Shown: positions 1 to 61,871 of the stretch, one piece after another
Numbering within the stretch: the first letter of the stretch is position 1
How the letters are laid out: every line of letters starts with the position of its first letter
From: a virus
Taxonomy: Duplodnaviria > Caudoviricetes
Length of the DNA: 61,871 nt
Reading direction: 5' to 3' (one strand)
IMG/VR virus record: IMGVR_UViG_3300042465_001631
Location: 1-61,871 of that record
Translations under genes and position numbers: made by a program
The notes under the pieces: generated by a model
What the model saw: only the letters and a program-made list of their open reading frames with translations
Databases searched by the model: none
Told to the model about the DNA's origin: nothing

Positions 1-127
1 CTAACGGCTGCGGGTAGCATTGCAGAGCGGGATTTGAAACCGCTACACTATCCACCGCTACAAAAAGATATTGAAAGCAGTAAAGTTAAATATGCCGTAA
101 TACCCCGCTTTGCTGCTACCCGTTGTT
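1..127. repeat. Terminal overlap, identical to 61745-61871 (circular assembly signature)
   Basis: First 127 nt equal the last 127 nt; a 127 nt overlap is typical of a k=127 de Bruijn circular contig. Confidence 0.9.
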
Positions 128-129
128 AG
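1..129 (-). repeat. attC-like site A (junction copy)
   Basis: CTAAC-ggctg-CGGGTAGCA-tt-GCAGAGCGGG ... CCCCGCTTTGC-TGCTACCCG-tt-GTTAG imperfect inverted repeat. Confidence 0.8.
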
Positions 130-154
130 GGGCTGGTATTAATAAATAAACAAA

Positions 155-406
155 ATGCAAGTTGAAAAATTACCGCAAGACGATTGGAAATTAGACAAAA
201 TTGAGTTAGAATTTAAATCTTATGGTGAAGACCAAGGAAAATACGTTGGTAAAATTCGTTTTCAAAATGGCGAATACGAAAGTTTTTCTTTTAAAATAAG
301 ACCTGATATGGCACAGCCTTATATTGAATTAATAGGTGCTGATATTGTTAAATGTGCTGAGTCGCTTGGAGCAAGATTGGCTGAGTCACTTGGATTAAAG
401 AAGTAG
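155..406 (+). CDS. Cassette-borne hypothetical protein (83 aa), identical to 59004-59255
   Basis: ORF with A-rich leader, flanked by GTTAGGGGC / GCCCCTAAC. Confidence 0.8.
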   Translation: MQVEKLPQDDWKLDKIELEFKSYGEDQGKYVGKIRFQNGEYESFSFKIRPDMAQPYIELIGADIVKCAESLGARLAESLGLKK

Positions 407-434
407 TAAAATCGGGGCGAGGTTATACTTGCCC

Positions 435-559
435 CTAACGATGGTGCTATACGAAGGAGGCGATTATTAGCACTAAAGTTGATGCGGAGTACAAAATTTG
501 AATATAGCAGAATGTTTCTGCGGAACACCGAACCGCCTCTTTTGTATAGCACGTGTTAG
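435..559 (-). repeat. attC-like site G
   Basis: CTAAC-gatg-GTGCTATAC-gaag-GAGGCG ... CGCCTC-tttt-GTATAGCAC-gt-GTTAG. Confidence 0.8.
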
Positions 560-594
560 TGGCTGGGGCGGTTTTTAACGATAAATATAAATAG

Positions 595-1584
595 ATGGAA
601 TTAAACAAAATATATCATAGTGATTGGATGAATAATAATCTACCTGATAAATCGGTGCAGTTGATTATTGCAGACCCGCCATACTACAAAGTAAAAGGAG
701 ATTTTGACTTTGTATGGAAAACCTTTGACGAGTACCTGCAAGATGTAGAACGCTGGGCAATAGAATGTAAAAGAGTTTTAGCAGATAATGGAACGCTTTA
801 TTGGTATGGAGATGCTAAAAATATTGCCTATGCTCAAATCATTTTTGATAAGCATTTTAACTTATTGAATAGTTTGGTATGGGAAAACACAAACGACCAT
901 AAGCAACAAATAAGATTTAATACCGATTTGCGAACATTTGCACCACTTACTGAAAGATTACTGATGTATGAGCAAAGAGGACAAAAGACTGGAGGAGAAT
1001 TGATATTTGAGCAATTTTTAAAGCCTAAAAATCCATTTTCTAAATACCTAAAAATTGAATTTAAAAACGCTGGATTAACAAATAGAGAAATTGCACAACT
1101 ATTCCCAAGTAGAACAGGCGGATTAACTGGATGTGTTTCTAATTGGTTAAATGGTGATAATGTAATAACAGAGGAGCAATACAATGTAATTAGAGAATAT
1201 TGCAATAACAAGTATCTGCAGAAGCCATACGAGGAACTAAAAGCCGAATACGAGGAACTAAAAGCCGAATATGAAGTGCTACGCAGACCGTTTAATAATG
1301 AACGATATTATGGTGATGTGATTAGAATACCAAATTATGAAACTGGAAACCACGAACACGACACGCCAAAACCCGAAAAGCTAACAAGGGAAATAATATT
1401 AATAAGTAGCAGACCAAACGACCTTATTTTAGTTCCTTTTGCTGGAAGTGGAACGGAGTGTGCAATGGCAATAAAAGAAAATAGAAACTTTTTAGGATTT
1501 GAAATAAACGAAAAACACGTTAATTATGGAAACAAACGAACTGACAATATTAAGGCACAACCGTCATTATTTGCAGTAACGTAG
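595..1584 (+). CDS. Cassette-borne N6-adenine/N4-cytosine DNA methyltransferase (beta class) with inserted HTH-like segment
   Basis: N-terminal DPPY motif, HDTPKP and C-terminal PFAGSG SAM-binding motif; internal GLTNREIAQLF...VSNWL. Confidence 0.9.
   Translation: MELNKIYHSDWMNNNLPDKSVQLIIADPPYYKVKGDFDFVWKTFDEYLQDVERWAIECKRVLADNGTLYWYGDAKNIAYAQIIFDKHFNLLNSLVWENTNDHKQQIRFNTDLRTFAPLTERLLMYEQRGQKTGGELIFEQFLKPKNPFSKYLKIEFKNAGLTNREIAQLFPSRTGGLTGCVSNWLNGDNVITEEQYNVIREYCNNKYLQKPYEELKAEYEELKAEYEVLRRPFNNERYYGDVIRIPNYETGNHEHDTPKPEKLTREIILISSRPNDLILVPFAGSGTECAMAIKENRNFLGFEINEKHVNYGNKRTDNIKAQPSLFAVT
1227..1271 (+). repeat. 21-bp tandem repeat (YEELKAE heptads) inside the MTase gene
   Basis: ATACGAGGAACTAAAAGCCGA x2 plus a partial copy. 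Confidence 0.9.
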
Positions 1585-1610
1585 CCTTGCCACTAACTAC
1601 CTACTAACCG
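1584..1610 (-). other. Array-terminal, non-palindromic attI-like site
   Basis: GCCTTGCCACTAAC-TACCT-ACTAACC: core TAAC followed by a second ACTAAC direct repeat and no long hairpin. Confidence 0.45.
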
Positions 1611-1629
1611 ATATAAATACAAATCTTTT

Positions 1630-1812
1630 ATGAAGTCATACACTAAAAATATTACGATAAACGTTTCTGAAATTCAGTATGAAACTTTAGAAAAAATAAG
1701 AGCTAATAATATAAAAGTAGGCAATTTCATCCGTGAATCAATTCAAGAGAAAATAAAACGTGAGTACCAACAATTAATATTAAAACCAAAAAAATCGGAT
1801 TGTCCGTTTTAA
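1630..1812 (+). CDS. Small ribbon-helix-helix-like DNA-binding protein
   Basis: 60 aa; alternating beta strand (ITINVS) followed by two predicted helices (YETLEKI, VGNFIRESIQEKI). Confidence 0.55.
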   Translation: MKSYTKNITINVSEIQYETLEKIRANNIKVGNFIRESIQEKIKREYQQLILKPKKSDCPF

Positions 1813-1815
1813 ATT

Positions 1816-4227
1816 ATGGAAGTAACTATTTTCAAAAATATAAAACAAACATCAACACCATTCTTTAAGACGATTGGTGTGATGCTTGATAGGATACAGA
1901 ACGGTGCCTCTAAAGACATCGTCGAAGGTATTCGCAACGAGAAGGATAAGTCCGCTCGTAATGCACTAAAACAACAGCTACCTGCGGTATGTTTCTCAGG
2001 TAAGTTTACAAAGCGTGAGGATAAGGCTATTTTAGAGCACTCAGGGTTCATTTGCCTAGACTTTGATGGTTATGCCACCGACAAAGAAATGAAGGCTGAT
2101 AAGGCTATAATTTCAAAGAATAAATATACCTATTCAGTATTTGTTTCCCCATCTGGGAATGGACTAAAGATAATTGTTAAGATACCAAGAGATATTGATA
2201 ACCATAAGAACTACTTCAACTCACTTGAGAAGCACTTCAACTCAAAATACTTTGATAAGACATCAAAGAACATCTCAAGGGTATGTTATGAGTCGTACGA
2301 TCCAGAGATTTATGTGAACACCTCAAGCGAGTTGTGGAACACATTATCAGAACACGAGTATGTAGAGATGGATAGAGTAGCCTCTAAACCAACCATCCCA
2401 ATCACTAACGAGAACAAGATTATCGAAATATTGATGAAGTGGTGGACTAGAAAGTACGGACTCGTTGATGGTGAGCGTAATAACAATGTATTTATCTTAG
2501 CCTCAGCGTTTAATGACTATGGCGTAAGCAAGTCATTAGCAGAATATGTAATGGGACAGTTCGACAGTCAAGACTTCCCAATGCAAGAGATCAGGACTAT
2601 TATCGACTCAGCGTACAGACAGACACACAAGTTCGGCACAAAGTTCTATGAAGACGATGAAAAGCTAACACAAGTTCGTCAGAAGATTAAACGTGGAGTC
2701 TCTAAGAAAGACATCAAGTCAGAGTTAATGGGATTAAACATATCGGAGAATGCAATTGACGATGTGATTGATACAATCGACAGAGACGAGGCAAGTCAGA
2801 AGTACTGGAGCAAGTCGGATAAGGGAGCTATAAGCATTATTCACTACCTATTTAGAGAGTTCTTAGAGGACAACGGATTCTTTAAGTATATGCCGAATGG
2901 GGGTAAGAGTTACATCTTCGTAAGGGTAACAAATAACCTCATCGACCACACGTCGGAGGACGAGATTAAAGACTTTGTACTTAACCACTTACAAACTATA
3001 GATGACTTATCAGTTTACAACTACTTTGCAGACAAGACTAGGTTCTTTAAGGAGGACTTTTTATCTCTACTATCTTCTGTTGATGTATATTTTATGGAGG
3101 ATGATAAGGACAATGCGTACCTTTACTATAGGAATTGTGCTGTACGTATAGATAAGGACAACATCGACATCATCGACTATATTGACCTTGGTGGTTACAT
3201 ATGGGCAGATCAAGTTATCGACAGAGATTTTAAGATTTGTGAGATTACAGACTGTGACTTCAAGACATTTATAGCAAACGTATCAAACGATGAACAGACT
3301 CGCATTGACTCTCTTGAGAGCACGATTGGATTCCTTATGCATGGATATAAGAATTTATCTTACTGTCCTGCGGTCATTCTAAATGACGAGGTGATTACAG
3401 ATAACCCAGAGGGCGGAACTGGTAAGGGGTTATTTACTAACGCCATTTCTCAGATGAAGAAGTTAGCCTTTATAGATGGTAAGAGTGTGAACTTCGATAG
3501 TTCATTCCCATACCAGACCGTATCAGTTGATACACAGGTACTTGCGTTTGATGACGTTAAGAAACACTTCAACTTCGAGAGGTTATTCAGTGTGATCACA
3601 GAGGGTATAACTCTGGAGAGAAAGAATAAGGATGCAATGCATATTCCATTTAACAAGTCTCCTAAGATAATTATCACAACAAACTACGCCATCAAGGGTA
3701 AGGGTAATTCATTCGAGAGACGTAAGTGGGAGCTTGAGTTCAAGCAGTTCTACACCAAAGAGTTTACTCCACTAGTTGAGTTTGGTAGGTTATTATTTAC
3801 TGAATGGGACTCAGGCGAATGGTGCAAGTTTGATAACTACATGATTAAGAGTTTACAAGCATACTTAACGACTGGTTTAGTTAAGAGTGAATTTGTCAAT
3901 CTTAAGATACGTAAGTTGTCAGCTGATACGTGCCACGAGTTCATTGAGTGGGTTGGACTGATGGATGATAAGCCAACGATTGCACTAGGAGAGGTACTAT
4001 ATAAACAGGATCTATACCTTGACTTTATCCAAGACAATCCAGACTTTGCACCAAAGGCTAAGATGACCATATCACGTACTATATTTTATAAGTGGTTAAC
4101 ATCTTATGGACTATTTGTTACTGGAGTTTTACCTTCAGAAGGTCGTAATAACATAGGTAGATGGATCAAGTTCAAGGACGCAAGTGGTAAGGACGAAGAA
4201 GAAACTAATGATGAGCTCAGATTTTAA
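1816..4227 (+). CDS. Primase-helicase (VirE-N/BT4734-like primase, PriCT, D5-like SF3 helicase)
   Basis: CLDFD, SPSGNGLK, GERNNNVFILA; Walker A GGTGKG, Walker B LAFDD, IITTN. Confidence 0.85.
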   Translation: MEVTIFKNIKQTSTPFFKTIGVMLDRIQNGASKDIVEGIRNEKDKSARNALKQQLPAVCFSGKFTKREDKAILEHSGFICLDFDGYATDKEMKADKAIISKNKYTYSVFVSPSGNGLKIIVKIPRDIDNHKNYFNSLEKHFNSKYFDKTSKNISRVCYESYDPEIYVNTSSELWNTLSEHEYVEMDRVASKPTIPITNENKIIEILMKWWTRKYGLVDGERNNNVFILASAFNDYGVSKSLAEYVMGQFDSQDFPMQEIRTIIDSAYRQTHKFGTKFYEDDEKLTQVRQKIKRGVSKKDIKSELMGLNISENAIDDVIDTIDRDEASQKYWSKSDKGAISIIHYLFREFLEDNGFFKYMPNGGKSYIFVRVTNNLIDHTSEDEIKDFVLNHLQTIDDLSVYNYFADKTRFFKEDFLSLLSSVDVYFMEDDKDNAYLYYRNCAVRIDKDNIDIIDYIDLGGYIWADQVIDRDFKICEITDCDFKTFIANVSNDEQTRIDSLESTIGFLMHGYKNLSYCPAVILNDEVITDNPEGGTGKGLFTNAISQMKKLAFIDGKSVNFDSSFPYQTVSVDTQVLAFDDVKKHFNFERLFSVITEGITLERKNKDAMHIPFNKSPKIIITTNYAIKGKGNSFERRKWELEFKQFYTKEFTPLVEFGRLLFTEWDSGEWCKFDNYMIKSLQAYLTTGLVKSEFVNLKIRKLSADTCHEFIEWVGLMDDKPTIALGEVLYKQDLYLDFIQDNPDFAPKAKMTISRTIFYKWLTSYGLFVTGVLPSEGRNNIGRWIKFKDASGKDEEETNDELRF

Positions 4228-4462
4228 CTGGTGTATAGAGAATGACTTTCAGGTGTACATAATACCTGAACATTCTTTTGCACGGATATGTATCCGAAGG
4301 GGAGGAATAACGTCTTGCGGAAAGGACTTCTACTACACAAGTGGAGTAAGAGTTAATGTAGTAGAGCAGAAGGGAACAGTACTGTATAAGTCTCAGGACC
4401 TAGCAGCTAAGGAATTAAAGAATGTATATAAATACTTAAGAGAAAGATATGAAACTACGTGA
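4208..4462 (+). CDS. Hypothetical protein
   Basis: ORF overlapping primase stop and helicase start. Confidence 0.6.
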   Translation: MMSSDFNWCIENDFQVYIIPEHSFARICIRRGGITSCGKDFYYTSGVRVNVVEQKGTVLYKSQDLAAKELKNVYKYLRERYETT

Positions 4463-5690
4463 TTACCAGCAACAGTTATCAACTCAGGCATCAGAAATAC
4501 TGCTAGATAAAAAAATAGTATACCTAAACTTCTCGCCACGTGTGGGAAAGACATTAACAGCTCTTGAAACTTGTAAGAAAGTAAATGCACAGAAGGTTTT
4601 GTTCATTACCAAAATAAAGGCGTTTAGCTCGATACAAAGTGATTACGACGATTTCAGTTATCAATTTAGATTAACTATTATTAACAAGGAGTCTATTCAC
4701 AAAATTGATTTGAACGACTTTGACTTAGTAGTAGCAGATGAGGCTCACGGACTGTTCTCAACATTCCCCAAGCCAAATAACTTCTACAAGATATATAAGA
4801 AGCGCTTCGGACACCTTCCAATTATTATGTTAAGTGGTACAATGTGTGTTGAAAGCGGCTCACAGATATTTCATCAGTTCCAAGTTTCAGACTACTCTCC
4901 ATTTCGTAAGTACACTAACTTTTATAAGTGGGCTAAAGACTTCGTAAACATCAAGCAGAAGCAATTAGGATATGGTTTGATAAGCGATTATTCAGACTGC
5001 AATATGATAGAGGTAAATAAAATTATCGATCCTTATACACTTCGTTTTACACAAGAGCAAAGTGGTTTTATATCTACAGTTAATAAAAATATCTTAGAGT
5101 GCGAGATGAAGCCAATTATAAAGACGTTAATTGATAGACTGCTGAGGGATAGTATAATAGAAGGTAACGGAGAAGTTATTATAGCTGACACGTCAGTAGC
5201 AATGCAGCAGAAGGTACACCAACTAGGTTCAGGTACCATTAAATTCCATAGCGGTAACAGTAAAACAATAGATAACTCTAAGGCAGTATTCATTAAAGAA
5301 CACTTTAAAGGTAAGAAAATAGCTATAATTTACTACTACAAGGAGGAATTAAATATGCTGAATGAAGTTTTTAAGGACTTGATTACCACAGACTTAGAAG
5401 AATTTAACATAACCGATAAGATTTTTGTTGGTCAGCAAATATCAAGTTGTGAAGGAATTTCTTTGGCAAGAGCAGAATGTTTAGTATTTTTGAACTTTGG
5501 ATTTAGTGGCAAGAACTTCATACAAGCAATTGACAGACTGACGCTTAAGGACAGACCAACGAACGACGTGTACTTTGTGTTTAGTAGTATAGGGATTGAT
5601 AAGAAGATATATCAGTCGGTAAGTAAAAAAGAAAATTATAATAACTCACATTTTAAGAAAGATTATGGTAATAGTAATTCAAGAGTATGA
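4449..5690 (+). CDS. Superfamily 2 (SNF2/Res-like) helicase
   Basis: LRDYQ Q-motif, PRVGKT, DEAH, SGT, EGISL, QAIDR. Confidence 0.85.
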   Translation: MKLRDYQQQLSTQASEILLDKKIVYLNFSPRVGKTLTALETCKKVNAQKVLFITKIKAFSSIQSDYDDFSYQFRLTIINKESIHKIDLNDFDLVVADEAHGLFSTFPKPNNFYKIYKKRFGHLPIIMLSGTMCVESGSQIFHQFQVSDYSPFRKYTNFYKWAKDFVNIKQKQLGYGLISDYSDCNMIEVNKIIDPYTLRFTQEQSGFISTVNKNILECEMKPIIKTLIDRLLRDSIIEGNGEVIIADTSVAMQQKVHQLGSGTIKFHSGNSKTIDNSKAVFIKEHFKGKKIAIIYYYKEELNMLNEVFKDLITTDLEEFNITDKIFVGQQISSCEGISLARAECLVFLNFGFSGKNFIQAIDRLTLKDRPTNDVYFVFSSIGIDKKIYQSVSKKENYNNSHFKKDYGNSNSRV

Positions 5691-5898
5691 TTACTCAGAT
5701 AAAGAAGAGATAGTAATAGGAGTAGCATCTGATAGAGAAAATGCTATAAGAATTATAGACGAGTATTATGGTAAGAATGCGGTACAGTCTGATTTTAGAG
5801 ACATAAGAGATAGCGGTCTAAACTTCGATGTAAAGATTAAGGTAGATGGTTGTAATTATGGAGTTACAGGAATAGAATTTGAAATAGATGAGATATGA
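5665..5898 (+). CDS. Hypothetical protein
   Basis: ORF in coupled operon. Confidence 0.6.
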   Translation: MVIVIQEYDYSDKEEIVIGVASDRENAIRIIDEYYGKNAVQSDFRDIRDSGLNFDVKIKVDGCNYGVTGIEFEIDEI

Positions 5899-6119
5899 CA
5901 CCAAAAGAAAAAGCAATAGATTTAGTTAGAGATATGGAGTTTGAAATTCCATATATTCATGATCCAACAGAACCACAGGGCGATGATATCGCCAAACGAT
6001 GTACGTTAATATTAGTTAATGAAATGTTAAATAATTTTTTATCAAATAGAACTACAGAATATGGTAGAGAAAGATATCATTTTTGGCAACAAGTTAAACA
6101 AGAAATATATGGCAAGTAA
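5895..6119 (+). CDS. Hypothetical protein (MTPKEKA-type phage family)
   Basis: ORF with ATGA coupling. Confidence 0.6.
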   Translation: MTPKEKAIDLVRDMEFEIPYIHDPTEPQGDDIAKRCTLILVNEMLNNFLSNRTTEYGRERYHFWQQVKQEIYGK

Positions 6120-6378
6120 GTTCCAAACGAAGACTAAGAAACACTATGAAGCCAATGGTTGGATAGTTATTAATACTATTAAGTTAAGTGTTAGCGGCTA
6201 TCCAGATTTGTTTCTATTTAAGAATGGTAAGACTATCTTTATAGAGTGTAAGGAAGGTAACGATACCCTTAAGCCACTTCAAGAGTATCGAATAGACGAG
6301 TTAATTAAACAAGGATTTGAGGCGTTCTGCCTACACGCAACTAAAGGAAAAATATACCCACATGATAGAGAAATTTAA
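6109..6378 (+). CDS. VRR-NUC domain nuclease
   Basis: GYPDL...FIECK...LKPLQ motif; start moved to ATG 6109. Confidence 0.8.
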   Translation: MASKFQTKTKKHYEANGWIVINTIKLSVSGYPDLFLFKNGKTIFIECKEGNDTLKPLQEYRIDELIKQGFEAFCLHATKGKIYPHDREI

Positions 6379-6817
6379 AAAAATAATAGAGTTAGAAACT
6401 GGAGTAAATGTAGAAATAGTTTCAAGAAAGAAGGGATTTGTAGAGGCTAGAGCAATATACTATAAGCTACTTAGAGACATATCTAATATGACGCTACAGG
6501 CTATTGGAGATACTGTTAATAGAGATCACGCAACAATACTACATAGCTTAAAGAGTGTTGATGATTGGATGAAATATGACGCTGCATTAGCTCTTAAGTA
6601 CAAGAACATACTGTACGCTATAGATAATTTAGACGAAACAGATTTCAATAGCGTTAGGTATGAGAATATGATGTTAAATCTAAAGATAGTTGAACTTAAC
6701 AAACAGATAAAGAAATTATCAAACAATAGGTTCCAAGACCTTGTAGATAAGATACCTTACGATAAAGAAGAGCTTTTATACGATAGGTTCAGTACAATTG
6801 TAAGAATGAATTGTTAA
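6362..6817 (+). CDS. DnaA C-terminal-like HTH protein
   Basis: SRK..FVEAR..YY..MTLQAIG...NRDHATILH matches the DnaA domain IV pattern. Confidence 0.75.
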   Translation: MIEKFKKIIELETGVNVEIVSRKKGFVEARAIYYKLLRDISNMTLQAIGDTVNRDHATILHSLKSVDDWMKYDAALALKYKNILYAIDNLDETDFNSVRYENMMLNLKIVELNKQIKKLSNNRFQDLVDKIPYDKEELLYDRFSTIVRMNC

Positions 6818-6869
6818 TAACTTTATTTGCAAGTAAGCAAAATTGTTTATAAATTTGATAAAAAAAGAT

Positions 6870-7028
6870 ATGGAATATATTAACAGTACGATGAAGAATA
6901 TCAATGACTTAACAGATGAAATCTATGAAGGTCTTGCAGATGGAGATACAGCAGCATTGAACAAGAGTATTAATACTCTTATTGCTATCTTAAAAGATGT
7001 CCAACAATCAAATAAAGAGGGGTTATGA
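6870..7028 (+). CDS. Hypothetical protein
   Basis: Short helical ORF after a TAAATTTG promoter-like element. Confidence 0.55.
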   Translation: MEYINSTMKNINDLTDEIYEGLADGDTAALNKSINTLIAILKDVQQSNKEGL

Positions 7029-7174
7029 CACATACAGTAATTCAAGGTAACGAATGTTATATATTTATGAATGGATTACTTATTCATAAAACAAGGACTG
7101 ATAACTCAGAGTCAGGAGTTACATTTGATGTTATGGCTTATAGAAAAAATGATACTTTAAAATCAATACAATGA
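7025..7174 (+). CDS. Hypothetical protein (49 aa, not in ORF track)
   Basis: ATGA-coupled on both sides: MTHTVIQGNECY...KSIQ. Confidence 0.5.
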   Translation: MTHTVIQGNECYIFMNGLLIHKTRTDNSESGVTFDVMAYRKNDTLKSIQ

Positions 7175-7587
7175 AAGATTATAAAAATAGATACGGAGAT
7201 GTCTATACCTTCACCAAAGATGAGAATCACGATATTCTTTGGGAAGGTAACTTCGAGTGGTGTAGTTTTAGTATGTCAAACGATTATTCAAGGGCATACG
7301 AGTCTTATTGCAAAAATTTTGGAACCTTATTGACAATAGAAGAATTTAAAACCGCTGTTCATAAATACGATGATATTAAGAAAGAATATGTTTTAGGATT
7401 TAAATATGTATCAATGGTTGATTGCTTAAGAAACGAGATAGACTCGGTGGATCCAAGCGGTGGTCCATATATATCACGAGGCATGCCGTTAGACTCGTTT
7501 GGATTTAAAGGCTATAAGGTTAAAGACTTCAAGAGAATCGATACTGGATATAAAATAATAACTGAGAAAAATGGAGCCAATTCATAA
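7171..7587 (+). CDS. Hypothetical phage protein
   Basis: YKNRYGDVYTF ... VDPSGGPYI. Confidence 0.65.
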   Translation: MKDYKNRYGDVYTFTKDENHDILWEGNFEWCSFSMSNDYSRAYESYCKNFGTLLTIEEFKTAVHKYDDIKKEYVLGFKYVSMVDCLRNEIDSVDPSGGPYISRGMPLDSFGFKGYKVKDFKRIDTGYKIITEKNGANS

Positions 7588-7798
7588 ATTCAATAACGGT
7601 AGAGGAGCTATGCTTTGTAATGAATGCAGAACTATAATATCTACAGGTCCAAAGACAGATGAGCTTTATTGCGATAAGTGCAAACAAAAAAACCATATAA
7701 TCGAGATAATTAAAGATGACGAAAAAACAAAGTGTTATTGTGGTCATACTACTTATTGCGAATGCGGACCTGATATTGTAAAGGCTGAAGAAATCTAA
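7571..7798 (+). CDS. Small Cys-rich (zinc-binding-like) protein
   Basis: CNEC, CDKC, CYCG, CECG. Confidence 0.6.
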   Translation: MEPIHKFNNGRGAMLCNECRTIISTGPKTDELYCDKCKQKNHIIEIIKDDEKTKCYCGHTTYCECGPDIVKAEEI

Positions 7799-7810
7799 AT
7801 AATTAAAAAT

Positions 7811-8068
7811 ATGAAATACACAACAAATGCAACGAATGACATTATAGTCAATGGTCATGAGATACTTAGTCCTCCGAAGGATACTGTAGTAGAGGCTGTA
7901 AGAGAGGACTTATTAAGAAGATCTAAGGTAGGTATCAATAAATATAATACTACACTTGACAGAACTGATATAGACCTTAAAGGTTGGGTAACTCACGCAA
8001 TTGAAGAGGCACTTGACCTATCACTTTATTTAAAACGAATCCAAATAGAACTAAATGAAAGAACATAA
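7811..8068 (+). CDS. Hypothetical protein, MazG/dNTP-pyrophosphatase-like helical fold
   Basis: RSKVGINKYNTTL...HAIEEALDLSLY. Confidence 0.55.
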   Translation: MKYTTNATNDIIVNGHEILSPPKDTVVEAVREDLLRRSKVGINKYNTTLDRTDIDLKGWVTHAIEEALDLSLYLKRIQIELNERT

Positions 8069-8175
8069 ACAATCACCACTACAGAGAATTACAATTGTAA
8101 TGCAGTACCTATACCGTAAGGGAGGAAATAAGGAGTCAGTAAATAATGTTTACCGTAACATAATAAAAAAGAAGT

Positions 8176-9756
8176 ATGAAAAAATATACGCAGGAGTTTA
8201 AGGACTCAGTACTACATTATTTTATGTCTGGAGGCACAATCACTAAGGCTTGTGAACTAACTTGCGAGGCACATAATATTCCTTATAATGATGGAGTTCG
8301 TAGAAAAGTATCTAAATGGTTAGAGGAGAATAATATCTCTAATAATATAGAGCTTGAGAAGACCGACGTATTCCAAGAGGCTAAGAAGAAAGTGTTTGAT
8401 GAGTCTAAGCAAAGGTTCATAATCTCATGGTGTCAGTCAGAGACGGATATTAATGAAAGATTTTTTACAAATATAGAGGCTTATGCTAAGCATATTGACG
8501 CATCAATACATATTATTGCTGGTCGCTATAAGAATCCAATTTCATTGTCTGCCAGTAAGTCGCTTAAGAATAAAGAAGATTTACTGCAAAATTCTTGGCA
8601 CGAAAGAGCTTTACCTTATTTAGATGCCAATAGACACAAAATACACAAGCATTTATGTATATTATCAGACCTTAAAATTCAGCCTACAGCATCTACACCA
8701 TTATCTGGAATTAATGGGCTTACAGGGCTTGAATCGTGTATCGTAGGGCATCCAAGGGTACACCTGAAGTCATTGCCAGTTTTAAATGGTTATCCTCAAA
8801 AAACACTACTAACTACTGGATCAGTTTCTATTGAGAATTATACTGACACAAAGGTTGGAAAGAAGGGTGAATTTCACCATACTTACGGATTTGTAGTAGT
8901 AGAACTTGATGGGGATAACTTCCATATTAGACAGGTTACTGCCGATGAAGATGGTACATTCTATGACCTTGAGTTGTCTGTTATAGATGGAATTGTAGAG
9001 AAGCATAATGAGCCTACGGTAATAGTATTTGGTGATTTACACCTTGGAGAAACTAATGAAGGAGCGCTTAAAGTGTCATTTGAAATGGCAGATAGATTAA
9101 AATGTAGCCAGATTATCTTACACGACGCATTTGATTCTCATAGTATCAGCCATCATGAAAGAACACAACCGTTTCAATTACTTAAGCGTGAGGAGAATGG
9201 AACAGATAATTTATTTGAAGAATTATTTAATTTATCTGATTTTTTTGAATCTCACTCAGAATATAACTTTGGAGTTGTTCGTTCAAATCATTGCGAATTT
9301 CTTGATAGATGGTTAAACGATGTTGACTGGAGAAAGTCTAGGAACAAAATGGCATATCTACAACTAGCTACATCATTAGCATTTGATAAAGATAATAAGG
9401 GGGTTATTCCAATGTACTTAAAGGAAGTTGGGGTTACTAATGCCTTCTGCCTAGGAATTGATGATAGTCTTAGAGTGCTAGACTGGGAGCTCGGGGTACA
9501 TGGTCATATTGGTGCTAATGGAAGCAGAGGAAGCGCTATACAGTTTGCTCAAATGAATACCAAAACTATTACAGGACATACTCACTCTCCCTTAAGATTA
9601 GACGGTCATGTTTGTGTTGGAACCATGACAGATTTAAGAGTAGGTTACAATAAAGGTTTGTCTAGCTGGAATCACGCAAATGCAGTTATTTATCCAAACG
9701 GCAAGGTTCAATTAATAATTATAAATAAAGATACTTATAAATACACTACGCTATGA
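8176..9756 (+). CDS. Calcineurin-like metallophosphoesterase with N-terminal HTH (T5 A1-like architecture)
   Basis: GDLHLG, HDAFD, SNH, HGHIG, GHTHS; duplicated domain layout. Confidence 0.7.
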   Translation: MKKYTQEFKDSVLHYFMSGGTITKACELTCEAHNIPYNDGVRRKVSKWLEENNISNNIELEKTDVFQEAKKKVFDESKQRFIISWCQSETDINERFFTNIEAYAKHIDASIHIIAGRYKNPISLSASKSLKNKEDLLQNSWHERALPYLDANRHKIHKHLCILSDLKIQPTASTPLSGINGLTGLESCIVGHPRVHLKSLPVLNGYPQKTLLTTGSVSIENYTDTKVGKKGEFHHTYGFVVVELDGDNFHIRQVTADEDGTFYDLELSVIDGIVEKHNEPTVIVFGDLHLGETNEGALKVSFEMADRLKCSQIILHDAFDSHSISHHERTQPFQLLKREENGTDNLFEELFNLSDFFESHSEYNFGVVRSNHCEFLDRWLNDVDWRKSRNKMAYLQLATSLAFDKDNKGVIPMYLKEVGVTNAFCLGIDDSLRVLDWELGVHGHIGANGSRGSAIQFAQMNTKTITGHTHSPLRLDGHVCVGTMTDLRVGYNKGLSSWNHANAVIYPNGKVQLIIINKDTYKYTTL

Positions 9757-10289
9757 AAGAAATATGGATTGATGTAATTAATTTTGAAGAAAATTATCAA
9801 GTATCTAATATGGGTAGATTTAGAAGTAAAGATGCCGTTATAAATAGAACTGATGGAAAGTCTTATGTAAAAAAGGGAAGAATACTAAAACCAACATACT
9901 ACTCAAACGGATACAATCAATTAATGTTATATAAAAATAAAAAAAGATATACATTTATTTCTCATAGAGTTGTAGCAAAACACTTTATACCTAATATAGA
10001 TAATAAAAAAGAAGTAAATCATATTAATAATTTAAAAGATGATAATAGGGTAGAAAATTTAGAGTGGTGTACTCCATCTGAAAATATACAAAAAGCACTA
10101 ATATATAATCCTAATTTTGGAAAAAATAGAGGAAGGGAGAATGATAGATTAACGGAGACAGATGTAATTCAAATAAAAAAAATGATTAATGATAATTTAA
10201 AAAATAGCGAAATACTATCTAAATATAAAATATCAGCATCTTCTTTTTTTAATATAAAATCTAATAAAACATGGTCTCATTTAAAATAA
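9753..10289 (+). CDS. NUMOD4-HNH homing endonuclease
   Basis: EIW...YQVSNMGRFRS; HRVVAKHF...VNHINNLKDDNRVENLEWCT. Confidence 0.9.
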   Translation: MKEIWIDVINFEENYQVSNMGRFRSKDAVINRTDGKSYVKKGRILKPTYYSNGYNQLMLYKNKKRYTFISHRVVAKHFIPNIDNKKEVNHINNLKDDNRVENLEWCTPSENIQKALIYNPNFGKNRGRENDRLTETDVIQIKKMINDNLKNSEILSKYKISASSFFNIKSNKTWSHLK

Positions 10290-10296
10290 TAACATT

Positions 10297-10533
10297 ATGA
10301 GTAAAGCAGTAATCACATGGAACTTAAATGACTTTGAAGAGAATCAAGACTTCAAGAGATGTATAAAGTCAAATGATATGGCTAGGTTGTTGTGGGAGTT
10401 AAAGCATAACTCATATAAGAAATGTAGTTACAAGGCTGATGATTCAGGAGAAGATGACTTTCACGTTATATTTGAGCATATTAACAGCCTATTTGAGCAG
10501 TATAATGTTGACATTGATGATCTAATAGATTAA
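10297..10533 (+). CDS. Hypothetical protein
   Basis: Last ORF of the + arm. Confidence 0.6.
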   Translation: MSKAVITWNLNDFEENQDFKRCIKSNDMARLLWELKHNSYKKCSYKADDSGEDDFHVIFEHINSLFEQYNVDIDDLID

Positions 10534-10566
10534 AAAAATAAAGCCTCCTAATTGGAGGCTTTTTTA
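10532..10566. terminator. Bidirectional intrinsic terminator between convergent arms
   Basis: A-tract, AAAGCCTCC-taatt-GGAGGCTTT, T-tract. Confidence 0.85.
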
Positions 10567-10569
10567 TTA

Positions 10570-13500
10570 TTATCTACTTCCACTCTGAGTTCTAGTTCCA
10601 GATGATTCTCTACTTCTACTTTCGCTTCTGCTTCCAGACGAACTTCTTCCTCCAGACGTATCTTTAACATCTTCAGGTCTTAATCCTAGTTGTTCTACCA
10701 TTCCTCCTTGGAAATATCCACTAGCAAATCCACTAGCCTTATACTCATGCTTAATTTCTGGTAATCCATTAAGTCCTCTATAAATATCTCGAACATCTCT
10801 TACTACTCTCCAAGGTATTATAGGTGTAGATAATCTACTTCCAACTAATTGACCAGCTCCTCCAAGTGCCTTCTGAGTTTTACCAGATGCAGCGTTCTTT
10901 AAGGCTCGTTGAATTTTCTTACCTTCATCAAAAGCATCTGCCTTTATGTTCATCTGCTGACCTAAGAACTCTCCAAGTTTTTTATCTTTTTGAGCTAACA
11001 TAAACTGTACAGCTGGAGGATTTGTTTTCTTCATATACTTATTAGCCCAAGGATTTTTCTTTAACCAGTCATACAGGTCATCATCTGCTCCTGTTGCGCT
11101 AGCTAATGCAAACGCAGCTAAAGTTACAGCAGCTCCAATAAACATTCTTGTATTAGCATTCTTCGCTAATAACTGATACTTCAAATCTTTTTCAAGATTC
11201 TTCATGCCTTCTTCAGTGCTAAGATCAAGTTTACTCCCTCTCGATTTAATGTTCCAGTATATTGTGCTTAAAGTAGGAATACCTGCCTTCTGAGCAGCAA
11301 GCAATGTCCAGTTAGTACCACCTCCAATATAAGGGTTAAGTATGTTAGTAGTAACTATAGAAGCGGCAGTTAATGCAGCAGCATCATTCCATTTCTTATC
11401 CTTTACAGCCTTATCAGTTCTAGTTTGAACCCAAGAGTTAAATAAGTTTAATGGTTTGGATATAATATTATTCGGTTCATGACCTAATTCAAATCCAGCT
11501 ACCGTTTCAGCAGATTTTAACGATGCCTCAAGCTCTTCTAATGTTATTTTATTTCCTCTAACTAATGCTTCATTAACTAAATCATTTGCAAATCTATAAA
11601 TACTTTCCTTAGAGTCTGGTATAACCTTTTTACCAGCATCTTCATTTATTTTATCAGTAATTTGTTTTGCTGTGACTAACGCATCTTCAAATGACTGACC
11701 AGTAAGTTGCTCTGAAACATAGTTCTTAGCTTCTGATTTAGAATAGCCCTTCTTTCTAAGTATTTTTATCAAGTTATAATGAAAGAATCCTTGAGCAAGA
11801 GCAGCCTTGTGCATACTATCGGCAGACTCTAAGAATGGTTTCCCAAGAGCAGTAGAAGTTAGTGCGTGATATAATCTACTATCACTTGCGTTAACAATTA
11901 AATCCATTGTCTTGCTCTTAGTAATGAATGGAGAGGTTACATCTCCAAATTCAAGACCATTACCTAATGTAATATCCTTAAATGTCATACTAGCGAGTTT
12001 ATTTCTTGATTCCTTTAATGATTTCGTATCTACATTATCAAACATAAAACCAACTTTTTTAAATGCTCTTGAAATATATCCAGACGTTGTATTCTCAATA
12101 GCTTGAGCTACAGATACTAATGCATTTCTTTGAGCAAGACCTACAAACTCTTTAGCAATAGTTATTGCTTTATATAATCCATTAGACTCAGACCAGGCAA
12201 CCTTACTAAGTAGTCTCTCAATCTTTTTATTTATAGCTCTCTCTGCTTGTTTTAAATATACTTGATTTAATTGATTTCCATCACTATCTTTTTGAGAAAA
12301 CAATTCAGATAAGCTCTTAGCTAAATTCTTAGCCTCATTAAAACTTTTCTGATCCAATTCGTTCATACCAAGGGCAGTATTTATTAAGTGGTCATAGGTA
12401 TCAGATTCTTTCTCAAATAAGCCATAGTTATATAGCTCGGCAAGTTTTTTAGCACTAGTCTTTAAGTTAACCTTCTTCCTAGGTATATTTCTTCTTTCTA
12501 ATTCGTTTAATGACTTCTCGATAATACTAGCTCTAAGATTATTATACTCTTCTACCAAGTCTTTAGCAGCATCTTCTCCTATTATCTTCTCTACATTTTC
12601 TTTTATTTTTTCTACACTTCCCTCTTCTCCAGCAAGTTTCTTCCAATCAAGTACATTACGTTTTTTACCCTTAACTGTAATTTCCTTACCAAACCCAGCC
12701 TCTATTAAAGCCTGGTTAACTATATCCTTATTAGATAATTCCTTATCCTTAATTTCTTTTTCAGATATTCCTTCAGTTTTAAATCCTTGAGTCATATCAT
12801 CTCTAAACATTCCCTCATTAGCCCAGTCCTTACCATACTTTTCTTTGATATGGTTTATACCAAGTTCAATAGCGTCAGCTATATTAACACCAGCCTTTAT
12901 AGAGTTTTTAATAACTGTTATACCAGAATCAATCAACGCAATAGGAAGACCTATAGTAGCATCATAAGCTCTGCCCTTAAGTTTCTTCTGTATCTTCTCT
13001 AACGCAGCTATAGCCTTATCAGCCCTAACTCTTCTAGCTGTAGGAAGTTTCTTATATATTTCGTTTATCTGTTTTTCAACGCCACTAAGTATAAGTTGTT
13101 CTATATCAGACTCACTAACTATAGATTCGTATTCTTTTTGAATGGTATTTGCATCGGATTGAATAGCTTTTTCAACTTCTTTCTTAGCTCTTAATTGATC
13201 ACCAGATAAGAATCCATCTGTAATTGACTCATAGTTAAATCCATCCTTCATGATAGCTCTTAATCTACCCATATTAATAGCTAAAGAAGATTCTCTTAAG
13301 AACTGTTGAGATTTTGCTCTAACTAAGTCCTGTAGTTTCTTTAATCCAACATTATTAGGTTCTGAATTAACTAAATCAAACATTTCATTCTCTAACGACA
13401 CATACACAAGAGCTTTCTCGTGAGCCTTTAAGTTTGCTGTATCAAGAAATTCAAGTGTCTTTTCAATATACTTATCACCATAAACTTCCTTAGCCATGGC

Positions 13501-16500
13501 AACAGTTTCCTTTCCATGAATACCAGCCTCAACAAGTGGCATAATATCTATCTCTTGAATATTGCGTGGAGCCTCTCCTTCAACTCTCTCTATAGTTTCG
13601 CCACTTAAGTATTTTCCAACCTTACTAGACTCAGGAATATCCTTAACCTTATCTCTAAAAGCCTCTATATCATTAGTAGCTTCCTTAACTTTAAAAGAAT
13701 CAAGTACCTTAGCTTCATTAACTACATCATCGAAATGTACATTAAAAGCCTTTGCAGCCTCCGAAATATGATTAGCAGTAACAATACCTCCCTCAGCAAT
13801 ACTTTTGGCTATTTTAGCCACCATATCGATTATGTCATTGGCACTAAATCCATTTTGTTTATAATCGTCTATATTTATATTTGCATTAGGAAACAAATCA
13901 TTAATAGCTTTTAATTTAGCTTTAATAGTATCTGCTACTTCATCTATCTTAGCGTTTGATAGCTTTATTTTTTCTTCGACTGTTTTTCTAGAAACCTCTT
14001 TAGCGCTAACGCTTTCAAAACCTGTGCTCTTGTTAAATTCTTCTTCATAGTAATTAATTGCATCCTCATCGGATAGTTCGTTTATATAATCATCTTCTGC
14101 TTTAATTGCTTCATACATCGCCAATTCTTTTTCAGATAAACCACCTAAAAAAGCATCAGCCTCTTGTTGTTTAAGTTTATCGGACTCCTCACTTGTTGCG
14201 CTCACTAATTTATCCCTAACTTCAGCCAACGAACCATTACTATTTATAATGTCAATAAGTTGATTTCTTATTTCTTGTTGGTCTAGTTCAGGATAATCAC
14301 TTGCTAAGTCTTCAGCTAATTTTTCAATAGAATCTGCTTTTTTGTCAGTAACCCAACCTGCTTTATCTCCAGTTTCTTGTTTAGGGTTATTTACCTTAAT
14401 TCCCTTTGCTAAAGCGTCTAATGCTACTTCATATTCAGTAGTAGGAGTAAACTTATCTAAAGCGTCTCTAAATATTTTTTCTTGCTCTACTTTAATTTTA
14501 TTATTAGTAGTAACGCCCATCGCTTCGGCTTCTATTATGGTATAATTGGAGTTTTTCTTTAATTTAACCTCTCCTTTATTGTTTTTATACTCAATAAATC
14601 GTTTGACTTCTACACCTTTCTTAGTAGTTATCTTAGTAACGTTACCATTATCGTCGTAGGTTATATCGTATTTAGATTTAACTTCTTTTGGTGCAGTTAG
14701 TTTTATAGGAGTAGGAACTATGTCTTCAGTAGGTTTAACCTCTACTGGAGTTACTTCTTTTACTGGTAACTCTTCTTTTTTATAATTTTCTATAACCTTA
14801 TCTAATAAAATAGCGTCTGGTACTCCATTTGGAAAATCAGTTTCTATTTTTTTAGCTATGCTTAATGCTTCATTTAAATCGTCAAAATATAAATTATCCT
14901 TAGGTAATTCACTTCCTTTTTCTCCTACATTTAAAACATATTTACCTTTATCACCATAATTATTATCGTTTAATCTATGTTTACTAGTTTCGAAATATAT
15001 GTTAGACCCATTTCCTAATTGTCCTATTGGCTTAATTTCTTCAGCAATTTCAGTAACCACCTCTTCAGTAGGTTTGACTACTTCAGTAACTACTTCAGGT
15101 TCATACTTAGCGTCTATAAGAGCATTTCTTTCTGTTTGAGCATCTCTATAATCTGATTCTAACGACTTGATTAGTTCTGCTTTGTTTGGTAAGTTGCCTT
15201 CATTTATAGCAACAGCCTCTGTTTTAATATCAGCAACTTTATTGTTTAAATCAATAATCTTTCTATACACATCGTCAGGCATATTATTTACCTTTTCTAT
15301 TGTATTAGCTATTATGTTAGAGTTCTGAGCTGTAGCCTTGTCTATTTGTTTGGTTATTACAGCTCTTTCAGTATCATTTAAAGATTCATTCTCTAATTGT
15401 TTAGAAAAGTCAATAATCTTTCTTGAGTTCTCATCTAAAACATTTAAATCGCTATTATTTTGATGTGACTTAAGTATTGCTCCAGCAACATGCGGAGCTG
15501 CTTTTAATATATTTGTTAGTGTAAATGTATCCTTAAGAACTGTACCAGCATTATCTAATAACCCTACATCTTTTTTGCCTAAAACGTATTTATTTGTAAA
15601 GTTTTGTGTAAAATTAGTAAACTCCTCACCAGATATTTCTTTACTCATATCAACAGACCAGTCCTTAGCCCATTCCTTAGCCCTTTCTTTTACAGTTTTT
15701 TTTATTAAATCACCTTCATTCTTTACAATAGCATCGATAACTCTTCCTCCTTTTGTAAGTATAGATAGCGTAGGTATCTCAGATATTACCTCAGCAGAAC
15801 CCCAAAGAGCTGGAGCTACCGCCATTTGTAGCGGAGAATAAGTAGCTTTACCTTCAAGAACTTCTTTATTCATTTCGGTATATTTCTCACCAGTAGATGA
15901 AATACCAACGACTCCTAACCCACCTATACCAGTTGACGTAGCTACAAGATTAGGTATTTGCTTAGATATAATGTCAGAAGCGTAGTTTATAAAACCTTCT
16001 GGGCTTTCAATACTTTCCACTGACTTTCTTAACTGACTCTCTTCGTCAGATATATAGTCGTTTATTTTATTTGTAACTTGCTGACCAGCTAGTGAATATA
16101 ACTCTCCCTGAGCCCCCATTCCAAATTTAGCAGCGTAGTTAGTAAAACCTAATATACCATTTAATATCTTAGTACCTCCTAAGCCAATATTTGTAACTGC
16201 ATTATCTATATCTCCATACCTTCTTTTAAGTAAATCAAATTCTTGTTTTACAGTGCCTAAATCCTCCTTGTTCTTGTTTATTACAGATTGTCTTTTCTGT
16301 ATGCTATTTCCAATACCAATTATCTCATTACCTAAAGATACGTACGATTCGTACGTTTCTTTTGGAAGCGGTTGATTATTATTCTTATACTTAAGAAGTT
16401 CTTGCTCTATAGTTTTATACTCATTTATTTTCTTGTTACCTATTACCTCATAGGCATTTATAGCTTTTTCTTCTTTTAGATTATTTTCTTGTAAGTGCTC

Positions 16501-17373
16501 ACCTAAATTTTTTCTACTTTGCTTTAATAGATTCTTATCATTTTCATCAAGATTATCTAAGAATGAATTTAAATTATCAGTTTCAATATAATCTTTTTGT
16601 TTGTTTTTATATAATTGCTTTGCACGTTCTTCTACTTCAACATCACTTAGCTCTATTTTATTTTTAGCAGCATCCTTTAAAACCTCTTTCTTTTCATCTG
16701 ATAATACATCGGTATCTGCCTTTAGTTTATCAACTCCAATAGCTCTTAGTGCAGGCTGATCTAAAACAGCGTTGTACATGTCTATTGAAGTGGACTTTAC
16801 ATTATTCCAAATACCAGTATTAGTAAGTGCATCATTTAGTCTTTTATCAGCCTCGACCTCAGCAGCCTCATCATCCTTAGCAGTCTTAAATTGCTGCTCT
16901 ATTTCAGATAATCTATTATTGCTAATCGCATCTTGTTCTTTAATTACAGATGAAAGCTCATCAGTCTTTCTTAATATTTCTTCTTGGTTCTGAGGAGTTA
17001 CTTTAGTAGTAGCTAATTCTTTCTGAAGTGTAAGTTTTTTGCCTATTAAAGCAGCTGATTTAGATATTTTAGGAACAGGTTTAGCCTGAAGAGTCTGTTG
17101 TTCTTCAGGTGTAAATCCAGTAAATATTTTCATTTTAGGTGGTCCACCTAAACCATCCGATTCCACAGGAGGTTGAGTTTCTTCTGTATCCGATGAAGTA
17201 GGAGTAGGTTGAGTTTGTGTATGAGAAGCCAATTGCTTTTTTGGAGCAGTAGGTTGAGTAGCTACTTTTTTTTTTGAGTCAGCAATATAAAGGTCTATAA
17301 TTCTCCTTACATCATTGTCACTAGCTCCTTGACTTTTAGCTCCTTCTATTAAATTTCTTAATTCCTCGTCCAT
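10570..17373 (-). CDS. Large internal virion/ejection protein (2267 aa)
   Basis: Size, helical composition, position at end of structural operon. Confidence 0.6.
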   Translation of the reverse strand: MDEELRNLIEGAKSQGASDNDVRRIIDLYIADSKKKVATQPTAPKKQLASHTQTQPTPTSSDTEETQPPVESDGLGGPPKMKIFTGFTPEEQQTLQAKPVPKISKSAALIGKKLTLQKELATTKVTPQNQEEILRKTDELSSVIKEQDAISNNRLSEIEQQFKTAKDDEAAEVEADKRLNDALTNTGIWNNVKSTSIDMYNAVLDQPALRAIGVDKLKADTDVLSDEKKEVLKDAAKNKIELSDVEVEERAKQLYKNKQKDYIETDNLNSFLDNLDENDKNLLKQSRKNLGEHLQENNLKEEKAINAYEVIGNKKINEYKTIEQELLKYKNNNQPLPKETYESYVSLGNEIIGIGNSIQKRQSVINKNKEDLGTVKQEFDLLKRRYGDIDNAVTNIGLGGTKILNGILGFTNYAAKFGMGAQGELYSLAGQQVTNKINDYISDEESQLRKSVESIESPEGFINYASDIISKQIPNLVATSTGIGGLGVVGISSTGEKYTEMNKEVLEGKATYSPLQMAVAPALWGSAEVISEIPTLSILTKGGRVIDAIVKNEGDLIKKTVKERAKEWAKDWSVDMSKEISGEEFTNFTQNFTNKYVLGKKDVGLLDNAGTVLKDTFTLTNILKAAPHVAGAILKSHQNNSDLNVLDENSRKIIDFSKQLENESLNDTERAVITKQIDKATAQNSNIIANTIEKVNNMPDDVYRKIIDLNNKVADIKTEAVAINEGNLPNKAELIKSLESDYRDAQTERNALIDAKYEPEVVTEVVKPTEEVVTEIAEEIKPIGQLGNGSNIYFETSKHRLNDNNYGDKGKYVLNVGEKGSELPKDNLYFDDLNEALSIAKKIETDFPNGVPDAILLDKVIENYKKEELPVKEVTPVEVKPTEDIVPTPIKLTAPKEVKSKYDITYDDNGNVTKITTKKGVEVKRFIEYKNNKGEVKLKKNSNYTIIEAEAMGVTTNNKIKVEQEKIFRDALDKFTPTTEYEVALDALAKGIKVNNPKQETGDKAGWVTDKKADSIEKLAEDLASDYPELDQQEIRNQLIDIINSNGSLAEVRDKLVSATSEESDKLKQQEADAFLGGLSEKELAMYEAIKAEDDYINELSDEDAINYYEEEFNKSTGFESVSAKEVSRKTVEEKIKLSNAKIDEVADTIKAKLKAINDLFPNANINIDDYKQNGFSANDIIDMVAKIAKSIAEGGIVTANHISEAAKAFNVHFDDVVNEAKVLDSFKVKEATNDIEAFRDKVKDIPESSKVGKYLSGETIERVEGEAPRNIQEIDIMPLVEAGIHGKETVAMAKEVYGDKYIEKTLEFLDTANLKAHEKALVYVSLENEMFDLVNSEPNNVGLKKLQDLVRAKSQQFLRESSLAINMGRLRAIMKDGFNYESITDGFLSGDQLRAKKEVEKAIQSDANTIQKEYESIVSESDIEQLILSGVEKQINEIYKKLPTARRVRADKAIAALEKIQKKLKGRAYDATIGLPIALIDSGITVIKNSIKAGVNIADAIELGINHIKEKYGKDWANEGMFRDDMTQGFKTEGISEKEIKDKELSNKDIVNQALIEAGFGKEITVKGKKRNVLDWKKLAGEEGSVEKIKENVEKIIGEDAAKDLVEEYNNLRASIIEKSLNELERRNIPRKKVNLKTSAKKLAELYNYGLFEKESDTYDHLINTALGMNELDQKSFNEAKNLAKSLSELFSQKDSDGNQLNQVYLKQAERAINKKIERLLSKVAWSESNGLYKAITIAKEFVGLAQRNALVSVAQAIENTTSGYISRAFKKVGFMFDNVDTKSLKESRNKLASMTFKDITLGNGLEFGDVTSPFITKSKTMDLIVNASDSRLYHALTSTALGKPFLESADSMHKAALAQGFFHYNLIKILRKKGYSKSEAKNYVSEQLTGQSFEDALVTAKQITDKINEDAGKKVIPDSKESIYRFANDLVNEALVRGNKITLEELEASLKSAETVAGFELGHEPNNIISKPLNLFNSWVQTRTDKAVKDKKWNDAAALTAASIVTTNILNPYIGGGTNWTLLAAQKAGIPTLSTIYWNIKSRGSKLDLSTEEGMKNLEKDLKYQLLAKNANTRMFIGAAVTLAAFALASATGADDDLYDWLKKNPWANKYMKKTNPPAVQFMLAQKDKKLGEFLGQQMNIKADAFDEGKKIQRALKNAASGKTQKALGGAGQLVGSRLSTPIIPWRVVRDVRDIYRGLNGLPEIKHEYKASGFASGYFQGGMVEQLGLRPEDVKDTSGGRSSSGSRSESRSRESSGTRTQSGSR

Positions 17374-18869
17374 TATTTTTTCTTTGTTTGTTGTTTAAAG
17401 TATGTATCCGCATCGAATCCACTGCCACTTACATTACCACCCTTTTGAATAGTCTTCCAATTATCTACTGCTTGAGGCTTAAGATAGTCGTATAATTCTC
17501 GGTATCCACTCAAGTACCTTCTCCTTGCAGGATCATATATTTGAGTAGCAATATTAGATATTTTTGAAATATCAGGAGCTACATCACCTTTTTTCTTACT
17601 AGAATATGTAACATCTGCTACAGTTGTAATCCCGTCAACTACATTCTTTTCTTCTATCTTCATCTGTAACTCATTAGTTACAGGATCAATATAAATAGCC
17701 TTAAGGTTCTGAGCTGCCCCAGTAGATTTATCTATAACAGGAACATCCATTGTAAATCCAGATCTTGATGTTTTTTTACCACCAACTTCAGTAGATGTGG
17801 TATATCTTATGTCTTGAGTTGTTGGAATTACTGGAGCAGGTTTTCCATCTCCGCTTCTATCAGGTGCCCATCCACGCCAAGTAGCTTCCTGATTTTGAAC
17901 TTGAGTTTGAACATATTTCAACCTTTCTCTTAAATATCTTTTACCAGTTTCTTTAGCTGCTTCGTCTTGAGCTTTAGTAAGTACTGGTTCTGGATTTCCA
18001 GATGCGTTTAATTGAACATATATTTTAGAAGGATCTTTTTCAGCCTCTGCTTTATTTATTGTTGGAGTGTATCTTTTTCCATTAATATCTCCATAATCAA
18101 CAAGTACAGATAACGCTCTTAACGGATCTCCTGTAAGACCATTAGATACATTATTTTCATATAGTTCAAAATTAGCACGAGCAGTTGGATCACTTATTGT
18201 CCATATTCCACCAGCTCCAACTTTTCCATACTTTGTAAATTCAGCTATCTTATCTGCCTGAGCATCAAGCTCTTTGTCTAATTGCACTTTCGGTATTAAT
18301 AAGTTTCTTTGGTTATTTAACCAGTTTACTTCGACCAAGTCGTTAGGATCTTTACCAACAATAAAACCTCTTCCAGTCTTAGGATCAGCTATAATACTCT
18401 TATCTGTTAATGATGCAGCTAAACCAAGAGTTTGAGCCATATAGTCAGATGCAGCAGATAGATTACCAGCCTTGTTTTCTTCAATATAAGTGTCGTAAGC
18501 TGTTTTAGCATTTTTACCTACAGCATCAATCGTATTGAATGTATCGTTTATATTTTGATTGAAAAGATTGTAATCTTTCTGAGACATCTTGCCCTCACGA
18601 ACTAGCTGTGCATTCTTACCAACTAAACCTTTAAGATTGTAAGCAGCCTCTGTAAGTTTAGTATTAATAGCTTCGTCTTTGCCAAGAGTAACCTTACCCA
18701 TTGCGGTAATGGTGTCATTGGTATCTTTCTCTAGTTTATCTCTATTAGCCTGGCGAGCAGCTTCACTATCGGTTAATGATTTCTGAACATTGCTAATAAC
18801 TGTATTCCAATCAAATGTTGGATTTGCTTTTACTTCGGCTGGATTGACTATTCCTCTATATTCTGGCAT
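17373..18869 (-). CDS. Putative internal virion/ejection protein
   Basis: Position between small Ala/Gly-rich and large ejection-like genes. Confidence 0.5.
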   Translation of the reverse strand: MPEYRGIVNPAEVKANPTFDWNTVISNVQKSLTDSEAARQANRDKLEKDTNDTITAMGKVTLGKDEAINTKLTEAAYNLKGLVGKNAQLVREGKMSQKDYNLFNQNINDTFNTIDAVGKNAKTAYDTYIEENKAGNLSAASDYMAQTLGLAASLTDKSIIADPKTGRGFIVGKDPNDLVEVNWLNNQRNLLIPKVQLDKELDAQADKIAEFTKYGKVGAGGIWTISDPTARANFELYENNVSNGLTGDPLRALSVLVDYGDINGKRYTPTINKAEAEKDPSKIYVQLNASGNPEPVLTKAQDEAAKETGKRYLRERLKYVQTQVQNQEATWRGWAPDRSGDGKPAPVIPTTQDIRYTTSTEVGGKKTSRSGFTMDVPVIDKSTGAAQNLKAIYIDPVTNELQMKIEEKNVVDGITTVADVTYSSKKKGDVAPDISKISNIATQIYDPARRRYLSGYRELYDYLKPQAVDNWKTIQKGGNVSGSGFDADTYFKQQTKKK

Positions 18870-18883
18870 AATTTATTTATTTA

Positions 18884-19657
18884 TTATCTTACTCCGCTCA
18901 TATTAAAAGAACTAAGCCAATCCATATTAGGAGCTGGTAACGGTCCAAAAGGATTAGCTGCTGCAGTAGACATTAGTGGATTATTTTGTTCGTAATAATT
19001 ACCATATCTTTGATTTGCTGGAGATTGAAAATTAGGGTTAGGTCCAGTATTTATGCTTGGTTTATTCATTCCAAAAGGAGAAATCATCCCAAGACCTGTA
19101 TTTATTGCACCAGCACCTGCCATTGCAGCACCTTGTTGTAATCCTAACTTAGCAGCATTTGCTGAAGCTGCAGCTGATTGAGCACCTGCTAATCTGTTAG
19201 CCTCTAGTTTAGCTAAATCTTGATTAACATTCATTCCTGACTGAGCCTGTGCTACACCTAGCTGATATAAGTCTTGTGCCGCTGCATCTCTTGTAGCAGC
19301 CTCTCCTTCTATACCAGCTGCGGCAAGTTTTCCAACTCCACCTGCTAGTTGACGAGAGTCACCCTCCTGAAGAGCTTGAGTCATCTGACCTACTTGAGCA
19401 GTAGTTTCTTTTGCTGCTCTATCATAAGCCGCCATAGGAGCCTGTAGTGCGCTAAAAAAGTCTTGACTTCTTAATTGTTCTTCTTTAGCAGCTGCATCTC
19501 TTGCTGCTCTTTCTGCTGACTTCTGTATATCTGCTTGTTTACTAGCTTGAATTAAATCAGTAGCTATATTAACTGCAGAAAGTCCCATTCCAATATATGG
19601 AGTTGCTGCTGCTAATCCTCCTGCTGCTCCTGCTGCTCCGCCTGCTGCTGCTCCCAT
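18884..19657 (-). CDS. Putative ejection (pilot-like) protein, Ala/Gly/Gln-rich
   Basis: Composition and position typical of podovirus DNA-transfer proteins. Confidence 0.55.
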   Translation of the reverse strand: MGAAAGGAAGAAGGLAAATPYIGMGLSAVNIATDLIQASKQADIQKSAERAARDAAAKEEQLRSQDFFSALQAPMAAYDRAAKETTAQVGQMTQALQEGDSRQLAGGVGKLAAAGIEGEAATRDAAAQDLYQLGVAQAQSGMNVNQDLAKLEANRLAGAQSAAASANAAKLGLQQGAAMAGAGAINTGLGMISPFGMNKPSINTGPNPNFQSPANQRYGNYYEQNNPLMSTAAANPFGPLPAPNMDWLSSFNMSGVR

Positions 19658-19658
19658 A

Positions 19659-20054
19659 CTATATTTTTTTTATATATTCAACAATGTTTTTAGAAGATGA
19701 TATATAATTACTATCTTCAAATAATTTCTTTAATGTCGGAGTTCCGCTTACTGTCATAATAAGATTATATCCTATACTCTTCATATACTGCTCTACATTA
19801 TAAAGCAAAAAGTTAAGAGCATTCTTTCTATATTTCTTCTTGGTATCTTTATTTCCAGTTATAAAACCAATCCAACACCAAGAAGAATCACTAACATAAA
19901 CTGGAACTGCATATAAATCAACTCCTTCTGCACTTACTACGAATATTCTCTCAGGAAGTGATGACTTACCTAGTACTGGAAAATTCCATTTAGTCCACCA
20001 ATCTACCAATGTTTCGTAGTACCTTTCCTTATTCTCTAATCTACACTCATGCAT
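19659..20054 (-). CDS. GNAT-like virion morphogenesis protein
   Basis: 131 aa alpha/beta ORF directly before ejection genes, a common podovirus arrangement. Confidence 0.45.
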   Translation of the reverse strand: MHECRLENKERYYETLVDWWTKWNFPVLGKSSLPERIFVVSAEGVDLYAVPVYVSDSSWCWIGFITGNKDTKKKYRKNALNFLLYNVEQYMKSIGYNLIMTVSGTPTLKKLFEDSNYISSSKNIVEYIKKI

Positions 20055-20058
20055 ACTG

Positions 20059-20072
20059 CAAAGATAGTAAAT
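20059..20072 (-). promoter_or_regulatory. Bacteroidota-type -7 promoter element ATTTACTATCTTTG
   Basis: TAnnTTTG 4 nt before ATG 20054. Confidence 0.6.
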
Positions 20073-20813
20073 TTAAGGGTAACTTTTGAACATGTTACTT
20101 CCAACAGAGAACATCTCTACTCTTGACGTGTTGTCATTTATAAGCTCAAACTGCATGTAATATCCACGAACACCGTATGACTCAGCAACTGAGTTTTGGA
20201 AGTAAAATATAAAGTCTGTAACCAATGGTATATTTCCACCAGTAGTGTCGATAGTTATAGTTGTATTTGTCTTCCCAGTTATCTCTCCTAATTTTAAAGG
20301 AGTACCAGCATTATTTTTATATGCGTAAGCACCTATAGTTATAATGCTTCCAAGTTTGTAACTAAACTCTACTATAACAGCTGTAGGATCAGTATCATCA
20401 ATAGATATAGGCTTACCTATTCCTTGAGTAGAACGTAAGTTCAAGTCTTGAGTATCTGATTCGCTTCTTATATACGCAAAATAATCTCCCTCCTTTAATT
20501 CAAAATATGAAGAGCTTATATATCCAGTTGACAAGTCAGTAAGTATGTTACAATCCCAACTATCATCACTATTTAGAGATAATGTATTAAAATTCTTAAC
20601 AGTAGACTGATCTGCGTTAAATACGCTAGTCATCTTAGACGGATAATCCTGATCATAGAAGCAATTTCTTCTTTCATTAGTATTGTGACGATATAAATTA
20701 CCACCTTTAAATGAATAAAAGTAAGAGTTCATACCAATCATCATATCTGGTATGTAAGAAAAGAATGAAGTCCATCCTTGAGCAGCTTCGCTATATGATA
20801 ATGTTTTTTCCAT
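20073..20813 (-). CDS. Tail hub/stabilization protein, C-terminal part
   Basis: TLSYSE..GWTSFFSY.P; abuts the upstream gene (TAA-ATG). Confidence 0.55.
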   Translation of the reverse strand: MEKTLSYSEAAQGWTSFFSYIPDMMIGMNSYFYSFKGGNLYRHNTNERRNCFYDQDYPSKMTSVFNADQSTVKNFNTLSLNSDDSWDCNILTDLSTGYISSSYFELKEGDYFAYIRSESDTQDLNLRSTQGIGKPISIDDTDPTAVIVEFSYKLGSIITIGAYAYKNNAGTPLKLGEITGKTNTTITIDTTGGNIPLVTDFIFYFQNSVAESYGVRGYYMQFELINDNTSRVEMFSVGSNMFKSYP

Positions 20814-23800
20814 TTAGTCTACTATTACTATTGAACAAATTATTGTATCTGTAACTACTCCAAAATCATCTATCTTATAAGCTGTTGCTAACGAAGTCCA
20901 ATGGAAAGTATTATCTCCATCAAACGTAGTAGTTAATGAAGGATCATTATACACTGTATCTCCAACCTGTATAGGCAGATACACTACATATAAAGAAAGT
21001 GGATATGGAGAATTTGGAATACTTGGGCTTCCACAAGGTAATGCTGGAGTACTATTACTGAATCTTACATTATAATACGCTGGAGGAGGCGGACATGAAG
21101 GACATATAGTATATGCTAATAGCATTCCGTCTAATTGTCTTCTGTAATATCCACCGATACTATAGTATCCATCTGGAGCTTTAGTAGTTAATAATGAATC
21201 AGTATATACCGATAATGCATCAGTAAATAATGGAGCATCAAGATAAAATATATTACCAGTAAAATCGCAACAAGAATCTAACGCAGAAAATGCATTATAG
21301 TTCAAGTATATCTCATGAGACTGAGTATAATCCCATATCATATATAAGTACTGTTTAAGGTCTGGATTATCATATACAAATGAAGACTCATATTTACCAC
21401 TAGAAGGATTTAATGTAGGAGTAGCCTCGGTAGATTCAAACAATAAAGTAGGAATATCTAGCTCTGTGTACAAAGTATCAGAAACTAAATACTTAAATGA
21501 ATTAACGCCCTCTTCAAATATAAATGTGTCATCAGTTAGTTTTGTTGAGTTTATAGATATTGTACTTCCAATAGCTGGAATAACTCCTACAGAGTTCATA
21601 GCTGTATTAGCATCATATAAAGATATTCCATCAGCTTCCATAGTAATGAAATCAGAATTATAAGCACTATTAAATGAACCTAAAGCCCAGTTATAGTTGT
21701 TATGTATGGTTTGATCAACACTTCCAGATGAATTTATTACCACTCTAACCACTGTTATCTCTTCAGATATAGGACAGTTTGGGGTTAATATATATGAAGA
21801 CTCTACCTCGCAATCAATAATAACTGTTGCTGTTAATGGAAATATAGAGTCTTTATTAAATGAAAGAGTTCCATTTGTATCAACTAATTCATTAATAACT
21901 TCTACGACATCATATATAACAGTTATATTTATCTCTCCTTGTGTTACAGAATAGTCAAAACTAACCTCTCCAACTATAGGATTAAGTTCTAATGTGAACT
22001 CATAACTACCTACAAATAATTGCTGTGATATTGTGGTGCCACAAGAGTAAATATCCTTAGTATAAGGTAATTTTATATCGTTCAATGACAGTACATACTC
22101 GTTCATATAAGGATCAAATCCACCAAGTTTTTGATAACCTAACGCATCTTTAAATTCATCTCTAAACCAGTTCTTTAATCCATAGTTTGAAGATATGTCA
22201 AGTTGTTCGCTTGATGCAGAACCTCCCTTTAAATTCAATACCGCAGTACGTTTAGCATCTGTAAAAAATACCTCACCTCCACGAACTGCAAAACTTTCTG
22301 GATTGTTACTAATACCATAATCTTCAATCCTAGCTATTTGTGTTCCAAGAACCTCTGGAATAGATGTGATAGCACCTCCAGCAGCAGCATCAGAAAGCAA
22401 ATTCTTACCAGCTAATACATAAGATATTTTATCTTCCTGTAAAACTAATATATCAGTCTTACGAGCATATAATTTATTGATTGGACCAAATGATTTTTCA
22501 CAATCTTTCCAGTTTGAAAGTGCAAGATTAAATTCATTAAGTTTATTTATATTTGTTTCAGCGTTATATACTCCACTATAGGTAAGACCAGCATATCTAT
22601 CTGCTTTTTTAAATTCCTCTTGAGATACAGCAGTAACCCTACTTCCCAAGTAAAAAGGAGATCCAACTATAGAGTCATTTATCTTATAACTCTCAACACC
22701 GTTACCAAAAGTAAAACAGTTAAAGAAGTTTAATTCAACTACTGCTGGAGTAGAGATTGTTTGATTGGCTACATTACCAGTATGAAATCCATCTATAATA
22801 GGGAAACTATCACTTCCTTCGTAATATATTTCCCCATCAGCATCTTGAGCCTCTGTCTCAAATATCATTAATGAAGTAGCTCTCTGTACCGTTATTTCAC
22901 AAGAAATCCTTGATTTAGGAACCTTTATAAAATTACCTCCAAAACCAATAAGTGGTAAAAAAACAGCATCGTTAGAACAGTTTGGGGTACCACTCTTACA
23001 TACTAAATATAATGAATCTGTAGTATCGTCTTTAAAAAATTTATATTGATTCGTATTAATTACTGTTGGTATAGACTGAGAAATAGTCCAGTCACCTAAT
23101 TCAGGATCAAATACATTTAGATTATCAGTAGCCCCAGTTTCTATCCCTGCAGTTAAGTCTATATTTTGTCTAGTAACAAAATCATACATATCAGTATAAT
23201 CACTAGATGCTATATAAGTGTTCTTTAGTAAATAATCTCTTGAAGAACATTCAACTCCAGAAAATCTATATACTCTTAAGTTAATATCTACGAGGCTACC
23301 AGCAGGTATTGTATATATCTTATTAGGTAAACTCCCTGGTTCATCTGGATACAATTCGTTAGGAATGTGACAAGGATACGCTATTTGAGTATAACTTCCA
23401 GCAGACGAAACATTTCCTACATCTATAAATGAGTCTGCTTGATATTCAGCTGCAAAATTAGAAGGTTTTAACTTCATGTATAACCCAGCTGGTTCAATTA
23501 TAGGATCTCCATTTTCGTTATTATTATTAATGATAAAATCTCTTGGCTTGGACTCTAATGCCAACACTTTAGTCTTTATCAATTCATTTATTATACCGCT
23601 TGTATCTGCCTTTACTATTAAGTTCTGATTGTCTTGGACCTTACTTCTATTGTCTCCATCTAATTTAAACCAAGTATATCCAGTATCTTCAATAAAGAAT
23701 GAGTTTGAATATATGGTTTGATATAATGACTTAGAAGGCTTTACTACAAATTTATATCTAGTAGCCCAATCTGGGGGGTAATTATTTATAGTTGCCTTTA

Positions 23801-25589
23801 TAGAACTTTTTTTATCTGAATTGTTAGCTGGTACAAAAATAGTATTTTCAGTATTTACCAGTGCGGTAGAACTCCTATTATATTCGTCCATATAAACAAT
23901 AGCAACCTCGTAATCTCTATTACTATGTAAACTTCTTTTTGCTCCAGCAAGAGTAAATATAGATTGAGTATTAGAGTTTAAAAAATACTCGTATGCAAAT
24001 AAAAATGTTCCAGGATTGTCTGGATCCTCTATAGTAAATTCAACTGCTGGAACCTGTATGCTTAATATACTTGCGGTAGATGTTATTTTAAAACCTCCAT
24101 CAGCATTTATTATACCACTACCTACCTCAGTCCATCCTGACTTAGCCACTATTCCACAGTTGAATCTATCTGTTATGGAGTTACCACCACAACTAGATGA
24201 ATATATATCATGAGTATATATAGCATCAATAAATTCTTGACTTGTAGCTAAATCATTAACGTTAATATAATCTCTTTGAAAACTATAAACAAATTCAGTT
24301 GAAAAATTATTTAATGGCGGAGTTGTATCAGTATAAAGAGCATTTCCTCCAAAAGATGAATGAACTACATTAAAAGATATAGTCATAAAAGAACCATTAG
24401 ATAAATCTACCCCAGTTAAATCTATGTCAATCTTAGAATTTTCTACAGTTGTAGTATCTAACGTATCTATAGTATAATCAATACCGTCTGAATATCCAAT
24501 TGGATTAACTCTATACGCTATGTCTTCAGTAATTAATTCTAAAGAATAATCTAACTGCTCATTAATATCGTATCCATCTACATAATTTCCATATACAAGT
24601 CTATTTCCCATAACTGTCTGTGATTTAGCAGTTCTAGGAACATTGTCATATAGTCTAAGCAATTCGCTTTCAGTAAGGGTGGTGTATATCTTTCTATTAT
24701 TAAATAATATGCTCTGAGTCTCGTTATCCATCCATCCTTGATCGGATTTCCTATAACGTTCAATTACGTTTATAATATTAGAGTCAGATAATTTAAAACA
24801 CAAGTCAATACCAGTCACATTACTACTGCCCGTATCAAAAGAGATATTTACAGAATTAAATATATTACGCATTGATTTATTATCAAATGTAGCGTAATCT
24901 AATTGAAAATTTCCTGGTTCAAATGCTATTTCGCTAAATTGAGATAAGGCACTATATTCATTATCTTTATATTTATATCTGTATGCAAAAGATATGAATT
25001 TATCAGTCATATAATTCTCATCTCCAGATATATTTGAAAGAGTTAGTGTAGGTGCTTCTGTTGGAGGAGCTACAATAACTGAAACATCATCATTTGTTAT
25101 AAAATCAATTCCAGCAACTGGATTAGGATAGTTCCTGTTTACATTTATTTTTCTTGGAGGGTTTAAATTATCTGTCCAGAATAATAAGTCATCAACCTTA
25201 TTTATGCCAGTTATAAGGTTTTCTTGACTAAAATTCAATACAGACGTAGATATAACGTGATATTTTATAACTCCATTGTTTGTATTGTACGATAATATTA
25301 AATCTACATTGCTTGGATCACATACAAACCAATAAATAGTCTCTTTAGTACCGTCTTCAAATACACCTATACATCTAGCAGTATCTGGGTCTATAAAATC
25401 TATACTCGTAAGTTGAGTATTTCCTTTTGAATTTTCAACAGCTCCAACACTATTAGATTCACTAGAACCTATTCTAATATTTAATGCATCGATATATTGA
25501 CCAGGAGGTATTACTCTCTCGTCAAAATCCTTATTCATTTTACCCTGAATAAAATTTACTTCTATGCCTCCGTTAGATTGGTTTGCCAT
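20814..25589 (-). CDS. Tail hub/stabilization (nozzle-like) protein
   Basis: GKMNKDFDER..P.GQY.DALN N-terminus; LLFWTDNLNPPRKIN; YGISNNPESF. Confidence 0.7.
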   Translation of the reverse strand: MANQSNGGIEVNFIQGKMNKDFDERVIPPGQYIDALNIRIGSSESNSVGAVENSKGNTQLTSIDFIDPDTARCIGVFEDGTKETIYWFVCDPSNVDLILSYNTNNGVIKYHVISTSVLNFSQENLITGINKVDDLLFWTDNLNPPRKINVNRNYPNPVAGIDFITNDDVSVIVAPPTEAPTLTLSNISGDENYMTDKFISFAYRYKYKDNEYSALSQFSEIAFEPGNFQLDYATFDNKSMRNIFNSVNISFDTGSSNVTGIDLCFKLSDSNIINVIERYRKSDQGWMDNETQSILFNNRKIYTTLTESELLRLYDNVPRTAKSQTVMGNRLVYGNYVDGYDINEQLDYSLELITEDIAYRVNPIGYSDGIDYTIDTLDTTTVENSKIDIDLTGVDLSNGSFMTISFNVVHSSFGGNALYTDTTPPLNNFSTEFVYSFQRDYINVNDLATSQEFIDAIYTHDIYSSSCGGNSITDRFNCGIVAKSGWTEVGSGIINADGGFKITSTASILSIQVPAVEFTIEDPDNPGTFLFAYEYFLNSNTQSIFTLAGAKRSLHSNRDYEVAIVYMDEYNRSSTALVNTENTIFVPANNSDKKSSIKATINNYPPDWATRYKFVVKPSKSLYQTIYSNSFFIEDTGYTWFKLDGDNRSKVQDNQNLIVKADTSGIINELIKTKVLALESKPRDFIINNNNENGDPIIEPAGLYMKLKPSNFAAEYQADSFIDVGNVSSAGSYTQIAYPCHIPNELYPDEPGSLPNKIYTIPAGSLVDINLRVYRFSGVECSSRDYLLKNTYIASSDYTDMYDFVTRQNIDLTAGIETGATDNLNVFDPELGDWTISQSIPTVINTNQYKFFKDDTTDSLYLVCKSGTPNCSNDAVFLPLIGFGGNFIKVPKSRISCEITVQRATSLMIFETEAQDADGEIYYEGSDSFPIIDGFHTGNVANQTISTPAVVELNFFNCFTFGNGVESYKINDSIVGSPFYLGSRVTAVSQEEFKKADRYAGLTYSGVYNAETNINKLNEFNLALSNWKDCEKSFGPINKLYARKTDILVLQEDKISYVLAGKNLLSDAAAGGAITSIPEVLGTQIARIEDYGISNNPESFAVRGGEVFFTDAKRTAVLNLKGGSASSEQLDISSNYGLKNWFRDEFKDALGYQKLGGFDPYMNEYVLSLNDIKLPYTKDIYSCGTTISQQLFVGSYEFTLELNPIVGEVSFDYSVTQGEINITVIYDVVEVINELVDTNGTLSFNKDSIFPLTATVIIDCEVESSYILTPNCPISEEITVVRVVINSSGSVDQTIHNNYNWALGSFNSAYNSDFITMEADGISLYDANTAMNSVGVIPAIGSTISINSTKLTDDTFIFEEGVNSFKYLVSDTLYTELDIPTLLFESTEATPTLNPSSGKYESSFVYDNPDLKQYLYMIWDYTQSHEIYLNYNAFSALDSCCDFTGNIFYLDAPLFTDALSVYTDSLLTTKAPDGYYSIGGYYRRQLDGMLLAYTICPSCPPPPAYYNVRFSNSTPALPCGSPSIPNSPYPLSLYVVYLPIQVGDTVYNDPSLTTTFDGDNTFHWTSLATAYKIDDFGVVTDTIICSIVIVD

Positions 25590-25590
25590 G

Positions 25591-26508
25591 CTATTTTATC
25601 CATTTGTTTTGACCTCTAAGATTCATCAATAATCTTCCAGGGTGCATATTACTCAATCTTATCTTTGCGTTCCTTAAATTAGCTGTTTTATCCTTCTTAG
25701 CTCGTTGTACTACGTATTCTTGAACTCCAAATTTATTATTTAATAGTGCGTACTTAATATACGAATATAAAAACTCTTCTGCAAGTTTATTTATAGTAAC
25801 CTCAGAGTCATCTCCACCCTCCATTCCATCAGAAATATACTCTAAAATACATAACTCACCAGACATTCCAGAGCTAAAGTTAATAACTCCAGACTGTTTA
25901 TCTATTCTATATGTCGGATTTGAGTTTGCGGTCTCTGTATTTAGACCATATCTTGATCCTACATTATAGTCAAAGTACCACCTTCCATCAATGTTATATC
26001 CCTCTCTACCAGAGAACTTTCCTTCTCCAAGGTAGATAGTTTTAATGTTATCATGGATTCTGTCGTAGTCTAGTATTGACGTACCTTCTAAAACATCCCC
26101 ATCCTGGTCAAATAATACTCTACAGTTATTATCTTGTAAATAACTGTTACTATAATTTGCTTGTATATTTTCAGAAAGCGGTCTAAGTATACCATCTTTA
26201 TATAGGGAAATTCTAACGTAGTTTACATAATTATTAGGAAGTATGAATTTTAAATCATCACAAATACTTATCTCAAGTATCTTTATTTCCTTTAAGGCAT
26301 CATAATTTACCTCCTGTATTCCTCTCTTGGCGTGAAATAATACGTTATATTTTGAGACGTTATTAAGTAGCTTATCATTTCCAACGTACATCAGCATAAA
26401 GTTATTGACCACGTCTGATAATGAAACGTATTGATATGAACCCCAGTTTTCACCCTCGGGATTTAAACCTGCATTCTCATAGTATTGATAACCAGTTAAA
26501 TATGCCAT
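25591..26508 (-). CDS. Virion ring/adaptor structural protein
   Basis: Position between capsid and tail hub genes. Confidence 0.55.
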   Translation of the reverse strand: MAYLTGYQYYENAGLNPEGENWGSYQYVSLSDVVNNFMLMYVGNDKLLNNVSKYNVLFHAKRGIQEVNYDALKEIKILEISICDDLKFILPNNYVNYVRISLYKDGILRPLSENIQANYSNSYLQDNNCRVLFDQDGDVLEGTSILDYDRIHDNIKTIYLGEGKFSGREGYNIDGRWYFDYNVGSRYGLNTETANSNPTYRIDKQSGVINFSSGMSGELCILEYISDGMEGGDDSEVTINKLAEEFLYSYIKYALLNNKFGVQEYVVQRAKKDKTANLRNAKIRLSNMHPGRLLMNLRGQNKWIK

Positions 26509-26509
26509 A

Positions 26510-27208
26510 TTATCCTTCTATTTGTTTATTAGCAGTTTCTTGAGATGTTCCAAATGCATACACATCAGCCTCTCTAATAGAGATTCCAGCGTATTGTAAT
26601 ATCTTAGAAACCAATGATACTTCATCGAATCCTGGTATCTCAAAGTCTTGGTAGTCACTAGCTGATTGGTCAAATAATGGAGTACCTCCAACTAGAGTAG
26701 TATATGTCCACTTAGGATCTTTAGGTAATCTTATGTACTGAGCATTAACTAAGGTGGTAACTGTATCTGGGTAAACCAAGATAGAAGTACTTTCCATTGA
26801 GTATACTGGAAATAATATAGACGGACTTGTAAGATTTGATGATAATAAGTACATCAACTTATCTTGAGTAACTCTATCTATTTCCTTGGTATTATTATAT
26901 CTAATACTATTCAAGAAAAAATAATCTTCTGGCAGTTCAAAAGTTCCAGAAGGAATATCATAAGCTAATGCAACAGTAGATGAGAACTTGTCCATAGTTT
27001 CTTCAAGATGCTTTACTACATCAGAGTACCCGCTACCAGAAGCTCTTGCATTCTGTTTTACTATCCAATTATTATATTGGTAAAAGTAATTCTCAAATAT
27101 ATCTAACTGTGCTTGCTTGGCGTATAAGTTGAAATCATCAGGTGTAATGTACCCAAAGTTATTCTTATTAGCTACCGATAATACAGTATTCCTAACCGAA
27201 TTTATCAT
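26510..27208 (-). CDS. Head-tail adaptor/tail tubular protein
   Basis: NKNNFGYITPDDFNLYA..AQ; YIRLPKDPKW; position. Confidence 0.6.
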   Translation of the reverse strand: MINSVRNTVLSVANKNNFGYITPDDFNLYAKQAQLDIFENYFYQYNNWIVKQNARASGSGYSDVVKHLEETMDKFSSTVALAYDIPSGTFELPEDYFFLNSIRYNNTKEIDRVTQDKLMYLLSSNLTSPSILFPVYSMESTSILVYPDTVTTLVNAQYIRLPKDPKWTYTTLVGGTPLFDQSASDYQDFEIPGFDEVSLVSKILQYAGISIREADVYAFGTSQETANKQIEG

Positions 27209-27223
27209 TTATAAAACTTTTTA

Positions 27224-27231
27224 CAAAGATA
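27224..27231 (-). promoter_or_regulatory. -7 promoter element TATCTTTG
   Basis: TAnnTTTG 15 nt before ATG 27208. Confidence 0.55.
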
Positions 27232-27233
27232 CT

Positions 27234-27264
27234 AAAAAAAAACACCCTATTTTTTAGGGTGCTT
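27234..27264 (-). terminator. Intrinsic terminator
   Basis: CACCCTA/TAGGGTG stem followed by U-tract on the - strand. Confidence 0.7.
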
Positions 27265-27271
27265 TATTAAT

Positions 27272-28012
27272 TTACTTAACGTGATTCTCTAATAGTCGTA
27301 AGACCTCGATTCCTTCATCGGTCTGAAGATATGATGCTAAGATATATACTGTTTCCTCTCCAAATGGAACGGTTAGTAATTTCTTTTTATTGGAAGGTAA
27401 GTTATAATAAATATCTCTTCCTTTATTTTTTAATCTCAACAAGTCATACTCAAAGAACTTTGCGCAAGTATTTTGAAGTTGAAGCATTGGATCGTTTAAC
27501 ATCTCCAAGAATTGTCGTGGATTATTTCTTGAATATACAAATACATCACGTTTCAATTCAGCAGTAGACATCTTTTCAACCTTAGAGCCAAGTAGTACAC
27601 GAGCAACAGCCTCAAGCAAGTCGATACTTAAATCTCTTGCCGCAATCTGTGCGTCTAATTCACTTGATAATTTTTCAACGTCTGACGTTGCATCTTTCTC
27701 TGTATTAACCTCTTCATAAATAGATCCATTAGCTGGATGAATTTCTAAGAAGTATTGTAAAACTGGGTTATTTCCTGGAACGCTTAAAGCTCCATCCACA
27801 AAGATAATAGGTTCTAAAATAGCATTTCCATCCTGTTCGTCCTCAAAAGGACTTTTTTGATTTCTTGCATATCTTAATGCTCTTTGTGAAGTACCATCGA
27901 AGTGCAATAATGCAGCTCTATGCGTATTTCTTGATGCCAACATATAAGTAAGTGGCGTATTCTTTTTCTTTAAAACGTAGATTTTGTCTGTTAAGACTGT
28001 TTGATTTTTCAT
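27272..28012 (-). CDS. Conserved capsid-adjacent protein
   Basis: RALRYARNQKSPFEDEQ; directly downstream of MCP. Confidence 0.6.
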   Translation of the reverse strand: MKNQTVLTDKIYVLKKKNTPLTYMLASRNTHRAALLHFDGTSQRALRYARNQKSPFEDEQDGNAILEPIIFVDGALSVPGNNPVLQYFLEIHPANGSIYEEVNTEKDATSDVEKLSSELDAQIAARDLSIDLLEAVARVLLGSKVEKMSTAELKRDVFVYSRNNPRQFLEMLNDPMLQLQNTCAKFFEYDLLRLKNKGRDIYYNLPSNKKKLLTVPFGEETVYILASYLQTDEGIEVLRLLENHVK

Positions 28013-28031
28013 TTGATAAGATTTAAAATTT

Positions 28032-28064
28032 AAAAAAAATAACAGGGGATTTTACTCCCCTGTT
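28032..28064 (-). terminator. Intrinsic terminator after major capsid gene
   Basis: TAACAGGGGA-tttt-ACTCCCCTGTTA with U-tract on the - strand. Confidence 0.75.
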
Positions 28065-28076
28065 AAGTATTATTGA

Positions 28077-29471
28077 TTATGCTTCAAAGATGAAGAAGTT
28101 ATTTGCACCTAAAGTACATAAAGCTCTTTCAGATAAGAAGTGAACTTCCATAGCATCTAAGCTAGAAGTAGAAGCTCCACCAGCAGAACCAGTGATCCAT
28201 GTTTTGTAACGTCTGTCTTCAGTTTCAGAAGCTCTGTAACGTACGTGTAAGAATGGACGTTTAGCGTTTTTACCAAGAACTTGGTCGTAAACTGTAGTAG
28301 AACCAGCAGGTACTAATACTCCATTAACAGATCCACCTACAATACCACCTCTTAATGTAGCATCGTTTAAGTATTTCCAGTCAGTTTTGTAGAAGTCATA
28401 ACCTCTACGGAAACCTGTAAATCCTAAATTCAATGACATCTCTCTATCGTTGTCAAACAAACCGTAAGAAACTCCACCAGCAGCATTAGAAGATTGTGCT
28501 CCCAACATATCGTCAACATCAAAAGAGAACTGACGGTTCAAGAACAATACGTTCTCTTCGATAGCTCCTTGTTTGTCAAGTCTTTGGATAATAGCATCAA
28601 AATCAGCTAAAGCAGTTGGATTTCCACCACCCCAAACATTTCCTCTATCATTGATAGAATAGAATAAACCTTCAGAACCTTTATTTCCGTAAACGCTTTG
28701 AGCAGCAGCTCCAGAACCAGCTTCAGCAGGAACAGCTTCAATCATACTCATTTCTAAGTAGTCATCAAAACGCAAACGAGTTTCGTGCTCTGATTTAATG
28801 TACCATAAGTAACCAGTAGCTCCATTCTCAGTAGTTACTTCTACCCATCCGATTTGTGCCATATCTGAACCAGATACTGCATATTTATCTTTGATGATGA
28901 TTGGGCTATTCTCGAAGATGTCATCAACTGACTCAAGAGACTCTTCCATTCCTTCAGTTCCTTTTCTAAACTCAGAACCGTAAACGAATGCAGTAATTGT
29001 AGCAGTACTTCCAAACATTTGACCAGTCCCAGCGTAGTAGGCTACATCAAACGTACCTAATGTGTAATCTACATCAGTAATGATAGCCTTGTTTGAGTTA
29101 GCAGCAGTTTGGTTAGATGATAAGAAAACTGTTTGACCTTTTCTAAAAGAAATTCCTCCAGATATAGTATCATTCACTGTAATAGTAGCTGTATCAGCAC
29201 CAACAGTAACGTCAGTAGAACAGTCTACATATTTAGTGTGTAAACGACCTTGTTCTGCCCATTTGATAAGGTCAGAGTTAGATGGCATCTCAGCTCCAAC
29301 TGCTCTTAAGAAAGATGCAACTGAGCGATTTCCGTAACGTTCAAATTCTTTCTCATAAGTATCAGGAAGATACTGGTTCAAGAAGTTGAAATCCGTGATG
29401 TAATTTGTAGAAAGAGTTTTTCTTTCTGACGAAGGGGTTAATGCAAACCCAGGCGTTGGTAATACTGACAT
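28077..29471 (-). CDS. Major capsid protein
   Basis: 464 aa after scaffold, biased high-expression codon usage, QYLPDTYEKEFERYGNR, followed by terminator. Confidence 0.8.
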   Translation of the reverse strand: MSVLPTPGFALTPSSERKTLSTNYITDFNFLNQYLPDTYEKEFERYGNRSVASFLRAVGAEMPSNSDLIKWAEQGRLHTKYVDCSTDVTVGADTATITVNDTISGGISFRKGQTVFLSSNQTAANSNKAIITDVDYTLGTFDVAYYAGTGQMFGSTATITAFVYGSEFRKGTEGMEESLESVDDIFENSPIIIKDKYAVSGSDMAQIGWVEVTTENGATGYLWYIKSEHETRLRFDDYLEMSMIEAVPAEAGSGAAAQSVYGNKGSEGLFYSINDRGNVWGGGNPTALADFDAIIQRLDKQGAIEENVLFLNRQFSFDVDDMLGAQSSNAAGGVSYGLFDNDREMSLNLGFTGFRRGYDFYKTDWKYLNDATLRGGIVGGSVNGVLVPAGSTTVYDQVLGKNAKRPFLHVRYRASETEDRRYKTWITGSAGGASTSSLDAMEVHFLSERALCTLGANNFFIFEA

Positions 29472-29482
29472 AGTCTTGTTTT

Positions 29483-30568
29483 TTATTGTTTATAACTTCT
29501 AATTTTTAGTCCTCTACCACTATCGCTATCCGAAGCTGTTACTTTAAATCCTGACTGATTTGTAGATTGTGGTACACTACGTGTTTCCATATCTATGTTC
29601 TTAATTTTTCTTGTGCTATCTAATAGCGCATCAGTTTTGCCTTGCTCATAAAAGAACTTAGCCATTTTTTCAGGATTCATAGCTGCTGCTAATGAACGGT
29701 GATAACCTTTAGCATCTGATATTAGTCCATTTGCATCTAAATGTTTAGATATAAAATTTGTAACATCTGATTGAGCTTTCTTTAATTCTAAAGTATCTCC
29801 AGGTAAAAACGTTATACTCTTGTCTCCAACATTGAACTCAAAACCTTTGAACTCGTTAGAAAAAATTTCTTCAGTCTTCTTTTGAAAATATTCAGATTTC
29901 CTAGAACTCTCTTGCTGATAGGTCTGTGATTCTTGAACATATTTCTTGTAGGCTTCGTAACCTTCCTTTTCTTCATTTGAAACAGAGCTTCCAGCCGACT
30001 CGACAGGCACTCTATACGCTTCTTTTGAATCATCAAAAAATTTCTTTGCCTTAGCAAGTTCTTTTTTCTTAGCAATTTCCTTCTTCTTAATGTCTTTTGG
30101 CTCATCAAGATCCTCGTCATAAGCAAATTTATCCTCGATCATATATTCAATATCATCTTTATCTAAATCTTCTTCTGTATGAGAGTAGTACTCTGCTAAT
30201 AATTGTTCTGGACTTAAGTCATCATAGTTTCTGCTTAACTTAGCAAAATCTTCGATGCCTCTTCCAGTTTCTTTTTTGTACTTGAAGTATGCAGATACAT
30301 CGCCAGGCAATTCTTCTGCTTCTTCTCTTTTTTGAAGTAACTCATCAATTGAGCTAACCTCTTTATTGTATCTATTCTTAATATATGAAAGAACGTCTGA
30401 GTCTCCATATTCTGGAGTAACTACTTCTTCTGTAGTAACTATTCCTTCAGGAACTACCTCATTATGCTGTTGTAAACTTTCTTCGTGCTTATCTAAAAGC
30501 GTTTGTTCAACCTCTTGGATAGACTTCTGCTCAACAGATCCTACCTCTTTTACTGTAAAATTTTCCAT
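29483..30568 (-). CDS. Capsid scaffolding protein
   Basis: Acidic coiled-coil ORF between portal and MCP. Confidence 0.7.
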   Translation of the reverse strand: MENFTVKEVGSVEQKSIQEVEQTLLDKHEESLQQHNEVVPEGIVTTEEVVTPEYGDSDVLSYIKNRYNKEVSSIDELLQKREEAEELPGDVSAYFKYKKETGRGIEDFAKLSRNYDDLSPEQLLAEYYSHTEEDLDKDDIEYMIEDKFAYDEDLDEPKDIKKKEIAKKKELAKAKKFFDDSKEAYRVPVESAGSSVSNEEKEGYEAYKKYVQESQTYQQESSRKSEYFQKKTEEIFSNEFKGFEFNVGDKSITFLPGDTLELKKAQSDVTNFISKHLDANGLISDAKGYHRSLAAAMNPEKMAKFFYEQGKTDALLDSTRKIKNIDMETRSVPQSTNQSGFKVTASDSDSGRGLKIRSYKQ

Positions 30569-30584
30569 TTGATTTAATTTTTTG

Positions 30585-30592
30585 CAAAGTTA
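30585..30592 (-). promoter_or_regulatory. -7 promoter element TAACTTTG
   Basis: TAnnTTTG upstream of scaffold. Confidence 0.55.
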
Positions 30593-30613
30593 ACTATTTA
30601 ATTTATATATTAT

Positions 30614-30886
30614 TTAGCAGTTCCACTTGTCTAATGCAAGTTTTTTTCTTGTAGGCTCACCATTAGGTTTCTTCATAGGTCCTGGCATTCCTGACATCCT
30701 AGCGCAGAAAGATTTTCTACGCATAGCGTCCTTACTTCCAGGTTTTAACTTAGAAGGTTTAGTTGTAACAGCTGTTTGAAGTTTACTTCCAGGATTTTCT
30801 TTTCTATAAGAAGCAACTCCTTTAGCATTTAAACCACCTGTTTTACTTTTTCCCTCGGCTCTTTGCCATGCTGCTGTTTTTGCCAT
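30614..30886 (-). CDS. Small basic conserved phage protein (DUF6321-like)
   Basis: GGLNAKG...RRKSFCARMSG...ALDKWNC. Confidence 0.65.
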   Translation of the reverse strand: MAKTAAWQRAEGKSKTGGLNAKGVASYRKENPGSKLQTAVTTKPSKLKPGSKDAMRRKSFCARMSGMPGPMKKPNGEPTRKKLALDKWNC

Positions 30887-30994
30887 TTATTTTACGTTCT
30901 TGTTTAAGCATCTCTACTGTTGGTTTTTTACCAGAGCCTTTATTTGCTCTAATATTATTCCACAATGAGTTTTCTACTCCTAATTTATTTATCA

Positions 30995-33430
30995 TTATCT
31001 TGGTCCGAATTGCGATAAGTCAAACGAATCTAAACTATCATTTGTAGATTCAAAATCTACTGGAGGTAAATTATTCTTACGTTGATCTATCAGTTTAGAT
31101 TGCTGTGTATTCTGCAAACTAACACGCTTATCCTTAGCCTCTTCCTTCATTTGTTCCTTAGACTTAGTATTTTGAACTTCAATTCCTTTTAGCTGCATAT
31201 TATAATTAAACTCAACCTCCATTAACTGTAACTTAGCTTGTACCTCTGACTGCATCTTTTGAATATCAAATGCTGATTCAGCTTGTTTAACTTGTAACTT
31301 AGCTTGTGTTTCAGCCTGTATCTGCTGCATAGCAACCTGAGCTGCCAACTGCTGTGATTGTTGCTGCATCTGACCCTGCATCTGCTGAGCCTCTTGAGCT
31401 TGCTTTTGCTTCTGTTCTTCTCTCTTCTTTCTCTTAAGTTTAAGAAGTTGATTAGCTAGTTTAAGATTCCTAACCTCTCTAATATCTATAGCATCTTCTA
31501 ATAATATAGAATCACGAGATAATGAGATTTGTATATTCTGTTCTAACTGAGCCTTCTCTTCTTCATCTGGAGATACCTCTATAAAAATACCAAAATCATA
31601 AATATATAAATCTTTAATATCTTCTAAAATACCGACACTATACTTACCGATCTGATTTATAAATTCTTCTTTAAAGTCAGAATACTCTAAAATATCAGCA
31701 ACTCTATAAGATATAGCCTCTGATAAAGATCGTGTTACATATAGACTTGATTCTAATATGTGTCTTGTAGCTGTGTTTGAATTTAAAGCCGCTAACTTTT
31801 GAACACCAACTAATGCATCTGGGTTAGGAGTAGATCCATCACGAGCCTCATTAAGACCAGTAACATCTCTAATCATACCCATATAGTGATTATAACTTCC
31901 AATTAAACTTTGTAGTTTTCCTTGACCGCTATTTGTACTTAATTCTTGTATTGGAATCCTTGCATTATTAAATTCACCATCTCCAGTATAGCTTCTACCA
32001 ATTACACTACCAGTTTGGAAGTATAATCTTAATGCATCTTCTGGATTATATGCAGCACCTGTTCCTAAATCAACCTCGTTAATACCATCAGCATCAATAA
32101 ATACCCCATCTGGTACAACTCTTGAAAGAACTTGTTGCATTTTAAGGTGAATGATCTGAATTAAATCAGCAAATGGAATCATTCTTTTTACTAATGATTC
32201 AATATTACCCTTATACATTCTTGGAGCAACTGCTACATAATTAGATATTGCATGTTGAGTAGCAGACTTAGGACGAACCATATTTTTAGATAGCTCCCAC
32301 TTCAACATAATTTGAGTACCAGCCACCATTATACCATCATACCAAACATCGATAGTTTTCTCAACCTTCTCGAAGTTACCTTCATCCATCATCTCTTGTG
32401 GTGGATTAAATGTATCATCTTTAGGTATCATCTTCTCAGAACCGTTCTCTAACTTCTTTTTCTTATAAACTATCTTCTTAGTGGTCTTATAATTAAAGTA
32501 TAATAATGTAGCCGTATCTTTACTAAACATACTATTATCATATACTTGAGCAGAGTTATAAAAGTTATTCCAAGACTGACCGTATTTAGATATTTCAGCT
32601 AAATCTTCATTTGTAAGTGTAGGATCTATTTTAACTAATTCGGTAATATGAACCGTCTTAACTTCTCCCCAATAGAAACAATCCTTAAAGTATGGATTTT
32701 CTGTATAACTATAGATTACATTTGCTGGATCTACATATTCAATCCTTACTCCGTCTCCTTGTAAGAACATGTGTTTAGCCATACCCACACCGATAGTAGC
32801 TATATCTAAGTCAATACTCTTACGAATATCATTATATTTATTATCGTCAAATATTGTATTAATTGCTTGTTCTTCAGCTATTTCAATTGCAGGCTTATAA
32901 TTAATCTGCATAAACAATGATAACTCATCATCTGTCTCTGGAAGTTCTTCTGGAGGAGTATCGAATGCATCAATTCCAAACTTATCTTTAACATTTAATA
33001 GTAAATCCTTAGCAGCCATGTCGGTCTGAACTGATTGTTGGAATCTATTTCGCTTATCAGTAGACATAGCATCTTGCGCATAAGCCTTTACCTTAAACAT
33101 TCTATCAGTCATTCCGTTAACTACAATATCAATAAACTTTGGTATAATAGGAACTGGAGTCCAGTCTAAATTTAAATGGCTTAAATCGCCATCAACAGAA
33201 AGTTCGTTCTTATACTTACCAATAGACTGTTCGCCTCTTGCATAAAGCCTTAGTTTATGAAAGTTTGCACGTTGGTCGTAAAACTTACATCCGTGACTAT
33301 CCTTTTTAAACCACTCATATTGAATTGCGGTCCCTATTTGCAAACCGTATTCAACAGATTCTTTTTCTTTATCTGTAGCGAATTGATTAGGAAAGCTGAC
33401 TTGAGGTGTGCTTATTTTTATATCTTTCAT
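30995..33430 (-). CDS. Portal protein
   Basis: 811 aa after terminase; LDWTPVPIIPKFIDIVVNG; Gln-rich C-terminal coiled-coil barrel. Confidence 0.85.
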   Translation of the reverse strand: MKDIKISTPQVSFPNQFATDKEKESVEYGLQIGTAIQYEWFKKDSHGCKFYDQRANFHKLRLYARGEQSIGKYKNELSVDGDLSHLNLDWTPVPIIPKFIDIVVNGMTDRMFKVKAYAQDAMSTDKRNRFQQSVQTDMAAKDLLLNVKDKFGIDAFDTPPEELPETDDELSLFMQINYKPAIEIAEEQAINTIFDDNKYNDIRKSIDLDIATIGVGMAKHMFLQGDGVRIEYVDPANVIYSYTENPYFKDCFYWGEVKTVHITELVKIDPTLTNEDLAEISKYGQSWNNFYNSAQVYDNSMFSKDTATLLYFNYKTTKKIVYKKKKLENGSEKMIPKDDTFNPPQEMMDEGNFEKVEKTIDVWYDGIMVAGTQIMLKWELSKNMVRPKSATQHAISNYVAVAPRMYKGNIESLVKRMIPFADLIQIIHLKMQQVLSRVVPDGVFIDADGINEVDLGTGAAYNPEDALRLYFQTGSVIGRSYTGDGEFNNARIPIQELSTNSGQGKLQSLIGSYNHYMGMIRDVTGLNEARDGSTPNPDALVGVQKLAALNSNTATRHILESSLYVTRSLSEAISYRVADILEYSDFKEEFINQIGKYSVGILEDIKDLYIYDFGIFIEVSPDEEEKAQLEQNIQISLSRDSILLEDAIDIREVRNLKLANQLLKLKRKKREEQKQKQAQEAQQMQGQMQQQSQQLAAQVAMQQIQAETQAKLQVKQAESAFDIQKMQSEVQAKLQLMEVEFNYNMQLKGIEVQNTKSKEQMKEEAKDKRVSLQNTQQSKLIDQRKNNLPPVDFESTNDSLDSFDLSQFGPR

Positions 33431-33434
33431 TTAT

Positions 33435-34109
33435 TTATATATGTTTCCACGTTTTTCTATTCAATATACTAGTTACATTAGATTTAGATATAGAATACAT
33501 TTCAGATAATTTTTTATGGCTATATTTATTATTTAAATATAAATTCCTTATCGATAAAACATCTTTATCATTTAATTTTGAAGAAGTATTACACTCTCCT
33601 CTTTTTGCTGATTTTATTTTATTATCCAAATGTTTAGCAGATATTTTTTTGCCATACATATGATTATTTACACCACTATTAGCTAAAGATATTTTATCTT
33701 TATGCTCTTGACTAAGAACCTTTCCTTTATGAAATAGAGATACCTTGTCTCTTTGTTCTTGACTAATGATTTTTCCCTTATTAGGAATACTCATTTTTAA
33801 TTTAGAATCGTCTGAATGAATTAAACCCAAACAGCCGTCTCCACCATTAGTTAAATTACATAAAGTTCCATTACTCAAATCTTTTCTTCCATGCAGACTT
33901 ATAAATTCAATTTCTTTTTGCTTTATAAGTTCATAGTCATCATTTTCAAATAATATTTCTACATCATATTCAGTTTTAGAAACTATATTTAACCAATGAG
34001 AATTTCTATTTTTATTTGAATTTGCTCTCGAATATGTTTCATCAGAACCTATCCCTATATAAAACGGAACATTTTTATCTAACCTAATATGTCTATATAA
34101 ATAAGCCAT
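33435..34109 (-). CDS. Free-standing GIY-YIG homing endonuclease with NUMOD3 repeats and C-terminal HTH
   Basis: YLYRH...FYIGIG, NLTNGGDG, HSDDSKLKMS / LSQEHKDKIS repeats. Confidence 0.8.
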   Translation of the reverse strand: MAYLYRHIRLDKNVPFYIGIGSDETYSRANSNKNRNSHWLNIVSKTEYDVEILFENDDYELIKQKEIEFISLHGRKDLSNGTLCNLTNGGDGCLGLIHSDDSKLKMSIPNKGKIISQEQRDKVSLFHKGKVLSQEHKDKISLANSGVNNHMYGKKISAKHLDNKIKSAKRGECNTSSKLNDKDVLSIRNLYLNNKYSHKKLSEMYSISKSNVTSILNRKTWKHI

Positions 34110-36362
34110 TTATCTTATTATTTCGCTACGTGTTCCGTTATTATTATACTTTGCAAAGTTAAAGATTATTTTCGATTCTTTTTTAACTTGCAGATAAACA
34201 TTCTTTTGGTTAGCCATTATAGCTAATCCTGAACTAATTGCAGCATCAAACTTAGTTCTATTGTTAATATCAAACTTAGCCCACTCTTCAATTGTTCTTG
34301 TAAAGTACATCGAGCCCATCTCATCGGAGTCTCTATACGTGCCCTCTAAATCAAGTCCTACATACTTCTCAATATAAGACTCAATTGCCGCTGCGTGAGA
34401 CTGCTTAACATCTTCAGATGAGTTAGGAATACCACCAAGCTCTTTCTCTGTCTTAGAAAGGTTAGTATAGTGCTTGTCTGGTCTATTCATAGAGAATCCT
34501 CTATAGCCTCTATTCTTAAAATGGTATAAAAGTCTTGGTTTGTTATTCTCAACTAAAATAGGCATTCCATAAAATATACACGCCATCAGTACTTCTTCAA
34601 AGAATATCTCTGCCGTCTGTGGTCTTGCAATATACTCTAAAAAGAATTGATTACTTGGTGCATTGTCCATATTAAACTTAGTAAGTCCATGGAGAGATCC
34701 GTTAGATCCGCCTCCACCAACAGTACCTGATATATCGTACGGATCACATCCAAATGCACCAATGTGGTCATTTCCTGGATGCTTCATTCCGTTCTTGTGT
34801 ATTACATTGTTCTGAAGATCCTTCTCAGGAATCCATGATACATTAAATCTACCTCTTGGATCTGGAGTCCAAACTACCTTAGTATCTTTCGCTCCATTTA
34901 ACCAACTAAAAGATCCTCGTGTAAGTACCCTATCTCTAATTAAAGAGTCATTATAGTCGATCTGCTGATAGATCTTTGTTAAATTGAATATTGATGACTT
35001 ACTCTCATCTCTGAAGGCGTGAGACTCTGTTCTTGAGAACTGTCTATAGAACTCATTAAGTGCATCAGCATCGTTCTTCAAGGATGCAACCTCATTCTCC
35101 CAGTAATCAATAGCACCGTTAGAAATCATCTGACCATCAATACCAAGTACTGGTTTCTCAGGCTTTCTAAATACTGGCATCCCATATCTATCAATATATC
35201 CCTCAAAGTTCCATTCCATTGGAATATAAAGAGAATACATACCAGATTTGGTTTGACCATTGGCGTTACGAGTTTTTACATTTGATTCTTCGTATAATTT
35301 TTTGAAGTTAGCACCTCCCTTTTCAAGTGCGTTAGGTGTTGAACCCATCATACACTTTCCGATAATTTTAGATCCTAACCTAAGACATGTCTTGGTTACA
35401 CGCCAGTTATTTAAAATATTATCGGGCTTGATCCATTTACCAGACTCGTCATGTACGAGAAGAAGTAATTTCTCACCATCATAGCTATTGTCCGCTGTAT
35501 TCTTCCAGTCGATTGTAGTATCAAGACCTTTTATATCAGAATTATTATCTGTACTTTCGTACATATTCTTCTTAGTAATCTTAGCCGCAGGAACTCTAAA
35601 TGCAAGTTCTGTCTTTGGCTTATCCATACCATCCTGAATAGGTTTAAAGAAGAACGGATAGTTATTTATAATTGGAACTACCTTGTTGGTAAACATTGTC
35701 TTAGCATCGTTACCAGTCTTTGATAATATTCCAAGTCTTGCATCCTTTGCAAGTGTTCCTGTATTAGATAGTTCATTTGAACCCATGAACGAGAATCCAG
35801 AACGTCTAATCTTTAAGTAAACCATTCCAAAGGAACGATTATCTGCCTTGCAAGCCTCCCAAAATATAAAGTATATTCTATTAGCCTCACGATAATCAGG
35901 TAGTCCAACATCTATCTTAGTCCACTGGAGGTACATATAATGAGATCCAGTGATGTACGTCTCTACTCCATTATTCATGAAGAAGAATCCGTGCTCTCTT
36001 CTGTCAAACTCTCCCTCTATATAATCAACCCACTCATCCTTAAAATTCTTAGGCATAGTGTGCCAGTTGAATATAGTCTTAATATTACTAAGTTCTTTAG
36101 GATATTCAGATGGTTCCCAGTACTGATTTTCTTTTTTATTGTCACGTTTATATACTAAATTTGTTACAGAAGGGAGTGCAACTAATAGCCCACTTATATT
36201 GTAAATATCACCGATAGTTCCATCCTTAGATATAACCACCATATCATACTTTTCGTTATAACCATACTCCCAGCCCTTGTTTTTGTTTTTATTAACAATA
36301 ACCGTCTTAGGAATGTGGTCGTGAACTATAGTATATAATTTATTTTGATCGTCGTTCTGCAA
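34110..36362 (-). CDS. terL: Terminase large subunit
   Basis: KIRRSGFS Walker A, LVHDESGK Walker B, GSTPN, GCDPYD nuclease, KFDAAIS. Confidence 0.9.
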   Translation of the reverse strand: MQNDDQNKLYTIVHDHIPKTVIVNKNKNKGWEYGYNEKYDMVVISKDGTIGDIYNISGLLVALPSVTNLVYKRDNKKENQYWEPSEYPKELSNIKTIFNWHTMPKNFKDEWVDYIEGEFDRREHGFFFMNNGVETYITGSHYMYLQWTKIDVGLPDYREANRIYFIFWEACKADNRSFGMVYLKIRRSGFSFMGSNELSNTGTLAKDARLGILSKTGNDAKTMFTNKVVPIINNYPFFFKPIQDGMDKPKTELAFRVPAAKITKKNMYESTDNNSDIKGLDTTIDWKNTADNSYDGEKLLLLVHDESGKWIKPDNILNNWRVTKTCLRLGSKIIGKCMMGSTPNALEKGGANFKKLYEESNVKTRNANGQTKSGMYSLYIPMEWNFEGYIDRYGMPVFRKPEKPVLGIDGQMISNGAIDYWENEVASLKNDADALNEFYRQFSRTESHAFRDESKSSIFNLTKIYQQIDYNDSLIRDRVLTRGSFSWLNGAKDTKVVWTPDPRGRFNVSWIPEKDLQNNVIHKNGMKHPGNDHIGAFGCDPYDISGTVGGGGSNGSLHGLTKFNMDNAPSNQFFLEYIARPQTAEIFFEEVLMACIFYGMPILVENNKPRLLYHFKNRGYRGFSMNRPDKHYTNLSKTEKELGGIPNSSEDVKQSHAAAIESYIEKYVGLDLEGTYRDSDEMGSMYFTRTIEEWAKFDINNRTKFDAAISSGLAIMANQKNVYLQVKKESKIIFNFAKYNNNGTRSEIIR

Positions 36363-36624
36363 ATCCTTGTACTTTAGGTTCAGTTTTTACACTGGTTACA
36401 GAATCGTCAATTAATTTTTCTTGCTCTAACTCTATTCTACTAAGAATATGAAAGGCATCTTCTACAGCTAAGCGTTTTGTTGATGCTGCATTCTTTAATT
36501 TATCAGATGAAAGATCGTCATCACCGCCTCTTATTATAGTATCCTCAGCAATTTTAATTAACTCTTCAACCGCTTTATAACCAGCAGCTATAATTTTATG
36601 TTTTAATTCTTTAGATTTATCCAT
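36340..36624 (-). CDS. Terminase small subunit (putative)
   Basis: Short helical ORF overlapping the terL start. Confidence 0.55.
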   Translation of the reverse strand: MDKSKELKHKIIAAGYKAVEELIKIAEDTIIRGGDDDLSSDKLKNAASTKRLAVEDAFHILSRIELEQEKLIDDSVTSVKTEPKVQGFAERRSK

Positions 36625-36657
36625 TACGCATAAATTAAATTACTAGGGTTTCTTTAT

Positions 36658-37224
36658 TTAATTCCATTTTAATGTAATATTTTTAGTAAGCATTCTATAC
36701 AGCTTCTCTTCATTTATATAAAATGGGTACTCACTATTTGGCTCAAACGAAATCTCATTTCCAATGCTTAGACCTAAATCTAGCAACTCTTGATTTATAT
36801 ATTCTATCGTACCAACTAATGGCTCCTCTAATGTATTCTTATATATTACAGAATCCTTAGATTTTATTGGTTTAATAAAGCAATATTTAGAGTGAGCACT
36901 CCATTTATTATTATGAAAATACATAAAGAACTGCTCGTCATCTACCATAAATAAATCATCTTTAAGATAACTAGCTCCGCTCTTTTCATTTCCTTTCATG
37001 TCATAATATAACTTGAATACGTTATGATGTACAAGTAGTAAATCACCGACTATTACATCTCCCTTATATCCAATAGGAGTAGATACTACTACACCTAATC
37101 TATTTGATACTGTATGATCCTCTTGAGATGTGCTTACAACTAAATCAATACCTCCTATTTTCTTAGTATTATTATATCGCTTACCATCTAATGGCTTTAC
37201 GATAAAGCAGTATGGAGATTTCAT
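36658..37224 (-). CDS. Tandem GroES-like co-chaperonin domain protein
   Basis: Two repeats of FIVKP/FIKP...G.V...V.VGD/L.IGN pattern. Confidence 0.5.
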   Translation of the reverse strand: MKSPYCFIVKPLDGKRYNNTKKIGGIDLVVSTSQEDHTVSNRLGVVVSTPIGYKGDVIVGDLLLVHHNVFKLYYDMKGNEKSGASYLKDDLFMVDDEQFFMYFHNNKWSAHSKYCFIKPIKSKDSVIYKNTLEEPLVGTIEYINQELLDLGLSIGNEISFEPNSEYPFYINEEKLYRMLTKNITLKWN

Positions 37225-37449
37225 TTAGAAATTTATATTGTACTCTACTGAAACTGGCATATTAGAGTTGAACTCCTTCCAAAGCAATACTTCATTAGAA
37301 TCGTTCTCTATCCATACCTTAATACTATCCTTTAACTCATCAAAAAATATAAGATGTATCTTATGAGAACCTCCAAGTACTTCTTGATCTTGAAGATAGC
37401 TCATAGCATTTTTATAGTCTGGTCCTATAGATATTTTACGAATATCCAT
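37225..37449 (-). CDS. Conserved hypothetical protein
   Basis: IRKISIGPDYKNAMSY. Confidence 0.6.
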   Translation of the reverse strand: MDIRKISIGPDYKNAMSYLQDQEVLGGSHKIHLIFFDELKDSIKVWIENDSNEVLLWKEFNSNMPVSVEYNINF

Positions 37450-37904
37450 TAGTTATATACTCTAATTTCAATCATAGTTCCTTGTAATCCGTCAACATAA
37501 GCATCATCTCCGTTAAACTGATACAATATAACTCCAGTAATACCATCTTTATTATTATATTTAATAGTCTGCCACAGTCCATCATCTGGTCTACAAGATA
37601 CTTGACAAAATGCTACTGTTTTATTACCAGTTAATAATGTTCCAGCGTTAGCTAAATATGTTCCAGATTCATCACGAGTCCAAGTAATTTCTCCAATATC
37701 ATTATATATAACTGTAGACGCTGGATCACTTATTCCAGATTGATTCAATAAACAAACATAAGACTTATATGGCAATGCTCCTAAAGCAATAACATCACTA
37801 ATCTTAAAATTCATTGTAACATCATTGTTCTCTACATCTGTACCAATTAATAAGTCGTCAATTGTAGGTACTGATATTTCTGGGTATAGACTAATTTTTG
37901 TCAT
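37449..37904 (-). CDS. Short fibre/decoration-like protein, paralog of 48869-49342
   Basis: Shared YK.Y..LL.QSG...IEIRVYN domain. Confidence 0.6.
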   Translation of the reverse strand: MTKISLYPEISVPTIDDLLIGTDVENNDVTMNFKISDVIALGALPYKSYVCLLNQSGISDPASTVIYNDIGEITWTRDESGTYLANAGTLLTGNKTVAFCQVSCRPDDGLWQTIKYNNKDGITGVILYQFNGDDAYVDGLQGTMIEIRVYN

Positions 37905-38136
37905 TTATCTCTCCTGTTTCTAAGTTAATACTAATATCGCCATACTTCTCTAGTAAATTAGTTTCAACATCTTTATATGATAAAGATATTTTTTCTAATT
38001 CAGAAAATATTACAGTCTTGTTGTTTTCTAATCGTTTGATTGAAATTTCATTATCTGCTAATGATGTTTTTAAAGAGTTAAACTTTAGGTTAGCCTCTTT
38101 CAATAATTCTAATTCTTCTGTAGTTACTGTTTTCAT
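37891..38136 (-). CDS. Small coiled-coil protein
   Basis: Ends KYGDISINLETGEI. Confidence 0.6.
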   Translation of the reverse strand: MKTVTTEELELLKEANLKFNSLKTSLADNEISIKRLENNKTVIFSELEKISLSYKDVETNLLEKYGDISINLETGEINDKN

Positions 38137-38152
38137 TTTATTAAATTTTTTA

Positions 38153-38166
38153 CAAAGATAGTAAAT
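38153..38166 (-). promoter_or_regulatory. -7 promoter element ATTTACTATCTTTG
   Basis: Same extended motif as 20059 and 43363. Confidence 0.55.
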
Positions 38167-38327
38167 TATTCTTTATTATAAAAAGTTCTACTTTCAAAAT
38201 CAAAATAAGGATTTTCAAAATATTCAGTTAATAATTCATCTATTGCAATTTCATTTTCTAATAAGTGTATTTCAACTATTGAAGCGTATAAAACTTTACC
38301 TGTAAATTTGTCTATTATTGTTAGCAT
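38166..38327 (-). CDS. Small protein after tail fibre (possible fibre chaperone, 53 aa, not in ORF track)
   Basis: MLTIIDKFTGKVLY...PYFDFESRTFYNKE; TAATG coupling. Confidence 0.5.
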   Translation of the reverse strand: MLTIIDKFTGKVLYASIVEIHLLENEIAIDELLTEYFENPYFDFESRTFYNKE

Positions 38328-40858
38328 TAGTTTGTTATATTTATTGATTCTTGATTTGCTATATCTGTAGATATAGTATTAGTTACTGCAAAAATTATAT
38401 ATTTGCTTTGTGTTAAATCATAAAGAACTGACTGCATTGCTGTTGTTACTGGAGAAGTTTCTGAAGTTGAAAACACGGATGGATAACCCCTTAAATTAGT
38501 ACCATTTAAAGAATAATGTCTTGTAAATAAGGTAAAAAATTGAGTAACAATAATTGGATTACTTGCAGCTATTATGGTCGCACCTGTTAAACTTTCTATT
38601 GAATTAATATAAATTCTTATAGTCATAGTGCCTGTTCCACTACGAGTAAACATTGATGGGTCAATTTTTAAAGTATCTCCAGCAACAAACGTATTTGCAG
38701 GAATTAAATAACTCGAAATCATAGTATTTACAACTGTTCCTGTTACTGTTTTTTGAACAGCATTTTTTACAATATTTTTAACGGAATTGTTTAATTGCGT
38801 TTGAATAGAACTTGTAGCTCCTTTTACATAACTTAATTCAGTTAATGAAGGATATGTTGCAGTATCTAATGACTGAACGTTTTTACTTGCGTCTAATGCC
38901 AATAACTGTGATGCAGTTAATGAACTTAATATTGGAGTAGTTGATAATGTCTTTGCTCCTGCTAATGTTTGCGCTTCTGTTGTTACTAATCCTCTTGCAG
39001 TTGCTGATGCAGACGGTAAATTGAATGTATGTGTTTCAAGCGCACTATCGATATTAAAATCTGTTCCTGAAGTTCCTACTGCTAAATATTGATTATTAGA
39101 AGTTAACCCATTAATCGCAGAAATTCCTGACGAAAAAGTAGTAATTATTTGGCACAAATGACCATCCTCAGTATGTAACGTAGCTGTTCTTCCACCTGAA
39201 TTATTAACTATATAAACCCTAACAGCTAATCTATCTGTTAATAACAATGTAGTTGTAGGTACTGCTAAAGATGATAAATATAAATCAAGCAGAGTACCCC
39301 CGCTTATTGTTTCAGGAGCTAAAGATCCATTTGCAATACTTGTAAATACAGCCCCGTCATATTTTAAAAGTTCAACGTAAAATTTAGGAGTCCCTCCGTT
39401 TGATGACATTGAAAAAAACATCTCAAAGTTCCAAGCACCTCCAGGTATCTCAAGTCTATTTGGATTACCTGCGTCTGTTAAAAATTGTGCAATTAATCCA
39501 TTACCTGTTAAACTAAAATCAGTACCCGTTCCAATTACCGCAGCGTTTGACATTTGCTTGTAAGTGGCAACTGACGCAGCAACTGAACCATTTAGATAAT
39601 AGAACACAGATGAACCTCCACCCCCACTTGTTGGAAAAGTCGCTAACTGTCCATCTCCTCTAATATATTGAGAAGCTGTTCCTGCTCCTGTTATTGCAAA
39701 TGTTCCTGATGTTGTAATAGAGCTCGGTGTAACACTAAATGCAGGAGGCACAGTAATACCTATAGACGTTACAGCCGTAGTTAGGTATGTATTTGTATCC
39801 AATGAAAATATTCCATCAGCGGTCATTTTTACAAATGGTGTTCCACTTAACCAAATTGGATAGTCTAATATTCCCCAAGTACCTATAGTTGGAATATCGT
39901 CGGTAGTTGCGATTGTATAAGTCCCTACGGATTTATTAGGAAACTCTAATACTACATTCGCTGTTATGTCGTTTACTCTTATAGAGCCAAAGTTATCGTT
40001 TTTATAAAAAGTAATCTTACCTCCTCCTAATCCAGGTTCTCCAGGACTTAAATTTACAGAACCAGTTTCAAGTAATTTACTCCAGTACAAGTTAACTCCA
40101 TAAGTATCAATATTACTATTCCTATTCTCACCTTCAAAATCTGTGGTTAAAAATATACCGTATCCAGCATAATCAGCTATATAATTTGTCTCAGTAGGAG
40201 AAACATATTCGTAGTAAGAGTTTAATGAAGTTAATGTATTAGTTAATGTGTAATCTGGAGTATAAGGATTAGTTAGAATTATACTTTCATCTGAAGTATT
40301 TCCCTCAGTAAGCACTTCATCTAACGTAGGTGTAGGTCCTCCTCCAGTAGATACGTCAATTAAAGATATTAAATAATCTCTATCTTCCTCTATTGATCCA
40401 TTACCAGTTATATATTCAAGTGTTACCTCAAAGAAATTAGGTTCTGGAATATACTCTTCTATACTCACTACAGAAAAATATCCAAACTTATTTACATCGC
40501 TTGATTTACTAATTAATACCTTTGTTCCTATTAAGAAATTAAGATACTCAGTAACATCATTACCTTTTAAAGTATACTTACTTAATAAAAATGTAGATAT
40601 ATTTGAAAAACTATACGGAGTACCAACCTGTGGATTAAATGTTATTGTACCAGGAAGTCTAGTATCTCCAATTTCAAGAATATCATACCTATATCGTATC
40701 GATGCTCCAATATCTATTACCTGATTCTCATTAAAGTATTCAGCTAACTTTGCAGGAGTAAAATTCTTTGTAGCATACTGATTCTGAGCATCAGATCCAA
40801 TCCACTTATCATTTCCAGCTACCTTCTCATCAATCTTGTATATACTTATTTTTGTCAT
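38327..40858 (-). CDS. Tail fibre / receptor-binding protein
   Basis: Thr/Gly-rich modular sequence: PTLDEVLTEGN, GTASQYIRGDG, ATARGLVT, ELSYVKGATSSIQTQLN. Confidence 0.75.
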   Translation of the reverse strand: MTKISIYKIDEKVAGNDKWIGSDAQNQYATKNFTPAKLAEYFNENQVIDIGASIRYRYDILEIGDTRLPGTITFNPQVGTPYSFSNISTFLLSKYTLKGNDVTEYLNFLIGTKVLISKSSDVNKFGYFSVVSIEEYIPEPNFFEVTLEYITGNGSIEEDRDYLISLIDVSTGGGPTPTLDEVLTEGNTSDESIILTNPYTPDYTLTNTLTSLNSYYEYVSPTETNYIADYAGYGIFLTTDFEGENRNSNIDTYGVNLYWSKLLETGSVNLSPGEPGLGGGKITFYKNDNFGSIRVNDITANVVLEFPNKSVGTYTIATTDDIPTIGTWGILDYPIWLSGTPFVKMTADGIFSLDTNTYLTTAVTSIGITVPPAFSVTPSSITTSGTFAITGAGTASQYIRGDGQLATFPTSGGGGSSVFYYLNGSVAASVATYKQMSNAAVIGTGTDFSLTGNGLIAQFLTDAGNPNRLEIPGGAWNFEMFFSMSSNGGTPKFYVELLKYDGAVFTSIANGSLAPETISGGTLLDLYLSSLAVPTTTLLLTDRLAVRVYIVNNSGGRTATLHTEDGHLCQIITTFSSGISAINGLTSNNQYLAVGTSGTDFNIDSALETHTFNLPSASATARGLVTTEAQTLAGAKTLSTTPILSSLTASQLLALDASKNVQSLDTATYPSLTELSYVKGATSSIQTQLNNSVKNIVKNAVQKTVTGTVVNTMISSYLIPANTFVAGDTLKIDPSMFTRSGTGTMTIRIYINSIESLTGATIIAASNPIIVTQFFTLFTRHYSLNGTNLRGYPSVFSTSETSPVTTAMQSVLYDLTQSKYIIFAVTNTISTDIANQESINITN

Positions 40859-41286
40859 TTGAATTTATATATGATATACGCTGGTATTATTAGTAAAAGT
40901 AACCACCACCAATTAAAACCTGATTTACGTTCAGTTTCTTTTACCTCCTTTATAGCCTCGATTTTTTCAGTAGTCTTTTTTATGCTTAAATCAGACGTTG
41001 TTTTATCTGAAACTATACTAGTATTGACTTTTCTTTTTTTGTGGCTAATTTTAGCGTTTAGATAGCTCTTTCCATCTATAACCATGGGCTTGATACTATC
41101 GATTGGCTCTATACAAATCTCATCAGTGCTATCTATAACTTTTATAGCTACATTTTCTTTAGTCTGTACGTTATTTTGTACGTCTTCTACACGTGTCTGT
41201 TTTATCTCTTCTGTAGACTTATTAACCTTACGAGTGGCACACGATGTTATTATTACTATGCTAACTAAAATATATAATGCTTTCAT
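40855..41286 (-). CDS. Spanin-like lipoprotein
   Basis: Lipobox ITSC and C-terminal TM (WWWLLLLII), next to endolysin. Confidence 0.65.
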   Translation of the reverse strand: MKALYILVSIVIITSCATRKVNKSTEEIKQTRVEDVQNNVQTKENVAIKVIDSTDEICIEPIDSIKPMVIDGKSYLNAKISHKKRKVNTSIVSDKTTSDLSIKKTTEKIEAIKEVKETERKSGFNWWWLLLLIIPAYIIYKFK

Positions 41287-41707
41287 ATAGTCGTCTTCTT
41301 GTTAAACCTAGTACTTCTTTTTTATTTACTTTGTTCCACTTCTTGAACTCTAATGCTATTAACGTGTCATTAGGATCTTTATTTACTTTTTTCAATAATG
41401 TACTATTCATAAATGCTGCAATTCCAATATTATATGTTAGACTTGTCAGTGCATTTATTTGATTTTGATTTACATCTTTTTTTAATTGTTTTTCTACAGC
41501 TAAGCAAAATCTATCGGCAATTAGTTTGAACATTTCAAACGCCTCGTCTTTAGTTACTGGCTTATCTAGTAATGTAACTCTTTTCCCGTTAGGATAATAA
41601 GTGTTTCCGTATCCAATCGTAGGGATTTTTGCGGAACATAGGTAAGGTTTTGCACTAAATCCTTCAAATTCTGTAATAAGTTTGTATCCTTTTTCGTTTA
41701 ATTTCAT
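41261..41707 (-). CDS. Endolysin, GH24 lysozyme
   Basis: FEG...Y.C...PTIGYG; SLTYNIG; GLTRRR. Confidence 0.9.
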   Translation of the reverse strand: MKLNEKGYKLITEFEGFSAKPYLCSAKIPTIGYGNTYYPNGKRVTLLDKPVTKDEAFEMFKLIADRFCLAVEKQLKKDVNQNQINALTSLTYNIGIAAFMNSTLLKKVNKDPNDTLIALEFKKWNKVNKKEVLGLTRRRLYESIIYFS

Positions 41708-41937
41708 TTGAACGCTTTAAATAGTAGTGTTATTAGTGCTCCGAATAGTATTACGAATGCTACCTTGAATTGATTAACATATACAGATATTTCATTCTTA
41801 AACTTCTCAAGGTCTCCAACCCTATCGTCTATCTCTTTTACTTGATGGACCATTCCTTTAAAGTCATTAAACTCATTACCTAATAATGCTTGTTTAATTT
41901 CCTTTATATCTTTGCTTAATTGTTCAAGATTATCCAT
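41704..41937 (-). CDS. Holin/antiholin-like protein (coiled coil plus C-terminal TM)
   Basis: Lysis cluster, one TM. Confidence 0.5.
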   Translation of the reverse strand: MDNLEQLSKDIKEIKQALLGNEFNDFKGMVHQVKEIDDRVGDLEKFKNEISVYVNQFKVAFVILFGALITLLFKAFK

Positions 41938-42121
41938 TCTTCTTAGTTAATCGTTCAACAATATTCGTAGCTCCTTCTATTCCAATGTAAACAGTAGCTA
42001 TAATAACCCAGTCAGAAGAAGTAAGACTTCCTGAGAATAATCCACCACAAGCCGTTAGAAATACTAATAGCTTGCGTGAAATCCACTTACTTAAAATTAT
42101 ATCTATCTGTTCTTTACTCAT
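41930..42121 (-). CDS. Holin-like protein
   Basis: SRKLLV motif, two short hydrophobic segments. Confidence 0.55.
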   Translation of the reverse strand: MSKEQIDIILSKWISRKLLVFLTACGGLFSGSLTSSDWVIIATVYIGIEGATNIVERLTKKNG

Positions 42122-42122
42122 C

Positions 42123-42389
42123 TTACCAAAGTGCTACTACTTTTTCAACAGCATCTACACTTATTATTTCTATAACGCTAAATGGAAGTACAGCACCTTG
42201 AATAGGATTATAAAAAGTAACTATATCTCCAGATATATTTTTTACTGTAATAGTAGATTCTGGAACAGATGAGCCAATATATAAATTACATCCACCATTT
42301 ATTCCTCCAGATACAGACTCTATAATTAATGGGAGAGTATTTAAATCTAATTCAACACCTCTAAGGTACTGTGTTTTTATTACGTTCAT
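42123..42389 (-). CDS. Small beta-rich structural protein
   Basis: LYIG...V.F.N...G.VLP pattern. Confidence 0.5.
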   Translation of the reverse strand: MNVIKTQYLRGVELDLNTLPLIIESVSGGINGGCNLYIGSSVPESTITVKNISGDIVTFYNPIQGAVLPFSVIEIISVDAVEKVVALW

Positions 42390-42541
42390 AGTATTTTGTT
42401 TATTAACAAGTTAGGATTATTAAGTTTAGCCTTACGAGCAGCACATCCACAGTCCTTGCCAGTTTTTTTAGCAATCTTATCTACTACAGACTTTATACCT
42501 GTAGCGGTAGTTACCTTCTCTATTGCGTTACCTAATAACAT
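42386..42541 (-). CDS. Small protein with DCGC motif (51 aa, not in ORF track)
   Basis: MLLGNAIEKVTTATGIKSVV...GKDCGCAARKAKLN; ATGA coupling. Confidence 0.55.
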   Translation of the reverse strand: MLLGNAIEKVTTATGIKSVVDKIAKKTGKDCGCAARKAKLNNPNLLINKIL

Positions 42542-42560
42542 TATTTCTTTTTTTCATAGT

Positions 42561-43109
42561 TTAACAAGTTTTACAAGATGTGTCTTTATTTTTATTATTT
42601 AGTAATGATCCACCACTATTACTGCTCTTTGCTTTTTCAGAATTTATATTTGCTCTTTCTTGGATTCTTTTTCTATATTGATCAAAAGACTCGTCAGAAG
42701 TTTTGTTTTTATTATAATCTGATATTTTATTCTCTATAACCTTCTCTTTCTTAGATTTAGGAGTAAACTTATCCTCCTTCTTCATTAAAGGAGCCGAAAT
42801 TTCTTGCTTCTTTTCTTCAGCTGCTTTAGGAATAGGTGCAGATGTAATCTCTCTTGATCCAGAAGTTGCTGTCTTAGAAGATTTTGCCTTAGATCCTACA
42901 GATGATATTGAAGGTGAAGCATTTGTTCTTTTAGCTGAAGTATTAGTTGACGTATCGCTCCAAGATTGTCTGTAAGTTACAGCCCCAGTATCTGGATCTG
43001 TAGTTTGAGTTCTTTTTATAATCGGATCCGACTTAGTACCAGCCTCCTGAGCTAATCTTTTAGCAGCAATTGCTACTAAGGCAGAATTTTTCATTGGAAT
43101 ATTGTCCAT
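42561..43109 (-). CDS. Low-complexity basic hypothetical protein
   Basis: Ser/Lys-rich ORF. Confidence 0.55.
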   Translation of the reverse strand: MDNIPMKNSALVAIAAKRLAQEAGTKSDPIIKRTQTTDPDTGAVTYRQSWSDTSTNTSAKRTNASPSISSVGSKAKSSKTATSGSREITSAPIPKAAEEKKQEISAPLMKKEDKFTPKSKKEKVIENKISDYNKNKTSDESFDQYRKRIQERANINSEKAKSSNSGGSLLNNKNKDTSCKTC

Positions 43110-43249
43110 TACTTCTTCTTTTTAGTTTTACCAGCAACACTTAAAGCGATTGCTACTGCTTGCTTAACTTTCATTGCTGGATGTTTTTTCATCTCAGTTC
43201 TAATATTTGAACTAATTGTTTTTGAATTATTTTCCCTTTTTAACGGCAT
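43109..43249 (-). CDS. Small basic protein (46 aa, not in ORF track)
   Basis: MPLK...ISSNIRTE...KQAVAIAL. Confidence 0.55.
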
Positions 43250-43362
43250 TTCCTTGTTTTTTAACGTTACCCTTTAAATAAGACATCTTTCCATCTAAAG
43301 ATTTCTTTGAATCCCATTTTTTAGTTAATTCTAGTATCTTTTTCGTTGGCATTTTTTATTTG

Positions 43363-43376
43363 CAAAGATAGTAAAT
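43363..43376 (-). promoter_or_regulatory. -7 promoter element ATTTACTATCTTTG
   Basis: Repeated extended motif. Confidence 0.55.
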
Positions 43377-45262
43377 TATAATTTTACTATAGTTAGTATT
43401 CTATTATTTAATATACATCTACCAACATCGGTTCTCCAATTTATACTAATAGGTTGTGTACCATCAACAGTTGTAACACAAGTTAAAGCTACATCTTCTG
43501 TATACGTGTAGTATCTTCTTAATCTACTGGAGTTTGGAACCATTGTATTCCCATTATATATACTAAACATATTAGTACTACCTAATTGTTGAGTATCATC
43601 ATAAGCATTTCCATTAAATATACTTGTTGCAAATATAGTAACATTTCCAAAATTAGTACCCATATCTCCTGTTATTACTGCTAAAGCTGTATTTGCAACA
43701 TTACCTTGATTTGTAAAGCAAAGGAAGTTTTCCAATATACCCATATTGATAACACTTATTGCAGTTGGTTTAGATTGTATTCCTGAGCTAAATGCTAAAG
43801 CACCACTTGTAGAAAACAATCTACCATTAAAAATACAATTTGCACCTAAAGCAGCAGCTGCTCCATAAGCAATAAAGTTTCCACTAACAACATTATCTGC
43901 ACCAATTCCTACAGCTCCAATAGCCATAAAAAATACATTAGCAGCATTAGCACTATTACTCAATTGAATAGTGGTTGCAATTGCTGTGTTTATAGCTCCT
44001 GTTACTCTAAATATAAATAAAGCATTTGGATCACCTCCACCATCAAGCGTTAGTGTTCCAGCAACTGACATAGCTCCTGAAACTGTATAAACTCCAGCTG
44101 TAATAGTTTCTCCTGAACCAAAAGTTAATCCATGAGTTCCTGTAGCTGGTGTATTTAATAGTGCTAGATACATATTCTGTAAATCTAGTGTAGCTATTGT
44201 ACAAACATTTCCAGGTATTACATCATAGTTTCCATTAAAATCTACTTTATAAGTTCCTGCAGGGGGAGTTATAGTCATACCTGTTACTACTACATCTGTT
44301 AAAGAAGTTGTTGATACTTCTTCTGATGCATTTATAGAGTTATAATATCCACCACTAACTGTAACTACATTCCCATTTGCATCAACTCCTATTGCTTGTC
44401 CTGTTGATGTTGGAGAAGAACTTGTTAGTCTTTCAAGTCTTAGACCAGAATCATTAGCAGCTTCACCATATATATGAAGTCTTTTTGTTGGCGCTATTGT
44501 TCCTATACCTATCTTACCTACATTGTCTATATAAAGTCTTGTAGTTGATGACGTCCTTAAATGTAAAAAATTCTGATTACCCCCATAAAACATAGTTGAA
44601 CCTGATAATTCAGCTACATATACATCGCCAATAGTTATTGAATTATTTGCAGGAACAAGATTAATACCTAATAATCCTGTTGCATCAGCAGCTCTTATGC
44701 TTCCTATTACATGCAAAGGTACTTGTGGACTTGTTGTGAGTATTCCTAATCTATTATTTGTGTCATTCCAAAAGAAATTAGGATTATCTTGCGCAATTGT
44801 TGTTCCATTTGAGAATAATACAGATCCAGATGTTAATGGACCTATAACTGCTCCTGGACCTTGTGGACCTATTGGACCTTGTTCTCCAGCTGGACCTACA
44901 GCACCTTGTAATGCAAGTAATGCCCAATGTGTTGGATCTAAGTAAGGCTCTATAGTTCCATCAGTAGCTAATATACAGAAATAAGAACCATTATTATTAC
45001 CAACAGCATCATCCTCTATATAAGAAGTTCCTGATTCCCATTCTCCTCTCCATTCTAATCCTGCTGGACCAACTGCACCTGGTGCTCCTGTTAATCCTAT
45101 CTCTCCCTGTGGACCAATAGGTCCCTGTTCTCCAGGACCTACAAATTCTGCAATATCCTCTATGGTAAAAGGCTCTGTTGTTTTGTTCAACACAGCAGAC
45201 TTTCTTTCTACTAAGTCAACCGATGTCGCTATTCCTATAAATCTTGTACCATTTGGTATCAT
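43376..45262 (-). CDS. Collagen-repeat fibre protein with inserted DUF3494 (ice-binding-type) domain
   Basis: G-X-Y repeats, NRLGI / GKIGIGT..P fibre repeats, ITAGVY...LTLDGGGDPNALFIFRV...NAANVFF. Confidence 0.75.
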   Translation of the reverse strand: MIPNGTRFIGIATSVDLVERKSAVLNKTTEPFTIEDIAEFVGPGEQGPIGPQGEIGLTGAPGAVGPAGLEWRGEWESGTSYIEDDAVGNNNGSYFCILATDGTIEPYLDPTHWALLALQGAVGPAGEQGPIGPQGPGAVIGPLTSGSVLFSNGTTIAQDNPNFFWNDTNNRLGILTTSPQVPLHVIGSIRAADATGLLGINLVPANNSITIGDVYVAELSGSTMFYGGNQNFLHLRTSSTTRLYIDNVGKIGIGTIAPTKRLHIYGEAANDSGLRLERLTSSSPTSTGQAIGVDANGNVVTVSGGYYNSINASEEVSTTSLTDVVVTGMTITPPAGTYKVDFNGNYDVIPGNVCTIATLDLQNMYLALLNTPATGTHGLTFGSGETITAGVYTVSGAMSVAGTLTLDGGGDPNALFIFRVTGAINTAIATTIQLSNSANAANVFFMAIGAVGIGADNVVSGNFIAYGAAAALGANCIFNGRLFSTSGALAFSSGIQSKPTAISVINMGILENFLCFTNQGNVANTALAVITGDMGTNFGNVTIFATSIFNGNAYDDTQQLGSTNMFSIYNGNTMVPNSSRLRRYYTYTEDVALTCVTTVDGTQPISINWRTDVGRCILNNRILTIVKL

Positions 45263-45273
45263 ATCGGTAAATG

Positions 45274-45295
45274 TTATATCTTTGCAAAGATATAA
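45274..45295. promoter_or_regulatory. Perfect 22-bp palindrome with TATCTTTG on both strands (divergent promoter pair)
   Basis: TTATATCTTTGCAAAGATATAA between divergent genes. Confidence 0.65.
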
Positions 45296-45306
45296 AATAT
45301 AATCTA

Positions 45307-45873
45307 ATGGAATTTAAACCAAAATTACGTAAAAACTACGACAGATACGAACCAAAGTACGACTACTTGAAATATTACAAGGTAGTTCGGTACTGGGTAA
45401 AGCGAAAGTATGGTGTCGGAACATCTGACCTTGAGATGCTGTGCTTCTTGTACACTCAAAAACTATTCAAGCGTGCAGACTTTAAAGAATACGAGTGCCT
45501 ATTCGCATGGGATGTGAATCGATTCCAAAGACTTATGGATGAGGGGTGGATCTCTCGTTGGCGTGAACGCAAAGGAACAGAGGGTGCTTTATATGAACTA
45601 TCACAGAAGGGTAAGCTGTTGATTACTACCGTGTACAGAAAGCTAAATGGAGAGGAGCCTATATCTGAGGCTCAACAGAACAATCCACTATTCAATACAA
45701 ACGTGTCATATACTGACAATATGTACAAGAGAATTATAAAGACAATGAATATAAACTATGCCGAAAAAAGAAGGCTGAAGAAGATAGACGAAATCGCCTT
45801 TCAAAAACAGCCTTGTACAATTGAAAAAAGGAAAGCTATAGGACTACCACCACATCCCTTTCTTGAATTATAG
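45307..45873 (+). CDS. Winged-helix (MarR-like) DNA-binding protein; only + strand gene in the late arm
   Basis: DLEMLCFLY...FQRLMDEGWISRW...LYELSQKGK; start moved to ATG 45307, downstream of the promoter. Confidence 0.6.
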   Translation: MEFKPKLRKNYDRYEPKYDYLKYYKVVRYWVKRKYGVGTSDLEMLCFLYTQKLFKRADFKEYECLFAWDVNRFQRLMDEGWISRWRERKGTEGALYELSQKGKLLITTVYRKLNGEEPISEAQQNNPLFNTNVSYTDNMYKRIIKTMNINYAEKRRLKKIDEIAFQKQPCTIEKRKAIGLPPHPFLEL

Positions 45874-46102
45874 TATAGGGTATATTCTCTATTAACATAG
45901 TATATCCAGCTCCTTTATCGTAGTAGATATAATTTCCCTCGTTAACGCAGTCTACATTCGTGCCTGGCTTTACTACTAGCCCCTTCTTGTATCTAAACTT
46001 CTCAGCATCACTACCCGTAAGTAGTAACCCTGATTCTGTTTTTATCTGTTCATCAATCGTTGTGATTAAAATGTATTTATTTATTGGAATTGCTGTCATC
46101 AT
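45836..46102 (-). CDS. groES: Co-chaperonin GroES
   Basis: KTESGLLL mobile loop, G.VV..G, ERDVV; adjacent to GroEL. Confidence 0.8.
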   Translation of the reverse strand: MMTAIPINKYILITTIDEQIKTESGLLLTGSDAEKFRYKKGLVVKPGTNVDCVNEGNYIYYDKGAGYTMLIENIPYTIIQERDVVVVL

Positions 46103-48681
46103 TACGCTCGTGTCATTGTTATAATTGCATTTGTACTTAATATCGTAGTGGCTACACTCACCGCATTCTTCAGTGCGTTCTTCGTAACCTTCAGTGGATC
46201 AATTACACCCATCTTGAACATATCACCATATACCTCATTCTTAACATCATACCCTTGATCCTTACCAAATGGAACCTCCATCACCTCATAACCATCCAAC
46301 CCAGCATTGGTCATGATCTGTAGCAATGGTGCTTGTATAGCCCTTGCTATAATATGCATCGCTGCGTACTGGTTAGCACTAATGTCATCAATCGTGTCAT
46401 CTGCGTTAGCGATAATCGTGTAAGACTCACTGAATAAGGCTAAACCTCCTCCTGGCAAGATACCTTCCTCTAATGCAGAACGTACAGCACATACTGCGTC
46501 ATCAACTCTGTCTTTACGTTCTTTCTGCTCAAGGTCTGAGTTACCTCCTACGTAAATTACACCAATACCTCCTGTCAAGCTAGCAATACGCTGTTTGATA
46601 AAGTCCTTGTCTGACTTTCTATTTGATAGGTTATAGCTATCCCAAAGCTGAGAAACTCTATCGTTGATCTCGTCGCTTGCAACCTCTGACCTTACAATCA
46701 CAGTGTTGTCTCTTCCTACAATGATCTTGTCTGCTCTACCAAGGTCGTCAACGCTAATAAGGCTCAAGTCATCTCCAGTGCTCTCTGAGAAATACTTAGC
46801 TCCTACAGCCAGTGCAATGTCACCCATCAACTCGTTACGTTTATAACCAAACTGAGGAGGTATAATGTTGCATAACCTCAATCCCTTCTGTACTACGTTG
46901 GCAGCCAATGTGTTAATAACATTCTGACTACACGTACCGATGATCAATAGCTTCTTCTGTTGCTGTATAACTGGCATAAGTACCTTCTCAATTGACAAGA
47001 TATTATTTATCTCTTGATCCGTAACAAGTACCAGTACATCATCCATAATGCACTCGTCTTTCTTATGGTTGTTGATGAACATGTTCGATGTATATCCTCT
47101 ATCAATCTTAATACCATTGGTAACCTGCGTATACGTCTCTGATGTCTGAGAGTCCTCGATAGTGACAATACCATCCTTACCAACCTTCTCGTATGTGCTC
47201 GCTATAATACCGCCAAGCTCCGTGTCATTGTTGGCTGAGATTGATGCCACGTTCTTCAGCGTCTTTCCGCTAACCTTCTTGGACCTCTTCTCCAGACTAG
47301 TTACCAACCTATCAGTTACGTCGTTCATGTGTCTAATAACCTCTGTGATGTTGTGCTTGTCGTTCAAAATCTCTTGACCTTGCTTAACAATAGCCTCTGT
47401 AAGCACAATCGCTGTTGTGGTATTGTGAGTAGGAATATAATTATCTGTTATGTATAAGTGGTTTTCATTACTTACCTTTATACACATCATTTCTGTTCTA
47501 ATTCCAGTATTTACTACGTTTACTATTTTAGCTCCGTACTTATATCCAGATAATTGAGCTATTCTATGAATACTTTTATTTGAGTATGAATTAACATCAT
47601 TCTCTCTTGAATGTAATCTCCTGTTAAAAGAATGACCAAGACTAACGATTAATTCTTGAAAGTCGTCAGCTAATTTATCAGAAACCGTACTAAATTCAAA
47701 TAACCCTCTTTTATTAATATATCCGTCAGTAGCTAATAGTCCTTCTAATAATCTTTTTCTATCCTCTATTGGGGAATATAAATAAGTTTCTGGTATTAAT
47801 TTCGTATCGCTTTTTGTTCCAAGTAAACCTATTGAATTAACTAAATCAAACATAGTAAGTCCAGATTCAGTAACTCCTTTAAATTTTACTCTAAAATAAT
47901 TCTTATCATCACACCATCTAACTGATGTAGTTATTCCGTCTGGAATAATTATACTGCTAATTATATGTTCTTTATTTAATCCAAGAGATAACTCAATAGC
48001 TCCTGTTCCGCTTAAACTACCATCACCAAGAAGTACACCTACTAAAAATGGATCTAACGGCATAGGATTTACTTGAGTAAACTCAACTGGAGACGTTTCT
48101 ATAAAATATTTGTATGTATTTGAATTATCTTTATTTAAAGATGAAAAATCTTTCATTATATCTAAAGTAGTAATAGTTTTAGATACTCCGTAATTAGTTG
48201 TAACGGTCCATAAATGATTTTCAGAACACTCAACTAACCTTCCATCTCCAAATGAAACTTCGTATATGTCTAAATTTCCTTTAGGGAATACCCCTAAAAC
48301 AGTTTGACTAGTTTCGTGAGTTCCGCAAATAGTATCTCCAACACTTAAATCACTTATCTTAGTCCATCCAAATGGGGTTAAGACATTGGCATCTAATGGT
48401 TGTGGTCCATCTCCTGCACTAGTCGCTGTGCGATCTGCCGCTTCCTTCATCATCTTAACTGCTAGGTTCTCTACTGGATCGATGAGGTAAATAGACTTGG
48501 CTACTGTTACCCCATCTTTCGTGACTGTAATTCCATGCGTGTGCTCTGGTGATTCAATCAAGACTGTCTTACCTCGTGGTCCGAGTGTGCTCTTAACTGC
48601 CTTGGCAATAGTGGTGATGCCATTAATTAACTTATCCCTTCCTTCTGTATCGAAGACTAAATCCTTTGGACTGTAACTCAT
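46102..48681 (-). CDS. groEL: Chaperonin GroEL containing an intein
   Basis: STLGPRG, VTKDGVTVAK, AGDG/TTT, KDRVDDA, PGGG, GVIDP; start set at MSYSPK, downstream of TATATTTG. Confidence 0.95.
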   Translation of the reverse strand: MSYSPKDLVFDTEGRDKLINGITTIAKAVKSTLGPRGKTVLIESPEHTHGITVTKDGVTVAKSIYLIDPVENLAVKMMKEAADRTATSAGDGPQPLDANVLTPFGWTKISDLSVGDTICGTHETSQTVLGVFPKGNLDIYEVSFGDGRLVECSENHLWTVTTNYGVSKTITTLDIMKDFSSLNKDNSNTYKYFIETSPVEFTQVNPMPLDPFLVGVLLGDGSLSGTGAIELSLGLNKEHIISSIIIPDGITTSVRWCDDKNYFRVKFKGVTESGLTMFDLVNSIGLLGTKSDTKLIPETYLYSPIEDRKRLLEGLLATDGYINKRGLFEFSTVSDKLADDFQELIVSLGHSFNRRLHSRENDVNSYSNKSIHRIAQLSGYKYGAKIVNVVNTGIRTEMMCIKVSNENHLYITDNYIPTHNTTTAIVLTEAIVKQGQEILNDKHNITEVIRHMNDVTDRLVTSLEKRSKKVSGKTLKNVASISANNDTELGGIIASTYEKVGKDGIVTIEDSQTSETYTQVTNGIKIDRGYTSNMFINNHKKDECIMDDVLVLVTDQEINNILSIEKVLMPVIQQQKKLLIIGTCSQNVINTLAANVVQKGLRLCNIIPPQFGYKRNELMGDIALAVGAKYFSESTGDDLSLISVDDLGRADKIIVGRDNTVIVRSEVASDEINDRVSQLWDSYNLSNRKSDKDFIKQRIASLTGGIGVIYVGGNSDLEQKERKDRVDDAVCAVRSALEEGILPGGGLALFSESYTIIANADDTIDDISANQYAAMHIIARAIQAPLLQIMTNAGLDGYEVMEVPFGKDQGYDVKNEVYGDMFKMGVIDPLKVTKNALKNAVSVATTILSTNAIITMTRA
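47422..48405 (-). mobile_element. 328 aa LAGLIDADG intein, class-3-type (Pro1, W-C-T triplet)
   Basis: PQPLDANVLTP start; CSENHLW; LVGVLLGDG and LLEGLLATDG; MMCIKV...IPTHN/T end. Confidence 0.9.
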
Positions 48682-48708
48682 TTTATTATATTTAATTGTT
48701 TTATGGGA

Positions 48709-48716
48709 CAAATATA
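48709..48716 (-). promoter_or_regulatory. -7 promoter element TATATTTG for groEL
   Basis: TAnnTTTG. Confidence 0.5.
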
Positions 48717-48840
48717 CAAAAAAAAACGCATATCACTTAAGACACACGTTTATCTGTTATACTTTACTCAAATATAACTTTCACCCAACTATAACATCAT
48801 GATGTCCAAAATCGTTGCTGCCTTGGCTGTCCACAACTAT

Positions 48841-48863
48841 TTCTTCATGATTATGTTATGATG
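48841..48863. repeat. 23-bp direct repeat, copy 1 (copy 2 at 49349-49371)
   Basis: TTCTTCATGATTATGTTATGATG flanks gene 48869-49342. Confidence 0.85.
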
Positions 48864-48868
48864 AACTA

Positions 48869-49342
48869 TTAGTTATATACTCTTATTTCAATTAACGTAT
48901 TATTTAGTATTCCATCTTTTTCTATACTATTATTATTAGTTATATCTACATCTACTGTAGTTAATACTAAATAATTAGTCTCTCCTTCATCAAGTATATT
49001 TGCATAAGTACAGTACGTATTAAGTCCTGATATTACTCCAATACTTACATTACCATTAGGATTAGGGCATACTGTTTTCCCTATTGTAAAAAAATTAATC
49101 CCATTAATTAAATATACTCCAATTCTATCGTATGTAAACCAAATATCCCCAATAGTGTTTTCTAATACAGTTGCCACTGGAGCATTTTCTCCGCTTTGTG
49201 TTAACAAAGCTGTATAAACCTTATAGCCCTTAATATCATCAAGAGTAAATGCCTCAGTCTGATCATTAACCAACTTGCTCCTTTTTTCAGTTAGATCTAC
49301 GCTAGGAGCAATGCCTATGAATCTAAACCCATTAGTAGCCAC
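48869..49342 (-). CDS. Short fibre/decoration-like protein
   Basis: N-terminus like 43376-45262, C-terminus like 37449-37904. Confidence 0.65.
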   Translation of the reverse strand: MATNGFRFIGIAPSVDLTEKRSKLVNDQTEAFTLDDIKGYKVYTALLTQSGENAPVATVLENTIGDIWFTYDRIGVYLINGINFFTIGKTVCPNPNGNVSIGVISGLNTYCTYANILDEGETNYLVLTTVDVDITNNNSIEKDGILNNTLIEIRVYN

Positions 49343-49521
49343 TACTTCTTCTTCATGATTATGTTATGATGCAATGGACCTTGCTTCATAGCATCTGCCA
49401 TAGCCATAGCATTTGCCATTCGCATCGTCTTTTTAACTTCCTTCTGAGCCTTAGCAGCCCGTACTATCTTTGTGATACCAATCGTCTGGTCTGGCATCGG
49501 GTTGTTTATGCAGTTCTTCAT
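49342..49521 (-). CDS. Hypothetical protein (59 aa, not in ORF track)
   Basis: MKNCINNPMPDQ...HHNIIMKKK. Confidence 0.5.
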   Translation of the reverse strand: MKNCINNPMPDQTIGITKIVRAAKAQKEVKKTMRMANAMAMADAMKQGPLHHNIIMKKK

Positions 49522-49523
49522 AG

Positions 49524-49910
49524 TTATTTGTTTTTATTTTTTTTATACCCATTTGCTGCGAAATCTTTAGATTCCTTTTCTGTTTTAAATGGACCATATC
49601 TTTCTCCTCTTGCTACGGCAGTATCTGCAAATGCAAAAGATTTTGAAGGACTTTCATACCAATCCTTTGGATCTTTAGAAGAAGTTCCCTTTCTATCTTT
49701 TGGATATATTGTAGGAGCTGCATAATATTTACCATCTGACTCATATGAAGCCATTTTATGCGTTGAAGTAGTATTATCAGAATTTTGTCTATACTCTCCA
49801 TTATTCCATCTTTTTACAATTACAGATTTTGGATCAACAAATCCAGGATTATTTGTAGAGGCTAATGGAGTATCTGCTCTTGATTGTTTTTTAATGTTTA
49901 ACCCTCTCAT
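49524..49910 (-). CDS. Hypothetical protein
   Basis: STHKMASYE motif; TAACTTTG at 49926-49933 favours start 49910. Confidence 0.6.
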   Translation of the reverse strand: MRGLNIKKQSRADTPLASTNNPGFVDPKSVIVKRWNNGEYRQNSDNTTSTHKMASYESDGKYYAAPTIYPKDRKGTSSKDPKDWYESPSKSFAFADTAVARGERYGPFKTEKESKDFAANGYKKNKNK

Positions 49911-50074
49911 ATCTATTTTTTTTTGCAAAGTTACAAATTTAATTCCATCTAATCATGATGCCAATAAATAACAAATACAGCTCAAACTCACTGTAAGGGA
50001 ACTCCTCATCTGGGTAGTTAAATGTAAATCCTATTAGTGGTCCGCTTGTAAATCCTAGTTCTATCTCCATGCGA

Positions 50075-50087
50075 CAAAGATAGTAAA
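50075..50087 (-). promoter_or_regulatory. -7 promoter element TTTACTATCTTTG near the head of the late arm
   Basis: TAnnTTTG 4 nt before an ATG at 50070. Confidence 0.5.
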
Positions 50088-50310
50088 AAAAAATTATTAT
50101 ATATCTGTAAGTATCGGGTTATACCCCTGATCTGCGTAAACCTTCCAGAAAAGAAACCCAACTATTTCGACCACCTGGGGTACCATTTCCAACATTTCCC
50201 CTCAAACTTTTGGCGTTTTTGTCCCACCACCTGCACGGACGGCAACAGTCATGACAAACATTGTCATCGGCAAAGATAAAGCCCACGTGTTATGCGGGCT
50301 TGCTTGGTTG

Positions 50311-50655
50311 TTAGTTGGTTCGTCGGTCTTCCTTATACTTGTCGATCACGTCCCTATATGTAAACTCCTTTGGATCCAAAACCTTTGGTAATTTATTAGC
50401 TTGTCTATACAGTCGAGCCTTCTCGTTTATAACGTCCTTGTTTTTATGTCGGTACGTCTTACGGTACTCGTTAGCCTTGTCCTTCTCGAGTTGCAATACG
50501 TTAGCCCTCGACTCATTCCGTTGGTTCTCCTGCATTAAAAAATTAATATAAACACTTTCACAATCAAAACAATTATCAACACGTCCACGAGTCAAAAATT
50601 CATTCTCTTGAAATTCTCTAGGTTCTTTTTCCAAACCACATTTTAAACACTTCAT
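50311..50655 (-). CDS. Zinc-finger (CxxC...CxxC) protein
   Basis: MKCLKCGLEK...CFDC plus basic helix. Confidence 0.55.
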   Translation of the reverse strand: MKCLKCGLEKEPREFQENEFLTRGRVDNCFDCESVYINFLMQENQRNESRANVLQLEKDKANEYRKTYRHKNKDVINEKARLYRQANKLPKVLDPKEFTYRDVIDKYKEDRRTN

Positions 50656-51052
50656 ACTTTTGTAAATTAAATAGCCCAATAAAAAAATGTAGGTTCTCAT
50701 GCTACATAAATTTAAAGGGCTTAGTCTTTTTAAGTTGCCATATTTGAGAACGCAACCGAAATACAAAGATACAAAATATAAACCAATATATAAATTAGTG
50801 TCGATTATTATATATTGGTGTCGACCTTATGACGATTTTACGACGAAAATAAACCACAAAAAATCAATGAATATAAGTCCTAACGTAAATTAGTGTCGTG
50901 GTGACGTTTTTATAGTCAATACTAGCTATATATACATCTCCCCTTTTTAAATACTTTTTTTTATCTCATAACATTAAAAAAAATCAGAATGAAATGATAA
51001 AATCCTTCTTAGCCCTTTGATACCAAGACTTAAGACCATGACAAACTTTTTT

Positions 51053-51128
51053 AAAAACGTCGTAAAAACGTCGCAAGAATTAAAAAAACGTCGCAGCCCT
51101 TGTAAACATTGGTATAAAAACGTCGCAG
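51053..51128. repeat. Four AAAAACGTCG direct repeats in the large intergenic region (iteron-like)
   Basis: Copies at 51053, 51064, 51084, 51116. Confidence 0.8.
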
Positions 51129-51473
51129 TCAATGACACCAAGGGTTCACGTTGTTTATTGTTTTTATTGGTATTTTGATTCTAAGGAATAAACTCAGGAT
51201 TTTAATGCTAGTGTATGTATTGGTTTATTATCGTGGCGCAAATGTAGCTTAAAATCGATTTAGGAGGTCGCACGTGCTGACTAACCCCCGTTAGTTAAAT
51301 TTACTCAAAATATCATTTACATATTATAGTACTAATAATGATAAAAGCCCTATTCTATTGACTTGTATAATATCTTTATGGTTAAACCCTATTAATCAAA
51401 ACAAACTATCGTTGATAATCAAGTAGTTAGAAAATAAACTGTTAAAGTTTTCCCAATTTTTTAGCAAGTATAG

Positions 51474-51503
51474 TTTGTAATTCAAACATGCGTTGTAAGT
51501 TTG
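51474..51503 (+). promoter_or_regulatory. Early promoter TTTG-N18-TAAGTTTG; a second similar element at 51558-51589
   Basis: Bacteroidota -33/-7 consensus; both elements end in TTTGTACCA. Confidence 0.55.
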
Positions 51504-51799
51504 TACCAGCAAAACAGATAAAGGATATTATTTAAAATCATAAAGTTTTGTTAAAAATTTGCAGGTATCAAATAAAAGTATTTAATTTGTACCATAATAA
51601 TAAAGCAGTAAAATATTCAGGTTGACGTGTTTAAAAACATTAGTTAACGGTGTTGAGGTCGAAAGGCTTCCGCCAGGTTTAATAAACTTATGCAATGCGC
51701 TTGCATATCTTTATTAAGCGATATAAGACTATATTATTGTGATATATTAACGGTGGTTCGCAACCCCTATAGTCTACTAACATTTAAACACTATGCATT

Positions 51800-52174
51800 A
51801 TGAACACAAATTTAAAAAATGCAGTTTTAGAACAAATAGGAATTTCAAAAAAAGAATTTAAAAACAATGCTTCAGATTATGCGGATGCATCAAACGGGGT
51901 AAGCGGTTTTATTTACTGTTCAGATACTCACAAATTTGCCTTAGATAATCAAAACGAAATTAACAACCTATTGGATGAACTTGCAGACGACCAAGGAATT
52001 GAAGTCGTGGAACTAGTGAAAAGTTTCGGAGTGTTCAGAGGAAATATGGATAAAGAAGAATTAAAAGACCTTTATAAATTCATATCAGGAAATAAAAACA
52101 TAAAACAAGGAAGCGTAACAAACGTTTTAGCGTGGTTATGCGTAGAACAATTATCTTTCGAACTTAATAACTAA
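51800..52174 (+). CDS. First early gene, hypothetical
   Basis: GVSGFIY motif. Confidence 0.7.
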   Translation: MNTNLKNAVLEQIGISKKEFKNNASDYADASNGVSGFIYCSDTHKFALDNQNEINNLLDELADDQGIEVVELVKSFGVFRGNMDKEELKDLYKFISGNKNIKQGSVTNVLAWLCVEQLSFELNN

Positions 52175-52288
52175 CATCATGAAAAAAACAGCCCTACAAT
52201 TAATAATCGCCACTATTGGCATATTAACAACATCGAGCCTAGTATTAATCGCGTGTATCATAGCAGGCATAATAACACTATTGAAATA

Positions 52289-52498
52289 ATGGAAGCAACA
52301 TTTTATAAATTTGGAACGAATAAACACGGATATTTTGTACAAGACAAAACAATTGACTTTAAAAAAGAAATAAGCAAAAAGGACTTGTTTAATATGGTTA
52401 AACTAGATCACCCAGTATTAAGCAACAAAGATTATTTTAATATCTTACTAAGTAAAAAAACTTTTTTAAGTAGCAACCATTATATAACAATATTATGA
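52289..52498 (+). CDS. Early hypothetical protein
   Basis: ORF track; start at ATG 52289. Confidence 0.5.
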   Translation: MEATFYKFGTNKHGYFVQDKTIDFKKEISKKDLFNMVKLDHPVLSNKDYFNILLSKKTFLSSNHYITIL

Positions 52499-52737
52499 AA
52501 ACATTTTATTTAAACAACAGCGCAAAGCACCACGTTAACGAGTACACGAACCAAGACGGCAACCACTATTCCGACCTAATAAGCTATGAGACACGCGTCG
52601 CCAGTTACAACCACACCACAAATGAAATAAGCGTATACGGTTGGCATAGTAACACAACACAAAAACACGTTAACGCCTTCTTAGAATTTTACGGCTTCGA
52701 CAAACAAACTAAACAACAACTTTTAAATCAAATATAA
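52495..52737 (+). CDS. Early hypothetical protein
   Basis: LISYETRVA...SNTTQKHVNAF. Confidence 0.65.
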   Translation: MKTFYLNNSAKHHVNEYTNQDGNHYSDLISYETRVASYNHTTNEISVYGWHSNTTQKHVNAFLEFYGFDKQTKQQLLNQI

Positions 52738-52738
52738 C

Positions 52739-52987
52739 ATGAGTTATTTAACACTACCAAAACGGGTTTCAAACAGCCCGTTAATCGATTATAAAAATTA
52801 TCCAGACGGATCATATATTAACCTTATAAAGTTAATAAAACCATACGCCAACGGCAACGCTTGGGCAGTACATGAGACCACTTCTAATCCATTTTGCTCA
52901 AATGGTTTATTTAAAACCGAACAACAAGCTAGAGATAAATTTGACCTAATGGTAAGAAATAACAAAGATAAAACAGTAAAATCATGA
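52739..52987 (+). CDS. Early hypothetical protein
   Basis: Coupled ORF. Confidence 0.6.
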   Translation: MSYLTLPKRVSNSPLIDYKNYPDGSYINLIKLIKPYANGNAWAVHETTSNPFCSNGLFKTEQQARDKFDLMVRNNKDKTVKS

Positions 52988-53181
52988 CATACAGCGAAAA
53001 AATAGAGAAACAAATTGAGAACGGATCCATAGATACAAAAGACTTACAATGTGATTTTTTTAATTATCTAGTATTAAACGGATATAATAGAGACGAAGCA
53101 AATAATTTCACACGTAACAACTTTGAAAATTTACTAACATTTGAACAAAACAAGCAAAATTTTAAAAAATACATATCATGA
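52984..53181 (+). CDS. Early hypothetical protein
   Basis: Coupled ORF. Confidence 0.55.
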   Translation: MTYSEKIEKQIENGSIDTKDLQCDFFNYLVLNGYNRDEANNFTRNNFENLLTFEQNKQNFKKYIS

Positions 53182-53320
53182 CAACATATAAATATTTAGC
53201 CGAGACAGCAGACAGACGCACGGCACAATACAAGAAAGTACAAAACGACTTAGACGAACTAATACAAAAGTACGGCTACAACTCAAAACAAGTAAATAAA
53301 TACTTTAATAAAGAAATACT

Positions 53321-53647
53321 ATGACACAAACAGAAATAATCCAATCACTGGATAACTGCATTGAAATTGCAAAAAATTCAGAAAATAAGTATATTGAGAA
53401 CAGGCTTACGGAAATTGCAAATTCCTTAATGAATGACAGCGTAAAACACGCAAAACAGACATTAAAAGACGCTGGGTACTTCGTAGACAACCTTTGGCAC
53501 GTGAACGATGTACAGGACAACTTCGAGTGCGACGAAGAAACGGCTCAAAATATATTGTATTGGAGTATGACTAGTCCAGCAGTGATTGAGTACATTAACG
53601 AGACAATAAACAGAGTAGCAACAAACGAACAACTTAACACAAAATAA
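53321..53647 (+). CDS. Early hypothetical protein
   Basis: ORF track. Confidence 0.6.
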   Translation: MTQTEIIQSLDNCIEIAKNSENKYIENRLTEIANSLMNDSVKHAKQTLKDAGYFVDNLWHVNDVQDNFECDEETAQNILYWSMTSPAVIEYINETINRVATNEQLNTK

Positions 53648-53707
53648 CATGGAAATAATAGTTTTTGAACAAGACAACAAACAAGTAATTCAAAAAGGAA
53701 ATAGAAT

Positions 53708-53929
53708 ATGAAAGCCGAATATATTAAGATGCGCAACACTAAGCAGTATAACCTTAGTTGGTTCCACAGATACTACCTAGAGAGCAGTAAAGACAACATC
53801 AACATTAACAAGTTCGCCATGATATTCAATCAGGTATCGCTTGACAACATTTTGGAACACCTTGATAAGAAGTACGACCTAACGGGATTGTACGATAAAA
53901 ATAATAACTTAATAAAAATAGTATTATGA
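53708..53929 (+). CDS. Early hypothetical protein
   Basis: ORF track. Confidence 0.6.
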   Translation: MKAEYIKMRNTKQYNLSWFHRYYLESSKDNININKFAMIFNQVSLDNILEHLDKKYDLTGLYDKNNNLIKIVL

Positions 53930-54168
53930 TTATCATTAACGGAAGGTGGACAACCCAATACGGTGAGCCACTAACAACACCACAACAACATCAGGACTTC
54001 ACGGACAGGCTAAACAGAGTTAAGCAGTTCGCCTCTGGCAGGACGTTAACGCCTAGAAAAGTTGAGGTATTGTTTAAGATACTTGACACCAACGAGGTTA
54101 CAGATAATGCCATGACAAAGTTATTGGAGATGAGTAAAAAAGAAATAAAGAACCTATGTTTGGTATAG
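53926..54168 (+). CDS. Early hypothetical protein
   Basis: Coupled ORF. Confidence 0.6.
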   Translation: MIIINGRWTTQYGEPLTTPQQHQDFTDRLNRVKQFASGRTLTPRKVEVLFKILDTNEVTDNAMTKLLEMSKKEIKNLCLV

Positions 54169-54470
54169 GCGACAAAGTAGTATGCGTTGATTCAAGTAAG
54201 CAACCGCAAACGGCAGACGAATTAGCGATAGACGTACCTAATTGGGTGCAGCAGGATAAAAGGTACACAATACGAGCTATAGAACATCACGACTTCGGTG
54301 CGGTAGGCGTACTATTGGAAGAAATTGTAAACCAACCAAAGTATTTTAGGTTGGTAGGTAAAGTAAAGGAGCCAATGTTTGCAGAATGGCGCTTCAAAAA
54401 ACTAAAAGAAAATGAAATTAAACAACAACATTATGAAAATATCAATTTACAAGAAAGGATTTACGGGTAG
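54156..54470 (+). CDS. Early hypothetical protein (SH3-like, F.IGDKVVC)
   Basis: ORF track. Confidence 0.6.
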   Translation: MFGIGDKVVCVDSSKQPQTADELAIDVPNWVQQDKRYTIRAIEHHDFGAVGVLLEEIVNQPKYFRLVGKVKEPMFAEWRFKKLKENEIKQQHYENINLQERIYG

Positions 54471-54699
54471 ACTATTCGATGTATACACTTCAGACGAGTT
54501 CTTTAAGCAGGAGTTTGTTATGAAGGTTAGTTGGAATAAGATAGAGTTCACGAGACCTACGGTAGACACGAAGACTAAGATCAGGAGAGCCTCAAAAAAC
54601 AACAAAGGATTTAGATTTACGATAGCACTTGATGAAGACGCATGTGGCAAGTATGATATAGAACAAGACGAAGATAAACTAATAGTACAACTAGTATGA
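54433..54699 (+). CDS. Early hypothetical protein
   Basis: ORF track. Confidence 0.55.
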   Translation: MKISIYKKGFTGRLFDVYTSDEFFKQEFVMKVSWNKIEFTRPTVDTKTKIRRASKNNKGFRFTIALDEDACGKYDIEQDEDKLIVQLV

Positions 54700-54890
54700 C
54701 AACAGTAGAATATTTACTAAAAAAACTTGAAACAGATGAGCTTTGTATTGAACAAGCCAAAGAATTTGAAAAAGAAATGTTATTCCAATGTTGGAAAGCA
54801 TCAGAGCAGAATATGAGATCTCAGTTCAGCAGTTCAGCATACAAGAACATAACATTCGATACGTGGTTTAAACAATTTAAAAAGAAATAA
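54696..54890 (+). CDS. Early hypothetical protein
   Basis: T.VEYL...EQAKE.EKE. Confidence 0.55.
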   Translation: MTTVEYLLKKLETDELCIEQAKEFEKEMLFQCWKASEQNMRSQFSSSAYKNITFDTWFKQFKKK

Positions 54891-55148
54891 GATGAAAGCA
54901 ATATTAGAAGTTATAATAATATTATTTTTTATAATTGGTGTTTTTACGATTGCAGGAATAGTAATAGAATATTTAGTAAACAAATTTAGTAAATAAAATG
55001 AAGCCATCAGAAGTAAAAAGTATTAGATTAATGACCAGAGTATCTCAAAAAGAAATTGATGCTTTAGGAGGTCGTAAAAACGTATTAAAACTACTCAAGG
55101 CTATAGTAAGAATAAGATTAGATAACAAGTTAGAAATAATAAAACAAT

Positions 55149-55541
55149 ATGAACATCAGAGAGCAAATTTTTGAACAAGCCTACAGCGATAGGTTAGGAG
55201 TTAAGATAACAACGCCAGACTCGGTATCTGTAATTTACAGAGGCGTTAAGGTAGAGAATAAAGACGGTAAGGCAAGGGTACTAAACATGTCCCTCAATGG
55301 AGACTTTTATAAGGAGATAACGCAGGATCAGTACGATATATTCCTTAAGTACGGATTCAGGAGAGGCGTATACGAGGTATGCATGACAAACTATAAGCGC
55401 ACGTTAGAGATGCTATCTAAGAGTATAAGCAACGAAGTATCCAAGCGCAATAATGTAAAGCATTACGAGGCTTTAAAAGAGTACAGAAACACAATAATGA
55501 CAAAAATTACCGATACATTAAAATTAAAACAAGCAATATGA
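55149..55541 (+). CDS. Hypothetical protein
   Basis: ORF track. Confidence 0.65.
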   Translation: MNIREQIFEQAYSDRLGVKITTPDSVSVIYRGVKVENKDGKARVLNMSLNGDFYKEITQDQYDIFLKYGFRRGVYEVCMTNYKRTLEMLSKSISNEVSKRNNVKHYEALKEYRNTIMTKITDTLKLKQAI

Positions 55542-55888
55542 GAACATTAGAAGAAGTAAAACAACATTTTAAAGGAGTAGAGACAGCAAAATGTTTCGTA
55601 AATGGTAAAAAATTTAACTTTGAAGATGCAGACGAAAGAGGTATACATTGGGAGCTTAATAGTTTTTGGATTACAAACAAAAAAAATGGTCATGCAAGTA
55701 TGGTATATTCTACAATAAGTAATGAATTTGCTGAAATAATTGAAAAAGAAAATGTATTCCAATTCTATTCAGAAATATTAGACGAGTGGTTAGAATTGTC
55801 ACCTGACAGAAAATACAGAATTAAACCAGATCATTCAATAGAGATTGCAGAGTTAGAGAGAAAAATTGAAATCTTAAAAAATTTATAA
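55538..55888 (+). CDS. Hypothetical protein
   Basis: Coupled ORF. Confidence 0.6.
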   Translation: MRTLEEVKQHFKGVETAKCFVNGKKFNFEDADERGIHWELNSFWITNKKNGHASMVYSTISNEFAEIIEKENVFQFYSEILDEWLELSPDRKYRIKPDHSIEIAELERKIEILKNL

Positions 55889-55889
55889 C

Positions 55890-56138
55890 ATGAGACTAGA
55901 CGACAACTACAGTATTGACACAAAAGGAGCAGGAACAGTTCTAAACTTCCAACAACAACGCCAGAGAGAAAAGAATAAAGTAATGGTAGATTTCATCCAC
56001 AAAGACAGTTGGTTCTTCTTATCTTTGCCACAGGCATTGAATAAGTACTTAGATTTAAAGTTAGAAGGATCAGAGGACGTTAAGGACTGTTTAAATAAGA
56101 TCGAAGAGGTTAGACAAATAATTAAACAAATTAAATAA
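55890..56138 (+). CDS. Hypothetical protein
   Basis: ORF track. Confidence 0.6.
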   Translation: MRLDDNYSIDTKGAGTVLNFQQQRQREKNKVMVDFIHKDSWFFLSLPQALNKYLDLKLEGSEDVKDCLNKIEEVRQIIKQIK

Positions 56139-56142
56139 AATT

Positions 56143-56655
56143 ATGGGAAACTGGAGAAATTCATTTACATCGCCATTTATGGCAAGTTGGGATATAGACA
56201 AGCCAACAATATTAACGATAGAATCTGTAGAACAGAAAGTTGTGCAGTTACAAAAGTCAGAGCAAAAAGTATTAGCAACATTTGTTGAGAAAAAGTTTGA
56301 CAACGGAGAGGAAGTTAAAAAGATGATATTAAATGCGTCAAATTGCAAAATACTTCATAAAGCTACAAATTCAAACAACACAGATAACTGGAAAGGTATT
56401 AAAGTTGAGATTGGAGTAATTGCCAACAAAGGAAGGATTGGAAACGAACTTGGATTATCTATTTTAAGGGTTATCGGAACGCAACAAACACCAACGGTAA
56501 TTGAACTAAAAATTGACGACGCAAATTGGAGTAAGGTATTGGAATACATAAAAGCTAATAAACACTTAGGATTGGCTCCAATAGTAAAAAACCTACAATC
56601 AAAATATACTATATCAACAGATGTTAAAAAAGAACTTGGAAAAATACTAGGATAA
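56143..56655 (+). CDS. Putative recombination/ssDNA-annealing-associated protein
   Basis: K.MILNASN...W.G.KV pattern; directly upstream of the exonuclease. Confidence 0.45.
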   Translation: MGNWRNSFTSPFMASWDIDKPTILTIESVEQKVVQLQKSEQKVLATFVEKKFDNGEEVKKMILNASNCKILHKATNSNNTDNWKGIKVEIGVIANKGRIGNELGLSILRVIGTQQTPTVIELKIDDANWSKVLEYIKANKHLGLAPIVKNLQSKYTISTDVKKELGKILG

Positions 56656-56657
56656 AT

Positions 56658-57380
56658 ATGAAAGAAATAATAAATAATTTAAGAGATGATTCTAAATATT
56701 ATGGATCATACGGAGACCAATTCTTATCAAATAGCTCAGTAGGAGTATTACTAAATAATCCTAAATTATTTGGAGTAAAGCAACAACCAACCGTGCCAAT
56801 GCTACAAGGTAGCTACTTCCATACAGCACTTCTGGAACCTGAGAAGTTAAACAACTTTGAAATAGTTGAAGCAAGTACAAGGAATACAAATATTTATAAA
56901 GACGCTTCAAATGGTACATTATTACTTCTTAAAAATGAAGTAGATAATCTAAATGAAATGATTAAAACTATCAAATCTAATTTTAAATTTTATGAAGATA
57001 TTTATTCAGAAGGAAATGTATATGAAGAACCAGCGGTAAAAGAACTGTTTGGGCACCAATTCAAAGGTAAGTGCGATATTATAACAAATGATTTTTTAAT
57101 TGATATAAAAACAACATCAAGCATTAAAGATTTTAAATGGTCAGCTCGTAAATACAATTACGATTCGCAATCGTTTATATACCAACATTTATTTGGGAAA
57201 CCATTAGTTTTTTATGTAATAGATAAAACAACACTTGACTTAGGTATTTTTGAATGTTCTGAAGAATTTATAATGAATGGAAGAGCTAAAGTATTGGAAG
57301 CAATAGGAATTTATGAAAAGTTTTATGGTAAAAAGGCTTCAGAAGATATAAATAATTTCTTTTTGCAAGAAGAATTGTAA
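56658..57380 (+). CDS. RecE/Exo VIII-like PD-(D/E)xK exonuclease (DUF3799)
   Basis: LSNS, GSYFHTALLEP, KGKCD, IDIKTT, Y..Q...Y. Confidence 0.85.
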   Translation: MKEIINNLRDDSKYYGSYGDQFLSNSSVGVLLNNPKLFGVKQQPTVPMLQGSYFHTALLEPEKLNNFEIVEASTRNTNIYKDASNGTLLLLKNEVDNLNEMIKTIKSNFKFYEDIYSEGNVYEEPAVKELFGHQFKGKCDIITNDFLIDIKTTSSIKDFKWSARKYNYDSQSFIYQHLFGKPLVFYVIDKTTLDLGIFECSEEFIMNGRAKVLEAIGIYEKFYGKKASEDINNFFLQEEL

Positions 57381-57403
57381 TTATTATATTATATTTGCAT
57401 TTC

Positions 57404-57473
57404 AGCTACGTGGTATAGTGGTATTATATTGAGTTTTTCCTCATTGAGGCAGGTTCGATTCCTGTCGTAGTGC
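57404..57473 (+). tRNA. tRNA-like cloverleaf with a 6-nt anticodon loop (pseudo-tRNA, identity unassignable)
   Basis: GCTACG/CGTAGT acceptor, TAGTGGTA D-loop, TGAG/CTCA stem, GCAGG-TTCGATT-CCTGT T-arm; TATATTTG promoter at 57390. Confidence 0.55.
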
Positions 57474-57531
57474 TAAACAAACAGGGTAGCCGAAAACTGA
57501 TTAGAGTAGGCGAATTTAAAATAAAATAAAA

Positions 57532-57855
57532 ATGGAATTAACAGGGAAAATTGAAGTAATTAGTTTGAATGTAGGAAATGAAAAATTCAAAAAAAGCGAA
57601 TTAGTAGTAACCACAGATGAAAAATATACACAAAGTATCTTAATTGAGTTTGGTGGTGATAAATCAGACTTAATAGATGCTTATAAAGTAGGAGACGAAG
57701 TAGAGGTATCGATTAATATTGGAGGTAGAAAATGGACTAATCCAGAAGGTATTGACAAGTACTTCAATTCGATAAAGGGATGGAAAATCAAAAAACTATC
57801 TGAAGAGGCACAACCAACGCAAGCACAGGAACTAGCAGATATTCTTCCATTCTAA
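57532..57855 (+). CDS. DUF3127 single-stranded DNA-binding protein
   Basis: MELTGKI...VGDEVEVSINIGGRKW...YFNSIKGWKI; DILPF tail. Confidence 0.85.
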   Translation: MELTGKIEVISLNVGNEKFKKSELVVTTDEKYTQSILIEFGGDKSDLIDAYKVGDEVEVSINIGGRKWTNPEGIDKYFNSIKGWKIKKLSEEAQPTQAQELADILPF

Positions 57856-57862
57856 ACTAACT

Positions 57863-57889
57863 AAGCCTCCTGTAAAACGGAGGCTTTTT
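57863..57889 (+). terminator. Intrinsic terminator
   Basis: AAGCCTCC...GGAGGCTTTTT. Confidence 0.75.
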
Positions 57890-57902
57890 AACAAAACAAA
57901 TT

Positions 57903-58109
57903 ATGAAAAACACAATAAATTATTTAGGACACGAGTTTGAATATAGATTCAGTTATTCACCAGGAAGACCAGCAACTCACGAAGATCCAGAAGAATATGA
58001 AGAGTTTGATATTTACGACATTACATTAAATGGTATAGACGCAACTGACTTATTAGACAGACAAATTGATGATTTTGAAGGAGAAGTAATTAGATACCTT
58101 AAAGACTAA
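57903..58109 (+). CDS. Small acidic hypothetical protein
   Basis: ORF track. Confidence 0.6.
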   Translation: MKNTINYLGHEFEYRFSYSPGRPATHEDPEEYEEFDIYDITLNGIDATDLLDRQIDDFEGEVIRYLKD

Positions 58110-58207
58110 TGGAAAATATAGCAGCATTTTTAGTAGGATGTTTCTTCGTCCTATTTATATGGGTAAATACTTGGATCTATGAACAGTGGAATAATAAATT
58201 GAAGTAA
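58109..58207 (+). CDS. 32 aa membrane peptide whose TAA stop forms the first TAAC core of the array
   Basis: TAATG coupling; MENIAAFLVGCFFVLFIWV... Confidence 0.45.
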   Translation: MENIAAFLVGCFFVLFIWVNTWIYEQWNNKLK

Positions 58208-58233
58208 CGGATGGTGTTACCGCTAGTTGTGGG
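58204..58233 (-). repeat. Half attC-like site at the array's left end
   Basis: GTAACGGATGGTGTTACCGCTAGTTGTGGG resembles the left arms of sites G and D; no matching right arm found. Confidence 0.45.
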
Positions 58234-58276
58234 TTTTTACCGAAAAATTAATTATAAATACTAAATACAAAAAAAT

Positions 58277-58810
58277 ATGGGATGTGATATACACAGTTTT
58301 GCCGAAATAAAAAGAAACGGTAAATGGGAAAAAGTAGGAGAACATTTTTCGTTAGGAGAATGGGAAAAAGAATATTATAAAAAAGAAAAAAACGACAGTC
58401 CTTTTGATTGGAGAAGTTATTCAATGTTTGCATTTTTAGCTGATGTTAGAAATTATGACCATTGCGAACCAATAAGCGAACCAAAAGGAATACCCGAAGA
58501 TGTTTGTGACGAAATCAAAAGCGAATATGATGATTGGGAAAGTGACGCACATTCATCGTCTTACTTGACACTAAAAGAACTTTTAGATTTTGATTACGAT
58601 AAAGTGTTTTGGAACAGAAGAATTAATAGAACTACGTATAATGAAAATGGTGGTAGTTATACTAACGGAGCGTCATTAGCAGAAGAAGGAGAAGGAACTA
58701 ATGTAACGTATAGAGAAAATCTAGGAGAATTTTTCTTTATTCATTTGAAAGAATTGGAAGAATTAGGAAATCCTGATGAAGTCAGAATAGTTTTTTGGTT
58801 CGACAATTAA
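58277..58810 (+). CDS. Hypothetical phage protein (MGCDIH family) in the first, degenerate cassette
   Basis: MGCDIH...RSYSMFAFLADVRN...RIVFWFDN. Confidence 0.8.
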   Translation: MGCDIHSFAEIKRNGKWEKVGEHFSLGEWEKEYYKKEKNDSPFDWRSYSMFAFLADVRNYDHCEPISEPKGIPEDVCDEIKSEYDDWESDAHSSSYLTLKELLDFDYDKVFWNRRINRTTYNENGGSYTNGASLAEEGEGTNVTYRENLGEFFFIHLKELEELGNPDEVRIVFWFDN

Positions 58811-58849
58811 CTAAATTTCATTAAGAACCGCTAATGTAGTAATTAGCAT

Positions 58850-58978
58850 CTAACGGCTGCGGGTAGCATTGCAGAGCGGGATTTGAAACCGCTACACTAT
58901 CCACCGCTACAAAAAGATATTGAAAGCAGTAAAGTTAAATATGCCGTAATACCCCGCTTTGCTGCTACCCGTTGTTAG
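58850..58978 (-). repeat. attC-like site A
   Basis: Same as 1-129. Confidence 0.8.
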
Positions 58979-59003
58979 GGGCTGGTATTAATAAATAAAC
59001 AAA

Positions 59004-59255
59004 ATGCAAGTTGAAAAATTACCGCAAGACGATTGGAAATTAGACAAAATTGAGTTAGAATTTAAATCTTATGGTGAAGACCAAGGAAAATACGTTGGTA
59101 AAATTCGTTTTCAAAATGGCGAATACGAAAGTTTTTCTTTTAAAATAAGACCTGATATGGCACAGCCTTATATTGAATTAATAGGTGCTGATATTGTTAA
59201 ATGTGCTGAGTCGCTTGGAGCAAGATTGGCTGAGTCACTTGGATTAAAGAAGTAG
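59004..59255 (+). CDS. Cassette-borne hypothetical protein (83 aa)
   Basis: Identical to 155-406. Confidence 0.8.
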   Translation: MQVEKLPQDDWKLDKIELEFKSYGEDQGKYVGKIRFQNGEYESFSFKIRPDMAQPYIELIGADIVKCAESLGARLAESLGLKK

Positions 59256-59283
59256 TAAAATCGGGGCGAGGTTATACTTGCCC

Positions 59284-59414
59284 CTAACGGTATCTCGCTT
59301 TGTGTCAGTGGCGGATTAAAAAAGACTGACTTTCCGATTAATAACTAAACATACAAAAATGCAAGAAACATTAAATTTAGACCAAAACCCGCCATTGCAC
59401 AAAACTAGTGTTAG
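59284..59414 (-). repeat. attC-like site B
   Basis: CTAAC...TTTGTG-t-CAGTGGCGG ... CCGCCATTG-CACAAA...GTTAG. Confidence 0.75.
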
Positions 59415-59907
59415 CAAATCGGTTCCGAAAATTAAAACTTATGTGCTAACAGTTTCAGAATTTTTCCCTAAAACGCACAATAAATCAGGATTACCAACAG
59501 GATTTATTGATAAAATCGGAAGCAAAATTAAAAAGCACACCATTCGTGGAAATTACGAATTATGGAAAAAAAGAATTGAAGAAATACAAAAAGGAAATGC
59601 TGTTTTATCAATTCGTTATTGGCTTGGAAAACCTTATAATTCCAAGCAAAAAGAAGTTCATGTTTTAGATAAATATTCTGGAATTGGAGTTCAAAAATTA
59701 ACTTTTGAAGAGATGATTATGACTTGCGAAGATGTTTTAGAAACAAAATCAAAAGTAGGACTGCATATTTGGAAACCAAATTTTTCAAATATTAAAACTC
59801 TAGCGAAAAATGACGGACTTGAATTTGAAGATTTTAAAGAATGGTTTAAAGGTTATGATTTAAACGAACCAATGGCAATAGTTCATTTTACCGATGAACG
59901 TTATTAA
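59359..59907 (+). CDS. Cassette-borne ASCH/PUA-like protein; ORF begins inside site B
   Basis: KKHTIR...W and LAKNDGL...F..WF motifs. Confidence 0.6.
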   Translation: MQETLNLDQNPPLHKTSVSKSVPKIKTYVLTVSEFFPKTHNKSGLPTGFIDKIGSKIKKHTIRGNYELWKKRIEEIQKGNAVLSIRYWLGKPYNSKQKEVHVLDKYSGIGVQKLTFEEMIMTCEDVLETKSKVGLHIWKPNFSNIKTLAKNDGLEFEDFKEWFKGYDLNEPMAIVHFTDERY

Positions 59908-59914
59908 CTGTTTG

Positions 59915-59989
59915 CTAACGTTCCCACGATAGGGGCTGTTTGCCTATGCGGTTGCGTAAATTCGGCAAATAGACATTATCGTGTGTTAG
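59915..59989 (-). repeat. attC-like site C (short, 75 bp)
   Basis: CTAAC...ACGATA..CTGTTTGCC ... GGCAAATAG..TATCGT-gt-GTTAG. Confidence 0.75.
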
Positions 59990-60040
59990 CACCAGTAGCG
60001 GATTAATTAAACAAAAATATTAACTTAAAACAAAATAAAT

Positions 60041-60187
60041 ATGCCACCATTAAAAGAATACAGATTTGAGGATATGATGAACTCAAATGTACAAGTAGTA
60101 ATTAAATCATACAGCTTTACACAGGCTTATGAAATTTTGGTAATGATAACTAAACACCCTGCGGATTTTAAATGTACGAGTTTGTAG
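60041..60187 (+). CDS. Cassette-borne 48 aa protein (not in ORF track)
   Basis: MPPLKEYRFED...KCTSL fills the gap between sites C and D; A-rich leader. Confidence 0.65.
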   Translation: MPPLKEYRFEDMMNSNVQVVIKSYSFTQAYEILVMITKHPADFKCTSL

Positions 60188-60196
60188 CTATTGGTG

Positions 60197-60328
60197 CTAA
60201 CGTACGTTGAGCATTGTTGTAGTTGTGGATTAGGGCTGCCAAATTATCGATTAAACACTAATACAACCAAGTACAAAAACCAATTATTAATTAAGCCAAA
60301 TGCCACAATTGCCACAACGCATTGTTAT
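60197..60328 (-). repeat. attC-like site D
   Basis: CTAAC...GCATTGTTGTAGTTGTGG ... CCACAATTGCCACAACGC-att-GTTAT. Confidence 0.75.
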
Positions 60329-60354
60329 ATGATGGCTTTTTATTCACACAAATT

Positions 60355-60621
60355 ATGAAAGATTTTAAACAATTCAGAAGAAGTCAAATTGCAGAAATTA
60401 GAGAAGTAACAGAAGTAGATATTAATGTATTTAAGAATCACGGATTTATATATATATCAGAATATCTATTTGGTTTTAATATATCAATTTCCGATGCAGA
60501 TAAAAATAACGGAAGCCCTAAAATTGGCGATATGATTGCAAGAAATCCAAAAGACTACTCTGACCAATGGTTAATAGCTGAACAATATTTCAAAGATAAT
60601 TTTGAACAGTTAGTTGAGTAA
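60355..60621 (+). CDS. Cassette-borne hypothetical phage protein
   Basis: SISDADKNNGSPKIGDMIARNP...DQWL; start at ATG 60355. Confidence 0.75.
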   Translation: MKDFKQFRRSQIAEIREVTEVDINVFKNHGFIYISEYLFGFNISISDADKNNGSPKIGDMIARNPKDYSDQWLIAEQYFKDNFEQLVE

Positions 60622-60629
60622 GCTATCAT

Positions 60630-60715
60630 ATAACGGAAAAGCTTGTAGCTGTATGCCAAGAAAAACGTGAATCTAAAGAAAATAGTCGTAGCATATAGCT
60701 ACAAGCGTGTGTTAG
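60630..60715 (-). repeat. attC-like site E
   Basis: ATAAC-ggaaaa-GCTTGTAGCTGTATGC ... GCATATAGCTACAAGC-gtgt-GTTAG. Confidence 0.8.
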
Positions 60716-60749
60716 GGTGCGTAGTGGGTAATTAAAAATAAAAGTTATT

Positions 60750-61421
60750 ATGAAAAAGAATGTTTTAGAATTATTTGCAGGATCCCGCTCAATAGGAAAT
60801 AAAGCCGAGCAATTAGGAATGAATGTTTTTAGCGTAGATTGGACACCATACGAAAAAATAGATTTATCAATTGATATTGAATTATTGACTAAAGACCAAG
60901 TCCCATTTATTCCTGATGTTGTATGGGCAAGTCCTGATTGCACAACTTATACGATTGCCGCAATATCACATCATAGAAATGGAACAGAACCTAAAAGCGA
61001 TTATGCTTTAAAATGTGATAATGTAAATAAGCACTGGCTAGGCTTAATAAATGAATGGTTAATCATTAATCCTAAAATGGTATTCTTTATTGAAAATCCT
61101 CGTGGAATGATGCGAAAAATGCCGTTTATGAAAGGATTACAAAGAACTACTGTATGGTATTGTACTTACGGAGATTCGAGAGCAAAACCAACTGACATCT
61201 GGAGCAATAATATACAATCAATTTTTAATCAAAACGGATGGAATCCAAGAGCTGAATGTTTTAACGGTAATAAAAAATGCCAACACGAAAGCGCACCGAG
61301 AGGATCAAAAACAGGGACACAAGGAAAAAAAGGAAGTTACAACCGTTCTAAAATACCTGAATTATTATGCGAGGATGTGCTAAATTCAATTATGAATGAT
61401 AATCGTAGCTATGCACCCTAA
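60750..61421 (+). CDS. Cassette-borne short C5-cytosine DNA methyltransferase-like protein
   Basis: LELFAGS (motif I), ASPDC (IV), IENP (VI), KPT; stop codon is the TAA of the next core. Confidence 0.8.
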   Translation: MKKNVLELFAGSRSIGNKAEQLGMNVFSVDWTPYEKIDLSIDIELLTKDQVPFIPDVVWASPDCTTYTIAAISHHRNGTEPKSDYALKCDNVNKHWLGLINEWLIINPKMVFFIENPRGMMRKMPFMKGLQRTTVWYCTYGDSRAKPTDIWSNNIQSIFNQNGWNPRAECFNGNKKCQHESAPRGSKTGTQGKKGSYNRSKIPELLCEDVLNSIMNDNRSYAP

Positions 61422-61545
61422 CGGCGGATGCTACACGATGGCTGGGAAAAGCACACACCCAAACTTCGGATAATGACTGATTAAAAAAGTACAAACTGAA
61501 CTTTAAATTTAAAAATTAACCCAACTATTGTATAGCGTATGTTAG
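61418..61545 (-). repeat. attC-like site F
   Basis: CTAAC...ATGCTACACGATGGCTGGG ... CCCAACTATTGTATAGCGT-at-GTTAG. Confidence 0.75.
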
Positions 61546-61570
61546 CAGTAGTTATAATACAGAATTTGTT

Positions 61571-61738
61571 ATGAAAGCACTATGCTTAATTATTTGGATG
61601 ATTATTTCATTATTATTTGTTTGCAGTATCATTGGATTGGTAATGTTTATACCTAAAGACAATTGGCAAAATCAAGAAAACACACCATCAACTTGGTATT
61701 CTATTGGTAAAAAATTGTTGAACAGTGTGGTTGAATAA
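61571..61738 (+). CDS. Cassette-borne 55 aa membrane protein (not in ORF track)
   Basis: MKALCLIIWMIISLLFVCSIIGLVMF...; fills the gap between sites F and A. Confidence 0.65.
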   Translation: MKALCLIIWMIISLLFVCSIIGLVMFIPKDNWQNQENTPSTWYSIGKKLLNSVVE

Positions 61739-61744
61739 TTACTG

Positions 61745-61871
61745 CTAACGGCTGCGGGTAGCATTGCAGAGCGGGATTTGAAACCGCTACACTATCCACC
61801 GCTACAAAAAGATATTGAAAGCAGTAAAGTTAAATATGCCGTAATACCCCGCTTTGCTGCTACCCGTTGTT
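61745..61871 (-). repeat. attC-like site A, equal to the terminal overlap with 1-127
   Basis: Identical to window start. Confidence 0.85.

What the first reader, a model, noticed from the sequence alone, without database searches (positions are those of the whole stretch)
58850..59289. Exact duplication of one site+gene unit with both ends at the TAAC core
Seen: 58850-59289 equals 1-440. Identity begins at CTAAC (preceding context GCAT vs ACTG) and ends at the next CTAACG (followed by site B in one copy and site G in the other). This places the crossover at the + strand TAAC and shows the mobile unit is upstream palindrome + gene. Inference: either a recent cassette duplication, or the assembler joined a genome with an excised six-cassette circle (58850-61744) or a population variant. 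Either way the same cassette has two different neighbour sets.
Basis: partly seen in the sequence, partly recalled or inferred. Interest (0 to 1): 0.8.

Follow-up and report, generated by a model that had tools for sequence, protein, structure and literature searches.

The report
Duplicated gene cassette in phage integron-like array
A lake-water Flavobacterium-type phage carries the same small "recombination site plus gene" unit twice within an integron-like array of swappable genes, and the ends of the copies mark where such units are cut and joined.

Summary
In detail: 58850-59289 is identical to 1-440, and 61745-61871 repeats 1-127, so the record is a circularly assembled 61,744-bp phage genome. 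The repeat is one unit of an array of nine (eight different): an attC-like imperfect palindrome (TAACG...TGTTA) followed by a small gene. Two of the genes are DNA methyltransferases.

In four lake metagenome runs the 440-bp repeat is its own contig. In three of the four its depth is about the sum of its flanks. All four junctions are present, and the six-unit block between the copies has about genome depth. This favours a real duplication within the genome over an abundant free circle.

The window encodes no recombinase. A covariance model of the sites finds the same site family directly upstream of a short Xer/IntI-like tyrosine recombinase in 20 of 80 viral loci. It also finds it beside a related recombinase in two Flavobacteriaceae chromosomes.

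In phages the genes lie on the TAACG...TGTTA strand; in the chromosomal arrays they mostly lie on the opposite strand. attC clusters in virulent phages are published (Qi et al. 2023). The crossover mapping, the flipped cassettes and the recombinase link appear to be new.

The parts
58204..58221 (+). Degenerate minimal site (TAACG..GTGTTAC with no stem) in front of gene X; left end of the array
   Evidence: Read. The relative L005 has a full 91-nt site at the same place, followed by the same leader.
58277..58810 (+). Gene X, 177 aa, unknown function (phrog_10141)
   Evidence: The module 58214-58847 is 95.9% identical to L005 while both flanks are unrelated; identity stops 2-3 nt before the next TAAC.
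58850..59289 (+). Repeat copy 2 = cassette A: site A (58850-58978), ORF A (59004-59255, 83 aa), through the CTAACG that opens site G
   Evidence: It is its own 440-bp contig in four runs. R1 scores site A at 40.8 bits.
59284..59414 (+). Site G; the start codon of ORF G (59359) lies inside its loop and the 3' arm is coding
   Evidence: R1 79.2 bits.
59359..59907 (+). ORF G, 182 aa, unknown function (phrog_8581)
59915..59989 (+). Site H (short, 75 nt)
   Evidence: Fold -19.7 kcal/mol, z -4.96. Missed by R1. A contig of another genome in run X3 shares only 59913-59988.
60041..60187 (+). ORF H, 48 aa, unknown function
60197..60327 (+). Site I (3' core GTTAT)
   Evidence: R1 35.6 bits. The fold is no better than shuffles.
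60356..60621 (+). ORF I (ATG at 60356; the list gives a TTG start at 60322), unknown function
60630..60715 (+). Site J
   Evidence: Fold z -3.66; R1 only 20.8 bits, E 0.12.
60750..61421 (+). ORF J, 223 aa, DNA methyltransferase (phrog_757); its stop codon lies inside the CTAACG of site K
61418..61545 (+). Site K, a site type conserved in many phages
   Evidence: R1 106.2 bits. 79.4% identical to F. psychrophilum phages. Its exact 23-mer occurs in 17 IMG/VR contigs and 3 Flavobacterium genome contigs.
61571..61738 (+). ORF K, 55 aa, hydrophobic
61745..61871 (+). Assembly overlap, identical to 1-127 (start of site A, copy 1)
1..440 (+). Repeat copy 1 = cassette A: site A (1-129), ORF A (155-406), through the CTAACG that opens site B
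435..559 (+). Site B
   Evidence: Fold -24.6 kcal/mol, z -4.51; R1 67.1 bits.
595..1584 (+). ORF B, 329 aa, N6/N4 DNA methyltransferase
   Evidence: PF01555 at 9.2e-40; PADLOC type II and orphan MTase models.
1577..1612 (+). Right end of the array: a lone TAACG 4 nt before the MTase stop, then two more CTAAC words and no hairpin. Possibly the attI-like end (inference).
   Evidence: Read.

Best explanation
The window is a complete, circularly assembled genome of a lytic-type phage of Flavobacteriaceae. Between its recombination genes and its replication genes lies an integron-like array of nine units, eight of them different. Each unit is an attC-like imperfect palindrome followed by a short leader and one small gene. 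The palindrome has invariant TAACG at its 5' end and TGTTA at its 3' end on the gene-sense strand, and its arms differ in sequence between units but still pair. The 440-bp repeat is one such unit (site A plus an 83-aa ORF) present twice in the same genome, once between units X and G and once between units K and B.

Units are exchanged by site-specific recombination with the crossover inside TAAC at the 5' end of the site. That position corresponds to the canonical integron crossover (bottom strand 5'-AA|C, top strand G|TT in the R' box) if the gene-sense strand is the 'bottom' strand that folds. The likely enzyme is a short Xer/IntI-like tyrosine recombinase without the IntI-specific insertion. 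This phage does not encode it, but it sits directly downstream of the same kind of array in other phage contigs, and a relative sits beside arrays in Flavobacteriaceae chromosomes. It would act on this phage in trans, from the host or from a co-infecting phage.

The present order X-A-G-H-I-J-K-A-B would arise in one of two ways. A circle of six cassettes could have integrated at a TAAC or within A. Alternatively, two array variants that held A at different places could have recombined.

Shown: the repeat; the four junctions; the depths; the site family and its covariation; the TAAC boundaries; the linkage of the sites to the recombinase genes; the strand rule. Inferred: which enzyme acts; that a folded single strand is the substrate; the route by which the duplication arose.
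For: Repeat and circle.

Reads:
- In four runs (four samples, four studies; three may be the source of the record) the repeat is a separate 440-bp contig.
- Repeat depth against the flanking contigs: X1 183.1 vs 85.4 and 98.7/88.3; X2 63.2 vs 36.2 and 34.1/33.5/40.3; X4 14.2 vs 4.2-7.2 and 3.1-8.2.
- All four junctions appear in all four runs: contigs reaching 30 nt into the repeat from X, from G and from K, plus a loose end at 59289 that reads the start of site B.

Site family:
- TAACG and TGTTA are invariant in 15 of 15 aligned sites.
- RNAalifold predicts 9 stem pairs, 8 of them with compensatory changes.
- The sense strand folds better in 19 of 24 sites (mean -1.7 kcal/mol, Wilcoxon p 0.0017).
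- Covariance model R1 hits the window only inside the array at E below 0.01.

Enzyme link:
- No PF00589, PF00239 or PF01797 match in six frames of the window, with positive controls.
- R1 sites occur in 20 of 80 viral loci fetched with the recombinase. All 93 hits lie on the recombinase strand and upstream of the gene.
- Genes downstream of the recombinase in four of those loci are phage-like.
- The recombinases are 240-268 aa. Their best NCBIfam families are XerA/'integron integrase' and TIGR02249, both below cut-off.
- In two Flavobacteriaceae genomes a 347-aa relative abuts arrays of at least 9 and at least 17 sites.
- Against VchIntIA (PDB 2a3v) that relative has 15 residues where IntIA has 59.

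Strand rule: ORFs lie on the TAACG strand in 8/9, 8/8, 42/44 and 57/61 inter-site gaps of phage arrays, and on the opposite strand in 23/29 gaps of chromosomal arrays.

Published context: attC clusters with methyltransferase cassettes occur in virulent phages, including Polaribacter phage P12002L (PMC9892861; sections and supplement Table S3 read).
Against: - No recombinase is encoded in this phage, so action in trans is assumed.
- The only member of this site family tested in print, P12002L_attC1, is identical to the site I read in L031. It was the one of six phage sites that IntI1 did not recombine.
- The sites show no consistent extrahelical bases on the arm where canonical attC sites carry them. 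Their extra bases lie next to the crossover core.
- Contigs with k=31 cannot phase a 440-bp repeat. In run X3 the repeat depth (11.1) is below the sum of its flanks (6.2-11.9 plus 7.3-9.3).
- Site types K and A are conserved across phages, loops included, while both neighbouring genes differ. In the K set the right end of similarity falls right after GTTA(C) in 52 of 171 pairs. Exchange at the 3' end, or a separate function of the site, therefore also exists.
- One long shared segment (L012-L018) ends inside a gene, not at TAAC.
- R1 found no sites in 60 of the 80 recombinase loci, nor in the fetched flanks of 3 of the 6 closest chromosomal orthologues.
- Array-linked recombinases are clustered on a quick tree but do not form one clade.
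Confidence: 0.62

Rival explanations
1. Two molecules rather than one. The phage genome would be 58,849 bp with a single copy of A, and the block A-G-H-I-J-K would be a separate 2,895-bp circle (an excised multi-cassette circle) or would belong to a co-occurring variant. The assembler walked a figure-of-eight graph as a single circle.
For: The repeat (440 bp) is longer than any k-mer used, and no contig spans it. The record ends with a 127-bp overlap that lies inside the repeat. Mini-circles of this kind are documented for PeSL cassettes of T4-type phages, at about 1 per 10^5 virions (PMC2839356, passages read).
Against: The block has the same depth as the genome in the two deep runs (X1 98.7/88.3 vs 85.4; X2 34.1/33.5/40.3 vs 36.2), and the repeat has the summed depth. 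A circle with no recognisable replication gene would have to stay equimolar with the phage in separate samples. A variant lacking the block would lower the block's depth, which is not seen.
Confidence: 0.12
2. The palindromes are regulatory elements of the early transcripts: terminators, RNA-processing sites or leader structures with a promoter, like the PeSL cassettes of T4-type phages or the RNase III sites between T7 early genes. Cassette shuffling would then be a by-product of the phage's general recombination machinery acting on the short conserved ends, with no dedicated recombinase.
For: The sites sit in every intergenic gap of co-directional early genes. Their sense strand folds better (19 of 24), which also suits an RNA structure. 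Some enclose the start codon (site G; L006). Site types K and A are conserved with their loops and about 20 nt of leader in front of unrelated genes. The phage encodes a PDDEXK exonuclease and an SSB next to the array. PeSL shuffling needs no integrase (PMC2839356).
Against: Recent exchanges end within a 4-6-nt core shared by otherwise unrelated sites, which is too short for homologous exchange. They favour the 5' TAAC over the equally conserved 3' TGTTA. The same sites are tied in position and strand to a tyrosine recombinase gene in 20 viral loci and 2 bacterial genomes. In the chromosomal arrays the sites lie antisense to most ORFs, which does not fit a leader or a promoter. A regulatory role could still coexist with recombination.
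Confidence: 0.15
3. The palindromes are selfish miniature inverted-repeat elements (MITE-like) that insert between phage genes. The cassette boundaries would only reflect where different elements happened to insert.
For: Site types K and A occur as discrete modules of 127-150 bp with sharp ends in many unrelated contexts. A contig in run X3 shares site H alone.
Against: Sites within one genome differ in sequence but keep the structure, unlike MITE copies. No target-site duplication is visible in the flanks printed. Insertion of a MITE cannot move a gene, yet site+gene units are shared with both ends at TAAC. No transposase was found in the window: no family of that kind among 82 ORFs and no PF01797 match.
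Confidence: 0.05

Closest known systems
[quoted passage not shown] 2023, Front Microbiol, PMC9892861
   Same: An array of imperfect palindromes with AAC/GTT cores between small genes of a lytic phage, with orphan DNA methyltransferases among the cassettes and no integrase in the phage. Their Polaribacter phage P12002L carries sites of the very same family (TAACG...TGTTA on the gene-sense strand).
   Different: In what I read of that paper (sections 3 and 3.4, passages, Table S3), sites were found with IntegronFinder and HattCI and tested with IntI1 in E. coli. The family member they tested did not recombine. I saw no natural cassette exchange, no crossover mapping in phage genomes, no gene-versus-site strand rule and no linked Xer-like recombinase. 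I did not read the whole paper.
Canonical integron cassettes and attC sites (IntI, folded bottom-strand recombination)
   Same: Structure is conserved and sequence is not. AAC/GTT cores sit at the foot of the hairpin. The TAACG...TTGTTA signature matches the strand of attC-aadA7 that I take to be the bottom strand (Table S3; the strand assignment rests on my recall of the 3'-conserved segment). The crossover position fits AA|C. Arrays lie next to a tyrosine recombinase of the Xer/IntI group.
   Different: In phage arrays the ORFs lie on the bottom-like strand, so each gene travels with the site upstream of it. No extrahelical bases appear on the R''-L'' arm as defined in PMC2727003 (passages read); instead a 3-5-nt bulge lies next to the core. 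The linked recombinases lack the IntI-specific insertion and score below the curated cut-off of TIGR02249. In a sample of 301 genomes of the host family, no six-frame match reached the cut-off.
PeSL mobile regulatory cassettes of T4-type phages; Arbiol et al. 2010, PMC2839356
   Same: Hyperplastic regions of a lytic phage in which small genes of unknown function are flanked by repeated stem-loop motifs. Cassettes are gained, lost and form circles. No integrase is present in the phage.
   Different: PeSLs are a sigma-70 promoter plus a terminator, and they recombine within patches of sequence homology (passages read). Here the arms differ between sites and the junctions fall in a 4-6-nt core.
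Reverse integrons of Treponema (integrase co-directional with the cassettes)
   Same: The two Flavobacteriaceae chromosomal arrays have the recombinase gene upstream of the cassette ORFs and co-directional with them.
   Different: I saw only the search listing (title and start of abstract) of PMC3607928; the comparison otherwise rests on recall. Treponema integrases are bona fide IntI proteins.

Membership tests
Integron attC site | Imperfect palindrome of about 57-141 bp whose ends carry the inverse core RYYYAAC and the core GTTRRRY | tested here: inconclusive
   AAC and GTT are invariant: TAACG and TGTTA in 15 of 15 aligned sites. Lengths are 73-131 nt in the window. The full 7-mers often depart from RYYYAAC/GTTRRRY, e.g. 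CCCTAAC, TGCTAAC, GTTAGTG.
Integron attC site | Structure conserved while sequence varies (covarying stem) | tested here: met
   9 stem pairs, 8 with compensatory changes. Folds beat shuffles for sites A, B, H and J (z -2.6 to -5.0) but not for I and K of the window.
Integron attC site | Extrahelical bases on the R''-L'' arm, i.e. the arm away from the crossover (definition read in PMC2727003) | tested here: not met
   Folds of 24 sites show a 3-5-nt bulge, and where single-base bulges exist they lie on the 5' arm of the sense strand. That is the arm next to the mapped crossover. There are no consistent bulges on the other arm.
Integron attC site | Crossover in the R' box (G|TT on the top strand, AA|C on the bottom strand) | tested here: met
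   Natural junctions fall within TAAC of the sense strand. This is the R' box if the sense strand is the bottom strand.
Integron attC site | Detected by the attC models of IntegronFinder or HattCI+Infernal | not testable with these tools
   Neither program is on hand, and Rfam has no attC family (no such hit). In print, P12002L_attC1 was called by HattCI only.
Integron attC site | Recombined by an integron integrase | not testable with these tools
   Published assay: P12002L_attC1, of this family, gave no verified recombinants with IntI1. No assay exists with the Xer-like recombinases found here.
CALIN (cluster of attC sites lacking an integrase) | At least two attC sites close together with no integron integrase nearby | tested here: met
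   The 5.1-kb array holds ten site occurrences: seven site types with a full hairpin (A present twice, so eight copies) plus the minimal site before X and the lone TAACG at 1577-1581. The whole genome has no tyrosine recombinase. Membership is conditional on the sites counting as attC.
Integron (complete) | IntI: a tyrosine recombinase with the IntI-specific additional domain, scoring above the curated cut-off of TIGR02249 | tested here: not met
   Absent from the window. Array-linked recombinases score 132-204 bits against a cut-off of 265, always in two stretches. Against VchIntIA there are 15 residues in place of 59.
Integron cassette | ORF on the top strand, upstream of its own attC | tested here: not met
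   In phage arrays the ORFs are on the TAACG...TGTTA strand, downstream of their own site: 8/9, 8/8, 42/44 and 57/61 gaps. The feature is met in the chromosomal arrays (23/29 gaps).
PeSL regulatory cassette | Sigma-70-type early promoter plus GC-rich terminator stem-loop; exchange within homologous patches | tested here: not met
   Exchange junctions lie in a 4-6-nt core between otherwise unlike sites. Promoter content was not tested: the host group uses other promoter signals (recalled) and the scan tool covers sigma-70 only.
MITE | Many near-identical copies within a genome, terminal inverted repeats and target-site duplication | tested here: not met
   The sites within the window differ from each other apart from the duplicated A. 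No direct repeats are seen in the flanks printed.

The most novel reading that the evidence does not exclude
Phages of Flavobacteriaceae have a gene-capture system of their own that mirrors the integron. Arrays of [attC-like site + promoter/leader + ORF] cassettes have their ORFs on the strand that folds and recombines. They are served by a short (about 240-270 aa) Xer/IntI-like tyrosine recombinase without the IntI-specific domain, encoded at the downstream end of the array in many large lytic phages. Integrase-less phages such as this one use it in trans. The cassette pool includes DNA methyltransferases and many unknown small proteins, and would be a shared, rapidly shuffled store of counter-defence genes. 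Host chromosomes hold the sister system with cassettes in the canonical orientation.
Probability: 0.45. Interest if true: 0.85.

Novelty: new variant of a known kind. Interest (0 to 1): 0.72.

Why it matters
Integrons are known as bacterial devices. Phage attC clusters have been seen as stray pieces of them, and the one Flavobacteriaceae-phage site of this family tested in print failed with IntI1.

This finding gives direct natural evidence that such units move as units within and between lytic phage genomes. It shows where they are cut. It also points to a candidate enzyme family that current integron finders would probably miss (inference), because they require the IntI-specific domain (recalled).

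If the reading holds, three things become testable. First, how lytic phages swap anti-restriction and other early genes without long homology. Second, whether a recombinase can handle attC-like hairpins without the domain that reads extrahelical bases. Third, why phage cassettes are flipped relative to chromosomal ones.

It also gives a practical handle, a covariance model of the site, for finding hypervariable counter-defence gene stores in phage metagenomes.

Tried and rejected
- RNA families: an Rfam scan of the window found nothing at the sites. The only hits were a tRNA at 57404-57473, a DUF805b motif below its gathering score and a weak Phe leader. ARAGORN found only that tRNA. A structured-RNA or tRNA reading of the sites is therefore dropped.
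- Close relatives: blastn of the array against 50,697 phage records gave only short matches, to the SSB gene and to site K. No close cultured relative was found.
- Function of ORF A: no family in Pfam, PHROGs, NCBIfam or PADLOC. It has 66 homologue clusters, none named by a source as more than 'hypothetical protein'. The AlphaFold model has mean pLDDT 71. Foldseek found no PDB match at E 0.001 or better and, in the viral library, one match at E 0.001 or better and one just above it, one unnamed and one uncharacterised. Its function stays unknown.
- HUH/IS200-type transposition at TAAC: I considered it because of the tetranucleotide plus hairpin. No PF01797 match exists in the window, and the sites are linked to tyrosine recombinases instead.
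- A conserved partner protein: tblastn of 81 window proteins against the site-bearing loci found only a 60-aa gene (window 1630-1812) recurring near sites, in 6 loci. It has weak RelB-like hits below the cut-offs. I did not follow it up.
- Chromosomal arrays: blastn within and between them gave two repeated segments that did not fix a crossover, because neighbouring sites there are alike.
- The tree of recombinases is the quick tree. The careful search did not finish in 288 s and I did not rerun it.
- Earlier notes of this scan: two look-ups returned nothing.
- Literature: three searches for integrons or attC sites in Flavobacterium, Flavobacteriaceae or their phages listed no paper whose title or abstract start describes such a system. 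The library lacks most subscription journals.
Full report
**1. The observation**

Positions 58850-59289 are identical to 1-440. Positions 61745-61871 are identical to 1-127. The tool identifies the window as a whole IMG/VR virus record with direct terminal repeats, estimated 100% complete. The 127-bp end repeat looks like the overlap an assembler leaves on a circular path; that 127 is a common largest k-mer is my recollection. The unique circle is then 61,744 bp and holds two full copies of the 440-bp segment.

On the circle, the copy at 1-440 is preceded by ...ATAATTACTG and followed by ATGGTGC.... The copy at 58850 is preceded by ...TAATTAGCAT and followed by GTATCTC....

**2. What the genome is**

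I scanned 82 ORFs against Pfam and PHROGs.

- The minus strand (about 10.6-51.1 kb) carries structural and lysis genes. These include the terminase large subunit, portal, virion proteins, a crAss-type muzzle C-terminal domain, an endolysin, proteins of 2,267 and 1,591 aa, and a GroEL that carries an intein-like insert.
- The plus strand carries early, recombination and replication genes. These include a PDDEXK exonuclease, a DUF3127 SSB, a primase-helicase, a helicase, a VRR-NUC nuclease and an HNH endonuclease.

The best nucleotide matches are to phages of Flavobacterium, Tenacibaculum and Cellulophaga. The runs that hold the sequence are lake-water metagenomes.

No integrase, resolvase or Y1 transposase was found, either among the ORFs or in six-frame searches with PF00589, PF00239 and PF01797. 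The control genomes of those searches were positive.

**3. The array**

Between gene X (58277-58810) and the end of the N6/N4 methyltransferase gene (595-1584), every intergenic gap holds an imperfect palindrome. On the gene-sense strand it starts with TAACG and ends with TGTTA.

| Unit | Site | Gene |
|---|---|---|
| X | minimal site 58204-58221 | 177 aa, unknown |
| A | 58850-58978 | 83 aa, unknown |
| G | 59284-59414 | 182 aa, unknown |
| H | 59915-59989 | 48 aa, unknown |
| I | 60197-60327 | unknown |
| J | 60630-60715 | 223 aa, DNA methyltransferase (phrog_757) |
| K | 61418-61545 | 55 aa, hydrophobic |
| A again | 1-129 | 83 aa, unknown |
| B | 435-559 | 329 aa, N6/N4 methyltransferase |

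A lone TAACG at 1577-1581 closes the array. The other plus-strand genes are tightly packed and have no such sites.

The arms differ between sites but pair:

- In a 15-site alignment, TAACG and TGTTA are the only invariant blocks.
- RNAalifold finds 9 stem pairs, 8 of them with compensatory changes.
- As single-stranded DNA, sites A, B, H and J fold better than shuffles. Sites I and K of the window do not.
- The sense strand folds better than the antisense strand in 19 of 24 sites from several phages (mean difference -1.7 kcal/mol, Wilcoxon p 0.0017).
- The invariant ends themselves give a G-T pair on the sense strand and an A-C mismatch on the other.
- Next to the core, the 5' arm carries 3-5 unpaired bases against 0-2 on the 3' arm.

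**4. Is the duplication real?**

They come from four samples and four studies; three are flagged as possible sources of this record. All are kept as k=31 contigs, so they can show junctions and contig-mean depth but cannot phase a 440-bp repeat.

In every run the repeat is a separate contig of exactly 440 bp (58850-59289).

| Run | Repeat | Genome side (X) | Six-unit block |
|---|---|---|---|
| X1 | 183.1 | 85.4 | 98.7 and 88.3 |
| X2 | 63.2 | 36.2 | 34.1, 33.5, 40.3 |
| X4 | 14.2 | 4.2-7.2 | 3.1-8.2 |
| X3 | 11.1 | 7.3-9.3 | 6.2-11.9 |

In X3 the repeat depth is not clearly double.

All four junctions are present in all four runs. Contigs run from X 30 nt into the repeat, from the repeat into G, and from K into the repeat. 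A loose end at 59289 reads the first bases of site B.

The block between the copies is thus about as abundant as the rest of the genome in the two deep runs. A common variant without the block, or an abundant free circle, would shift that ratio. I conclude that the duplication most probably sits in one genome (about 0.8). The two-molecule reading stays open until a molecule spanning the repeat is seen.

**5. Where units are cut**

*Gene X.* The close relative L005 shares only 58214-58847 with the window, at 95.9% identity. Its flanks are unrelated. Identity stops 2-3 nt before the TAAC of the next site. Upstream, L005 has a full 91-nt site where the window has a 16-nt remnant with the same ends.

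*Site K.* The exact first 23 nt of site K occur in 17 IMG/VR contigs. I compared these with the window and phage FPSV-D15, giving 19 loci and 171 pairs.

- Similarity starts at the T of TAAC or 1 nt before it in 124 pairs.
- Its right end is spread: 126-127 nt, i.e. right after GTTA(C), in 52 pairs; 133-135 nt in 47; up to 171 nt in most others; beyond 200 nt in 9.

*Long shared segments.* An all-against-all search of 22 oriented loci for shared segments of at least 250 nt and 85% identity found six.

- The window's own repeat.
- L005-window.
- L012-L020 and L018-L020: from TAAC to +523, ending exactly after the next ...GGTAAC.
- L014-L019: from TAAC to +480, ending after ...CCAGTAACG.
- L012-L018: ending inside a gene.

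Recent exchanges therefore carry a site plus the gene downstream of it. The joints fall within TAAC, in a core of 4-6 nt shared by otherwise unlike sites.

*Site-only sharing.* Older comparisons show that a site type can also be found alone in front of unrelated genes. This holds for K, for A in three further contigs where similarity covers only 1-150, and for H in a contig of run X3. Some exchange at or just beyond the 3' end therefore also happens, or the site has a conserved function of its own.

**6. Comparison with integron attC sites**

Bouvier et al. 2009 (PMC2727003, passages read) define extrahelical bases as unpaired bases on the R''-L'' arm and place the recombination point in the R' box.

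The supplement of Qi et al. 2023 prints both strands of attC-aadA7. The strand I take to be the bottom strand reads TAACG...TTGTTAG, like the sense strand of the phage sites. The strand assignment rests on my recollection that the 3'-conserved segment follows GTTAGAT on the top strand.

With the sense strand as the 'bottom' strand, the mapped crossover (TAA|C) is the canonical one. The genes then lie on the bottom strand, so each gene travels with the site upstream of it. This is the mirror image of a canonical cassette.

The extra bases of the phage sites sit on the crossover side, and no regular extrahelical bases are seen on the other arm. That defining feature is not met.

**7. What is in print**

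Qi et al. 2023 (PMC9892861) reported 17 attC clusters without an integrase in phages, some of them virulent, with five methyltransferase cassettes. One example is Polaribacter phage P12002L.

I fetched that genome and found the same site family upstream of its methyltransferase and Mom-like genes, on the gene-sense strand. Their P12002L_attC1 is one of these sites (Table S3). It was called by HattCI only, and it was the one of six phage sites for which no verified IntI1 recombinant was obtained.

The general phenomenon is therefore known. This family's only test with a class 1 integrase was negative.

IntegronFinder 2.0 reports only an In0 and one complete integron (Salinibacter) in Bacteroidetes (PMC9024848, passage). 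My three literature searches listed no paper on integrons in Flavobacterium or Flavobacteriaceae or their phages.

**8. Looking for the enzyme**

I built covariance model R1 from 15 sites of phage origin, with the core pairs and the 9 stem pairs as structure.

- In the window it finds K, G, B, A and I (106 to 36 bits) and nothing outside the array at E below 0.01. J scores 20.8 bits and H is missed.
- In the K and A loci it finds arrays of up to 7 sites, nearly always on one strand.
- Among 151 genomes sampled from the family of a Flavobacterium that carries site K, only 3 have a hit at E 1e-4 or better. One of them, G001, has 16.

In G001, eight hits lie in a phage-like region with a crAss-type muzzle domain, where the array sits between structural genes. 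The others form two arrays at contig ends.

*The chromosomal arrays.* One G001 array starts 651 nt downstream of a 347-aa tyrosine recombinase gene that lies next to gldI and peptidyl-prolyl isomerase genes.

- The recombinase scores 218.3 bits on NF040815, 'tyrosine recombinase/integron integrase' (cut-off 220).
- It scores 203.8 bits on TIGR02249, in two stretches (cut-off 265).
- Against VchIntIA it aligns as 78-257 to 9-186 and 273-345 to 246-318. It therefore has 15 residues where the integron integrase has 59. That this stretch is the IntI-specific domain that contacts the extrahelical bases is my recollection.
- Its closest orthologue in a 301-genome sample (81% identity, G174) abuts an array of at least 17 sites with the same layout.
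- A 66% orthologue (G029) has one site at a contig end.
- No sites were found in the fetched flanks of three others.
- No six-frame match in the 301 genomes reached the IntI cut-off. These scores are per matched stretch, and no control genome holds an integron.

*The phage arrays with a recombinase.* With the G001 recombinase as query, the viral collection gave 80 loci at 38-50% identity.

- R1 finds sites in 20 of them.
- All 93 hits are on the strand of the recombinase gene, and all lie upstream of it. The last site ends a few hundred bases before the matched part of the gene.
- The recombinases are 240-268 aa, with the same best families, below cut-off.
- Downstream genes in four of these loci are typical of lytic phages: thymidylate synthase, QueD/QueE-like genes, RNA ligase, helicases and a Holliday-junction resolvase.
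- On a quick tree the array-linked proteins are clustered (13 label changes against 17.9 in shuffles; as few in 4 of 500) but do not form one clade. Among the 69 viral rows kept for the tree, 31 loci with upstream sequence available show no R1 site.

*The strand rule.* The longest ORF between neighbouring sites lies as follows.

| Arrays | Longest ORF lies on | Gaps |
|---|---|---|
| Window | TAACG strand | 8 of 9 |
| G001 phage-like region | TAACG strand | 8 of 8 |
| 19 viral loci | TAACG strand | 42 of 44 |
| Recombinase-linked viral loci | TAACG strand | 57 of 61 |
| Three chromosomal arrays | opposite strand | 23 of 29 |

**9. Reading**

The site family behaves as the recombination site of an integron-like system served by Xer/IntI-like recombinases that lack the IntI insertion.

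In phages the geometry of site and recombinase matches what I recall of a classical integron: the array lies on the 5' side of the gene and the bottom-like strand is co-directional with it. The cassette ORFs, however, are flipped. They are read in the same direction as the surrounding early genes and the recombinase, and each ORF carries its site, and whatever signals the site or leader holds, in front of it.

The window phage is an integrase-less member. Its array includes two methyltransferases, plausibly protection against host restriction (inference from family names), and six genes of unknown function.

The duplication of unit A needs no more than one of two events. A six-unit circle could have integrated at a TAAC or within A. 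Or two array variants with A at different places could have recombined. Either way, the two neighbour sets of A, joined within a 6-nt core, record cassette-level exchange.

What remains inferred: the acting enzyme, a single-stranded folded substrate, and any regulatory role of the sites.

**10. Verdict**

The feature is a new variant of a known kind, an integron-like cassette system in phages. Part of it is already in print (attC clusters in virulent phages). The mapped crossover, the flipped cassettes and the linked Xer-like recombinase I did not find in the papers I read or searched.

Noticed in passing
window 46102-48711 (-): The GroEL-like chaperonin is 868 aa. Cpn60 matches it in two stretches, with a LAGLIDADG-type hit at residues 319-380 and intein-like PHROG hits at 65-432. 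This looks like an intein inside a phage chaperonin gene, next to a GroES-like gene (45836-46102).
   Followed up: no
window 57404-57512 (+): A tRNA-like gene: Rfam tRNA 37.5 bits, while ARAGORN calls an undetermined tRNA with a two-base anticodon. It is directly followed by a DUF805b RNA motif hit (33.2 bits, just under the gathering score of 35.6). Both lie between the exonuclease and SSB genes.
   Followed up: no
window, whole genome: CTAACG and its complement are about twice as frequent as expected across the genome: 46 on both strands of the record against 15.7 in shuffles, and 25 and 20 on the circle against about 10 each under an order-3 model. Only about ten of the occurrences lie in the array.
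   Followed up: partly
window 1630-1812 (+): A 60-aa gene (phrog_25647, with weak RelB-like hits below the cut-offs) sits at the end of the array, just before the primase gene. Homologues (48-68% identity) lie next to K-type sites in 6 other loci, in some as the gene of a cassette.
   Followed up: partly
L031 (Polaribacter phage P12002L) 32491-32695; window 59284-59414; L006 4350-4475 and about 5036-5150: The arms of some sites enclose coding sequence. In P12002L a 205-nt site holds a whole 50-aa annotated ORF in its loop. In the window (site G) and in L006 the start codon lies in the loop and the 3' arm is translated.
   Followed up: partly
G001:C12 about 307.5-312 kb (L029/L030): A crAss-muzzle-type phage region inside an 862-kb Flavobacterium contig carries a cassette array (8 sites by my hairpin finder, 8 by R1, 9 distinct) between two structural genes, on the opposite strand to them. 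Arrays therefore occupy different places in related phages.
   Followed up: partly
window 9753-10289 (+) and 33435-34109 (-): Two free-standing homing-endonuclease-type genes: NUMOD4 + HNH, and one with a NUMOD3 motif. The second lies between the terminase and portal genes.
   Followed up: no
window 43376-45262 (-): A tail-fibre-like protein with an ice-binding-like domain (PF11999, 4.2e-22).
   Followed up: no
runs X2-X4 laid on window 61419, 59913-59988 and 61573: Contigs of other genomes in the same lake samples join the window's sequence exactly at site edges: from TAAC of site K onward; site H alone; and site K plus its leader up to the start codon. The sites are therefore shared between co-occurring phages.
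   Followed up: partly

Follow-up and report, generated by a model that had tools for sequence, protein, structure and literature searches.

A putative integron-like array of hairpin-and-gene cassettes in a complete phage genome of Flavobacteria type

We analyzed a stretch of 61,871 nucleotides (the window) that carries a complete, circular phage genome of 61.7 kb, from freshwater and of Flavobacteria type, and found that it probably holds an integron-like cassette array (we put this at about three chances in four), in which hairpins would act as recombination sites and would be hybrids left by exchange at TAAC(G). Positions 1-127 of the window repeat positions 61745-61871, an assembly overlap of the circular genome, and the units at 125 and 555 therefore belong to the array that begins at 58206 and runs across the window end to 1597. 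The array contains nine gene units and eight imperfect palindromes of the form TAAC...GTTA (73-130 nt), all on the + strand; such palindromes are essentially absent from the rest of the window. A profile search found no tyrosine recombinase (PF00589) in this one genome, and the only Rfam match in the window at gathering thresholds was a tRNA.

The left end of the array (58206-58220) consists of TAAC, 7 nt and GTTA, a degenerate or minimal site; backbone ORF 58110-58208 uses its TAA as stop codon. The related contigs L089 and L092 are homologous to the window backbone up to 58203-58210, and in L092 a full 128-nt palindrome begins at the matching point. The leftmost unit (58217-58854; 177-aa gene 58277-58810, phrog_10141) is missing from the backbone relatives. 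It is followed by palindrome A (58851-58977, 127 nt, + strand DNA fold -20.8 kcal/mol), the first copy of an 83-aa gene cassette (58974-59288, gene 59004-59255) and palindrome B (59285-59413, 129 nt), in whose loop lie an A-rich leader and, in frame, an ATG at 59359, an arrangement that recurs in L004, L001 and L002. That ATG opens the ORF (59359-59907) of the phrog_8581 cassette (59410-59919); the GTTA at 59410 falls within this ORF, and the family profile begins at residue 26. Then come palindrome C (59916-59988, 73 nt; fold -14.4 kcal/mol on the + strand and -9.5 on the - strand), a 48-aa ORF cassette (59985-60201, ORF 60041-60187), palindrome D (60198-60327, 130 nt), which is 82% identical to the palindrome preceding the last cassette of L166, an 88-aa ORF cassette (60324-60634, ORF 60355-60621) and palindrome E (60631-60714, 84 nt). 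A 223-aa gene cassette (60711-61422, gene 60750-61421; phrog_757, DNA methyltransferase-like) precedes palindrome F (61419-61544, 126 nt), which shares 79% identity with a palindrome that has different genes around it in Flavobacterium phages FPSV-D15, D35 and D17. The remaining features are a cassette with a 55-aa hydrophobic ORF (61541-61749, ORF 61571-61738), palindrome G (61746-61871, continuing as window 1-128 through the 127-nt end overlap), the second copy of the 83-aa gene cassette (125-439, gene 155-406), palindrome H (436-558, 123 nt; fold -20.8 kcal/mol on the + strand, -17.6 on the - strand) and the last cassette (555-1597), with a 329-aa N6/N4 DNA methyltransferase gene (595-1584). 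A bare TAAC (1594-1597) closes this cassette, and no palindrome follows.

Palindromes A and G are identical, and the array contains a duplication in which 58847-59289 matches 61742-440 at 441 of 443 positions, running from TAAC to TAAC. Depth, in contig data, was about doubled over 58850-59289 in three of four runs, consistent with this duplication. An earlier first-pass annotation of the sequence had missed this copy of the 125-439 unit together with palindromes A and B. Beside the bare TAAC lies a 60-aa gene (1630-1812, + strand; phrog_25647, weak RelB-type match), whose product may be ribbon-helix-helix-like, as weak family matches suggest. Its homologues occur at five loci with arrays, at one truncated locus and at none of 140 array-less loci, and in GenBank only in F. 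psychrophilum phages and in Polaribacter phage P12002S. Where relatives have a recombinase-side spacer, the window has just the bare TAAC ahead of the 60-aa gene.

The first-pass annotation had claimed that each gene is bracketed by its own inverted repeat of about 15 bp extending the GTTA/TAAC cores. All seven flank pairs that it listed were found at their coordinates and with the given letters: 9-10 bases agree, a clash follows at position 10-11, and 2-4 more bases match. The rule does not extend to the leftmost unit, the flanks of which are non-complementary. Position 11 is G at the unit start in six of the seven pairs (C at 59410) and A in the reverse-complemented unit end in all seven, which means T on the + strand. 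Flank statistics were then taken from 236 distinct units of the window and related loci. Identity between the two flanks of a unit was 0.77-0.82 at positions 5-9, 0.58 at position 10, 0.05 at position 11, 0.72-0.58 at positions 12-15 and 0.19-0.32 beyond; the G/T clash at position 11 was present in 154 units. A perfect 6-nt match over positions 5-10 occurred in 111 of 236 own pairs vs 248 of 55,460 non-own pairs, and flanks of different units agreed at 0.27-0.38 in a previous set of 78. The flank complementarity is not due to chance. As also claimed, the match runs across the gene and not across the palindrome, since the two sides of a palindrome agree at only 0.24-0.36 (173 palindromes, 78-unit set).

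When the units were circularized in silico, the stem lengthened as the annotation had predicted, with 13-15 outer pairs in eight of eight cases. Circularized units folded at a mean of -26.2 kcal/mol, compared with -19.5 for the array form and -18.6 ± 5.0 when foreign flanks were attached (n = 54). Each flank pair forms the 15-bp outer stem of a hairpin like attC, divided in two by a crossover in the TAAC(G) core. The eight window sites have in common TAAC...GTTA cores, long imperfect stems and spacers that are unpaired and asymmetric, an attC-type architecture that generalizes to 311 distinct sites collected with a strand-neutral, home-made arm-pairing detector, which missed palindrome B and returned some false sites in coding DNA. 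It had replaced an energy-based detector (DNA parameters, threshold -12 kcal/mol) that missed four of the eight true sites. TAAC followed by G, together with T before GTTA, was found in 255 of the 311 palindromes.

The sites are asymmetric between strands, and the folding strand is the coding strand. Stem mismatches on the + strand of the 311 palindromes comprised 370 G·T vs 107 A·C. Bulges are present in the folds of the window sites without a common position; in these sites the strand bias appears to be carried by G·T over A·C instead. Selection on RNA structure would equally be expected to produce the G·T asymmetry of the coding strand. ORFs lay on the folding (+) strand in 165 of 180 units, the first in-frame ATG lay within the palindrome in 61 of 168, and the core TAA served as stop codon in 35 of 168.

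A role at the RNA level would fit these counts, because the pairing strand is the sense strand and G·T becomes G·U in RNA. In that explanation the hairpins are 5' leaders or processing sites in a polycistronic early transcript, the 15-nt flanks make an mRNA panhandle, and microhomology or homologous shuffling at conserved motifs moves the genes, as has been suggested for promoter-stem-loop cassettes in T4-type phages. The A-rich leaders in the loops and the window genome's lack of a recombinase also speak for it, but no terminator-like site was found on the + strand at any palindrome; the three such sites in 57400-61871 (2.3 expected) are all on the - strand. A sigma-70 promoter scan found 17 matches vs 19.5 expected, with a consensus that is not applicable to Bacteroidota promoters. 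We consider this explanation unlikely, given also the junctions, the linkage and the recombinase described below. An RNA leader role is in itself compatible with DNA recombination.

Comparison with related loci bears on how the units move. The 59410-59919 cassette keeps its flank pair among different neighbours in L004 and L165 at 94% identity, and its homology to L004 1340-1854 (94%) is confined to the segment from (T)GTTA through TAACGTT. The 60711-61422 cassette is 93% identical to L012 186-909 and likewise keeps its flank pair, with both neighbouring palindromes different. The expectation that the flank pair travels with the gene was thus borne out for close copies at 93-94%, but where the 223-aa gene has homologues of 71-78% identity, these have different flank pairs, each self-complementary, and most homologues stand outside cassettes. 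Conversely, the pair of 60324-60634 brackets three unrelated ORFs (in the window, L166 and L232). By these observations, the flank pair is a property of the site rather than, as had been supposed, of the gene. The pair of the last cassette is also found on two shorter units in L092. A homologue of the 83-aa gene in L002 lies outside any cassette, and L003 has no sites.

The clearest rearrangements were seen in six F. psychrophilum phage isolates (FPSV-D15, FPSV-D35, 2A, 6H, 23T and FPSV-F7), whose arrays are permutations of shared units, each a palindrome plus a gene. One gene end precedes three different palindromes, five different cassette ends meet the same backbone at TAAC|GTATAG, and palindrome family p1 stands upstream of five different genes. 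TAACG is the sole sequence common to the junctions. Such comparisons show that related phages have gained, lost and reordered whole units, and together with the flank pairs kept among new neighbours they support the annotation's proposal that the sites are recombinant hybrids. They argue against the RNA-level explanation with its homologous shuffling, since independent rearrangements that join at the same 5 nt, with partners lacking longer homology, are the mark of site-specific exchange.

The linkage between palindrome and gene is one-sided. Among 32 homologous gene pairs, 11 shared the upstream palindrome only (these come from 3 gene clusters), 0 the downstream only and 3 neither, while 18 were syntenic; an RNA-level role does not readily explain this ratio of 11 to 0. 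L023 and L024 have a palindrome and its downstream gene in common and different upstream neighbours, and arrays open with a full palindrome and close with a bare TAAC. Taken together with the duplication inside the window, these data show that the palindrome is linked to the gene downstream of it; the two move as one unit, whose order is the reverse of that in canonical integron cassettes. In cassette homologues that diverged longer ago, the palindromes on both sides are no longer the same, so that a single fixed crossover point cannot explain all cases. Relatives with an 89-95% identical primase have no array at the backbone point, where L092 has 11 palindromes, and cassette genes have phage homologues that are not in cassettes.

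The inverted repeats around each gene, and the occurrence of palindrome families in unrelated phages, are also what would be seen if the units were transposon-like elements with 15-bp terminal inverted repeats, or MITE/REP-like palindromes spread by an HUH transposase of the IS200/IS605 or RAYT type. But beyond GTTA/TAAC the repeats vary from unit to unit, and no single transposase would therefore recognize them all. The units stand head to tail at one locus, with essentially none scattered outside 58206-1597, and the Y1 transposase profile PF01797 matched 0 of 5 array-bearing records (positive controls matched 6 of 14). We regard an origin of this kind as very improbable.

In other viral contigs, an Xer-like tyrosine recombinase gene begins 42-53 nt past the terminal TAAC. 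At 80 viral loci with a homologue of this 267-aa enzyme, palindromes occurred at 0.72/kb upstream (201 sites) vs 0.039/kb downstream (16 sites), and 49 of the 53 loci with at least 1.5 kb upstream had at least one. An exact 10-nt complement closes the last cassette in 38 of 57 recombinase loci; in 33 of these 38, a partly conserved spacer of 42-53 nt, mostly starting TA(C/T)TATAT, leads up to the recombinase ATG. By this comparison the enzyme is associated with the bare TAAC end, and its fixed distance in 33 loci is a further point against a role confined to RNA. In contigs of bacterial genomes, most homologues of at least 54% identity keep the TAAC junction and upstream palindromes, and only 4 of 68 homologues at 46% identity or less have any upstream site. 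A 94% homologue lies in a 170-kb Flavobacterium urumqiense contig.

The array-linked recombinase aligns end to end with archaeal XerA. Its alignment with IntI4 (PDB 2A3V) is broken into two parts, and 34 residues take the place of 82 in IntI4; its score lies below the TIGR02249 cut-off (143 vs 265 bits). It is, by these alignments, an Xer-like enzyme without the IntI-specific segment; that segment is said to serve single-strand recombination (PMC4792948). Alternatively, the enzyme could be a simple lysogeny integrase, as its 94% homologue in the F. urumqiense contig would fit, and Bartlau et al. read flavophage enzymes of 34-38% identity in this way (PMC8776804). In Polaribacter phages Freya_1 and Freya_10, homology begins only just upstream of a 35% identical recombinase and continues onward. 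That recombinase gene lies 0.1-4.2 kb from the record start in Freya_1 to Freya_10; in Freya_1 and Freya_10 the TAAC...GTTA signature is absent and the arm-pairing detector gave no sites.

The annotation had drawn the comparison with integrons, and the array is integron-like; it is not canonical, for the polarity is reversed and the relatives' recombinase is Xer-like. This distinction also bears on whether the array is no more than a fragment captured from an ordinary bacterial integron, namely a canonical attC cluster without integrase that is served by a host IntI and has nothing phage-specific. As described by Qi et al. 2023, such integrase-less clusters (CALIN) exist in 17 phages, Polaribacter phage P12002L included, with methyltransferase cassettes among them, and IntI1 used five of the six phage attC sites tested (PMC9892861); two of the window cassettes also encode methyltransferases. 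By structure alone, IntegronFinder models aside, the window array would qualify as a CALIN. In P12002L, short TAACG...TGTTA hairpins lie on the coding strand between methyltransferase genes, and the attC1 of this phage is of this type according to the supplement primer table (PMC9892861). But attC1, the sole site of that type, is excepted from the verified IntI1 junctions (PMC9892861). The opposite cassette polarity, the 15-bp outer stem with fixed wobble pairs, the missing IntI segment in the linked recombinase and the phage homologues of cassette genes outside cassettes all weigh against a captured integron, and we think it quite improbable, less so than a transposon-like origin and more so than a role at the RNA level. 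A literature search, subscription journals lying outside its coverage, found no report of this architecture; the directly relevant papers were PMC9892861 and PMC8776804.

We therefore favor an integron-like array, whose sites have three layers. In the outer stem, about 15 bp long, 3-4 bp are followed by a T·G wobble (position 11), by 6 bp that are particular to each type of site and by the conserved TAAC/GTTA. Next come a G·T pair and an unpaired spacer, and then a long imperfect inner stem with its loop. In the coding-strand hairpin, strands would be exchanged within the TAAC(G) that is conserved on its 5' side, which would leave the outer-stem halves of an inserted cassette at opposite ends of the gene. 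Each site in the array would then be a hybrid of the 5' half from one cassette and the 3' half from the next, and the mobile unit would be the inner palindrome, the GTTA flank, the gene and a flank ending in TAA. The site lies upstream of its own gene on the sense strand, where its loop often provides an A-rich leader and even the start codon.

The substrate is presumably single-stranded + strand DNA, excision would yield a circle, and the Xer-like enzyme is the likely catalyst. For the window array, which has no recombinase, the enzyme may come in trans from the host, from a prophage or from another phage during co-infection. No circular or excised form was seen in the contigs of four runs, where three joints had sides of 20-27 nt, none core to core; contigs cannot reveal rare forms, and the run data thus have no bearing on circles. 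A broader proposal, which we hold to be as likely as not, is that Flavobacteriia phages and prophage-like regions of their hosts own an integron analogue, in which a small Xer-like enzyme without the IntI domain captures and reshuffles hairpin-plus-gene units at a TAAC core and serves arrays that lack it, such as the window array, in trans at co-infection. In such an analogue, the hairpin would form on the coding strand, the 15-bp outer stem with its fixed G·T wobbles would set the strand choice, and the loop would double as a translation leader.

Integrons are the textbook gene-capture engine of bacteria, and the array would represent integron logic in phages, rewired by reversed polarity, a longer wobble-paired outer stem, a leader within the site and a recombinase without the integron-specific domain. 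If true, the broader proposal would mean a second, independently wired origin or branch of Xer-type cassette capture, in viruses. It would bear on the origin of integron sites and cassettes and on the rise of IntI from Xer-type enzymes, and the same frame around unrelated ORFs and the cassette genes with non-cassette phage homologues would bear on cassette birth. Flavophage "integrase" genes, so far taken as signs of lysogeny, would be open to another reading, and a hypervariable early region with anti-restriction methyltransferases would be accounted for. Because the six F. psychrophilum isolates differ by whole cassettes, turnover, strand choice and cassette birth are testable in a culturable phage-host system.

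Compared with known systems, the array resembles integron cassettes and CALIN in its head-to-tail, mostly single-gene units and in palindromes conserved in structure and not in sequence. It also shares AAC/GTT cores, a crossover within the core that would give hybrid array sites, one strand that folds better, methyltransferase cargo and, in relatives, an array end at a simple site beside a tyrosine recombinase. Unlike integrons, it places the site on the coding strand ahead of the gene. The outer stem measures about 15 bp rather than 7, its position 11 is a fixed T·G, and a G·T stands beside the core; the loops often hold the leader and start codon, the linked recombinase has no IntI-specific segment, and the window genome has no recombinase. 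In the canonical cassette, attC stands behind the ORF and crossover occurs at G|TT in the 3' core, on the sense strand of the ORF, whereas here the crossover would lie in TAAC on the 5' side, on the sense strand. In the chromosomal superintegron of Vibrio cholerae, one nearly identical family of sites, the VCRs, serves many genes, and family p1 before five genes and one flank pair around three unrelated ORFs are similar; the phage host, the short arrays (5-12 units) and the mixture of several site families per array are different. XerCD acts on the folded single-stranded attP of CTX phage, whose hairpin mimics a duplex core site, and may by analogy be a precedent for the proposed catalysis, in which a Xer-type enzyme without the IntI insertion would act on a hairpin; the CTX case is a single integration event at dif, whereas here there is a cassette array. 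Finally, the promoter-stem-loop (PeSL) mobile regulatory cassettes of T4-type phages, reportedly described by Arbiol, Comeau and Krisch in 2010, are said to be exchanged through homology between repeated promoter-stem-loop sequences. Like them, the units here are small phage genes behind a stem-loop regulatory module, shuffled as units in a hyperplastic early region; unlike them, the junctions share 5 nt only, the hairpin sequences are not alike, and there is a linked tyrosine recombinase.

The first 127 bases of the window repeat its last 127, and the IMG/VR virus record lists direct terminal repeats with a completeness rating of 100%; therefore, the window represents a single circular genome of 61,744 bp. 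The genome (33.7% G+C) encodes a portal, a large terminase, a crAss-type muzzle domain, a lysozyme, Cpn60/Cpn10, a primase-helicase and many small early genes. Its closest GenBank DNA matches are Flavobacterium psychrophilum phages, and the sequencing runs containing it are labelled as lake water. Several other features were seen along the genome. The 868-aa Cpn60 (GroEL-like) gene (46102-48708, - strand) has its chaperonin match split in two stretches, and the stretch between them, matching LAGLIDADG_3 and terminase/primase-type PHROGs, resembles an intein that carries a homing endonuclease and sits within a phage chaperonin. Free-standing genes of homing-endonuclease type lie at 9753-10286 (+; NUMOD4 and HNH_3) and, between the portal and large terminase genes, at 33435-34106 (-; NUMOD3). 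A tail-fibre-like protein (43376-45259, -) carries an Ice_binding-like domain (E = 4e-22), and a tRNA gene at 57404-57473 (+) scored 37.5 bits in Rfam, for which ARAGORN names no anticodon and reports "(tt) at position 33".

Circularity makes the units at 125 and 555 a continuation of the array whose start lies near 58.2 kb. TAAC...GTTA palindromes of 73-130 nt separate the units, including two (58851-58977 and 59285-59413) that the first-pass annotation had missed along with a second copy of the 83-aa cassette; with a home-made palindrome detector, such sites were essentially absent from the rest of the window outside 58206-1597. Across the loci compared, arrays open with a palindrome and close with a bare TAAC. 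Among contigs with an 89-95% identical primase, L087, L088 and L089 have no array and L092 has a different one with 11 palindromes, and the backbone homology breaks at window 58203-58210, which is the TAAC of 58206. The leftmost unit (58217-58854), preceded only by TAAC, 7 nt and GTTA, has non-complementary flanks and looks like a decayed or fused cassette.

We then asked whether the start of each unit is complementary to its own end, as had been noted for seven units; all seven flank pairs read exactly as written. Among 236 distinct units from all fetched loci, agreement between the two flanks of a unit was 0.77-0.82 at positions 5-9, 0.58 at position 10, 0.05 at position 11 and 0.72-0.58 at positions 12-15, and fell to background further out. 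At position 11 of the + strand, a G in the start flank was paired with a T in the end flank in 154 of the 236 units. A perfect 6-nt match was found in 111/236 own pairs vs 248/55,460 foreign pairs, and the two sides of one palindrome agreed at background level only. These statistics and controls indicate that the match is real, about 15 bp long, with a built-in T·G at position 11. When units were circularised in silico, by joining the end flank of a unit to a palindrome and to the unit's own start flank, 13-15 outer pairs formed in 8/8, as the first-pass annotation had predicted. The mean DNA folding energy was -26.2 kcal/mol for the circularised form vs -19.5 for the sites as arrayed, and -18.6 ± 5.0 kcal/mol (n=54) with foreign flanks; the - strand folded more weakly (-23.6 kcal/mol).

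The two strands were compared with a detector that gives G·T no credit. In 311 distinct arrayed palindromes, the + strand stems had 370 G·T vs 107 A·C mismatches, G followed TAAC and T preceded GTTA in 255, and the + strand was the coding strand in 165/180 units. Thus, the perfect 10-bp part of the outer stem has a wobble pair on either side on the coding strand and an A·C clash on either side on the other. The site may also act as a leader. The loop of palindrome B contains a leader rich in A and an in-frame ATG for the downstream gene, whose PHROG profile begins only at residue 26, and the same arrangement was seen in L004, L001 and three L002 sites, one of which precedes a methyltransferase. 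Overall, the first in-frame ATG lay inside the palindrome in 61/168 units, and the core TAA served as the stop codon in 35/168. All of these structural data are compatible with hairpins that act at the RNA level, a function that may coexist with recombination. In the proposed recombination, the sites would be bound and cleaved, and units would pass through a circle.

The flank pair had been expected to stay with a gene whatever its neighbours. This held for close copies: cassette 59410-59919 recurs in L004/L165 at 94% identity and cassette 60711-61422 in L012 at 93%, with homology running from (T)GTTA to TAACG(TT), the same flank pairs and different palindromes on both sides. Even so, it is the site, and not the gene, to which a pair belongs. 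At 71-78% nucleotide identity, homologues of the 223-aa gene have five different 6-nt stretches, and in each case the opposite end compensates; the flank pair of the 60324-60634 unit also surrounds two unrelated ORFs, in L166 and L232; and two short units of L092 have the pair seen on the methyltransferase cassette. The genes are also found outside arrays: most of the 74 homologues of the 223-aa protein are in loci without palindromes, and in L002 the homologue of the 83-aa gene sits in an ordinary operon.

What, then, is the unit that moves? The window holds an internal duplication (441/443 identical) from CTAAC via palindrome A/G and the gene to ...CCCCTAACG, and these limits mean that the duplicated stretch spans TAAC to TAAC. 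Contig depth was about doubled over it in three of four runs. Broken down into palindrome (p) and gene (G) modules, the arrays in six isolates of F. psychrophilum phages (FPSV-D15, FPSV-D35, 2A, 6H, 23T and FPSV-F7) proved to be permutations of common units, each a palindrome plus its downstream gene. FPSV-D15 reads p2G3-p3G4-p5G6-p6G7-p7G8-p1G9; FPSV-D35 has these units and p1G10 at the distal end; 2A is without p5G6-p6G7, and 6H without p2G3. Behind one and the same gene end (...ATTACCGC|TAAC) lies p4, p5 or p7, depending on the array, and the same backbone is joined at TAAC|GTATAG by five different cassette ends; TAACG was the sole sequence common to the junction partners. Across all loci, 11 of 32 homologous gene pairs shared the upstream palindrome only, 0 the downstream one only and 3 neither, and 18 were syntenic; few independent clusters stand behind these counts, the 11 pairs stemming from three gene clusters. 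L023/L024 add one further independent case of upstream linkage. At greater divergence the inner palindrome is replaced as well, so the linkage decays with time.

A 60-aa gene whose product looks ribbon-helix-helix-like occupies the position beside the bare TAAC in the window, L092 and the 6H-group phages. Its homologues occurred in 5 array loci and 1 truncated locus vs 0/140 loci without arrays, and in GenBank only in F. psychrophilum phages and Polaribacter phage P12002S.

No recombinase was found in the window: searches with PF00589 and for Y1 HUH enzymes gave no match. The complete 48-kb phage contig containing L004 encodes a 267-aa Xer-like tyrosine recombinase, located at L164:1180-1980, which starts 52 nt past the TAAC of the last cassette. 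We surveyed 80 homologues in viral contigs (51-100% identity). Palindrome density was 0.72 per kb upstream vs 0.039 per kb downstream, and at least one upstream palindrome was present in 49 of the 53 viral loci with at least 1.5 kb of upstream sequence. An exact 10-nt complement closes the last cassette in 38/57 recombinase loci, 33 of which have a 42-53 nt spacer, mostly starting TA(C/T)TATAT, before the recombinase ATG. Loci with 91-94% identical enzymes share nucleotide homology only from the terminal TAAC region to the stop codon. The recombinase gene and its 52-nt leader behave like a portable block with unrelated sequence on both sides (L165-L173, L191, L248, L250). In bacterial contigs, including a Flavobacterium urumqiense isolate and MAGs of Flavobacterium and other Bacteroidota, most homologues of at least 54% identity retain the junction and upstream palindromes, which more distant ones almost never keep. 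The Xer-like recombinase is linked to the arrays by association only. The enzyme aligns end to end with archaeal XerA, is 48 residues short at the IntI4-specific segment, and falls short of the NCBIfam cut-offs for XerA and for IntI.

Among GenBank phages, only 34-38% identical relatives were found, in the Polaribacter and Cellulophaga phages of Bartlau et al.; passages of that paper (PMC8776804) take these flavophage enzymes as lysogeny integrases, and in the same passages integrons, cassettes and palindromes go unmentioned. Homology between two Polaribacter phages, Freya_1 and Freya_10 (L245-L247), is confined to the part that begins a little upstream of a 35% identical Xer-like integrase and continues past it; by record sizes, the integrase gene lies 0.1-4.2 kb from the record start in Freya_1 to Freya_10. 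Their junction has a different core (...GCTAAC|ACCCC vs ...GTTTAC|AACACCCC) and is probably that of a sister cassette system. Distant homologues (39-42% identity) in Acidobacteriaceae/Terriglobales MAG contigs (L277-L327), multi-copy within single MAGs and preceded by a conserved GC-rich leader containing GCACTAA(C/G)CCGCTAGCGCGG, are a different, IS-like element.

Related sites have been described before. Qi et al. (PMC9892861) report attC clusters without an integrase in 17 phages, including Polaribacter phage P12002L with methyltransferase cassettes. In this phage (L334), methyltransferase genes at 29.2-32.1 kb and 37.3-38.9 kb are separated by 49-58 nt hairpins of the form TAACG...TGTTA, on the coding (-) strand. 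The primer table in the supplement of PMC9892861 gives P12002L_attC1 as the TAACG...TGTTA type, and a passage of the paper excepts this site alone from the verified IntI1 junctions. The existence of attC-like sites in Flavobacteriia phages has therefore already been published. Our literature searches turned up no account of the reversed polarity, of a 15-bp stem bracketed by wobbles, of a leader function, of turnover of whole units among isolates, or of the Xer-like platform.

Taken on the - strand, the array has the canonical integron geometry: a simple site lies in the recombinase-proximal position, every cassette ends in a full site, and exchange occurs at G|TTA. The + strand, which folds better, would then correspond to the "bottom" strand, with cleavage at TAA|C in the 5' arm. 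The canonical attC bottom strand is likewise cleaved in its 5' arm. The premise that an integron site is fully complementary only in the excised circular cassette is sound. According to PMC9892861 (section 3.4), integron crossover takes place at G|TT in the 3' core, with the bottom strand as the better substrate. The array differs from canonical integrons in several respects. Its cassette ORFs are antisense to the canonical orientation. Its outer stem is twice the canonical length, in line with the earlier remark that the match exceeds the canonical R box, and has fixed wobble pairs. Finally, integron integrases are said in a passage of PMC4792948 to possess a domain for their special pathway, whereas the array-linked enzyme is without it.
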